Translations under genes and position numbers: made by a program
Notes under the pieces: generated by a model
The model's database searches: none
What the model was told of the DNA's origin: nothing
The model's input: only the letters and a program-made list of their open reading frames with translations
Source of the DNA: Candidatus Peribacter riflensis
Lineage (GTDB): Bacteria > Patescibacteriota > Gracilibacteria > Peribacterales > Peribacteraceae
DNA length: 32,000 nt
Direction of reading: 5' to 3'
Assembly (NCBI GenBank): GCA_001430755.1
Contig: CP013062.1
Location: forward strand, 300,001 to 332,000
Shown here: one piece after another, positions 1 to 32,000 of the stretch
Position numbering within the stretch: position 1 is the stretch's first letter
How the letters are laid out: each line of letters opens with the position of its first letter

Positions 1-240
1 ATTCCGGCCTTTGGTCGCGCGCTCAAAAACCCTTTCTTTAGCGGCGAAGGTCCTTTCTATCACATGCTGGTCGTCGTCGGATACGCAGGAGACGGCTTCA
101 TTACCAACGACCCCGGCACAAAACGGGGGGAGAAATACTGGTATCAGACGGAGGTACTCATGAACGCTCTGCATGACTGGATCGGCGTCAAAGAACTGAT
201 CGCCACCGGCCCGAAGAATGCGCTCGTCATCGAACTGTGA
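1..240 (+). CDS. C-terminal fragment of a C39-like (papain-fold) peptidase domain protein; 5' end lies outside the window
   Basis: Frame 1 is open from the window edge to TGA at 238-240. The translation ...GPFYHMLVVVGYAGDGFITNDPGTKRGEKYWYQ... resembles the catalytic-His block (H-x-hydrophobic-x-GY ... NDP) of Peptidase_C39_2-type domains. Confidence 0.5.
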   Translation: MPAFGRALKNPFFSGEGPFYHMLVVVGYAGDGFITNDPGTKRGEKYWYQTEVLMNALHDWIGVKELIATGPKNALVIEL

Positions 241-298
241 TCGTGTTATCAGAACGCAGCGTAGCCCCTTGAGTATTGGCAAACGAAGAGCCTGTCGT

Positions 299-670
299 TT
301 ACACGAGGTATTTCTCCGCAATATTCCAGATCTGATCATCATCCATGTCACTTTTGATGAGGTATTCATTCACATCAAAATCATTGCATTTGATGATATT
401 TTTCTTGTCACTCAGATTGGTGCAGACGACGACGGGAAATTTCAACTTCTTCTTTTTCCTGTGCTGCAGGACGGCGAACCCGTCGACATTCGGCATCAGC
501 AGATCCAAGAGGAGAAGATCGGGAGGATCCTGATCGATACTGTCGATTGCCTCCTGTCCGTCACGTGCAGTGCTCACACGAACGCCGTGCTTGGCGAGCA
601 GGCTGCGGATCATGCTCAGGAGGAATGCTTCATCCTCGGCAACGAGGACGTGTTTCTGTGGCTTGTCCAT
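299..670 (-). CDS. Single-domain CheY-like response regulator (receiver only)
   Basis: From the internal Met (cat at 668-670): MDKPQKHVLVAEDEAF...PDLLLLDLLMPNVDG...VVVCTNLS...YLIKS. The acidic pair, phospho-acceptor Asp, T/S and Lys positions are all present. The longer track ORF (to 769) adds an implausible N-terminus. Confidence 0.8.
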   Translation of the reverse strand: MDKPQKHVLVAEDEAFLLSMIRSLLAKHGVRVSTARDGQEAIDSIDQDPPDLLLLDLLMPNVDGFAVLQHRKKKKLKFPVVVCTNLSDKKNIIKCNDFDVNEYLIKSDMDDDQIWNIAEKYLV

Positions 671-728
671 AGGTGGGAGGAGAAAAGAAAAAAATGGAAA
701 GCGAGTCTGCTGTCTGTCGGTCGGTTCT

Positions 729-1091
729 CTAGCGCAGGTATCCTTCGATCGCGGGCCAGAGATCATCATCGTCCAGATCGTTCTTCACGAAGTAATTCTG
801 CGCCTGCATTTCCTTACACTTGTCCCGCGTTTCCTTGTCGCTGAGATTGGAGAGCACGATGACGGGGCACTCCAAGCTCTTTTCCCTGATGAACCTCATG
901 ACGCCGTGACCATCCAGCACCGGCATGAGGATATCGAGGAGAAGCAAATCCGGCACTTCCTTCTCCAGAGCCTCAACCGCCTCCTTCCCGTTATAGGTGA
1001 TCGTGACACGTATGTTGTATTTGCTCAGAACTTTTGCCATCAAATCGGCGAGAGCAGTGTCGTCTTCGGCGATGAGAACGTGTTTGCTCAT
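729..1091 (-). CDS. Single-domain CheY-like response regulator (receiver only)
   Basis: MSKHVLIAEDD...PDLLLLDILMPVLDG...VIVLSNLS...YFVKN. A complete receiver signature with no output domain. It lies 6 nt downstream of the kinase gene. Confidence 0.85.
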   Translation of the reverse strand: MSKHVLIAEDDTALADLMAKVLSKYNIRVTITYNGKEAVEALEKEVPDLLLLDILMPVLDGHGVMRFIREKSLECPVIVLSNLSDKETRDKCKEMQAQNYFVKNDLDDDDLWPAIEGYLR

Positions 1092-1097
1092 AAAAAA

Positions 1098-2444
1098 TCA
1101 GGAAGGAAATAAAAGAGTGAACGTGGTGCCCTTGTTCTCCTGTGAGACAAAAGAGATCGTCCCGCCGATCAGACGTACGATGTTATAGACCATATACAAG
1201 CCGATGCCGGTGCCGGCTTCCACCGGGCTGGCAACATTCGATGCACGAAAGAATTTCTCCGGGATTCTCTTTTGCTCCTCCTGCGGAATACCGTAACCCG
1301 TATCCGCCACATCGATACGGATCGACTCTTTTTCTTTGGTAACACTCATGCGCACCTTCCCGCCTCTGGGCGTATACTTGAGGGCATTGCTGAGGAGGTT
1401 ATCCAGAATTTCGATGAGCAGCTGCTTATCCGTTCGTACCATGAGATCCTGCGGACACTGAAGGGCGAGTTCCAGCCCGTTCCTCTGCCGGTGGGCATCA
1501 TGCAGACGGGAGATCTTTTCCAGCTCCCTCTGCAAGACCACCTGTTCAAGTTCCGGTTCCATGCCGTCCTCTTCAAGATGGGAGATCATCAGCATGCGCC
1601 GGATGGTCGAGGCCATGTTCATGGACGTTTCGTGTGCGGTTTTCACCAGCTTCGCCTGATCTTCGGTGAGATTTTCCCGCTTCAGACTTGAGAGGACCCA
1701 TCGGATCGCCGTGAGAGGCGTCCTCAACTGATGGGATGCGATGGACATGAATTCCGATCTGGCTTTTTCGATTTCCTTTTCTTTGGTGATATCTCGAAAC
1801 ACCTTTACGGCGCCGATCAGATCTTTGCCGATGAAGATGGGCGCAACCGTTAGGGCAACCGGAAAAGACGTTCCATCTTTCCGCTTGTAGTACATCGTTG
1901 TGGTTGTGGTTGTGGTGGAACGATCCTTCAGGGTCTTGGTGATCAGGCGTTCCAATGCCGGAATGGTTTTGCCGGTCGAGTCCGACATCGGTATGACCTT
2001 GGAGAGCAACTTTCCCTGTGTCTCTCCCTCTTTCCAGCCCAATAATCTCTCACATGCCTTGTTCACGAGAAGAATCCGTCCGTTTTTATCCGTTGCCACC
2101 AGGCCTTCACCGATACTTGCCAGGATCGCCTCGTCTTTCGCTCTGACCTTTTCTAAGTCTTTGGTGCGCTCAAGAACTTTCTTCTCAAGCGTTTTTCGAG
2201 ATATCCTGAGTGCGTCCGCCGTTATAACCAGCTTGCGCCTGACCACCTCTTTTTCCTTGGCGGTTGCGGCGAGTTGCCTGGCTTTGAGACGCAGTTTCTT
2301 CGCCGTCACCACCAGCTTGCGCCTGACGACCTCTTTTTCCCTGGCGGTCACCACCAGCTTGCGCCTGACGACCTCTTTTTCCTTGGCCAAAAACTTGAGT
2401 TTGAGGGCTATGCCATTGGATGCGGAATGAATAGTTTTTCTCAT
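1098..2444 (-). CDS. Soluble sensor histidine kinase (repeat-rich coiled-coil N-terminus, PAS, HisKA, HATPase_c)
   Basis: H-box SIASHQLRTPLTAI; N/G boxes LSNALKYTP, DTGYGIP, GTGIGL; PAS-like block ILASIGEGLVATDKNGRILLVNKACERLLGW...FRDIT. No hydrophobic transmembrane segment is visible. Confidence 0.9.
   Translation of the reverse strand: MRKTIHSASNGIALKLKFLAKEKEVVRRKLVVTAREKEVVRRKLVVTAKKLRLKARQLAATAKEKEVVRRKLVITADALRISRKTLEKKVLERTKDLEKVRAKDEAILASIGEGLVATDKNGRILLVNKACERLLGWKEGETQGKLLSKVIPMSDSTGKTIPALERLITKTLKDRSTTTTTTTMYYKRKDGTSFPVALTVAPIFIGKDLIGAVKVFRDITKEKEIEKARSEFMSIASHQLRTPLTAIRWVLSSLKRENLTEDQAKLVKTAHETSMNMASTIRRMLMISHLEEDGMEPELEQVVLQRELEKISRLHDAHRQRNGLELALQCPQDLMVRTDKQLLIEILDNLLSNALKYTPRGGKVRMSVTKEKESIRIDVADTGYGIPQEEQKRIPEKFFRASNVASPVEAGTGIGLYMVYNIVRLIGGTISFVSQENKGTTFTLLFPS
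2221..2388 (-). repeat. 42-bp in-frame direct repeats inside the kinase gene (14-aa unit EKEVVRRKLVVTAx)
   Basis: gtcaccaccagcttgcgcctgacgacctctttttcc(c/t)tggc(g/c) occurs at 2305-2346 and 2347-2388 in tandem. A diverged third copy is at 2221-2262. Confidence 0.85.
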
Positions 2445-2505
2445 AAGTGTTCAGGACCGATGGAGAGGGTTATTTGCATGAGTGTGAATGGTCAATGTAC
2501 ACGTT

Positions 2506-2514
2506 TTTGTAGCA
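2506..2514 (-). promoter_or_regulatory. Candidate extended -10 (TGCTACAAA on the minus strand) for the kinase/regulator operon
   Basis: The reverse complement of tttgtagca reads TGcTACAAA, about 60 nt upstream of ATG 2444. It shares the TGCTAnAA core seen upstream of several other genes here. Confidence 0.25.
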
Positions 2515-2533
2515 TGTGACCAACTCTTCATCT

Positions 2534-2914
2534 TCAGGACGGTCTTGCCCCTTCAATAGTGCGCAACTTCCCTTCGAGAGCGGTAATCTTGGTCTGCAGT
2601 TGCTCCTTGGCCACCTCCCGATGCCTGATCTCTGCGATGTAATCATCCCGGATTCCTTTTGACAAATCGACCAGCTCTTCACCCTCGCGCCGCAATGCTT
2701 CCTGAAACTTACGCTCCTTCTCGGCATTCGCTCCCATTTGCTGTGCCTTCTCCCTCTCCAGTGTCGCCAGATTGCTCGTCTCGGTGCGCTTTTCGGCGTC
2801 CCGACGATCCTTTTTCGTTTTCATGCCCGTTACCCTATTCCGGTTGAGGCGTTCTTCGTCTCCGACGATCTTGGTGATGCGTTCCTGCAGTGGCTGGATG
2901 GTATCTTCGCTCAT
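2534..2914 (-). CDS. Hypothetical charged coiled-coil protein
   Basis: 126-aa ORF rich in E/K/R heptad-like sequence. Its ATG overlaps the stop of the upstream gene (2911-2914). I recognise no family. Confidence 0.55.
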   Translation of the reverse strand: MSEDTIQPLQERITKIVGDEERLNRNRVTGMKTKKDRRDAEKRTETSNLATLEREKAQQMGANAEKERKFQEALRREGEELVDLSKGIRDDYIAEIRHREVAKEQLQTKITALEGKLRTIEGARPS

Positions 2915-3192
2915 GTTTTGGAGAGGGAAGGAATGATCTTTGCCTCACCTTCCATGTGGGCGAGGCGCGTGTAGTAATCAGGGATCTCGCGCAGGTGGGC
3001 AAGAGCGATTTTGCCCGTCATGAGGGCATCATCGTTGGTCACGTTCGTCTGCACATCACGCTTGCCGTGCTCAAGCTCGATGTCCATTCCCATACGGAAT
3101 TGCTCGAGATCGAAATGGACATCGCTCCAGAAGATATCCAGTTTCAGAGCGGTATCCTGTGCCTGTTCTGTAGTGAAGTGCTGTGCGGTCAT
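2911..3192 (-). CDS. Small conserved protein, DUF5661-like
   Basis: From the Met at 3190-3192: MTAQHFTTEQAQDTALKLDIFWSDVHFDLEQFRMGMDIELEHGKRDVQTNVTNDDALMTGKIALAHLREIPDYYTRLAHME. The ELEHG...TNVTNDD...KIALAHL.E.PDYYTRL pattern matches my recollection of that family. Confidence 0.55.
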   Translation of the reverse strand: MTAQHFTTEQAQDTALKLDIFWSDVHFDLEQFRMGMDIELEHGKRDVQTNVTNDDALMTGKIALAHLREIPDYYTRLAHMEGEAKIIPSLSKT

Positions 3193-3233
3193 AGGATGGG
3201 TGGGTGAAGACAAGGATAGGATTGAAAGAGGCC

Positions 3234-3476
3234 TCACGCGTGTTTCAGCGTGCGCAGCGCGGCGATGAGTACGATGGCTCCGATGACCGCCATCACGATG
3301 GCACCGAGAGTCCCGTACGCGGTGATGCCGAGCAAGCGAAAGAGGAGACCGCCGATGAGTGAGCCGACAATGCCGACGACGATGTCACCGATGATGCCGT
3401 ATCCGCCACCGCCCATGATTTGCCCGGCGAGCCAGCCGGCGATGAGGCCGATGAGGAGAAACCAGATAATATCCAT
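3234..3476 (-). CDS. GlsB/YeaQ/YmgE-family small membrane protein (transglycosylase-associated)
   Basis: 80 aa, glycine-zipper-rich: FLLIGLIAGWLAGQIMGGGGYGIIGDIVVGIVGSLIGGLLF. This is typical of the family. Confidence 0.8.
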   Translation of the reverse strand: MDIIWFLLIGLIAGWLAGQIMGGGGYGIIGDIVVGIVGSLIGGLLFRLLGITAYGTLGAIVMAVIGAIVLIAALRTLKHA

Positions 3477-3505
3477 AGTGAATGGGGGGAAGAACTGAAA
3501 AGTGA

Positions 3506-4207
3506 TTAACGGAGATTGCTGATGGTCGCGCTCGTTTTATTCCTCTCGCTCACTTTTAGGCGATACACGATTTCCGCCATTTCTCCGCGGGTCATCGTTT
3601 GATCAAAACGCGTGATACTGACGGGGATGGCACGCAGATCGGAGAGACGCTGCACGTAGGGGCGATACCAGAATTCTCCGGTGTCCTTTGCTTCGATACT
3701 CAGACTGAAGACATTGCAGATGATCTTGGCTGCCTCTACGAAGTTGATGGAATTTGCGGGGCCGTATGTGCCGTTCGGATAGCCATCGATGATGGCATTC
3801 ATTTTGGCGAAACAGACATCTGTGGCGTACCAGGAATCTCTGGCAACATCAGAGAAGAAAACGGTGTTTACGCCTGTCGGGACATTTGCTCTGAGACAGT
3901 CGCTCATGTTGTTCGTATCCACAATGAAGGGATTGACAACAAAGTGCACAAATTCCGCTCGATTGATGCGCGTCGCAGGCCTGAACGTTCCATCCAGGTA
4001 TCCCTTGAGCACATTCTGCGTGCGGAGATATTCAATGCTTTGATAGTACGTACTGTTGACGGGGACATCGGTGAATGGATTTTCCGAAAACGCCGTATCC
4101 TGCTGTGCAAGTGCAGTGCCGCCAAAGAACAGGAAGCCGATGAGGAGAAACCAGGTGAGTACCATGGAATGATGGGTGAAGGGGAAAATAAACAGTGATG
4201 AGCGCAT
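3506..4207 (-). CDS. Secreted protein with three S-layer homology (SLH) domains
   Basis: Three SLH-like blocks: FTDVPVNSTYYQSIEYL...RPATRINRAEFV; FSDVARDSWYATDV...GPANSINFVEAAKI; ...WYRPYVQRL...MTRGEMAEIVYRL. The N-terminus is hydrophobic. The start is uncertain (4207 or 4165). Confidence 0.75.
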   Translation of the reverse strand: MRSSLFIFPFTHHSMVLTWFLLIGFLFFGGTALAQQDTAFSENPFTDVPVNSTYYQSIEYLRTQNVLKGYLDGTFRPATRINRAEFVHFVVNPFIVDTNNMSDCLRANVPTGVNTVFFSDVARDSWYATDVCFAKMNAIIDGYPNGTYGPANSINFVEAAKIICNVFSLSIEAKDTGEFWYRPYVQRLSDLRAIPVSITRFDQTMTRGEMAEIVYRLKVSERNKTSATISNLR

Positions 4208-4256
4208 TCTCTGACACCCCCGCCAAGAGCGGGGGCAGCAAAGAACATGCAATGTT

Positions 4257-4820
4257 CTAAAGAGCTCTCAGCAGGTTCAGCGCGTTTCGCTCTTCGACTG
4301 CGACAATGATTGAACGACGGGTGGGTGCGCTTCCAACATAGGAGCGGGAATACCCATTGCTTGCAAAGGCTACGGTTGCCGCATCGATGAATGTCGCTGC
4401 ACTGGTATTGACAGTAATCTTTGGGAAGTCTGGGGAGTAGATCGTCTGATCCATGGTGGACCGGGCGGGATGCGTTGAGGAATTGAATCGCGCGAGATCG
4501 ACCGGATTGAAAAATAGTTGCCGTTCCAACATCCTCAAGTTAGAAACGAGGAGACGATGCGCATTCTTGTATTCCGGAGAGCCGATCTCCAGAGTGTCGA
4601 TGAGATGCATCTGCAGATTCGCCGCCCGGACCTCCTGCATGAGTGTCGGATAGAGCGGTGAGGGGATAGCGGGAGCATCCATAAATATCGCCTTTGGTTG
4701 CTCCAGAAAACCGTCTTCCGGCTGCACCGCCGTGTTGGTTTGAGCGAGTGCCGAGGAAGTCATAGTGCCGAGAAAGAGGAGTGTGATTGGCAGGCCGATG
4801 GTGAAGATACGGTTGCTCAT
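4257..4820 (-). CDS. Secreted hypothetical protein
   Basis: The start at cat 4818-4820 gives the signal-peptide-like MSNRIFTIGLPITLLFLGTMTSSALAQ. The rest of the track ORF (to 5117) runs through the conserved non-coding element and is not credible as coding. Confidence 0.6.
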   Translation of the reverse strand: MSNRIFTIGLPITLLFLGTMTSSALAQTNTAVQPEDGFLEQPKAIFMDAPAIPSPLYPTLMQEVRAANLQMHLIDTLEIGSPEYKNAHRLLVSNLRMLERQLFFNPVDLARFNSSTHPARSTMDQTIYSPDFPKITVNTSAATFIDAATVAFASNGYSRSYVGSAPTRRSIIVAVEERNALNLLRAL

Positions 4821-5062
4821 GATGGGGAGGGGAAGGGGGGGAGGGGATGAAACGTGCCAATGACGACGGATGGGGCAGAAAGAACGAGTTACGTTCGATA
4901 CATGGTCCTTCGTACCGCGGACTGAATGGCCCGGGAGCCAGGAAGACCCGTAAAGGTGCTCTGATGAATTGCGGGAAACCACGATTGCAGAACGCCGGAG
5001 AATCGCCGGGCAGGTCGGGGGGAGGGATAGTAAGAACGTGAGATATTCATAGGAAGGTGGGG

Positions 5063-5160
5063 GAAATGAACTTTCACAATAGATGCGTGCGACTTTTGCG
5101 CAAGCGTCTGCGCACACACGAAGTCGCCGGGTTTAGGCCATCTGGGTGCTCATCTGGACC
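5063..5160 (-). repeat. Leader element E1, copy A (98 nt)
   Basis: gaaatgaactttcacaatagatgcgtgcgacttttgcgcaag...gtcgccgg...ctcatctggacc. 41 of the first 42 nt are identical to copy C. A 24-nt block (gtctgcgcacacacgaagtcgccg) and ctcatctggacc are identical to copy B. Confidence 0.9.
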
Positions 5161-5368
5161 GCAGTCGATCCTTCCTCCTTTCAGTGGTCAGCCGAGAGTG
5201 GCCATGAGTGGTCTGAACTGTTCAGTGATGTCCGTATCCTGCAATCTGAATAAAGGAAGTGACGGGAGGCACCACGTGAGGAGGACGCACGGTCTTTCTG
5301 AAGTGCGGGAGAACGGTTCTTCACTATTTTCATCGTGGCAGTGGAATGGAGAGTGTTCTGGAGCTTCC

Positions 5369-5437
5369 ATAGTCCCTTTCATGGAGAAAGGGCACATCAG
5401 ACATATCTCATCGACAAAGCATGATGATGTTTCTTAG
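5369..5437 (-). repeat. Leader element E2, copy A
   Basis: atagtCCCTTTCatggaGAAAGGGcacatcagacatatctcatcgacaaagcatgatgatgtttcttagg aligns with 10461-10528 and 11626-11694. Confidence 0.8.
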
Positions 5438-5524
5438 GGATTGATCCTCCTCTTTGAGATGTCTCCAGTCGGCAATGATTTCTTTCTGTATGCGCGAAGG
5501 TGCCGTAGGAATCATTGCATGAAC

Positions 5525-5553
5525 GAGCCGGGTCGCTGTGGGCAACCCGGCTC
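5525..5553 (-). terminator. Hairpin downstream of the SLH/CHRD gene (candidate terminator)
   Basis: GAGCCGGGT-11 nt-ACCCGGCTC, a 9-bp perfect stem about 25 nt past the stop at 5579 on the minus strand. No strong U-tract follows. Confidence 0.4.
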
Positions 5554-5578
5554 TCCGGCCAGAATGATGTTGATGTCT

Positions 5579-7462
5579 TCAGCGCAGGAGCTGGCCACGG
5601 ATTTCGCCATCCGGATGTACCGATGAATGGACGTTCACGTAGAACCCACCATCAAAGAGCGTGCTACGCTCATCATTGGTGAGATTCGACCACAAGCCGA
5701 TTGCGCGCTTTCCGTTGAACGTGATCGTCGAGACCACCGGTCCGGTCTGCCCGGCAAGTGCCTGATGAAAATGGGCGGAAGTGATGGATCCACTCATGTT
5801 TCGGACGGTGATGTCGTAGTGAAGGCCGTCGTTCATCAAGACGAGGGAACCCGTTCCGCTTGCAGTTGTCGACACGGACGGTACCTCCTGGCCTCCGGTC
5901 ATGTTCGTGTGGAAATTCACCGTGCCTGCAGCGTAGACGAAGGAAGTGTCATCCGAGAAGATGACGTCGTTTGTTGCCTGCATGCCTCGAACATCCAGAG
6001 TGTAGGATTGTTGCGCCTGGAGAGCTTCTCCGAGAGAGAGTTCGACCATGCGATTGGTGAGGATCTGCGACGAAATGATAGGCAGGGTGTGTGTGCTGTC
6101 CGTGAGGACATACCGCGAAGATTCTTCTGCCCGCAACGAATCGAGATCCACATCAAAGCTGACGTTGATGCGGTTCGCCGTGATAGGCGTCACTGTTGTG
6201 ATATATCCCGTCTGTGCCGCTGTAAGGATCACAGTGGCACTCTCAGTGAAGTCTGTACCGGTTCGCGTGAGAAGATGCGTTGCCGTCACGCGATACGTGA
6301 TATTCGCGGTGATATCCGTGGCGAGCAGCAGCTCGATCGTGCGATTGTTGAGGATCGTCACGGTTTGAATGTTGATCTCTTCAACGCCGGAGGCTCTCGA
6401 CATCGTAAAGCGAGAGGCATCGGCCGCACGGACCGTGTCGAGATCACTATCGAATGCCAGGCGGATACGACGCGTCGTAAGTGCCGTAATAGTGGTGATA
6501 CGAGCTGTGGGAGCCGTGAAGCTCAGGCTTGCGTTATCCGAGAAGATTGTGCCGTCCTGTGCAAGAAGATCGCTGGCAGTGACGAGGTACAAGACTCCTG
6601 TCGCAAGCGTATTGGAGAGGCTGAGCTCGACCGTCTTACTGTCGATCAACGATGCAGAGGCAACGGTGATGCTGTGAGAAATGGAGTAACGAGCCGCATC
6701 CTCCGCACGGGCGGCGGCGAGGGCGCGATCAAACACGAGGCGGACCCGTGTGGGAGAAACGACGGATACGTCGGTGATATGTGCCGCCTGCTGACCGCAG
6801 TCCGTTCCATACTGGAGGTTTAAGGAGGCGCGATAGAACATGGTGACCATCTCCGCACGGTTCATGAATGCTGCGGGACGGACTCTCTCTGTTCCATTAT
6901 CGCCCTGAAGAACGCAGTGGTCGGCCGATGACTGAATGTTGGTGAAGTACCATTGGTTCTGCTGATTATCCGAGAATACCGGTGCTTTTCCCGACCGGTT
7001 GAGCGAGAATGCCCGCACGAGTAGAGATGCGGCCTCCGCACGGTTCACATTGCTGGCGGCACTCGCAGTGCAGGGACGTGACTGTTGATAGCAGTTGGCG
7101 TTGCCATGGACCCAGCCTGCGTCGGCGGCTGCTTCAAAGTACGGGAAGTACCATGCGCTTCGTGGCACGTCATTGAAGCTCGGTACGGTTGGGTAGAGCA
7201 GCGTTGTGCCATTCAGATTGACCAGGAGCTTCACAAGTTCCGCGCGGGTGGCCAAAGCCGCAGGACGTAACGTTGTCGTGGGATCGAGAGCGCCGGACTC
7301 TAAGAGCGCGGCAGCAGCGTCTTCATAGTAGGCCCCTGCAGGCACGTCGACGAAGGGTGTCTTCTGCGCGAAGACGGAAAGCGGCATGCCGGAACAGAAG
7401 AGGAGAACGCCTGTGATTGTGTAGATCCGCTGTGCGCGGAAGGGAGAGGGAAGGGAGAACAT
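5579..7462 (-). CDS. Cell-surface protein: signal peptide, 3 SLH domains, 3 Ig-like repeats of about 95 aa, C-terminal CHRD domain
   Basis: SLH blocks: FVDVPAGAYYEDAA..., FNDVPRSAWYFPYF..., FSDNQQNQWYFTNI.... Three paralogous repeats: ITDVSVVSPTRVRLVFDRAL..., ITTITALTTRRIRLAFDSDL..., ITTVTPITANRINVSFDVDL.... CHRD-like C-terminus: MTGGQEVPSVSTTASGTGSL...AHFHQALAGQTGPVV...FYVNVHS..HPDGEIRGQL. Confidence 0.85.
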   Translation of the reverse strand: MFSLPSPFRAQRIYTITGVLLFCSGMPLSVFAQKTPFVDVPAGAYYEDAAAALLESGALDPTTTLRPAALATRAELVKLLVNLNGTTLLYPTVPSFNDVPRSAWYFPYFEAAADAGWVHGNANCYQQSRPCTASAASNVNRAEAASLLVRAFSLNRSGKAPVFSDNQQNQWYFTNIQSSADHCVLQGDNGTERVRPAAFMNRAEMVTMFYRASLNLQYGTDCGQQAAHITDVSVVSPTRVRLVFDRALAAARAEDAARYSISHSITVASASLIDSKTVELSLSNTLATGVLYLVTASDLLAQDGTIFSDNASLSFTAPTARITTITALTTRRIRLAFDSDLDTVRAADASRFTMSRASGVEEINIQTVTILNNRTIELLLATDITANITYRVTATHLLTRTGTDFTESATVILTAAQTGYITTVTPITANRINVSFDVDLDSLRAEESSRYVLTDSTHTLPIISSQILTNRMVELSLGEALQAQQSYTLDVRGMQATNDVIFSDDTSFVYAAGTVNFHTNMTGGQEVPSVSTTASGTGSLVLMNDGLHYDITVRNMSGSITSAHFHQALAGQTGPVVSTITFNGKRAIGLWSNLTNDERSTLFDGGFYVNVHSSVHPDGEIRGQLLR

Positions 7463-7614
7463 GGGATGGGGGGGAAAAAGAGAGAAAAGCGCAGGGCGAT
7501 GCTGGTTCCGAGAGCATCACCCTCGCGCTCCTCGGAGGTGGAAGCCGCCCTGCAGAGGAATCCTCTATGCGGGGCCTTGCATAGGAAGGGGGGAATGAAA
7601 AAGAACAAGCGGTA

Positions 7615-7839
7615 TTACTGCCCTGAAGGATTGGAACTTGGCAGAGGGCCATTGATATTCAGATTCACCGAGGGGGCCTCAGTGGCATCCGCAAGAGGTC
7701 GATTATTGAATGGGAAGACCCGCATAACGTACAGCGCGATGCCCAGAACAACGAGAATGGCGACGATTGCAACGAGAGCGGTCAGTGAAGATGCAGTGCC
7801 GTTGTCATGCTGGACGTCGTGTTCGATGATGGTTGGCAT
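7615..7839 (-). CDS. Small single-pass membrane protein (hypothetical)
   Basis: 74-aa ORF with one clear transmembrane helix (LTALVAIVAILVVLGIALYVM). Same strand as, and directly downstream of, the DUF3494 gene. Confidence 0.35.
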   Translation of the reverse strand: MPTIIEHDVQHDNGTASSLTALVAIVAILVVLGIALYVMRVFPFNNRPLADATEAPSVNLNINGPLPSSNPSGQ

Positions 7840-7889
7840 AGAGAAGTGGGGAAAAGAAGAAGTAAGGAAGAAATAAAAGAGAAAAAAGC

Positions 7890-9332
7890 TTAGTTCGCCG
7901 GAACGGTGACAGTGTTGCTCTGCAGTGTTACTGCACCGATGCGAGCGAGCAGTCGGCCATCCACTTTGGCGCCTGTTTGAAGCGAGATGGACTGGTCGGC
8001 AAGAATCGTCCCTTTGAACGTTGCATTTGTTCCAAGGTTTGCCGAGGTACCCACCTGCCAGAAAATATTGGCTGCCTTCGCCCCGCCGATGAGTACGATC
8101 TGTCGCCCGGCTGACACACTCAATGTCGATGCCACCTGAAAGACAAACACGGCATTGGCGTTGCCCTTGGCATCCAGTGTCAGATCACCGGAAGAGATCT
8201 CCAGTGATGACGTAGATTTATATAGGCCCGGGCTCAAGGTCGATCCGCCCAGATTTCCCGCGACACTCACCGGATTCGTGGAACGTCCTGCAAGGTCATT
8301 GTAGGCAATGGTGAGTGCCACTTTTGCCTGTGATGCCAGAGTATCCGTCACATGGATCGCACCTCCGTTCACAATCCCCGGTGCGAAGCCGGTGACCGCA
8401 GATCCCGGGCTGACGCCCAAATTTCCCGTTACGGTCGTTGGACCGGTATTGGTTACCGTTGAACCGGCCAATACACCGAATGTCGATGCGGCTCCCAACG
8501 ACACAGAAGACTGATTGGCATGGAGTGAGGTGTTCGCTGAAGAAGAGGTGACGCCGCACGAGAAATTCGCATATTCACTATTTCCGTCCAGCGTGGTGTA
8601 GGCATAGCCGCCACAAGAACTTTTCCAGGTCAGAGCAGTACCCCTTGGTCCTTTCACACCGGCGACGCAGGTCCCGATCCCGCTGCAGCCGAATGCGAGA
8701 GGGCTGTCTGAAGCAGTGGCGGTATCGCACCTCTGCTCCGTCGTCGCGCCACTGAAGACGCATTTGACTTGTTCTGTAACAAAGGCAGAGGTGGTGGAAT
8801 TGACGCATGTTCCATTCACACATGTCTTGGTCGGGCACGGTGCCGCAAAACATGCAATTTGCGGGCAATCAGTGTCTGCTGTGCATCGGGTGGACGGCGT
8901 GCATTGGCGAGCCAATGCAGTGCAGGCGATCGTTCCCGTTGCCCTCCCGCAGTTGCTTACATCAACCGGCGTCTGTGATTGCCAGCCATTCGTGCAAGCG
9001 CCCCAGGCGCATTTCCACTTTGGAGTGCAGGGTGTCGGAGACGACGAAGAGAAGCTTGCCCTGCTTGTACTGCGAGAACTCGCATGTCCATTATTCAACG
9101 CAACTGCCTGTTGCACGCATGTGCGAAATCGCAGACGGATTGCATGCCGATCTTCTGAACCGAAATTCAAACCAAAGACGCCATTGTGGTTTCTCTGGCG
9201 CAAACACACTTGCACCTGTTCGCCTGTCGCCCCCATTCTCTGACCTTGGGCGGATGCAAGCGTGAGGCCCATGAGGGAGAGCGCGGATGCCGCGATGAGC
9301 GTTGTACCTATACTGAAGCGTAATCGTGTCAT
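7890..9332 (-). CDS. Secreted protein with a Cys-rich N-terminal region and a C-terminal DUF3494 (ice-binding-like) beta-helix domain
   Basis: Signal peptide MTRLRFSIGTTLIAASALSLMGLTLASAQG. C-terminal half: ASTFGVLAGSTVTNTGPTTVTGNLGVSPGSAVTGF...AANIFWQVGTSANLGTNATFKGTILA...GRLLA, matching the DUF3494 pattern. Confidence 0.8.
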   Translation of the reverse strand: MTRLRFSIGTTLIAASALSLMGLTLASAQGQRMGATGEQVQVCLRQRNHNGVFGLNFGSEDRHAIRLRFRTCVQQAVALNNGHASSRSTSRASFSSSSPTPCTPKWKCAWGACTNGWQSQTPVDVSNCGRATGTIACTALARQCTPSTRCTADTDCPQIACFAAPCPTKTCVNGTCVNSTTSAFVTEQVKCVFSGATTEQRCDTATASDSPLAFGCSGIGTCVAGVKGPRGTALTWKSSCGGYAYTTLDGNSEYANFSCGVTSSSANTSLHANQSSVSLGAASTFGVLAGSTVTNTGPTTVTGNLGVSPGSAVTGFAPGIVNGGAIHVTDTLASQAKVALTIAYNDLAGRSTNPVSVAGNLGGSTLSPGLYKSTSSLEISSGDLTLDAKGNANAVFVFQVASTLSVSAGRQIVLIGGAKAANIFWQVGTSANLGTNATFKGTILADQSISLQTGAKVDGRLLARIGAVTLQSNTVTVPAN

Positions 9333-9350
9333 ACAAAATTGGGGGGGAAA

Positions 9351-9443
9351 GAAATGTCACAATGGTCGCGTGTCATTTTTGTGCAAGTGTCTGCGCACAC
9401 ACGAAGTCGCCGTGATGAAACCCTCCCGACACTCATCTGGACC
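9351..9443 (-). repeat. Leader element E1, copy B (93 nt)
   Basis: gaaatgtcacaatgg...gtctgcgcacacacgaagtcgccg...ctcatctggacc. It ends 18 nt upstream of ATG 9332 of the DUF3494 gene. Confidence 0.85.
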
Positions 9444-9548
9444 GGCCTTCGCCCGAAACCATGAGGAGCAATGAATTTGCTGTTCGTTATTGCTTTATGG
9501 AGGGGAGGCTACGGCCGGCAGGCCACTCTTCCTGCAAGACGAGATCGT

Positions 9549-10424
9549 TCAGGCAGGCAGTGCGGCTGCGCTGGCCGGCTTTTCCACTTTAGGCATCCAG
9601 CTGGTCAGAAAATCCATGGGCATGAGATCAATGATCTTTCGTGCCTGAAGTTCAGGTTCGAGGAATCTGTTGTTGTACTTCCACTCCATCTCTTTGAGGT
9701 AATACCCCGTATTCCGTTTCCAGATGCCATGGTGGCTGCGTACGCGCTCCCGGATCCATGTCCACAGTTGCTCCGTACCATCTTTCCCCTTTTCATCCTT
9801 CGTGAAACGGTGGAACTTGCCGCAGCAAATGAAACCGGCATAGCCCTCGTGGCGGCCAGCCGTTTTCTCTTTGGAGCCAAACATATGAAAGTGAAACACC
9901 GCTTCATCGTCTTTGAGCGGGTCAATGGTGACTTTGCCGCTCTCGTGCAACTGCACGCCGAATACCGGCGGCTTTCCCTTCTCATCACCGGAACGGATTT
10001 TACTATTGCACCATCTGCACCGGGATTTGCCGTGCACGACCTGTACGTCTCCTCCATGAGAAGAGAGGAGCTGGATTTTTTCCTGTGGCAGACTCTTTTC
10101 GACCAGAAGCTTGCGAAAGTGATCGTAGTAGGCAGCAACCAGCTTATAGCGATGATGCGTAATCTGCGACGTCCGGTGTGCCGAAAAATCGAGGCAGAAA
10201 CAGAGGAGGATCTCGGCACACTGCTGCAGCTTGTTGATTGCTGTCACTTTGTGGATACGAAACTTCTTGCCGCACGTGGTGCACTTTCTGCGTCCGTCCC
10301 CCAGGGTATTCAGTTTCGTTCGAATCCCGCAATAAGGGCAAAGGAGGTGACGCGAGGTATCACTTTGGGTTGGACGCACTTTGTCCCTGAGGTGCGGTAG
10401 GAGAGAATCCGCGTTAATAATCAT
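9549..10424 (-). CDS. IS1595-family (ISXO2-like) transposase-like protein; the catalytic triad may be degenerate
   Basis: N-terminal zinc ribbon CPYCG...CTTCGKKF. C-terminal block ...EQLWTWIRERVRSHHGIWKRNTGYYLKEMEWKYNNR matches the N.iEgfWs.lKr....hGv.....yl.E..frYNnR signature. Where family members have vEiDEty, this protein has VQVVHGK. Confidence 0.65.
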   Translation of the reverse strand: MIINADSLLPHLRDKVRPTQSDTSRHLLCPYCGIRTKLNTLGDGRRKCTTCGKKFRIHKVTAINKLQQCAEILLCFCLDFSAHRTSQITHHRYKLVAAYYDHFRKLLVEKSLPQEKIQLLSSHGGDVQVVHGKSRCRWCNSKIRSGDEKGKPPVFGVQLHESGKVTIDPLKDDEAVFHFHMFGSKEKTAGRHEGYAGFICCGKFHRFTKDEKGKDGTEQLWTWIRERVRSHHGIWKRNTGYYLKEMEWKYNNRFLEPELQARKIIDLMPMDFLTSWMPKVEKPASAAALPA

Positions 10425-10460
10425 CGTAGGGGCGGAAGAGGAACCCTTTGAACGATCAGT

Positions 10461-10528
10461 ATAGTCCTTTTTCAGAAGAAAAGGCGCGAGATCGATATCT
10501 CATCGACATAATTTCATTATGTTGCTCA
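10461..10528 (-). repeat. Leader element E2, copy B (upstream of the transposase-like ORF)
   Basis: atagtCCTTTTTCagaaGAAAAGGcgcgagatcgatatctcatcgacataatttcattatgttgctcag. Confidence 0.8.
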
Positions 10529-10632
10529 GAAACTTTGCATCGGTCTCCAGATGAATCTCCTGTGCATCTGTGCATTTCTTTCTGGCCTCCACTGCGCTCA
10601 CTTTTTTGAAGAAGTCAGTCTCACATCATCTG

Positions 10633-11346
10633 TCAGCTCTGGATGAATACCGGAATCCCGATATCCGCCCATTCATAAATCTCATTCGCTTCATCAGGAA
10701 GAAAGCGCACGCATCCGTGAGAAACCGGTACGCCGATGTGACTCAGTGCTTCGCTCCAGAATCCGGAACTCTCTGCCGATACTCCCAAATAGGGAAGGCT
10801 GTGGAGTCCGAATGCACTGTTCTTCGTGAACGACATATATTTCGGCATGCGGTACGGAACTGCCTGACCGCTCACGCGCAGGTCCTCTTTCTTGTAGATC
10901 TGAAATTCCCCCCGTGGGGTCGGCGTGGCCGGAGCACCAGAGCTGATCTGGTACGTTTTCACGATGATCCCGTACTCGGTGAGGAATGCTTCCTGTGTTC
11001 CCAGATAAATCCAAATAGCCTTTGCCCCGGAGGCGACTGTTGGATCGAGGAGCCCCGTTGCGCCCGACTCCGTAGATTGCGTAACGGGAATGTCTGAGGA
11101 AGGCAGGAATGGCGTGTCTGCCCTTTGAGAACCTGTGCTGCCGGATTTCTTATTGATCCGCCGATTGAGCCTGCAAGAGATATCACAGGCATACGTCCGG
11201 GGAGTTGCGCGAGACGCCGCAGTTGCAACCCTTGTTTCGACGACGTGCCCCGCGTCCGTCTGTTGTTCCTTGGCGATCACCACTGCTGCGTATCCCGTGA
11301 GGAGGAGGGTGGTGATCGCGGCCAGTGCTGTTTTGAGATGTATCAT
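10633..11346 (-). CDS. L,D-transpeptidase (YkuD-fold) with signal peptide
   Basis: The start at cat 11344-11346 gives MIHLKTALAAITTLLLTGYAAVVIA. The catalytic block is ...FGLHSLPY...IGVPVSHGCVRFLPDEANEIYEW (the SHGC[VI]R motif). Confidence 0.85.
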   Translation of the reverse strand: MIHLKTALAAITTLLLTGYAAVVIAKEQQTDAGHVVETRVATAASRATPRTYACDISCRLNRRINKKSGSTGSQRADTPFLPSSDIPVTQSTESGATGLLDPTVASGAKAIWIYLGTQEAFLTEYGIIVKTYQISSGAPATPTPRGEFQIYKKEDLRVSGQAVPYRMPKYMSFTKNSAFGLHSLPYLGVSAESSGFWSEALSHIGVPVSHGCVRFLPDEANEIYEWADIGIPVFIQS

Positions 11347-11370
11347 GGCGCTCAACTGTCGGTGATTAAA

Positions 11371-11468
11371 GAAATGAACTTTCACAATAGATGTGTGCGA
11401 CTTTTGCGCAAGAGCAAGCGCATACACAGAGTCGCCAGTGTCGGCCTCTCTCGGCGCTTATCTGGACT
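11371..11468 (-). repeat. Leader element E1, copy C (98 nt)
   Basis: gaaatgaactttcacaatagatgtgtgcgacttttgcgcaag...gtcgccag...cttatctggact. It ends 24 nt upstream of ATG 11346. Confidence 0.9.
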
Positions 11469-11625
11469 GCGTGTGTATTGTTTCGTTCGTGTACTCACGC
11501 TGAGACGAAGAAAGCGGTGAGGAGTGGCGCTTGGGATCGGACGCGTTTCTTCCTTAAGATGCGGCAGAAAAATAGACAGTGGTCATCACTGTGGAAGCGG
11601 GATCGAGCGATTGCCAGCTTTCGCA

Positions 11626-11694
11626 ATAGTCCTTTTTACAGAGAAAGGATGAGAAATACATATCCGGTCGACAATCATCCATGATGTTGCTTGG
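11626..11694 (-). repeat. Leader element E2, copy C
   Basis: atagtCCTTTttacagagAAAGGatgagaaatacatatccggtcgacaatcatccatgatgttgcttgg. Confidence 0.8.
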
Positions 11695-11782
11695 AGGTTT
11701 CTTTTTGGCCATGCACATGCGGCAATCTTTTGCAGAGGGTCATAATGAAGGACTCGTCAATGACACATTTTTGCGGCGATCG

Positions 11783-11788
11783 TATACT
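11783..11788 (+). promoter_or_regulatory. Candidate -10 box (TATACT) 8 nt before the zwf-gnd ATG, implying a leaderless or near-leaderless transcript
   Basis: TATACT-ggccgcct-ATG(11797). No Shine-Dalgarno sequence can fit in the gap. Confidence 0.3.
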
Positions 11789-11796
11789 GGCCGCCT

Positions 11797-14196
11797 ATGC
11801 AGGAGAATTCCCGCAACAATATCCCCACCATCATCGTGGTCCTGGGGGCAACCGGCGACCTCATGGCGAAGAAAATCGTCCCGTCCCTTCTGCACTTGTC
11901 TTCGGAGGACAAGATTCCCAACAAGTTCAGGGTGGTGGGCTTTGCGCGTCGCGATCTCACCGATGATGCCTTCCGGGAACATATTGCATCCATTGTCGCG
12001 GAGCACAAGGAGCAGCATCCCACGGACTTGGATCCGCAGGATTTCCTCAAGCTCTTCTCGTACCATTCCGGCGATTTTGAACAGGTCGCAGCCTATCGGG
12101 GGCTCCAATCCAAACTGCAGGCGATTGATGCCGAGTGGGGGGTGTGCACGAACAAGGTGTACTACCTTGCGGTCCCACCCGAAAAATTTGCGTCCATTTT
12201 TGAAGGTCTGGCCGCAACCGGGCTCAACAAGCCCTGCGGCGGTGCGTACGGCTGGACACGCATGCTCATCGAAAAGCCGTTCGGTCATGACGGCGCTTCA
12301 GCGGAGAAATTGGAGCAGCTGCTGTCACGCTACTTTCAGCAAGAACAGATTTATCGCATCGATCACTATCTGGCCAAGGAGCTCATTCAGGGCATTTCAC
12401 ATTTTCGTTTTTCGAATACGCTGCTCGAATCGTCGTGGAGCAACCGGGACATCGAGAAAATCGAAATCCGACTGCTCGAAAACATCGGCGTGGAAACGCG
12501 CGGCAGTTTTTACGAAAGTGTCGGAGCGCTGAAAGACGTAGGGGAGAACCATGTTCTCGAAATGCTGGCCGCGATCACCATGGATGCCCCGGTGAGCATG
12601 AGCATAGAAGAATTGCACGAGAAGCGTGCGGAGCTGATGAACACGCTCAAGCCGTGGACGCTCGAAGACATACGGCAGAACACCTACCGCGCTCAGCATG
12701 ACGGCTATCGGACGATCAAGGGTGTTCGCAGCGATTCCACTGCGGAAACGTATTTCAAGCTGAAGACCGAATTACTGCATCCCGCCTGGCAGGGCGTGCC
12801 CATCACCCTCGAGGCCGGCAAGCGCTGCCCCGCCTCCCGCAAAGAGATTGTGGTGACGTTCAGGCATCCGCATGCCTGCCTCATGTGTTCGCGGGATCAT
12901 CGCATCCAGAACCGGGTGGTGTTTGCGCTGGAGCCCGAAGAGAAAATTTCGATCCACTTCTGGACCAAGAAATCGGGCTACGAACACACGCTGGAGGAAC
13001 GCACGTTCGATTTCTTCGTCCACAAGAGAACATCCCGGGTGAAGTACGTCGAGGAATACAGCAAATTGATTTTCTCCTGCATTCTCGGCGACCAGACGGT
13101 GTTCTTAAGTCCCGATGAAGTCCGGGCGCAGTGGAGGTTCGCCGATCCGCTTGTGCGTGCCTGGAAGCAGAATGTCGTGCCGCTCCACCACTACAAGCCC
13201 GGCACCAGCGAAATATTCGAGGCATCTGCGCACATCGGCGCAGAGCCCAAGACAACGGCTCTCGTGAAAGAAATGGCCATTGTGGGCCTGGGTAAGATGG
13301 GGGCGAACATGAGCCGGCGCATGATGGAGCAGGGCTGGCGCGTGGTGGGGTTTAACCGGTCACCGGAAGTCACCAAGGCATTGGCAAAGGAGGGTCTGGT
13401 GCCCGCGATGACGCTTGCAGAGGCGGTGCAGAAACTTCCCGACAGAAAGATCATCTGGCTCATGGTTCCAGCCGGTCAGGCGGTGGATGACGTGCTGTTT
13501 GGCGCAGAAGGGCTTTCTCGTATCCTGAAGCGCGGAGACATCGTCATCGATGGCGGCAATTCCTACTACAAAGACACCGTTGCCCGTGCGAAAAAACTCC
13601 ACCGTCTCGGGATCAGGTTTCTGGATTGCGGAACGTCCGGCGGACCGAATGGTGCCCGCGGCGGCGCCTGTCTGATGATCGGCGGGGAGCGAAAAGATTT
13701 CGAAGACAGCGAGACGCTGTTCAAGGATTTCGCCTTGCCGAACGGCTATCAGTTTTTTCCCGGTCATGGTGCCGGCCACTTCGTGAAGATGGTTCACAAC
13801 GGCATCGAGTACGGCATGATGCAGGCCATCGGAGAGGGTTTCGCATTGATGAAGAAAGTTCCGTACAAGCTGGATCTGGCTCGCGTCGCGGACGTATACA
13901 ACCATGGCAGCGTCATCGAGTCGCGGCTGATCGGCTGGCTGGAGGAAGCACTCCAACTCTACGGCCAGGATCTGAAAGCGGTGTCCGGCTCGGTGCAGCA
14001 ATTGGGGGAGGGAGCATGGACGGTGAAGACGGCGAAGCAAATGAAGATTCCCGCGCAGGTGATCGAGAGCGCGCTCAATTTCCGCTACCACTCCGAGCAG
14101 CACCCCAGCTTCACGGGCAAGATCGTTTCCGCGCTCAGAAACCGCTTCGGCGGGCATGCCGTTTCGGCAAAGCCGAAGAAGAAGCGGGCCGGTTGA
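11797..14196 (+). CDS. zwf-gnd: Fusion protein: glucose-6-phosphate 1-dehydrogenase (aa 1 to about 490) plus short-form 6-phosphogluconate dehydrogenase (aa 493-799)
   Basis: Zwf motifs: VLGATGDLMAKK, LIEKPFGHD, YRIDHYLAKE. From the in-frame ATG at 13273: MAIVGLGKMGANM (Rossmann), GGNSYY, DCGTSGG, GHFVKMVHNGIEYG (Gnd/YqeC-type). There is no stop anywhere between the two halves. Confidence 0.85.
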   Translation: MQENSRNNIPTIIVVLGATGDLMAKKIVPSLLHLSSEDKIPNKFRVVGFARRDLTDDAFREHIASIVAEHKEQHPTDLDPQDFLKLFSYHSGDFEQVAAYRGLQSKLQAIDAEWGVCTNKVYYLAVPPEKFASIFEGLAATGLNKPCGGAYGWTRMLIEKPFGHDGASAEKLEQLLSRYFQQEQIYRIDHYLAKELIQGISHFRFSNTLLESSWSNRDIEKIEIRLLENIGVETRGSFYESVGALKDVGENHVLEMLAAITMDAPVSMSIEELHEKRAELMNTLKPWTLEDIRQNTYRAQHDGYRTIKGVRSDSTAETYFKLKTELLHPAWQGVPITLEAGKRCPASRKEIVVTFRHPHACLMCSRDHRIQNRVVFALEPEEKISIHFWTKKSGYEHTLEERTFDFFVHKRTSRVKYVEEYSKLIFSCILGDQTVFLSPDEVRAQWRFADPLVRAWKQNVVPLHHYKPGTSEIFEASAHIGAEPKTTALVKEMAIVGLGKMGANMSRRMMEQGWRVVGFNRSPEVTKALAKEGLVPAMTLAEAVQKLPDRKIIWLMVPAGQAVDDVLFGAEGLSRILKRGDIVIDGGNSYYKDTVARAKKLHRLGIRFLDCGTSGGPNGARGGACLMIGGERKDFEDSETLFKDFALPNGYQFFPGHGAGHFVKMVHNGIEYGMMQAIGEGFALMKKVPYKLDLARVADVYNHGSVIESRLIGWLEEALQLYGQDLKAVSGSVQQLGEGAWTVKTAKQMKIPAQVIESALNFRYHSEQHPSFTGKIVSALRNRFGGHAVSAKPKKKRAG

Positions 14197-14233
14197 TGCG
14201 GCTTTCGAGTCACAGAGTCCATTCCTGCCTGCG

Positions 14234-15283
<1,050 letters not shown>

Positions 15284-15312
15284 GGCAGATGACTATAATC
15301 TTAGCCACCAAA

Positions 15313-15426
15313 GACCTCCAGGGGGCCGAAGGCCGGCCTTTGGTCCCACAACCTGGCGCTCTAAGCCCGAAGGGCGCCCCTAGGGCCCAACTGAGCTACC
15401 TGCCTGCCGGCAGGCAGGCGCCCGCC
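15313..15426 (-). pseudogene. tRNA-His 5' copy (positions -1 to 48, no T-arm or 3' acceptor) interrupted by three GC-rich palindromic insertions
   Basis: Four blocks (8+12+19+11 = 50 nt) are 50/50 identical to the intact tRNA-His. The insertions are 15399-15418 (cctgcctgccggcaggcagg, a perfect 20-nt palindrome), 15365-15386 (22 nt, two GCCC/GGGC hairpins) and 15324-15345 (22 nt, a GGCC-TTC-GGCC hairpin). Confidence 0.8.
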
Positions 15427-15493
15427 ACTGACGGACATCCTAGTGAGAACTTGCGTCGCTTTCCAGCCTCTCTCAGGATTTCTTTTTGTCCTT

Positions 15494-17578
15494 CTAGTCC
15501 TGCGAGATGTTGTCCGCGCGGATGATCGCTATAGGCTCATCCGATTCTCCGGCTTCCTTGGGGGGCACGGGTTCTGCAGGCGGAGGCAGTGATTTTTCCT
15601 TCTTCTTGGGGGGAGCGGGGATATCGGGTTCCGGCTGCTCTGGTTCCGGCTCATGTGCCGGAGCAGATTCCTGCGGCGCCACTGCATCCGCCGTTTCCTC
15701 TTCGCGTTTCTTCTTATTGGCGCGGTAGCGGGCACGCTTCTTCCGGCGCCGCTCGCGTTCTGCGGGAGAGAGCTCCTCTTTTTTTCCCTCCGTGGGAGCG
15801 GTGGCGGGTGCCAGAACGGGTGCTGGAGCGGAAGGCTCCGCAATCGGTGCAGGTGATGGAGGGGGCGTAGGAGGGGGAGTGACCGGGGGGGCGGGCGGAG
15901 GAGGCGGTGGGGGCTCAGGGAGCTTTGGCGTTTCCGTCTTGGGAGACAGCGGAGGAGTGGGCGTTGCCGGAGCGGCAGGGGATGGAGGCGGAGGCGGAGG
16001 CGGAGGCGGAGGAGGGGGAGTCGCTTCGACTGCGGGGGTGGAGGGCTCCATCCAGGGCGGGAGCGGGCGCTTCTCTGCGGCAGGCGCTTCGGTGACGGGT
16101 TCCGTGGGGAGAGATGGAGCGGCTGTTGCCACCGTATGGCCACGCTTTTCCGCTTCTTCGTGACCTTGTTTGAGCCAGCTCGGCGCTTCCTCCTCCTGGA
16201 AAGACAATTCGCTCAGCTTTTCCGGTCCCTCCGGTGCAACTGTGGGTTCCGTCAGCACTTCCTGCGGAGCATGTTCCGGCTGAGTGTGCTGTACGGGTGC
16301 AACATCGATGAAGGCCATGGGCGGAGGAAGGTCGAGGGAGGGCGGTGAGGATGGCGTCTTCTTGGCTGGTGCGGCTGTCGGCGGATTCTCGGGTCCTGTA
16401 TCCAGTCGTCTCTGAACCACCTTGCCGATGAGCATGACGATGCCGAATCCGGCGCCGACAGCCAGCAGAAGTCCTGCAACGATCATCAGGATGGTCTTGA
16501 GTCCAAACGATGACGGCTCTTCCGTTCCTGTGCCCGCAGAGGAAGAAGAGGTGCTTTCGAACGAGCTCGAAGATGTGTTCGGAGCCATGACGGTCGAAAC
16601 CGGAAGGATACCCGTTACATTGAGCACTTCCACTGTGGTCGTCAGATCCCGCACGCGCAGGATGACCGTGAACTCGCCGTTTGCTGCATAGAGATGCACG
16701 GGCTGGTCCAGCATGCTCTGTCGGCCATCGCCGAAATCCCAGTGGAACAAGAGCGGACGTCCATCTCCTGAGAGAGCCGTCGGGTCCACGGAGAAGGCAT
16801 ACGTTCCGTTGCCGCGATCTTCGATCTGAATGAGCTCGAGGCCCGAGGGTGTGGCGAGTGGTTGCTCCGGAGCAGGGGTCGTCGGCACGCCACCGCCGGA
16901 AGCGAGCCGCACGATCTGTGTCGTTGGTCCGGCAGCATTGGCGCCCCGGACCGTGATGGTCCTGTTCGTGTTGCCGTCGGTGAACCAGATGCGCAGGGCG
17001 GAACCCTCCGCCTCGAAGAACGTCCCCCGGCTTTCGGGGTCGTTCGTGGGGTCTCCGTCTCCGTCGGCATCCTGATCACTGTTGAAGTCTGCAGTCAGGT
17101 TCGTCGCGCCGTTCGTGGCGCGGAGGAGGAAGGTCTGGTAATTCGTATCGAGGATGACGACGCCGTTTGCATCGGAAAGGGGATCGGTTTCCACGAGAGG
17201 CTGGGTCGTTACAGGCGCCGTCGCCGGTGCGTCGGCAACGATGTGGATGGCGAATGTGCGCTGGGTGAGGGGAGTGCGGTCAGCCGCAGCCACCTCGCCG
17301 CGGAGCAGAAAATCTCCGGCTCCCACGAAGCGCTCGCGAAAGAGCGGTCCGCGGTCCGCCTGCACGAACGTGCCGTCTGCTTTGGTGAGCGACCAGGTGA
17401 CTTGCTGATCGGGGATGCCCGATGTTGCCAGGATCTCGAACACGCTGCCGGGAGCCAGTGTCCAGGATTCCATGAGGAAGGGTTGATCCTGTTCGATGGC
17501 GAAAGCGGCATTCCCTCCCGCGAGAAGCGCGAGGGCGATGCCCAGTCCCAGCCGGCGGAGAGTGAAAGAGGTGCGCAT
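15494..17578 (-). CDS. Single-pass membrane protein: signal peptide, extracellular region with a PKD domain, transmembrane helix, long proline-rich and basic cytoplasmic tail
   Basis: Signal peptide MRTSFTLRRLGLGIALALLAGGNAAFA. PKD block LLFHWDFGDGRQSMLDQPVHLYAANGEFTVILRVRD. Transmembrane helix ILMIVAGLLLAVGAGFGIVMLIG. The tail has runs such as PPPPPPPPPPPP and ERERRRKKRARYRANKKKREEE. Confidence 0.8.
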   Translation of the reverse strand: MRTSFTLRRLGLGIALALLAGGNAAFAIEQDQPFLMESWTLAPGSVFEILATSGIPDQQVTWSLTKADGTFVQADRGPLFRERFVGAGDFLLRGEVAAADRTPLTQRTFAIHIVADAPATAPVTTQPLVETDPLSDANGVVILDTNYQTFLLRATNGATNLTADFNSDQDADGDGDPTNDPESRGTFFEAEGSALRIWFTDGNTNRTITVRGANAAGPTTQIVRLASGGGVPTTPAPEQPLATPSGLELIQIEDRGNGTYAFSVDPTALSGDGRPLLFHWDFGDGRQSMLDQPVHLYAANGEFTVILRVRDLTTTVEVLNVTGILPVSTVMAPNTSSSSFESTSSSSAGTGTEEPSSFGLKTILMIVAGLLLAVGAGFGIVMLIGKVVQRRLDTGPENPPTAAPAKKTPSSPPSLDLPPPMAFIDVAPVQHTQPEHAPQEVLTEPTVAPEGPEKLSELSFQEEEAPSWLKQGHEEAEKRGHTVATAAPSLPTEPVTEAPAAEKRPLPPWMEPSTPAVEATPPPPPPPPPPPPSPAAPATPTPPLSPKTETPKLPEPPPPPPPAPPVTPPPTPPPSPAPIAEPSAPAPVLAPATAPTEGKKEELSPAERERRRKKRARYRANKKKREEETADAVAPQESAPAHEPEPEQPEPDIPAPPKKKEKSLPPPAEPVPPKEAGESDEPIAIIRADNISQD

Positions 17579-17580
17579 CG

Positions 17581-17925
17581 TTAGAAAACGGAGATCACGA
17601 AGTTGACAATGGCGTTGGCAATGAGAATGAGGATGAGTCCCACGATGGTGTAGATGACGATCTTCTTGGCTCGTTCTTTTGCACTCTCCTCGCCAAATCC
17701 CACGATGAGCCAGATGCCTGCGATGATGATGACGATGACAGCGATGAGAGAGACGTATGTCAGGATCTGTTGGGTGATCGAGATGATGGCGCCTCGCAGA
17801 TCAACCCCGCCGCCTCCGCCGCCGACATTGATTTCGTTGGCATCGCCCAGTGGTCCCTGCGCGGCGGCCAGCCGCGGAAGTGTGAGGAGTGCGAGCGCGG
17901 TGATGCGGGACCGGAGAGTGGTCAT
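17581..17925 (-). CDS. Type IV secretion system pilin-like protein (VirB2/TrbC-like, CPR type), copy 2
   Basis: Signal peptide, then ...LRGAIISITQQILTYVSLIAVIVIIIAGIWLIVGFGEESAKERAKKIVIYTIVGLILILIANAIVNFV. This is the two-helix hairpin with the conserved G..E...K.AKK....(I/A)(V/I)GL pattern. Confidence 0.75.
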   Translation of the reverse strand: MTTLRSRITALALLTLPRLAAAQGPLGDANEINVGGGGGGVDLRGAIISITQQILTYVSLIAVIVIIIAGIWLIVGFGEESAKERAKKIVIYTIVGLILILIANAIVNFVISVF

Positions 17926-17930
17926 AGGGA

Positions 17931-18314
17931 TCAGCTGACGAGACCGATGAAGAACATAACGAGTGCTTTGGCGAGCAGGATGAGAACGAGGCCGATGGCG
18001 GTGTAGATCACGATCTTCTTCGCCGTTTCTTTCGCCGAATCACTGCCGAGGCTCAGGATCAGGTAGAGTCCTGCGATAATGATCATGACGACGGCAATGA
18101 GCGCGACGTACGTCAGGATCTTGTTCACGATATTGGCGATAGTCACGCGCAGGCTGCCTCCCTGAATGCCCTGCACACCCAGGCTTTCTGCTCCCGGCTG
18201 CAGACCCGGCCCGGTGTAGACCTGTGCGAGGGCGTGCCCTTCTGGCACGGCCATTTGGAGCATGGCGACGGTGCATCCGAGGGCGATGGCGCTGAGCCAG
18301 AGGCGGGTTCTCAT
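17931..18314 (-). CDS. Type IV secretion system pilin-like protein (VirB2/TrbC-like, CPR type), copy 1
   Basis: The start at cat 18312-18314 gives MRTRLWLSAIALGCTVAMLQMAVPEGHALAQ. Then ...LRVTIANIVNKILTYVALIAVVMIIIAGLYLILSLGSDSAKETAKKIVIYTAIGLVLILLAKALVMFF, paralogous to 17581-17925. Confidence 0.75.
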   Translation of the reverse strand: MRTRLWLSAIALGCTVAMLQMAVPEGHALAQVYTGPGLQPGAESLGVQGIQGGSLRVTIANIVNKILTYVALIAVVMIIIAGLYLILSLGSDSAKETAKKIVIYTAIGLVLILLAKALVMFFIGLVS

Positions 18315-18345
18315 AGGCGAAAAGGGAATCTGTCTTCTTCTTTGT

Positions 18346-18354
18346 ATGATAGCA
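18346..18354 (-). promoter_or_regulatory. Candidate extended -10 (TGCTATCAT on the minus strand) for the pilin-PKD operon
   Basis: The reverse complement of atgatagca is TGcTATCAT, about 30 nt upstream of ATG 18314. Confidence 0.35.
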
Positions 18355-19386
18355 TACTTTGCGTCATTTTGCCACTCTGTATTCGTGAGTCCTCCATCGC
18401 CCCAAACGCTCCTCCGGCATGCCAAAGTTCCCGCATTCCTCGTGACGAATCTCGTGAATATCCGCTACCTCACGGGGACGGACGTGAGCGCGGGCGCGGT
18501 GCTCGTGACGCCGCGTCGTTTGCTCTTCTTCGTCGATCCGCGTTACCGCGAAGTGGCCGCCAACAGTGCATCGTCGTGTACCGTCTGCGATCTGCGGGAT
18601 CTCAAGCGCATGCTCGCACGCATACCGCTGTGTGGGTGTGAAGCGGAATCGGTGACGCTGGCGCAGAAACAGAGATGGAAATCTCAGTTCCGTCCGACGA
18701 AGTTCCTGCCGAAGAGCGGCGTGCTCGAATACTTCCGGCGATCCAAAAATTCCAAGGAACTGAAGCTCTTCCGTACGGCGCAGAAGATCACGCAAGAGAT
18801 CCTGCGCCGCGTTCCTGCCGCGCTGCGGGGACCCGTTTCGGAACGGGAACTGGCCTGGAAACTGCACGCCTGGGCCCGTGAACTCCGTGCGGATCAGCAG
18901 ATGGCTTTCGATCCCATCGTCGCCTTCGGCATGCATACGAGTCGTCCACACCACCACCCCACGACACGTACCCTGAAGAAGGGGGATATCGTGCAGGTGG
19001 ACACAGGTGCGCGTGTGGGCGGGTACTGTGCGGATCAGAGCCGCGTCTTCTTCACGGGTACAAAAACTCCGGCTGAGGAGCGTGCCCTCGCCGCAGTGGA
19101 GGAGGCGAAGCACGCGGCAGAACGATTGGTCCGGACGGGGGCATCGACACACGAGCTCGATCGCGCTGCGCGAGCCGTCTTGCAGAAGCACGGCATGGAA
19201 GATGCGTTCGCCCACTCGCTCGGGCATGGCGTGGGTTTGGAAATTCACGAGGGCGTGACCTTGAGCCAGCTGCGCCCCGAGGAACACCTGCTGTCGCAGG
19301 AAATCGTCACCATTGAACCGGGGGTGTACTTCCCGGGGAAATTCGGAATCCGTCTGGAGGACGAAGTGGTTGTTTCAGGCGATTGA
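18346..19386 (+). CDS. M24-family Xaa-Pro aminopeptidase/dipeptidase
   Basis: Creatinase-like N-terminus (AFLVTNLVNIRYLTG...FFVDPRYREVA). Pita-bread metal ligands: VQVDTGARVGGYCADQSR, HSLGHGVGLEIHE, VTIEPGVYF, IRLEDEVVV. The start is uncertain: ATG 18346, or in-frame GTG 18385. Confidence 0.8.
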   Translation: MIAYFASFCHSVFVSPPSPQTLLRHAKVPAFLVTNLVNIRYLTGTDVSAGAVLVTPRRLLFFVDPRYREVAANSASSCTVCDLRDLKRMLARIPLCGCEAESVTLAQKQRWKSQFRPTKFLPKSGVLEYFRRSKNSKELKLFRTAQKITQEILRRVPAALRGPVSERELAWKLHAWARELRADQQMAFDPIVAFGMHTSRPHHHPTTRTLKKGDIVQVDTGARVGGYCADQSRVFFTGTKTPAEERALAAVEEAKHAAERLVRTGASTHELDRAARAVLQKHGMEDAFAHSLGHGVGLEIHEGVTLSQLRPEEHLLSQEIVTIEPGVYFPGKFGIRLEDEVVVSGD

Positions 19387-19487
19387 GCCCTTTATAGAGC
19401 CAAAAAATAATATGACAATCATTCATTTCATTTGGTGAAGAAAGCATATTCTGCTGTCTGCTTGAAGGGGACGCAGCGCACTAAAAA

Positions 19488-19496
19488 TGCTAGAAT
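19488..19496 (+). promoter_or_regulatory. Candidate extended -10 (TGCTAGAAT) 8 nt before ATG 19505 (leaderless-type)
   Basis: TGcTAGAAT-gatgagaa-ATG, sitting in an AT-rich intergenic stretch. Confidence 0.4.
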
Positions 19497-19504
19497 GATG
19501 AGAA

Positions 19505-20905
19505 ATGCACATCAAAACTATCCCGCTCTATCGCCGACGCCGCATCCGCATTCCCCGGCACATCCGCGTGATCGTCGTGCTCTTGAGTCTCGTGGTGCCG
19601 GTCTGGACCATGGGAGTCGGCAGAGATCAGCCGCGCGAACAGGATTTCATCCTCACGGCCTACTACTCGCCGCTCCCCGGACAGTGTTGCTACGTCAAGG
19701 GCGGGTACCGCGCCGACAAAGTGTTGAACGGAGAGGGGACGCACGGGGCCGACGGAACGCCGGTGTATCCCGGCATGATCGCCGCACCCGCCAGCTATTC
19801 GTTCGGCACGGTCGTTGTACTGCCCGGCATGGGCACGTTCACCGTCCATGATCGCGGTGGGGCCATCACGGAACTGCCGAAAGGGGAGCACCGTCTGGAT
19901 ATTTGGGTGGGTGAGGGGGAGGAGGGGTTGGCGCGGGCACTCGCCTTCGGCGTGCGGCGCGTGCACGGCTCGGTCTATGCCTTCGGGGGTTATCAGCCCA
20001 AGGAGCGTTTCGCACTCGATAACTTTCCTGCGGTGCTCGCCCGGCTCGAGCCATTCCTCGTGCGTGGGCAGCATCTGCTCGTCCCGCAGGTGAAAGCGGG
20101 GGATCGCGGGCTCTCGGTAGAGATGCTGCAGCATTCCCTCCAGAAACTGGGGTTCTTCGAGCACACCGTCACCGGTCTCTTCGGTGCGGTCACGCAGAGT
20201 TCTCTTCAGGAATTCCACAATGCCTATGGTCTGCAGGAGCCGTCGGACCGGCTCAGTGAGCGCTCCGCTGCAGCTCTCTCGGCTGCTGTGCAGCGTGCCG
20301 GAGCGGCGCAGCCGGTCCTCCGGAATGTGGACAAACATGCGAAGCCGTCGGTCGTGCGCGCGGCGCAGCGAACACTGCGATTTCTGGGGTTCTACCGCGG
20401 ACGCACGAACGGGCAGTATGACGATGCGCTGGCGGGTGCGATCCTTACATTCCAGCAGACCGAGCAGCTGGTGGGCACGGCCACGGATCCCGGGGCCGGA
20501 CGCATCGGGCCGCTCACGCGTGGCAAACTGCGGGAGGAGTGGAATCAGAAACTCACCATGGAGCTTGCCGAGCGGCTGCTCACACTCCACCGTGTGGAAG
20601 TGCTGCTCGATGAGCGCGGAAAAAACGTCGATCAGTTCCTCGGCGAGGGGGAGAGCGGTGCGCAGGTTTCGCTCCTGCAGCGCCTGCTTGCCGACCGCGG
20701 GTACTTTCCGCGCGAGAAAGTGAACGGGTATTTCGGTCCGCAGACGAAGGCAGCCGTCCTGCAGTATCAGATTGACCGCAAACTTGTCACCGAAGGAGGG
20801 AGCGGAGCGGGGGCCGTGGGTCCGCAAACACTCCGGAGCCTGCGTTCGGAGGAGCAGCAGGAGGCCTATGTGCTGGTGAGAAGCGAGGGGTGGAGGGCGC
20901 TTTAG
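19505..20905 (+). CDS. Membrane-anchored cell-wall enzyme: 3D (MltA-like DPBB) domain plus three PG_binding_1 repeats
   Basis: 3D block FILTAYYSPLPGQ...HGADGTPVYPGMIAAPASYSFGTVVVLPGMGTFTVHDRGGAI...RLDIW. Three peptidoglycan-binding repeats, e.g. VRAAQRTLRFLGFYRGRTNGQYDDALAGAILTFQ and VSLLQRLLADRGYFPREKVNGYFGPQTKAAVLQYQ. Confidence 0.8.
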   Translation: MHIKTIPLYRRRRIRIPRHIRVIVVLLSLVVPVWTMGVGRDQPREQDFILTAYYSPLPGQCCYVKGGYRADKVLNGEGTHGADGTPVYPGMIAAPASYSFGTVVVLPGMGTFTVHDRGGAITELPKGEHRLDIWVGEGEEGLARALAFGVRRVHGSVYAFGGYQPKERFALDNFPAVLARLEPFLVRGQHLLVPQVKAGDRGLSVEMLQHSLQKLGFFEHTVTGLFGAVTQSSLQEFHNAYGLQEPSDRLSERSAAALSAAVQRAGAAQPVLRNVDKHAKPSVVRAAQRTLRFLGFYRGRTNGQYDDALAGAILTFQQTEQLVGTATDPGAGRIGPLTRGKLREEWNQKLTMELAERLLTLHRVEVLLDERGKNVDQFLGEGESGAQVSLLQRLLADRGYFPREKVNGYFGPQTKAAVLQYQIDRKLVTEGGSGAGAVGPQTLRSLRSEEQQEAYVLVRSEGWRAL

Positions 20906-20968
20906 GGCTAGGGTGAGGGCTAGGGATTTTTTGTGATACCTAATCCTCTTCCTAACCCTAACCCTAAC
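20903..20968 (+). repeat. Inverted repeat of hexamer tandem units (TAGGGC/TAGGGT... versus ...CCTAAC CCTAAC CCTAAC) starting on the stop codon
   Basis: The left arm tagggctagggtgagggctaggg (20903-20925) pairs with the right arm cctaatcctcttcctaaccctaaccctaac (20939-20968). The outer 17 positions match 15/17. Confidence 0.7.
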
Positions 20969-21000
20969 TGTGGGCGTCAATTGCACTTCTTTCATGACTC

Positions 21001-22059
21001 ATGCAGCATGCTCCCATGCGCCGGTTCGCGTTGTTTGCCGTGCTGTGCCTTGTGCCGCTCTCTGTCTTCTCTCAAGACGGCGCTCTCACGCGCCGTGACG
21101 GATTTCTGCTGATCTGGGAGGGAATAAGGCGCGATCCGGATCCCACCAGCGAGACGCCGTTCCGCGACGTGCCGAAAGGGGAGCGGGGCAGCGCTCAGAT
21201 CACGTACGCCAAGGCGCGCGGGCTGCTCGATGATGCTGAGTCGTTCTTTCCCGATGAGCCGCTCCTGTTCAGAGATGCCGTGCTGTGGCTCTTGCGCACG
21301 CGCAACGTGGCGGATCTCGATGCGATGACGCCCGAGGCGCTCCCGGTCCTGCTGCAGCGCTATCCCTTCGTTGAACAGTCACGCGATCTTGCGCTTCCGC
21401 TTTCCTCCACAGATGCGCTCCTCGCGCTCTCTGTTGCGCTCGATCAAATGCTGGCCGAGGAGGTGCACGAAACCAGCCTGTATTCCGAAAAATTCCACGG
21501 CAAGGGAACAGCGTGCGGGGAGCCGTTCGACATGTACGCGCTCACGGCTGCACACCGCACGTTTCCGTGCAATACGCTCGTGAAGGTGACGAATATCGGG
21601 AACCAGCAGAGCGTGATCGTGCGCATCAACGACCGTGGTCCGTACGTCGATGGCCGCGACATGGATCTGAGCCTCGAGGCCTTCACGCGCATCGCGCCAC
21701 GCAGTCAGGGTGTTGCACAAGTGCGCTTCGAGCGGCTCGGCGACGACGCACTCGTCGACTCCTGTGACGGAGCTGTACGTCGCTACCAGAAGCGCATTAC
21801 GCGGGATGTCCGCTTCGACCGTGGCGTTCCCCATGCGTCGCCGATCGGCTCACCCATCGCGCTCACATCCGTCCGTCCTTTCGTCGTCCGTTCCATCGTG
21901 TATCCGGATGGTTCGACGGAGCGCATCGAAGACTGGGTGAATCCCGGCGAGGTGTTCTCGTTCACGCCGTCCCTCACCGGCCTCTACTCCTTCAGGGTCG
22001 GGAGCGTGGATGGTCGTGTGCGGGACATGCAAATGAATGCCTGGGAGTGCGCCCAATGA
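21001..22059 (+). CDS. rlpA: Secreted RlpA-family (DPBB) lytic transglycosylase-like protein
   Basis: Signal peptide MRRFALFAVLCLVPLSVFSQ (alternative start 21016). DPBB block SLYSEKFHGKGTACGEPFDMYALTAAHRTFPCNTLVKVTNIGNQQSVIVRINDRGPYVDGRDMDLSLEAF. Confidence 0.8.
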   Translation: MQHAPMRRFALFAVLCLVPLSVFSQDGALTRRDGFLLIWEGIRRDPDPTSETPFRDVPKGERGSAQITYAKARGLLDDAESFFPDEPLLFRDAVLWLLRTRNVADLDAMTPEALPVLLQRYPFVEQSRDLALPLSSTDALLALSVALDQMLAEEVHETSLYSEKFHGKGTACGEPFDMYALTAAHRTFPCNTLVKVTNIGNQQSVIVRINDRGPYVDGRDMDLSLEAFTRIAPRSQGVAQVRFERLGDDALVDSCDGAVRRYQKRITRDVRFDRGVPHASPIGSPIALTSVRPFVVRSIVYPDGSTERIEDWVNPGEVFSFTPSLTGLYSFRVGSVDGRVRDMQMNAWECAQ

Positions 22060-22137
22060 CGTGAGCGATTAATTTATTAATGCATCATAATTCAGATAAG
22101 TATCAAGTTGCCGTCAGGGGCATCGGATGCCGAAATC

Positions 22138-22146
22138 TGCTATAAT
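22138..22146 (+). promoter_or_regulatory. Candidate extended -10 (TGCTATAAT) upstream of the coupling-ATPase gene
   Basis: A perfect TATAAT with TG at -15/-14, 35 nt upstream of the TTG start at 22182. Confidence 0.45.
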
Positions 22147-22181
22147 TAATCGAATTACTTGTATATTCCTCACGTACCCTT

Positions 22182-24788
22182 TTGTTCAGTCTCCTCGAAC
22201 GCTTCTTCTGGCCCTTCTTCTGGATCGCAGGTCTCGCGGTCGTCTCGCTCGTACCCGGGGCGTGGCCGGCATTCGGACGCTGGTGGATCGCTCATCCGTT
22301 CTTGAACTCCGGCATCATCGTGGGCGTCTACGTGGCGTGGAAAATGGTGAAGTGGAACTTCCGGTACTTCTACGCTGTCTGGAAATCACGTTCGCTCGTG
22401 AAGATGAAGATCATGCTGCCGCGCTCCGACACGAAGGTGGATACAGAGAAGCGAACCGAGAAAGATTTCAAGGAGAAGGTGGCGATCATGGAGCAGCTCT
22501 ATCGTGCCCTCTGGGAAGTGCAGAGTCTGACGATCTGGCAGGAGCTGCGTTACTGGTTCTTCCGCTACATCACGATCAGTTTCGAGATGTACGTCGAGAA
22601 GGGCCTGCTCATGTTCTACGTAGTGACGCAGCCGGAGCTCCAGTCCATCGTCGAGAAGCAGATCACCGCGTTCTACCCGAATGCCGAGGTGACATTGCAC
22701 GATACGCCGGACCTGTGGCCCAAAGGCACCAAGCTCACGGCGTACAACATGATCACGGATAAGCCCTTCATGTTCCCGCTTCGGTATTACGAGCAGATGC
22801 AGGATGATCCGCTGAACGGCCTCGCGAACGTGCTCAGCAAGATGCAGGCCGATGAGACAGCAGGCATCCAGATGGTGCTCATGCCCTCCACGTCGCCCAA
22901 GTGGGGCACGCGGACGAAGCAGTACGCTTCGCAGAAATTCAAGGGGAAGAAGGAGGGCTGGTTCGGCAATGTGCCGATGCTGGGCGCACTCTTCTCGATC
23001 CTTGGCGGCGTCACCACCGGCACTGAGGGCGAGACCTTCGCCCCGGGTGCGAACCGCGGCGATGCCTTCGTCCGCATGATTCAGCCGGAGGAGGAGCTCT
23101 ACAAACGCATGGGTGAGAAGGCCGGCATGAGCTTCTATTTCGCCTCCATCCGCATCGCCTCTGCGGCGAAGACGTGGCAGCGTTCCATTGAGATTACCAA
23201 CAATCTGCAGGTCGCATTCAATGCCTTCAAGGATATCTACGGCAATTACCTGGATGATCACCGCATGTTCACCAATTTCTTCCCGCTCAAGTGGAATGCG
23301 CCGATTATCTACAAACTGTGGCAACGCCGGATCAACGGGTTCTGGCACCCGCGCTGTCTGCTCGTCGAGAAGGAACTTGCGGGGCTCTTCCACTTCCCCG
23401 ACAGCCGCTACAACAAGATCCCCATCATCGAGTGGATCAGCTATCGCGTGCTGCCTCCGCCTCCGAATATTCCCGCCGAGGGCATTCTCATCGGCATCAA
23501 CAAGCACCGGGCCGTCGAGACACCCATCCGTTTCCATCCCGAGGACCGCACCCGCCACCACTACATCATCGGAAAATCCGGAACGGGTAAATCTGCGCTG
23601 CTGTCGTGGATGAGCCGTCAGGATATCGAGAGGGGTGAAGGGGTGTGCATCGTGGATCCGCACGGAGACCTGATCGAGGATGCGCTCGCTCACACGCCCA
23701 AAGAGCGGGCAAAAGATATCGTCCTCTTCGATCCTGCAGATACCGAGCGGCCGATGGGCCTCAACCTGCTCGAGGCCAAAACGCCCGAAGAGAAAGACCG
23801 CGCCGCGCTCGATGCGATGGAGATCTTCATCAAGCTCTTCGGCAACGAGATCTTCGGGCCGCGCATTCAACACTATTTCCGCAACGGCTGTCTGACCCTC
23901 ATGGATGACGAGGAGGAAGGCGCGACGCTCATCGACGTGCCCCGGCTCTTCGTGGATGACGAGTTCCAGCGGTACAAGGTTGCCAAGTGCAAGAACCACG
24001 TCGTCCGCAGCTTCTGGGAGCACGAAATCGCCAAGACTGGCGCCAGAGAGAAAGAAGAGATGATCCCGTACTTCTCAGCCAAGTTCGGCCCCTTCATCAC
24101 GAATACCACGATGCGCAATATCATCGGGCAGCCCAAGAGCGCGTTCCAGATTCGCGAGATCATGGATGCGGGCAAGGTACTGCTCGTGAACCTGAGCAAG
24201 GGAAGAATCGGCGACGTGAACGCGCAGCTGCTGGGCCTGATCTTCGTGAACAAAGTGAACATGGCTGCGCTCTCGCGTGCCGACATCCAGCGCAAGCAGC
24301 GCCGCCGCTTCTACCTGTATGTGGACGAATTCCAGAACTTCGTGACCGATGCGTTCGCCACCATCCTCTCTGAGGCGCGCAAGTACGAGTTGGGGCTCAT
24401 CATGGCGCACCAGTACATCGGACAGCTCGTGGGCAAGACGGAGGAGTACGGACAGGCCAGCACCAAGCTGCGCGATGCGGTGTTCGGCAACGTGGGTACG
24501 ATCAGCTCCTTCAAGATCGGCGCGGAGGATGCGGAGTACATGGCCAAGGAATATGCGCCGGAACTCTCGGAGCAGGATGTGATCGGCATTCCGAACTTCA
24601 ACTGCTACACGAAGCTCTCGATCAACAACGTTCCCTCGCGGCCCTTCTCAATGGCCACGATCTATGACGAATCCAACCGCAACGAAGAGCTGGCCGGACT
24701 CATCAAGGAGTACAGCCGCATGAAATTCGGCAGGAAGAAAGTGTTCGTTGATCAGGAGATCGAAGACAGAATCGGGATGGTCCGTTGA
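22182..24788 (+). CDS. VirD4/TraD/TrwB-like type IV coupling protein ATPase with a large N-terminal membrane-anchored domain I cannot place
   Basis: TTG start. Two N-terminal hydrophobic helices. Walker A: HHYIIGKSGTGKSALL, followed by VDPHGDL. Walker B: RFYLYVDEFQNF, then GLIMAHQYIGQL. This is typical of TraD/TraG-family T4SS DNA-binding ATPases. Confidence 0.75.
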   Translation: MFSLLERFFWPFFWIAGLAVVSLVPGAWPAFGRWWIAHPFLNSGIIVGVYVAWKMVKWNFRYFYAVWKSRSLVKMKIMLPRSDTKVDTEKRTEKDFKEKVAIMEQLYRALWEVQSLTIWQELRYWFFRYITISFEMYVEKGLLMFYVVTQPELQSIVEKQITAFYPNAEVTLHDTPDLWPKGTKLTAYNMITDKPFMFPLRYYEQMQDDPLNGLANVLSKMQADETAGIQMVLMPSTSPKWGTRTKQYASQKFKGKKEGWFGNVPMLGALFSILGGVTTGTEGETFAPGANRGDAFVRMIQPEEELYKRMGEKAGMSFYFASIRIASAAKTWQRSIEITNNLQVAFNAFKDIYGNYLDDHRMFTNFFPLKWNAPIIYKLWQRRINGFWHPRCLLVEKELAGLFHFPDSRYNKIPIIEWISYRVLPPPPNIPAEGILIGINKHRAVETPIRFHPEDRTRHHYIIGKSGTGKSALLSWMSRQDIERGEGVCIVDPHGDLIEDALAHTPKERAKDIVLFDPADTERPMGLNLLEAKTPEEKDRAALDAMEIFIKLFGNEIFGPRIQHYFRNGCLTLMDDEEEGATLIDVPRLFVDDEFQRYKVAKCKNHVVRSFWEHEIAKTGAREKEEMIPYFSAKFGPFITNTTMRNIIGQPKSAFQIREIMDAGKVLLVNLSKGRIGDVNAQLLGLIFVNKVNMAALSRADIQRKQRRRFYLYVDEFQNFVTDAFATILSEARKYELGLIMAHQYIGQLVGKTEEYGQASTKLRDAVFGNVGTISSFKIGAEDAEYMAKEYAPELSEQDVIGIPNFNCYTKLSINNVPSRPFSMATIYDESNRNEELAGLIKEYSRMKFGRKKVFVDQEIEDRIGMVR

Positions 24789-24791
24789 TCC

Positions 24792-25202
24792 CTACCAGCC
24801 CCACGACGACCAGGAGGGCTGCGAGGGCCGCTGTTGCACGGAGCGGAAACCATCGCGGTATCCCTGTCGTTCTTTGTCGTCGTCGAGATCCCATTCCGCG
24901 CTCTCCCGTCCGCGGAGCATATCCTGCCGTCCGCTCTGGTACCCCTTGTCGTGGCGCTGCTGCGGCGAGAGATGCATGCGGAGGGTATTTTGCCCCTCCA
25001 GCTGGTGTTCCTGCTGCAGCTTCTGTTCGCTCTCTTTGATCGCGAGCGCCTTGATCAGGCGCCGGCGGTAGACGCTCATGCCGTGCGGCATCTGCCCTTT
25101 GCCGATATGTTCTCGCGCGGCGTCTAATTGTGTACTGCGGCTCTGGAGCTCCGAGAGCGGGAGGCTCATGTAGCGGTTGTGAATGCGGTTCTCGTCGATC
25201 AT
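24792..25202 (-). CDS. Hypothetical hydrophilic Q/R/E-rich protein
   Basis: 136-aa ORF. Its stop is 3 nt from the stop of the convergent ATPase gene. Its composition is more protein-like than that of the overlapping plus-strand ORFs. I recognise no family. Confidence 0.45.
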   Translation of the reverse strand: MIDENRIHNRYMSLPLSELQSRSTQLDAAREHIGKGQMPHGMSVYRRRLIKALAIKESEQKLQQEHQLEGQNTLRMHLSPQQRHDKGYQSGRQDMLRGRESAEWDLDDDKERQGYRDGFRSVQQRPSQPSWSSWGW

Positions 25203-25283
25203 GGGTGTTGAGGGAAATGGGCGGTATCGTCCTCTGGAGGAGACGCCGCTGTCAAGAATACGTGGAAATGTTCCGTAGAATTC

Positions 25284-26363
25284 TCAGTCGTAATCTTTCT
25301 TCAGTTTTTCCACGATTGCCTGAAATCGCTCGTGCAATTGCGGAAAGTGCTCGGTGAGCCAGGCGGAAAAACCCGACGGGCCGATGATCCGCTGATCCCC
25401 CGCTTTGCCAGATTCGATTTTCTTGCGCTCGTGATGATCCACCAGGCGTAGCGGTCTACCCTGCAGTACCTGTGAGATGAGATCGCGCGTGAAGGCCTGA
25501 ATCTCGCCCGTGACGTCCTGATACTCCTCGCCGCGGCCTTCGTTGTAGCCTTCGTACACGATGCCGGTGTGCGCCAGGAACTCCTCCGGCGTGATTGTTT
25601 TGCTCTCATCGAGCTTCGCAATCAGCCATTTGGAGTGTGGATCATGCGGGTCTTCCGTGATGATGCCGCCGGAAGCAGAAGCGGGCGGCGGAACGTACGG
25701 CGCCTCGATGAGGGAATTGCTCTGGGGGTGTTCCATGTACACGCCATGCATGTCCCAGTGCTTGCGGAACTTGGCCTCCACGTCGCGACCGCCCTCCATG
25801 GAGACGGTGACGATGTTGAGGTTCTGCTTCCGTGCTTGCTCGAGTGCGGCTTCCATTACCTTCTCATTGAGCACCTTGATCGCCCCTTTGCCGCGCAGGT
25901 TCTCGCGGATGCCGATGAGCCAGATGAAGAGCGTGGCGTCACGCTTCTGCCCTGCGGCCGGCTCTTCATCTGAGAGCGGCGTCACCTCGGTATTCGCGAA
26001 TCCCACCACTGCCCCGCGCTGGTCGCGGAGCAGGATGTAGTCCGAAGAGCCCGATGCGATCAGCTCTTGCACGTCCGCTGTCACATCGTCCGGAGCCATG
26101 TCTTCCACACGCTTCCCAGCGATGGCATCCTTGCCTTTATGGCCGCCTTCCTCGCTGCTGTCCAATTCCTGGAGCTCCCCCAGAAGTTCCAGCTGCATGT
26201 GTGCACAGTGCCGCGCATTCCTTTCATCCACGGCATCATCGCCGGTGGTCCGGATCACCTCAGCGGCGAATTGCGGTGTCTCTGCCGCTCGTTCTGCAGC
26301 GGAAGAAGGTGCCGATGCGGTCCCCTCGGTCGTTTCGACAGTTTTTTCGGGGGTTTTGCTCAT
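25284..26363 (-). CDS. Hypothetical protein with a possible GNAT-like acyl-CoA binding motif
   Basis: 359 aa. LFIWLIGIRENLRGKGAIKVLNEKVMEAA resembles GNAT motif A (R/Q-x-x-G-x-G/A). The N-terminus looks disordered. A consensus promoter abuts the ATG. Confidence 0.6.
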   Translation of the reverse strand: MSKTPEKTVETTEGTASAPSSAAERAAETPQFAAEVIRTTGDDAVDERNARHCAHMQLELLGELQELDSSEEGGHKGKDAIAGKRVEDMAPDDVTADVQELIASGSSDYILLRDQRGAVVGFANTEVTPLSDEEPAAGQKRDATLFIWLIGIRENLRGKGAIKVLNEKVMEAALEQARKQNLNIVTVSMEGGRDVEAKFRKHWDMHGVYMEHPQSNSLIEAPYVPPPASASGGIITEDPHDPHSKWLIAKLDESKTITPEEFLAHTGIVYEGYNEGRGEEYQDVTGEIQAFTRDLISQVLQGRPLRLVDHHERKKIESGKAGDQRIIGPSGFSAWLTEHFPQLHERFQAIVEKLKKDYD

Positions 26364-26369
26364 AAGGTG

Positions 26370-26397
26370 ATTATATTATGTATTATTTATATGTCAA
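26370..26397 (-). promoter_or_regulatory. Consensus sigma70-type promoter TTGACA-N16-TATAAT, with the ATG 6 nt after the -10 (leaderless)
   Basis: Minus strand reads TTGACAtataaataatacataaTATAATcaccttATG. The -35 is at 26392-26397, the -10 at 26370-26375, and the ATG at 26361-26363. Confidence 0.6.
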
Positions 26398-26472
26398 CTT
26401 ACCGCAAACAGGCGGAAATCACCATTTTCTTCTTTGTGCAGGAGCGGGTGCCCGAAAGCCGTAGGAAGGTGG

Positions 26473-26481
26473 TGCTACAAT
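26473..26481 (+). promoter_or_regulatory. Candidate extended -10 (TGCTACAAT) for the DUF4349 gene
   Basis: TGcTACAAT lies 27 nt upstream of ATG 26509, divergent from the promoter at 26370-26397. Confidence 0.4.
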
Positions 26482-26508
26482 CGTCCCAATTCATTCCCAA
26501 CCCTGCCC

Positions 26509-27426
26509 ATGAAAAAGGTTTTGCTCTGGATTGGCGGAATCGTAATTGTGCTGGTGATTGTGTTCCTCATTGTTGCGGCTCTCATGGGGGCGAGCGTCAT
26601 TCCTCTGTCGTCGACGCGGTCGTCCGTTTCGCAGAACTACGGGTACGATGGGGTGGCACTCCCCGGTGCGCCCATGCCGCGGGAAGAGTGGGATGAGGCG
26701 TCTGGAAACAGCAAAATGTACGATACAAGTGCATCGGTGACGCAGGCAGTGGATCGCGTCATCATCCGCACGGCCAGGATGGCGATCATTGCAGAGGACG
26801 TACGCAAGACGGTAGAAGCGCTGCGTTCCTTCATCGAACAGGAAGGGGGATTCGTGGTGAGTACGGATGTGTCGACAGATGAGGGCAGTGTGCCCAGTGC
26901 CAGTGTATCGTTGCGCATTCCTGCGGAGCGCCTCGATGCCGCGCTTTCCTACGTGCGGCAACAGGCGTTGCGTGTTGTGAGTGAATCGGTGTCGGGTGAG
27001 GATGTGACCGAGGAATACGTGGACGTCAAGGCACGCCTTTCCAACCTGGAAGCGAGTGAGCGCCAGTTTCTCATCATCATGAAAGACGCCCGCAAGACAG
27101 AGGACGTGCTCGCCGTGCAGCGGGAGATCGAACGCGTGCGCGGAGAGATTGAGTCGCTGACCGCCCGCAAGAAATACCTGGAGGAGTCGGCGAAGCTCTC
27201 GTCGTTCTTCATTTCCATCGCCACGGACGAAGCGTCCATTCCCGTGGTGAATGAGAGCGAGCAATGGCGGCCATTGGTCGTCGCGAAGGCCGCAGCGAAC
27301 GCGTTTGTCGAAGTACTGAAGTTCTTCGGCAATGTGATCATCTGGGCTATCGTCTTCGTGCCGGTCTGGGGAACGGCCATCCTCGTCGTCCGCTACTGGC
27401 GGAAGAGACATCTCCAGAGCCCGTAA
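26509..27426 (+). CDS. DUF4349 domain membrane protein
   Basis: N-terminal transmembrane helix MKKVLLWIGGIVIVLVIVFLIVAAL. Then ...LRIPAERLDAALSYVRQQALRVVSESVSGEDVTEEYVDVKARLSNLEASERQFLIIMKDARKTEDVLAVQREIERVRGEIESL, followed by a C-terminal transmembrane helix. This is the typical DUF4349 layout. Confidence 0.7.
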   Translation: MKKVLLWIGGIVIVLVIVFLIVAALMGASVIPLSSTRSSVSQNYGYDGVALPGAPMPREEWDEASGNSKMYDTSASVTQAVDRVIIRTARMAIIAEDVRKTVEALRSFIEQEGGFVVSTDVSTDEGSVPSASVSLRIPAERLDAALSYVRQQALRVVSESVSGEDVTEEYVDVKARLSNLEASERQFLIIMKDARKTEDVLAVQREIERVRGEIESLTARKKYLEESAKLSSFFISIATDEASIPVVNESEQWRPLVVAKAAANAFVEVLKFFGNVIIWAIVFVPVWGTAILVVRYWRKRHLQSP

Positions 27427-27478
27427 GATTCCGGAAATTGATTCTGGTTTCCGCCGCTCTCCTGTACTCTGTCTTCGT

Positions 27479-27787
27479 ATGGTTTCCTTCTCCCAAATCA
27501 AAGACATGTTCCGCGTGCAGCGCGAGGCGAAGAAGGTGAAGAAAGAGCTCAAGAAGATCCACGTGGAGGCCGAGGGGAGGGGAGTCAAAGTGGTCGTCTC
27601 GGCTGACATGGAGGTCGTGAGCATCGAGATCGCGCCCGATGCTGCCCGCGAAACGCTCGGCCGTGAAATTATGGATTGTCTGAACCGTGCGCTCAAGAAG
27701 GCACAGGTGGTCTCGGCCGAGAAGATGCAGGGGGTGATGGGCGAGATGGGGTTCCCGACGGAGCAGGGGATGGGACGAAAAGAATAG
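27479..27787 (+). CDS. ybaB: YbaB/EbfC-family nucleoid-associated protein
   Basis: MFRVQREAKKVKKELKKIHVEAEGRGVKVVVSADMEVVSIEIAPDA...EIMDCLNRALKKAQ. About 100 aa, matching the family pattern. Confidence 0.8.
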   Translation: MVSFSQIKDMFRVQREAKKVKKELKKIHVEAEGRGVKVVVSADMEVVSIEIAPDAARETLGREIMDCLNRALKKAQVVSAEKMQGVMGEMGFPTEQGMGRKE

Positions 27788-27917
27788 GACTAAGGGAAAA
27801 GGACTAAGGGAAAAGGACTAAGGGAAAAGGACTAAGGACTAAGGAAGAAGGGATCTGCTTCTGTGTGCTTAAAAATGCAAAATCTTCCTTAGTCCTTCGT
27901 CCTTAGTCCTTCGTCCT
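27787..27917 (+). repeat. Segmented hairpin built from 14-nt tandem units (GGACTAAGGGAAAA x3 plus partial units versus CCTTAGTCCTTCGT x2)
   Basis: Units at 27787-27800, 27801-27814 and 27815-27828, then ggactaa and ggactaaggaaga. The 13-bp core ggactaaggaaga (27836-27848) is a perfect complement of tcttccttagtcc (27883-27895). The outer 11-nt blocks AAGGACTAAGG are complementary, separated by 3-nt mismatches. Confidence 0.85.
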
Positions 27918-27934
27918 CTAAGATGCTATCAGTC

Positions 27935-28933
27935 ATGAAGAAGCTTCTGCTCCTCGTCCTCGGCCTCAGTATCGTCGCGTACGCGTGGTACCTGCATGAG
28001 CTTTCACCGCTCGGTGGAACGCGCGCGGTTCGGGTGAAGGTGGAGTCAGGCATGAGTGTCGCACAGGTGGGGTCGCTCCTGCATGAGAAGGGCGTGATCC
28101 GCTCGGTCAGGGCATTCAAAGTCTATGTGAAGCTCCATGCGGCGGAAGCCGGTTTGCAGGCGGGGTCCTTCATCTTCCGGCCGGATATGAGTGTGGATGA
28201 AATCGTTGAAGTACTGCGATCCGGCAAGTCGGAGGAAGTGGCGCTCACTATCCCGGAGGGATGGACAGTCACTGATATCGACGCGCTGCTTGCATCCCAG
28301 GGGCTTGCGGAATCGGGAGCCGTCTTGGATTGCATCAAGCGGTGTGATTTTTCGACGTTTGATTTCCTTCCGAATGTTTCGGGCGGCGCTCCGCGTGGGG
28401 GAACGCTGGAGGGCTACCTCTTTCCCGAGACGTACTTCGTCTCCGAAGTGGAGTTCGTCCCCAAGTTCTTTCTCGAGCGCCTGCTCGGAACCTTCCGTGC
28501 CCGGGTGGTGAACGATCTCATGGCGGAGATCACAGCATCCGGCCACTCGCTCCACGAGATCGTTACGATGGCCTCGCTGATCGAGGCCGAAACCCGGACC
28601 GATACGGAGCGCCCGATCGTAGCCGGCATCCTCTGGAAGCGCCTCGAAGCGGGCATGCCGCTCGGTGTCGATGCCACGGTGCGCTATATCACAGAAAAAC
28701 CGACGGAACCGATTACACAGTCGGATCTCGAAGTGAAGAGCCCGTACAACACGCGCAAATTCAAAGGGCTGCCGCCGGGCCCCATCGAGAGCCCGGGTAT
28801 GACGAGCATCCTTGCGGCCCTCAAGCCACAGGAGTCGCCGTACTGGTTCTACCTGCACGACAGCAAAGGCCTCATTCACTACGCATCAACGAATGACGAG
28901 CACAACGAGAACAAGCGGCGGTATTTGAGATAG
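27935..28933 (+). CDS. mltG: MltG (YceG-like) endolytic murein transglycosylase
   Basis: N-terminal transmembrane helix MKKLLLLVLGLSIVAYAW. Motifs EGWTVTDI, LEGYLFPETY, ASLIEAET, SPYNTRKFKGLPPGPI. An alternative upstream ATG at 27923 overlaps a TAAGAT -10-like hexamer. Confidence 0.9.
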   Translation: MKKLLLLVLGLSIVAYAWYLHELSPLGGTRAVRVKVESGMSVAQVGSLLHEKGVIRSVRAFKVYVKLHAAEAGLQAGSFIFRPDMSVDEIVEVLRSGKSEEVALTIPEGWTVTDIDALLASQGLAESGAVLDCIKRCDFSTFDFLPNVSGGAPRGGTLEGYLFPETYFVSEVEFVPKFFLERLLGTFRARVVNDLMAEITASGHSLHEIVTMASLIEAETRTDTERPIVAGILWKRLEAGMPLGVDATVRYITEKPTEPITQSDLEVKSPYNTRKFKGLPPGPIESPGMTSILAALKPQESPYWFYLHDSKGLIHYASTNDEHNENKRRYLR

Positions 28934-28987
28934 CTGTAAGACGTAAGTATAAGCAGTTGGTTAAGGCTTAAGTCTATCAAGAAAATG

Positions 28988-28996
28988 TGGTATAAT
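28988..28996 (+). promoter_or_regulatory. Candidate extended -10 (TGGTATAAT)
   Basis: TGgTATAAT lies 46 nt upstream of ATG 29043. Confidence 0.4.
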
Positions 28997-29042
28997 ACTC
29001 TTCGACGACCCACATCCTTCACAGATATCATTCACAGACAGC

Positions 29043-29687
29043 ATGACCCCCGCACACAAGCTCAAGATCGGCGTGATGGGCTCGGCCAGTGGTCCGCAGA
29101 TTTCCGATCCCCATGCGCGCGAGATGGCGAAGAAGATCGGGCAGGAGATCGGCAGGCGCGGCTACATCTTCATCAACGGCGCCTGTCCGGGCCTGCCGCA
29201 CGACGCGCTTCTGGGGGCCAAGGAGGCCGGGGCGTTCACGCTGGGGATCTCGCCGGCGTTCTCGGAGTACGAGCACGTGAACGAGTACCATTCGCCGCTG
29301 GATAGCGAGATGCTCATCTACACGGGGCAGGGATTCATGGAGCGCGACGTCGTGAATATCCGTTCCAGCGACGGTGTGGTCTTCATCAGCGGCGGCATCG
29401 GAACCCTCAATGAGCTCACCATTGCGTATGATGAAGGCAGGCCGATGGGTATCCTCACCAATACCGGTGGCATCAGCAACGCCATCAAGAGCATCATCAC
29501 CGATCTCTGTTTGCGTTCGATCCCACCGAACATGGTGTTCGACGATGACCCCGTCAAGCTGCTCGATAAACTGGAAGTCGCTATCCGTGCGTTCCCGCTT
29601 CCGATTCACGAAGACGGCCGTGTCATCGACAAGCCGGAAGGACGGCGCGAGGCCCCGCCGCATCTGCAGGAGAGAAAGCCGGGATGA
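29043..29687 (+). CDS. TIGR00725/LOG-like Rossmann-fold protein (SLOG superfamily)
   Basis: KIGVMGSASG...GYIFINGACPGLPHDALLGAKEAGAFTLGISPA...SDGVVFISGGIGTLNELTIAY. The GGxGT.EE-like motif is typical of LOG/TIGR00725 proteins. Confidence 0.7.
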   Translation: MTPAHKLKIGVMGSASGPQISDPHAREMAKKIGQEIGRRGYIFINGACPGLPHDALLGAKEAGAFTLGISPAFSEYEHVNEYHSPLDSEMLIYTGQGFMERDVVNIRSSDGVVFISGGIGTLNELTIAYDEGRPMGILTNTGGISNAIKSIITDLCLRSIPPNMVFDDDPVKLLDKLEVAIRAFPLPIHEDGRVIDKPEGRREAPPHLQERKPG

Positions 29688-29791
29688 CATTTCGTGGGAT
29701 GGCCACCTACCCGCCCGAACGTACCGACGTTCGGTACGGGCGGGCGGTGTCCCTCCCACGGACCCACCCTTCCCTTCAGTGGTGTCGCTCC

Positions 29792-29840
29792 AGACGCGGG
29801 TCCCGTCTTAAGCCACCCGCGTCTTCGCGACGTTTTTTTT
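29792..29840 (+). terminator. Candidate intrinsic terminator (10-bp perfect stem, then a T8 run)
   Basis: AGACGCGGGT-13 nt-ACCCGCGTCT, then tcgcgacg, then TTTTTTTT (29833-29840). It is preceded by a second GC-rich hairpin of about 15 bp at 29711-29747. Confidence 0.5.
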
Positions 29841-29863
29841 ATAATAGCTGCGGCAAGTGAACC

Positions 29864-31213
29864 CTATTTCCGATTCCCCGATTTCATGATCCACTTGATC
29901 GGCGTGCCGGTGAAGTCGAACACTGAGCGCAAACGGTTTTCGAGGAACTTGAGTTCGCTCGGCCGCACGTCCCGGGGTCTTTTGGCGAAGAGCACAAAGG
30001 TCGGGGGCACTTCGTTTGCCTGCGTGAGGTGTTTGGTCTTGGAGAGCGCCTTCACGGGTTGGTCAACGACCGTATCCTGAAACCAGCGGTGGAGCTCCCG
30101 TGTGGGGATGCGCCGCAGACGGTTGCGCTGCACCTGCTCGATCAGGGGAAAAATCTTCAGGAGCCCCTCGCGGGTGACGGCGGAGCAGGGGAGGAGCGGT
30201 GCGAAACGGCAGAAGATCAAATCGCGCCAGAGATCGTCCACGGCCTTGGCGCGCGCTTCGGTTGTGAGCCGGTCCACCTTATTGAGCAGGATGATGAGCC
30301 CCTTGCCGGCCTCGGTGGCCAGAGTGGCGAGGCGCTGATCCTGGTGGCTGATGGGCTCGCACGCGTCGAGCACAAGGAGCGCCACGTCGCACTGCTCCAG
30401 TGCCTGGATGCTCCTGAGTACGGCGTACTGCTCGATGCCGCTCTCCACATTCGACTTCCGGCGGATGCCCGCCGTGTCGATGAAGAGGTACTCCTGCTCA
30501 TGAAAACGAATGACCGTATCCACGGCATCACGCGTGGTCCCGGGGATATCCGACACGAGCATGGGCGAGACCGAGCGCTGGGGATCAGACATGAACGCGT
30601 TGATGAGCGAGCTCTTGCCCACATTCGGCTTGCCGATGACGGCGATCTTCGGCAGGTCGGATTTTTGCGTCTTCGGCTGTTTCTTGAAGTGGAGCTTCTT
30701 CAGTTCCTTCGTGACCGCGGCGAGGAGCTCATCCGTGCCGATCGCATGCGGCGCGCTCACGGGGATGACGACGTCCGAGATGCCGAGCGAAAGGTATTCC
30801 ACCATCTGTCCTTCGATGGTCGCGGGGTTGTCGCACTTCGTCGGCACGAGAATCACCGGCACGTGGCGGCGGCGGTTTTTCCTCAGAAGGTCGATGATGG
30901 AGTGGTCGCTCTTCGTCAGCTCTTCGCGGCTGTTCAGCGTGAACAGGATGAGATCGGCATGTTCCAGTGCGAGCAGTGACTGCCGGTGCACGTCCTGTTC
31001 GAAGCCCTTGTCGGTCGTGCCGCCTCCCATGCCTCCGGTATCGAGCAGCAGAAAATCCATCGTCTTCGTCTCCATGCGGTGCGCCACGTGGTCGCGGGTG
31101 GTGCCTGCCACTTCGCTTTCAATCGCTTTGCGCTCGCCGACGAGCCGGTTGAACAGGGTGGATTTGCCCGTATTCGGTCTGCCGATAATGGCGACGGTGG
31201 GGAGGGAGGGCAT
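29864..31213 (-). CDS. der: Ribosome-biogenesis GTPase Der (EngA), with tandem GTPase domains and a KH-like C-terminus
   Basis: The start at cat 31211-31213 gives MPSLPTVAIIGRPNTGKSTLFN. Then DTGG and TKCD. Second domain: IAVIGKPNVGKSSLIN, DTAGIRR, NKVD. Confidence 0.9.
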   Translation of the reverse strand: MPSLPTVAIIGRPNTGKSTLFNRLVGERKAIESEVAGTTRDHVAHRMETKTMDFLLLDTGGMGGGTTDKGFEQDVHRQSLLALEHADLILFTLNSREELTKSDHSIIDLLRKNRRRHVPVILVPTKCDNPATIEGQMVEYLSLGISDVVIPVSAPHAIGTDELLAAVTKELKKLHFKKQPKTQKSDLPKIAVIGKPNVGKSSLINAFMSDPQRSVSPMLVSDIPGTTRDAVDTVIRFHEQEYLFIDTAGIRRKSNVESGIEQYAVLRSIQALEQCDVALLVLDACEPISHQDQRLATLATEAGKGLIILLNKVDRLTTEARAKAVDDLWRDLIFCRFAPLLPCSAVTREGLLKIFPLIEQVQRNRLRRIPTRELHRWFQDTVVDQPVKALSKTKHLTQANEVPPTFVLFAKRPRDVRPSELKFLENRLRSVFDFTGTPIKWIMKSGNRK

Positions 31214-31276
31214 GGGGAATACTCCCAGTGTAGCGTGTAACCGGGAGTATCCCATCGCGAAAAGCGCTTCAATTGC

Positions 31277-32000
31277 TCAGCATTTGACCTGTTGAGATCC
31301 GGTGAAGTTGATCGTAGTGGGCACCTGCAGACTGCGGATCTGGTACTGGACGCGCAGTGTCTGGTTGCAGGCAGTGGTGCTGAAGGTTCTGAACGCGATG
31401 ATTTTCGTCACTATTGCGCCCGGCTTCAGTGTGCCCAAGACGCATGAAGTGCTTCCGCAGTTCGCGGCAGACATGAACGCAGCGCCCGGAGGAGTGGTGT
31501 AGTACAGCGTCAGATACGCCGGCGCGTTGCCCGTATTGCGGATGGTAATTTTGTGCGAGAACGTATGTCCCGGGCGAATGTAACTCTGTGCGTTTCCGTA
31601 CGAGGTTGCGTAGGCATAAATTTTGGCGCCAGCGCTGCTGCTCGCTGCCATAGCGGAGGAAACGCTGGAGGAGGAAGAAGCGGCAGAGGCAGTGCTGGCG
31701 ATAGACGCGCTGCTCACGGCGGGGCTGACGCTGCTACTCGCTGCAACGTTGGGGCACTCCTTCCATCCTGCAATGGAGAGACTGTACAGAGAGCACACTG
31801 TTGATGTGCTGCCGATCTGCACGTAGCAGGCAGGCAGAGCACCCGCGCAGGAAATGCCTATGCAGTGCACACAGTCCCCTGGAATACCAGACGAAGAAGA
31901 CGAAGGCGCGCTGCTGACCGAGTGCGCCGTTTCCGCGCTGGAAGACATCGGACCGACACTGCTGCTGGCACTGCTCGAAACGATGATCGGTGGCGGGGGG
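31277..32000 (-). CDS. Ser-rich, Cys-containing surface protein with a C-terminal beta-sandwich-like (DUF11/CARDB-like) region; 5' end probably outside the window
   Basis: The frame stays open upstream of Met 31948 to the window edge (...PPPPIIVSSSASSSVGPMSSS...). The C-terminus reads HKITIRNTGNAPAYLTLYYTTPPGA. The family call is tentative. Confidence 0.5.
   Translation of the reverse strand, partial: PPPPIIVSSSASSSVGPMSSSAETAHSVSSAPSSSSSGIPGDCVHCIGISCAGALPACYVQIGSTSTVCSLYSLSIAGWKECPNVAASSSVSPAVSSASIASTASAASSSSSVSSAMAASSSAGAKIYAYATSYGNAQSYIRPGHTFSHKITIRNTGNAPAYLTLYYTTPPGAAFMSAANCGSTSCVLGTLKPGAIVTKIIAFRTFSTTACNQTLRVQYQIRSLQVPTTINFTGSQQVKC

Follow-up and report, generated by a model that had tools for sequence, protein, structure and literature searches.

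What is the noncoding element that stands three times, always in the same orientation, in front of different minus-strand genes of one gene cluster of Candidatus Peribacter riflensis, and what does it do there? The element, which we call E1, lies in a 32,000-nucleotide stretch of the genome (contig CP013062.1, positions 300,001 to 332,000 of the forward strand; this whole stretch is the window, and its own coordinates are used below). A first-pass annotation, made from the sequence alone, had proposed two readings of E1, a shared promoter and operator for envelope genes or a structured 5' leader RNA. That several genes may share one promoter/operator is a well-known principle; for the CPR (Patescibacteria), bacteria that are not growable alone, almost nothing is, to our knowledge, known on the control of transcription.

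Copies of E1 in the window and the genes they precede

The three copies, with the positions of their blocks in plus-strand coordinates, and the genes around them are the following.

5063–5162, minus strand: E1 copy A, 100 nt; GTCCAGA at 5153–5159, GGCGACTTCGTGT at 5116–5128, -35-like TTGCGC at 5098–5103, -10-like TATTGT at 5076–5081, TTC and C-rich leader at 5063–5072
4889–5050, minus strand: conserved 53-codon small ORF (MNISRSYYP..SWFPAIHQ..SAVRRTM), first gene after copy A
4257–4820, minus strand: 187-aa secreted protein to which sequence assigns no function, second gene of the copy-A operon
about 300–4165: the copy-A operon after the 187-aa gene, with SLH, Transgly_assoc, DUF5661, a 126-aa protein, a PAS histidine kinase and two receiver-only response regulators
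9346–9445, minus strand: E1 copy B, 100 nt, which retains the ancestral upstream neighbour (intact p291 gene); GTCCAGA at 9436–9442, GGCGACTTCGTGT at 9399–9411, -35-like TTGCAC at 9381–9386, -10-like CATTGT at 9359–9364
7890–9332, minus strand: ice-binding-like (DUF3494) secreted protein, first gene after copy B
5579–7462: SLH/Big_5/CHRD protein, following the ice-binding-like gene and a 74-aa gene
9549–10424, minus strand: p291, zinc-ribbon protein with a remote relationship to IS1595/ISXO2 transposases; the gene is syntenic, present in one copy and highly conserved among Peribacteraceae
11371–11470, minus strand: E1 copy C, 100 nt; GTCCAGA at 11461–11467, GGCGACTCTGTGT at 11424–11436, -35-like TTGCGC at 11406–11411, -10-like TATTGT at 11384–11389
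10633–11346, minus strand: first gene after copy C, encoding a YkuD L,D-transpeptidase whose N-terminus has a membrane or signal segment

The three repeats are true copies of one conserved piece of regulatory DNA. All are direct copies, with ungapped identities to copy A of 76% (B) and 80% (C), and a nhmmer profile built from the three recognized them with E-values of 1e-34 to 1e-36; the next-best match in the window had E = 0.1, and no fourth copy was found there with this profile. Ungapped alignment and nhmmer thus confirmed the three same-orientation copies upstream of minus-strand genes that the first-pass annotation had described, with limits of 100 nt, and its finer details were recovered on reading the sequences: the identity of copies A and C at 41 of 42 nt, the 24-mer and the 12-mer common to A and B, the inter-block spacer of equal length and different sequence in each copy, and the gaps of 18 nt (B) and 24 nt (C) to the ATG. 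The promoter-like TTGC...ATTGT pattern that it had pointed out in the element was also found, TTGC-N19-ATTGT occurring three times in the window against 0.24 occurrences expected by chance. The 176-nt repeat D2, also present in the window, has its source in two tandem T4SS-pilin paralogues (17581–18425, minus strand).

Read on the minus strand, the order is copy C, YkuD, p291, copy B, the ice-binding-like gene, the 74-aa gene, the SLH/Big_5/CHRD gene, a 416-nt gap, copy A and the small ORF with the rest of its operon. Copies B and C do stand directly upstream of a signal-peptide gene, as had been claimed for each copy; copy A does not, since the small ORF has no signal peptide and the 187-aa secreted protein starts only at 4820, 243 nt further. 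The cluster has no gene for a DNA-binding regulator, and its response regulators consist of a receiver only. Three 48-nt repeats (2217–2390; 81–90% identical, with spacings of 84 and 42 nt) occur in the PAS histidine kinase gene, in the part that codes for the N-terminus.

The small ORF has exactly 53 codons in six orthologues, with 22, 23 and 34 variable columns at the three codon positions, and belongs to a small family of proteins of 50–114 aa. Its homologues follow E1 in the loci L039, L041, L042, L047 and L048 of related genomes, and it is the ancestral downstream partner of E1. It is unannotated and basic, with the motifs SWFPAIHQ and SAVRRTM. We rejected E1 as a coding sequence, that is, as an N-terminal extension of the small ORF or of YkuD: the frame to the ATG shifts between lineages, and the B and C copies carry stop codons; some gene callers nonetheless extend genes into E1, the small ORF sometimes among them. 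A conserved upstream mini-ORF starting from CCAGATGAG was discarded as well, as it showed no conservation.

Block structure and conservation of E1 among the Peribacteraceae

A pattern scan that covered one genome per species found the element in only one other genome, Ca. Peribacter sp. E14, with three syntenic copies. Two proteins served as anchors for further relatives, the CHRD protein and the 799-aa fusion of glucose-6-phosphate dehydrogenase (G6PD) and 6-phosphogluconate dehydrogenase (6PGD) encoded at 11797–14196 on the plus strand, a fusion that is widespread in CPR; this search added CG1_02_54_53 (CG1 below), in which all three copies are present, and a Logan contig that carries A and B. 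A skeleton pattern of invariant positions, scanned over JGI metagenomes, gave eight more loci, and p291 homologues, followed into more distant Peribacteraceae, led to copies in L047 and L048 and to a vestige in L049. About 20 distinct copies from about ten lineages were recovered in this way, and their alignment is almost gap-free.

In all genomes and metagenome contigs scanned, the copies are confined to the positions of A, B and C and to an ancestral position (X copies; see below). The core pattern CTTGC-N2-A-N15-YAKWGT matched E1 copies only across 49 loci, and the scan of the E14 MAG gave syntenic copies only, on which grounds a wider regulon was rejected. E1 is a local duplicated control region, not a genome-wide motif, and the expectation of a genome-wide regulon was not borne out. 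The opposite expectation, copies placed and oriented at random relative to genes, as in a plain dispersed repeat, was not borne out either. The existence of several copies with sharp boundaries and unrelated flanks might suggest a mobile or dispersed repeat (MITE, REP-like) that landed in intergenic regions by chance; nevertheless, every genome and metagenome contig recovered has it at the same few syntenic positions only, terminal inverted repeats are lacking, the orientation to the downstream ORF is constant, and a deletion within a duplicated p291 gene accounts for the 5' boundary of copies A and C. We regard this origin as extremely unlikely.

The consensus of the element is GTCCAGA-N24-GGCGACTTCGTGT-N11-CTTGCGCAA-N14-(T/C)ATTGTG, followed by TTC and a C-rich leader. 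Information content is concentrated in these four blocks; TTC comes after them, and then TTTCCCCC in the A, B and X copies. Between the blocks, the distant copies (L039, L041, L047, L048 and L049) are free in sequence and keep the length, the only indel of the whole element, 1 nt long and found in L047 and L049, falling between block two and block three. In each of the 20 copies, 16 bp separate the positions of TTGCGC and TATTGT, and C-TTG in the -35 hexamer as well as A2, G5 and T6 in the -10 hexamer are invariant or nearly so. TTG, A2 and T6 are the positions that matter most in a bacterial promoter; the invariant G5 is non-canonical. All recovered copies point at an ORF and end 10–40 nt before its ATG. 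The distance from the -10-like box to the ATG is 23–30 nt in all A, B and X copies, including those in front of later-acquired genes, and 26–46 nt in the C copies.

Between the window and CG1, E1 identity is 0.85 for copy A, 0.81 for B and 0.75 for C, while the identity of four-fold degenerate sites is about 60% in the YkuD, p291, p187 and SLH genes and reaches about 80% in those for the ice-binding and CHRD proteins. For A and B the pairwise conservation (0.81–0.85) is close to that of local synonymous sites (0.8), so that this comparison alone is no proof of constraint, and we set it aside as such because of the unusually high synonymous-site identity of the ice-binding/CHRD segment. That segment (5579–9332, against 7842–11884 of the CG1 locus, L035) has a synonymous identity of about 0.8, its flanking genes having about 0.6, which points to a recent exchange of the segment among lineages or to strong codon selection in highly expressed surface-protein genes.

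The same comparison would be expected if E1 were a functionless by-product of segmental duplication, with the genes using other signals, and the copies did come from a duplication of the p291 region. We find this quite improbable, since the A, B and C types predate the split of at least four to five species and have kept their blocks while spacers and flanks diverged, and since the distance to the ATG was maintained for newly acquired genes. E1 is, in addition, still recognizable where p291 is 74–78% and the CHRD protein about 50% identical (L047, L048), and a vestige persists at 46% p291 identity (L049). Constraint on E1 would be better argued from these features, old paralogues that keep their blocks, persistence at high divergence and the contrast between blocks and spacers, than from pairwise identity.

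E1 as a probable DNA control region and its candidate readers

E1 is best read as a cis-regulatory module of double-stranded DNA, not as an RNA. A search of the window against Rfam with cmscan at the gathering threshold returned a single match, a tRNA at 14886–14959, and at E <= 10 over positions 4800–11800 there was no match at E1; the first-pass annotation had likewise been able to match the element to no RNA family. Relative to shuffled sequences, the three copies had folding z-scores of -0.39, +1.10 and -0.24 when read on the minus strand; for the plus strand the values were -1.30, +1.49 and -0.44. The RNAalifold consensus energy weakened as copies were added (-17, -13 and -3.2 kcal/mol for 6, 11 and 20 copies), with essentially no compensatory changes in any of the three sets (both strands for the 6- and 11-copy sets).

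A hairpin had also been proposed, in which the inverted repeat GCGACTT/AAGTCGC flanks TGCGCA/TGCGCA. The inverted repeat is present in A and C and is not conserved in B or in more distant copies. Over the 20 copies, 74.2% of the cells of this hairpin are paired, against 73.0% in shuffles; an equally high score was reached by 58 of the 500 shuffles, and two pairs of the hairpin are disrupted, one in 10 and the other in 15 of the 20 copies. The structured leader is not supported, on three counts: no Rfam match, folds similar to those of shuffles and, in the covariation analysis that had been suggested for it, no covariation in 20 copies.

A more general form of this reading makes E1 a cis-acting RNA (structured leader, riboswitch-like sensor or processing/stabilizing site) transcribed from the p291 promoter or from a relic of it. 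It draws on the location of E1 in the 5' region of three operons, on the p291 upstream region kept at copies A and C, on the hairpin that can be drawn in these two and on the fact that E1 begins 0–16 nt past the p291 stop in relatives, which leaves no space for a separate upstream promoter. Besides the Rfam, folding and hairpin results, it has against it the decayed -10 hexamer of the relic p291 promoter (TATGGA, TCTGCG, TATTGA), and we hold it to be very doubtful. Co-transcription with p291 combined with an RNA-level role that requires no stable structure is possible, given that E1 lies within 16 nt of the p291 stop in most relatives.

We hypothesize that E1 is a stress- or envelope-responsive promoter with operator boxes, a reading to which we assign a probability of about 0.6. 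Read on the minus strand, the core promoter would be formed by the -35-like CTTGCGCAA, a 16-bp spacer and the -10-like (T/C)ATTGT, and we infer that transcription initiates there, with predicted starts near 5069, 9352 and 11377. Upstream of the core, GGCGACTTCGTGT (about -59 to -47, centred near -53) and GTCCAGA (about -90 to -84, centred near -87) would be probable protein-binding boxes, with about three helical turns between them. Downstream, a pyrimidine-rich leader (TTC..TTTCCCCC), about 20 nt long and bearing the C-rich motif described below, would end at the start codon. Three envelope/stress operons of one 10-kb cluster would in this manner be placed under one control region. The shared promoter/operator for envelope genes, the one of the two first readings that the evidence favours, is in this way partly supported, by the spaced blocks, the invariant hexamer positions, the near-constant distance from -10 to ATG and the envelope/stress type of the downstream genes, which include YkuD, SLH and Transgly_assoc genes and, behind the vestigial copy in L049, HSP20.

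The hexamers TTGCGC-N16-TATTGT match the sigma-70 consensus at 7 of 12 positions (TTGCGC against TTGACA at 3 of 6), and a simple sigma-70 promoter scan did not call the E1 site. Other promoters of the window are canonical (TTGACA-17-TATAAT of the gene ending at 26363, ATGACA-17-TATACT of G6PD and TGcTAGAAT before 19505), and the deviant hexamers of E1 therefore suggest a dedicated factor. Two other promoter classes were considered and rejected, sigma-54 (by inspection, TGCGCAG-N4-TTGC is without the essential GG) and a sigma-32-like promoter (CTTGAAA / CCCCATnT), the -10 part of which fails across copy types.

As to the canonical promoters, those at 26364–26433, 11760–11796 and 19470–19504 end 6–8 nt before the start codon (TTGACA-17-TATAAT-6-ATG, ATGACA-17-TATACT-8-ATG and TGcTAGAAT-8-ATG), an arrangement that would imply leaderless mRNAs for several housekeeping genes, from promoters abutting the start codons. 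A C-rich motif (TTCCCCC / CCCTCCCC) lies 8–15 nt before the ATG of many cluster genes and of genes of distant Peribacteraceae: we observed it before the starts at 3476, 4165, 4820, 5050, 7462, 9332 and 10424 of the window, and also at 8610, 8887 and 10001 of L037 and 315 of L038. No GGAGG-type Shine-Dalgarno sequence was present before 27 window genes inspected, and the C-rich motif in its place suggests a putative unusual translation-initiation signal. Elsewhere in the window, a 14-nt tandem array (GAAAAGGACTAAGG, 4 copies; 27782–27837) and, 48 nt away, its inverted complement (TCCTTAGTCCTTCG, 2.3 copies; 27886–27917) face each other. The arrangement runs from the upstream ORF's stop codon to a point 5 nt short of the YceG start and could form a long hairpin.

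The reader of E1 would most likely be an ECF sigma factor, or an activator acting with the housekeeping sigma factor. ECF sigma operons are usually autoregulated, transcribed from a promoter read by their own sigma factor, and ECF promoters commonly carry AAC (-35) and CGT (-10) motifs about 16–17 bp apart. In L047 and L048, an ECF sigma factor gene, whose product has 162 aa in L048, follows the small ORF in the operon headed by E1, and in L039 it is part of the same E1-headed operon, after the homologue of the 187-aa gene and a Transgly_assoc gene. E1 is the only conserved noncoding element before the ECF sigma operon in these three lineages, and this, taken together with the autoregulation of ECF operons, makes an ECF-dependent, or ECF-plus-housekeeping, promoter our leading sub-hypothesis. 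The small ORF product, encoded near or in the ECF sigma operon in these three relatives, may be a sigma-associated small protein.

In several respects E1 does resemble the autoregulated ECF promoters, such as those of sigma-W, sigma-M and sigma-X of Bacillus subtilis and of sigma-E of E. coli: it is highly conserved, noncanonical and, in L039, L047 and L048, located directly before an ECF operon, its spacer length is strictly fixed and, as in ECF envelope-stress regulons, it precedes genes for an L,D-transpeptidase, an SLH wall-anchored protein and a Transgly_assoc stress protein. Weighing against the sub-hypothesis, inspection of the alignment revealed no conserved AAC/CGT pair in E1, the nearest candidate being GCGACTT-N16/17-CTTGC, in which GCGACTT is only loosely like GGAACTT, and no ECF sigma gene occurs in the window, its cluster included, or in the CG1, E14 and L041 loci. 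Unlike an ECF promoter, E1 is conserved over about 100 bp and has two extra upstream boxes, far exceeding a sigma recognition site, and an anti-sigma partner is not evident, the sigma gene being preceded by a 53-aa basic protein instead.

Activator-dependent sigma-70 promoters (class I/II) offer the other comparison. E1 shares with them weak hexamers in which TTG, A2 and T6 are kept, the 16-bp spacer and conserved upstream boxes; it differs from them in that no candidate activator with a known DNA-binding domain is found nearby and in that its boxes are not obvious direct or inverted repeats of each other.

p291 and the origin of the three copies

The ancestral position of E1 is between the p291 gene and the 53-codon ORF. 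L039, L041, L047 and L048 have a single E1 copy between the p291 stop and the small ORF, and L041 has, in addition, a separate C-type copy before YkuD. Across relatives, E1 starts at -19 to +16 nt relative to the p291 stop codon, which it abuts or overlaps in at least nine lineages; in the window this distance is 103 nt. Both ancestral neighbours persist in the window, although at different copies, the small ORF downstream of copy A and p291 upstream of copy B. Upstream of A and C, we identified at the DNA level 200 nt that align with the 5' part of p291, from the region before the gene through the ATG to about codon 45, and both stretches were delimited by DNA alignment and tblastn.

5205–5420, minus strand: relic of a deleted p291 copy before copy A, which keeps about 45 codons from the ATG on, together with the region that precedes the gene
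11475–11680, minus strand: the corresponding p291 5' relic before copy C, in a more advanced state of decay

In several species, the relic before copy A has stayed open as an ORF of 50–66 codons. The p291 5' homology upstream of A and C indicates that p291 and E1 were duplicated together and that the extra p291 genes were internally deleted, and the clustering of A, B and C copies by type across species indicates that the duplications predate the split of at least four or five species. The triplication arose by segmental duplication and promoter capture: in the clade of the window, the p291 and E1 unit was duplicated, the extra p291 copies lost their middle by deletion, and the duplicated promoter-leader was fused before new genes, ice-binding/SLH-CHRD on the one hand and YkuD on the other.

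In L039 and L041, p291, E1 and the small ORF follow one another without the ice-binding/CHRD segment between them, and the L041 copy is B-like on its left side, yet lies upstream of the small ORF. These arrangements fit a gain or loss of the cassette through recombination between direct E1 repeats. As in known cases of promoter duplication and capture in surface-protein clusters, one promoter-leader unit appears to be reused before different surface-protein genes, and its direct repeats could mediate cassette loss; no evidence of inversion or phase variation was found, unlike in such clusters, and the E1 copies are old and stable across species.

The constant neighbour of E1 deserves attention in its own right. 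Within the p291 family, 23 of 45 members match the IS1595 zinc-ribbon model and 9 of 45 the ISXO2 DDE model, no Asp is invariant in the core, and p291, a conserved IS1595-like gene, is probably inactive. It is 70–78% identical in genomes in which the neighbouring S-layer-like protein is only 42–50% identical. p291 could be an E1-binding protein, and one may go further and consider E1, or its 5' boxes GTCCAGA and GGCGACT, as a former IS1595-type transposon end that the domesticated transposase p291 would still recognize, regulating the E1 promoters and with them a small stress/envelope regulon of the Peribacteraceae. Apart from the family matches and the lack of an invariant Asp, this proposal has in its favour that p291 is single-copy and far more conserved than its neighbours, that the p291 stop codon, where E1 lies in at least nine lineages, is the expected place of a right inverted repeat, and that the cluster encodes no other DNA-binding protein.

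Nevertheless, an inverted partner of the E1 5' end was found upstream of p291 in none of eight lineages, and a transposon end of this paired form was rejected. E1 lacks terminal inverted repeats, a target-site duplication was not observed, a PDB fold search of p291 was uninformative, and the adjacency of p291 and E1 may be mere compact gene order. The situation is thus like that of domesticated transposase regulators in that a conserved, single-copy and probably catalytically dead IS1595-like gene always adjoins E1, and unlike it in the missing inverted-repeat partner; binding by p291 is a lead only, and we judge the transposase-derived regulator to be an unlikely explanation. If it were true, a sigma-factor operon and, after the duplications, three surface-protein operons would be wired to one transposase-derived switch.

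Read as a probable stress- or envelope-responsive promoter with operator boxes, E1 belongs to a known kind of element, of which it is a lineage-specific case, and it adds no new RNA class. It gives, in a concrete and testable form, a control region of about 100 bp with four defined boxes, links three surface/cell-wall operons in one cluster, is associated with an ECF sigma factor and a conserved transposase-derived gene, and is a clear case of new genes recruited through a copied promoter-leader unit. Its value lies mainly in that the regulation of CPR bacteria is uncharted and in its possible tie to a sigma factor or to a domesticated transposase.

Follow-up and report, generated by a model that had tools for sequence, protein, structure and literature searches.

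The 291-aa open reading frame (ORF) that lies between two conserved DNA elements, E2 and E1, in the 32,000-nucleotide stretch of the Candidatus Peribacter riflensis genome analysed here (the window) is probably the descendant of an IS1595-family transposase that has been domesticated as a vertically inherited host gene of the Peribacteria, the flanks of its deleted duplicates having been reused by envelope genes. The evidence comes from the arrangement of the three E2-E1 modules in the window, the catalytic columns of the protein family, the copy number, synteny and selection found for the ORF, and the way in which the two ORF-less modules derive from the complete one.

Layout of the three modules

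Repeat comparison located E1 three times in the window (5063-5162, 9346-9445 and 11371-11470), its core pattern giving 3 matches against 0.03 expected by chance, and E2 also three times (near 5403-5434, 10495-10526 and 11660-11691; 3 matches against 0.00 expected). An earlier reading of the letters by themselves (the sequence-only reading) had described these three occurrences, one pair of them around the ORF, and both pattern and profile searches confirmed this. The limits used from here on are those of nhmmer profiles of E1 and E2, each built from all species, according to which all six copies are in minus orientation; the genes and remnants described below are on the minus strand as well, and every E1 stops 10-30 nt short of the start codon of a minus-strand gene.

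The middle copy, module B, starts with E2 (10426-10526; nhmmer E 4.6e-24), which is the upstream region of the ORF itself, followed by the 291-aa ORF (9549-10424), a degenerate full-length homologue of IS1595 transposases. Between the stop codon of the ORF and E1 there are about 106 nt of extra lineage-specific sequence (9443-9548), missing in the related loci L004 and L007, where E1 begins at or overlaps that stop codon. E1 of this module (9342-9442; E 3.3e-26) flanks the ORF on its downstream side and at the same time lies upstream of the next gene, which has its start codon after E1 and encodes an Ice_binding-like secreted protein of 480 aa (7890-9332; PF11999, E 4.5e-66) with a signal-peptide-like N-terminus visible in its sequence.

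In module A, E2 (5335-5434; E 3.4e-14) is separated from E1 (5058-5159; E 2.6e-27) by a remnant (5160-5334) made up of about 130 nt of the 5' end of the ORF and about 45 nt of other sequence. E1 is found there in what would be its ancestral position, directly 5' of its putative ancestral partner, a conserved gene of 53 codons plus stop (4889-5050; MNISRSYYPSPRPARRFSGVLQSWFPAIHQSTF...), which is followed on its 3' side by the gene of a secreted protein of 187 aa (4257-4820) and then by that of an SLH protein. A 286-aa ORF (4257-5117) considered as the gene following module A was discarded, as frame analysis resolved it into the 53-codon and 187-aa genes. Module C comprises E2 (11591-11691; E 1.8e-18), a decayed remnant of the ORF 5' end (11468-11590) with an in-frame stop after about 10 codons, and E1 (11369-11467; E 6e-24), and is followed by the gene of a YkuD L,D-transpeptidase (10633-11346; PF03734, E 7.7e-16). 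The distance between E2 and E1 is 175 nt in A and 123 nt in C as defined by the profiles; at the narrower limits of the sequence-only reading, which had given 165-210 nt, we found about 207 and 156 nt. The window also holds a signalling cluster (299-2444) formed by a gene for a PAS histidine kinase (1098-2444) and two genes for receiver-only response regulators (729-1091 and 299-769). Plus-strand ORFs that run across the modules (5057-5437, 9262-9474 and 9471-10400) were rejected as coding, since a 5-nt indel where E1 begins makes their frame differ from one module copy to another.

Homology and catalytic residues of the 291-aa protein

The protein consists of an N-terminal CxxC..CxxC zinc ribbon, a helical domain and a shortened RNase-H-like core with residues D126, G190, E218 and R225, and carries the C-terminal motif YLKEMEWKYNNR. 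Comparison by hhalign of the ORF family with canonical IS1595 transposases, taken as those passing PF12762, gave a probability of 99.9% (E 3.7e-35, 241 columns), so that the description of the ORF as IS1595-like was right at the level of homology, despite the score of the window protein alone on PF12762 (12.6 bits) being below the cutoff of 27. PF12760 was found in 14 of 26 family members. The profile search rendered about 22 family clusters at 50% identity and then 897 matches at E<=0.001, and the 10 matches examined below the ORF family proved to be true IS1595 transposases, with PF12762 scores of 36-127 bits. A profile search of the ORF against PDB sequences and a fold search of its AlphaFold model (pLDDT 73) against the PDB both gave no significant match.

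Active IS1595 members have the catalytic motif DD(E/N/H)(K/R), as in E-DESYFG / VYTD / HINGIENFWSQAK (PMC12561309), and this motif is not kept as such in the ORF family. Of its 105 full-length members, 32 have Asp in the first catalytic column; in the second, 61 have Gly and 10 have Asp; and in the third, 78 have Glu, with Arg at position +7 in 62; the columns that are 95-100% conserved are instead the four Cys, F155/G156, Y195, W221 and E245/K249/N251. The replacement of the first Asp proposed from the sequence was roughly borne out, the canonical residue aligning to V127 by hhalign or to D126 by MAFFT, but the clearest catalytic loss in the window protein is that of the second Asp (G190). 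Because E218 and the basic residue at +7 (R225) are retained, and D126 and E192 lie near the other two positions, the protein may keep some residual or non-canonical activity.

Copy number, synteny and selection

The criteria of domestication were taken from PMC5581495: about one copy per replicon, vertical inheritance, purifying selection and a benefit to the host, for which the genomic context suggests a putative regulatory role. The ORF was found at 53 loci in 51 assemblies, that is, at 1.0-1.1 copies per genome. Paralogues within one genome are 66-72% identical at the nucleotide level, no duplicates at least 95% identical were found, and the gene thus occurs at about one copy per replicon, and not as the multiple near-identical copies at variable positions that are expected of an active IS. 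The exact protein is recorded in 54 sample blocks, and the 24 contigs that were read, some of them longer than 1 Mb, all showed one neighbourhood and one gene order.

This arrangement extends well beyond the species of the window. The proposed comparison with orthologous loci of relatives showed that E2-ORF-E1 is itself the conserved arrangement: in about 25 species of Peribacteria the ORF is immediately preceded by E2 and immediately followed by E1. In these species E1 precedes the conserved 53-codon gene, which heads a cluster of ECF-sigma, kinase and regulator genes; 22 of the 23 species have the stop codon of that gene at an identical position, and identity at its codon positions 1, 2 and 3 is 0.63, 0.67 and 0.47. 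About 17 loci have a sigma gene, of the ECF type, after the ORF and the kinase and regulator genes alongside, although in the clade of the window the sigma gene is missing from the conserved position. The synteny of the ORF family with the signalling cluster is kept in about 25 loci and the module copies group by position, as described below, which indicates that the ORF has been vertically inherited.

Purifying selection acts on the protein. Identity between the ORF and its L007 counterpart is 0.85, 0.87 and 0.58 at codon positions 1, 2 and 3, and 0.61 at four-fold degenerate sites, and the 105 full-length members, 40-93% identical, exhibit strong position-specific conservation. Together with the unconserved catalytic columns, these values support the suggestion of the sequence-only reading that the protein could be inactive or domesticated. 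Moreover, the DDE core has been deleted independently and in frame, with different breakpoints, in L050, L052 and L054, and a lineage of short forms of 161-166 aa persists (P0109-P0111, P0113, P0119 and P0120); in all of these the frame, the N-terminal module and the C-terminal tail are kept. The independent in-frame deletions of the core thus indicate that the zinc-ribbon/helical N-terminus is the part of the protein under selection.

E1 and E2 as putative promoters

E2 contains the blocks ACAT..TGTCGAT, TTTC and an invariant AAAGGAC, followed by a -10-like TAnnnT (TATACT at 10458-10463 in module B), and ends in a 5' UTR rich in C, about 45 nt long, that reaches the ATG. E1 contains GTCCA, GGCGACTTCGTGT, a -35-like TTGCAC (9381-9386), a 16-nt spacer and a -10-like CATTGT (9359-9364), which in module B is followed by a C-run before the ATG at 9332; across species, CTTGC, the 16-nt spacer, A-T-x-G-T and then the ATG are invariant. 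Neither element was flagged by a generic scan for sigma-70 promoters and terminators, and the assignment of E1 and E2 as candidate promoters is therefore based on their pattern of conservation across species. The earlier idea that the module ends could supply the promoters of the envelope genes gains from this pattern, which places -35/-10-like blocks directly before the start codons.

A structured RNA or riboswitch leader was rejected for both elements, as an Rfam search of the whole window matched only a tRNA, with no structured RNA in E1 or E2, and RNAalifold gave no conserved fold (2 pairs at -0.23 kcal/mol for E1, 0 pairs for E2). A nested palindrome noticed in the E1 of module A did not prove to be conserved. 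The E2 block AAAGGACTA appears again within a tandem array located at 27.8 kb; this was not counted as a sign of a shared binding site, since it amounts to only one independent extra occurrence. A metagenome-wide scan for the E1 core recovered two short contigs, one of them from the same strain, and says nothing on the dispersal of the modules.

Origin of the ORF-less modules

Alignment of the remnants in A and C against copy B and against the paralogues in a relative showed that both keep about 125-130 nt of the 5' end of the ORF, including the start codon, and then jump to E1, so that A and C are internal-deletion derivatives of the complete module. The copies within one genome are 58-79% identical, and across the window, L004 and L007 they group by position, A and C being sisters; grouping by position in three species implies an old duplication followed by vertical inheritance. 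Among the fetched loci (about 1 Mb), none but the window, L004, L007 and L005 contained ORF-less modules, and the pairing of module C with the YkuD gene is common to L004, L007 and L005. The two derivatives have not fared alike with respect to L007: in module A, E2 is 88% identical to its orthologue as against 61% at four-fold degenerate sites, and the ORF remnant is 86% identical, above the neutral expectation, with a mini-ORF of 51 codons still open in the window (5178-5333), while identity of the module C remnant is 0.51-0.69, about neutral.

No consistent terminal inverted repeat was found by repeat searches at 5 loci, and the E2-E1 consensus gave an inverted-repeat score of 14.0 against a null of 13.7 +/- 2.0; these results, with tests on 31 modules, confirm the earlier statement that convincing terminal inverted repeats could not be seen. 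A perfect 10-nt inverted repeat, GAAAGAAATG, is present at the outer edges of module B (10573-10582 and 9347-9356). Neither modules A and C nor the closest relative, L004, nor about 22 other species have it, and in L007 it is reduced to 8 nt; being lineage-restricted and the one nominal match in 31 module tests, it was discarded as a terminal repeat and is best explained by chance. With regard to target duplications, the module edges share no 7-mer or longer word beyond chance, but the outer limit of E2 is poorly defined and the duplications date far back, so that a decayed target-site duplication would be unrecognisable. Neither inverted nor direct repeats were found tightly around 9549-10424, where they would have marked an IS independent of E1 and E2.

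The sequence-only reading had proposed a full-length unit and two internally deleted, MITE-like derivatives located 5' of envelope genes. The anatomy of that proposal stands, its mobility is not supported, and the term MITE-like overstates the case, the 32-kb window having no more than two copies without the ORF; neither bounding terminal repeats nor recognisable target duplications were found for A and C, nor, in the window, the many dispersed copies, all of which belong to the definition of MITEs.

Alternative explanations

A still or recently mobile element of the IS1595 family, about 1.2 kb long and bounded by E2 and E1, of which A and C would be non-autonomous MITE-like derivatives mobilised in trans, would fit the full-length homology of the ORF, the derivation of A and C by internal deletion with both flanks kept, and a single copying of the deleted form, A and C being sisters. 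The module C and YkuD pair also occupies another place and orientation in L005, and the perfect GAAAGAAATG repeat is found at the outer edges of module B. We consider this very unlikely, however, since that repeat is restricted to one lineage and the consensus scores at the null, direct repeats were not found at the module edges (with the fuzzy E2 edge and old duplications mentioned above), the gene is kept at 1.0-1.1 copies per genome with paralogues at most 72% identical, the exact protein occurs in a single neighbourhood with module copies orthologous by position, and conservation is missing from two of the three catalytic columns. In the active member ISApl4, by contrast, there are perfect 14-bp inverted repeats, 8-bp direct repeats and 39 copies (PMC12561309). 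Hardly conceivable is the second possibility raised by the sequence-only reading, that E1 and E2 are the halves of a pre-existing envelope-gene leader into which an independent IS was inserted in copy B. The closeness of E1 and E2 in A and C, where the ORF is missing, speaks for it, but the spacers of A and C can be aligned to the beginning of the ORF, over 125-130 nt that include its start codon, and E2-ORF-E1 is present in about 25 species, with ORF-less copies confined to the window, L004, L007 and L005 and, beyond these, only the partial in-frame deletions of L050, L052 and L054. The ORF remnants and the conserved arrangement refute that possibility, and the failure to find inverted or direct repeats tightly around 9549-10424 also argues against it.

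It can also be considered that the protein is a recombinase with non-canonical residues acting on the directly repeated modules, which bracket envelope genes in three direct-orientation copies; of the 105 members, most keep the third catalytic residue (E in 78) and the basic residue at +7 (R in 62), and D126 and E192 are near the other two positions in the window protein. Such an activity would mean excision or reshuffling of envelope-gene cassettes, that is, a programmed variation. This is quite improbable in view of the second Asp being mostly Gly and the first Asp column highly variable, of the persistence of lineages in which the whole core is deleted in frame, and of the identical gene order in 24 of 24 contigs with the exact protein; moreover, modules 58-79% identical within a genome would be poor substrates for recombination. 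Improbable too is that the ORF is a functionless, slowly decaying relic and that only E1 and E2 matter, as promoters. Repeated loss or truncation of the ORF with E1 and E2 left in place, seen in modules A and C of the window and in L037, L050, L052 and L054, speaks for a relic, yet a decaying gene is difficult to reconcile with 105 full-length members showing position-specific conservation at 40-93% identity, with a third codon position that evolves much faster than the first two, and with deletions and short forms that stay in frame and keep the N-terminal module and the C-terminal tail.

A domesticated transposase and its reused flanks

The interpretation that we favour, domestication, would run as follows. 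In the Peribacteria, which are CPR bacteria, the descendant of an IS1595 transposase would be kept at one or two copies per genome, having retained the zinc-ribbon/helical N-terminal module and a C-terminal scaffold and lost the need for the DDE catalytic residues. E2 would be the promoter and 5' UTR of the ORF itself, and E1 regulatory DNA (promoter, operator) of whichever gene comes next, ancestrally the 53-codon gene leading into the ECF sigma/histidine kinase/response-regulator operon. In the lineage of the window the whole E2-ORF-E1 unit would have been duplicated long ago, and most of the ORF then deleted in two copies, A and C coming from one deleted ancestor. What would be left in A and C is a two-promoter cassette, joined at its E1 end to the start codons of genes for envelope or secreted proteins.

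The protein itself may be a DNA-binding regulator within the envelope-signalling cluster, possibly acting on E1 and E2 themselves, as suggested by the regulatory gene cluster in which it is found, the retained zinc-ribbon/helical module and the conserved DNA blocks that flank it. A bolder version, which we hold to be doubtful though conceivable, is that the exapted IS1595 transposase is a sequence-specific regulator that binds its own flanks, and that the E2-E1 cassettes are portable modules by which envelope and secreted-protein genes would be controlled in trans, together with the ECF-sigma/two-component operon.

Comparison with known systems

The ORF resembles IS1595 transposases (ISXO2-like / IS1016-like; PF12760 + PF12762) in its full-length homology, its domain order and its size of about 290 aa, and shares with them the zinc ribbon, the helical DNA-binding region, the RNase-H-like core and the C-terminal motif YLKE.EFRYNHR. 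It differs in that the first two Asp columns of its family are unconserved and the core is some 10-20 residues shorter, whereas ISApl4 keeps the motif intact (E-DESYFG / VYTD / HINGIENFW; PMC12561309), and, unlike IS1595 elements, it is single-copy and syntenic, with no terminal inverted repeats or recognisable target-site duplications found. A and C are like MITEs in keeping the flanks of the parent and having lost the coding interior; unlike MITEs, they are two copies, 58-79% identical to the parent module and orthologous in three species, and they also yielded no terminal inverted repeats or recognisable target-site duplications.

The reference for domesticated bacterial transposases is provided by the RAYTs, or TnpA-REP proteins, with their REP/REPIN sequences (PMC5581495, PMC8266576). 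Like the RAYTs, the ORF is transposase-derived and vertically inherited, occurs about once per genome with no near-identical duplicates, and is tied to short conserved non-coding sequences that are also present away from the gene. On the other hand, RAYTs are HUH/Y1 proteins derived from IS200/IS605 that have kept their catalytic residues, while the ORF has a DDE ancestor and has lost them; and RAYTs are accompanied by tens or hundreds of REPINs, as compared with the two ORF-less modules seen here, in orthologous positions. A second parallel is that of the TldR proteins, TnpB-like nuclease-dead repressors for which transcriptional regulation has been demonstrated (bioRxiv 10.1101/2023.11.30.569447). 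The ORF is like TldR in being of transposon origin, having lost catalysis and being retained by the host, its own regulatory role being putative; the RNA-guided TldR has a RuvC-type TnpB fold to which that of the ORF is unrelated, and no guide or structured RNA was detected here.

Significance

To our knowledge, the domestication of transposases in bacteria has been documented in few lineages, such as those of the HUH-type RAYTs and of the TnpB-derived TldR and Cas12. Our literature search found no report, for any bacterium, of a DDE-type IS1595 descendant kept as a conserved, syntenic host gene with relaxed catalysis, and none concerning Peribacteria. Annotation of the ORF family as "transposase", with mobility deduced from the label, would be wrong. 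The repeated in-frame deletions of the core constitute natural experiments on which part of the protein matters, and flanks of one gene that putatively bear promoters appear to have been duplicated and reused before unrelated envelope genes. Regulatory networks derived from transposases and from transposon ends are known in eukaryotes; if the control of envelope genes in trans outlined above were true, it would represent a bacterial counterpart of such networks in a reduced CPR genome. As far as we know, promoters and regulators of CPR bacteria are almost uncharacterised, and the ORF with its E1 and E2 elements gives a testable handle on gene regulation in these organisms.

Layout of the modules

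E1 and E2, the repeated flank elements, each match three times in the window (expected by chance, 0.03 for the E1 core pattern and 0.00 for the E2 pattern), which confirms the three-copy modules described in the sequence-only reading. The E1 copies are found on the minus strand at 5063-5162 (module A), 9346-9445 (module B) and 11371-11470 (module C), and in every copy the order, always in minus orientation, is E2, spacer, E1 and the start codon of a minus-strand gene. This gene is a 53-codon gene in module A (MNISRSYYPSPRPARRFSGVLQSWFPAIHQSTFTGLPGSRAIQSAVRRTMYRT, 4889-5050(-)), with secreted-protein and SLH-protein genes coming next; an Ice_binding-like protein gene in module B (7890-9332(-)); and a YkuD L,D-transpeptidase gene in module C (10633-11346(-)). 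Only module B carries the 291-aa ORF (9549-10424(-)) between E2 and E1.

In module B, about 106 nt of extra sequence (9443-9548), with a small hairpin (AGCAAT..ATTGCT) inside, separate the ORF stop codon from E1; this stretch is lineage-specific, shared with locus L061 and absent from L004 and L007. An E1 block, GCGACTTCGTGTGTGC (9395-9410), is complementary at 13 of 16 positions to ORF nucleotides 244-259 (10166-10181), and the complementarity recurs at the equal ORF position in locus L013 (10888-10903 versus 10244-10259); it could be long-range pairing, or chance passed on by descent.

Ancestry and decay of the ORF

Taken alone, the ORF protein gave no more than marginal matches to PF12762 (E 0.14) and the NCBIfam IS1595 model (E 0.049), both confined to its last ~38 residues. 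Its family spans 134 clusters at 90% identity; almost all of them are full length, with identities of 40-93%, and the named organisms among its members are Candidatus Peribacteria or Peregrinibacteria. An exhaustive profile search rendered ~22 family clusters at 50% identity and, after a sharp drop, 897 remoter matches; the ten below-family matches examined were all genuine IS1595 transposases (PF12762, 36-127 bits). Aligned profile to profile, the family matched canonical transposases with 99.9% probability (E 3.7e-35, 241 columns), and PF12760, the IS1595 zinc ribbon, was detected in 14 of 26 members. Because of this family-profile homology and the PF12760 matches, the original label of the ORF, "IS1595-like", is correct as ancestry; judged from these alignments, it descends from an IS1595 transposase.

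Among 105 full-length members, the first catalytic Asp column holds Asp in 32, the second holds Gly in 61 and Asp in 10, and the third holds Glu in 78, while the four zinc-ribbon Cys, F155/G156, Y195, W221 and E245/K249/N251 are 95-100% conserved. At the catalytic columns the window protein carries D126 (V127 in another alignment), G190 and E218, and on these predicted residues the ORF is no working transposase gene. Against locus L007, identity at codon positions 1, 2 and 3 is 0.85, 0.87 and 0.58, with 0.61 at four-fold degenerate sites, a pattern that shows purifying selection despite the degenerate catalytic columns. In three other species, independent in-frame deletions, with no fewer than three different breakpoints, have removed the DDE-like core, joining residues 1-116 to 257-276 (L050, 10001-10528), 1-111 to 246-278 (L052, 6896-7458) and 1-103 to 255-279 (L054, 2172-2603). 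What remains is a protein of ~160 aa, the zinc-ribbon/helical N-terminus joined to the C-terminal tail, and several distinct clusters of such short forms, 161-166 aa long, persist (P0109-P0111, P0113, P0119 and P0120). Since these deletions recur in frame and the short forms persist, the N-terminal module with the tail is the maintained part.

Outside the family, several of the IS1595-like proteins nearest to it (P0159, P0162, P0163, P0168, P0175, P0179, P0180, P0184 and P0187) are likewise devoid of the EvDE and/or YTD motifs, and there may be further catalytically degenerate IS1595 descendants outside Peribacteria.

E2 and E1 as conserved DNA

Profiles drawn from all species place the end of E2 just 5' of the ATG of the ORF, and the start of E1 at or just past the ORF's stop codon, in ~25 species, and E1 was detectable downstream even of members only 43-51% identical; the E2-ORF-E1 arrangement is therefore the ancestral unit. 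E2 consists of ACAT..TGTCGAT, TTTC and an invariant AAAGGAC followed by TAnnnT, with a C-rich stretch of ~45 nt to the ATG; E1 consists of GTCCA, GGCGACTTCGTGT, CTTGCG, exactly 16 nt, (T/C)ATTGT and TTC.TTCCCCC before the ATG. No conserved RNA fold or covariation was found in either element across species, and in an Rfam search of the window neither was matched, a tRNA gene (14886-14959(-)) being the sole match; block conservation without these signs indicates that E1 and E2 are conserved as DNA, not RNA. A simple sigma-70 scan flagged neither, and the geometry of the blocks suggests promoters with flanking protein-binding sites.

The ancestral partner downstream of E1 is a real small gene of 50-53 codons; in relatives it heads the operon for an ECF sigma factor, a kinase and regulators. 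The position of its stop codon is conserved in 22 of 23 species, while its substitution pattern is of coding type (identity 0.63, 0.67 and 0.47 at codon positions 1, 2 and 3). Module A occupies this ancestral position in the window, and its 53-codon gene had no match in a Pfam search.

Elsewhere in the window, the fused G6PD-6PGD gene (11797-14196) is preceded by a strong sigma-70-like promoter (11760-11799(+); ATGACA, 17 nt, TATACT) whose -10 ends ~9 nt upstream of the ATG, which suggests a leaderless or near-leaderless mRNA. Between the plus-strand genes at 27479-27787 and 27923-28933, about four 14-nt units (GGACTAAGGGAAAA) are followed by inverted copies to form a long hairpin (27785-27917). 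This array shares the 9-mer AAAGGACTA with the invariant block of E2, a single independent extra occurrence that is not significant alone.

Origin of the modules

Two origins had been put forward for the modules: a mobile unit with two MITE-like derivatives, or an IS inserted into a pre-existing leader. In A and C the spacer matches the opening 125-130 nt of the ORF, start-codon region included, and then jumps to E1, so that both are internally deleted gene copies and not bare leaders; this, together with the ancestral unit in ~25 species, refutes insertion into a leader. It agrees with the anatomy expected of the mobile unit, and A and C are MITE-like solely as internal-deletion derivatives. 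Mobility itself is not supported, as the copies are old and inherited by position, and inverted repeats are lacking. L004, which is colinear with window 1-14204 at 89% nucleotide identity, has all three modules too, as does L007, and L005 has a C-type module with YkuD at a different place and orientation. Copies group by position (A with A, B with B, C with C), A and C being sisters, and those inside one genome are 58-79% identical; the duplications are thus old, the deleted form was copied once, and all copies have been inherited vertically from then on.

As the sequence-only reading had found, there are no convincing terminal inverted repeats: in five loci none connects E2 with E1 at their outer ends, and the consensus-level score is 14.0 versus 13.7 +/- 2.0 for the null. 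Close around the ORF no inverted repeat was seen either, and neither there nor at the module edges was any recognisable direct repeat. Module B does have a perfect inverted 10-mer at its outer edges (10573-10582 and 9347-9356). This repeat does not occur in A, C or L004, the closest relative; L007 has only 8 nt of it, ~22 other species have none, and it is regarded as chance.

In module A, E2 and the ORF remnant are far more conserved than neutral sites, their identity to L007 being 0.86-0.88 against 0.61 at four-fold sites; the remnant itself (5160-5334(-)) shares 86% identity with the L007 orthologue, and may still be functional as peptide or as DNA. A mini-ORF (...KDRASSS.G..RH...SDCRIRT.LNS...) is open in it in the window, L004 and L007, with another ATG in L007.

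Copy number and neighbourhood

A reference-genome scan rendered 53 family loci in 51 assemblies, pairs in two-copy genomes being 66-72% identical in nucleotides, and the exact window protein is recorded in 54 sample blocks. The gene tends to duplicate locally, since a second copy is found partial in L012 (11729-12142) and full length in L015 (= L003; 6532-7594 and 9936-10873), with its own E2 and across sigma, kinase and regulator genes from the first. The neighbourhood YkuD, ORF, Ice_binding and CHRD/SLH was present in 24 of 24 contigs read that carry the exact window protein, some >1 Mb. In the closer clade, an ECF-type sigma gene lies downstream of the ORF on the same strand (~17 loci), and genes for a PAS histidine kinase and two receiver-only regulators adjoin them; kinase and regulator genes are at 299-2444 in the window. 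The sigma gene is missing from this otherwise conserved position in the window's clade (window, L004, L005 and L007). In most relatives it sits between a small secreted-protein gene and the kinase gene, where the window's clade has genes for Transgly_assoc, DUF5661 and an unknown 126-aa ORF instead (2470-3476(-)).

Degenerate first and second Asp columns, selection and synteny all support the earlier suspicion of an inactive or domesticated protein. Domesticated transposases are recognised by housekeeping-like properties (PMC5581495), which the ORF matches in copy number and fixed position. The opposite case is an active IS1595-family member such as ISApl4, whose 39 copies come with perfect 14-bp IRs and with DRs of 8 bp (PMC12561309), and the ORF departs from an active IS in catalytic motif, terminal inverted repeats and copy number with variable position. 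Conceptually it comes closest to RAYTs with REPINs (PMC5581495, PMC8266576) and to the TnpB-derived TldR repressors (bioRxiv 10.1101/2023.11.30.569447), both descended from other enzyme classes. Our literature search found no paper on this family or on any IS1595 domestication in bacteria.

The data show that the gene stems from a transposase, is catalytically relaxed and single-copy, and has a conserved upstream region of its own, E2; E1, downstream, is a conserved regulatory region for the next transcription unit, and the whole unit was duplicated, its flanks being kept 5' of other envelope genes once the coding part was lost. We consider the composite structural and evolutionary account probable; any specific regulatory role of the protein is a tentative and rather doubtful proposal. 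E2 and E1 would act as promoters, and the ORF protein may be a DNA-binding factor in an envelope-signalling cluster, possibly acting on E1/E2. The ORF-less cassettes would subject YkuD and the Ice_binding-like gene to the control that also governs the sigma/kinase operon.
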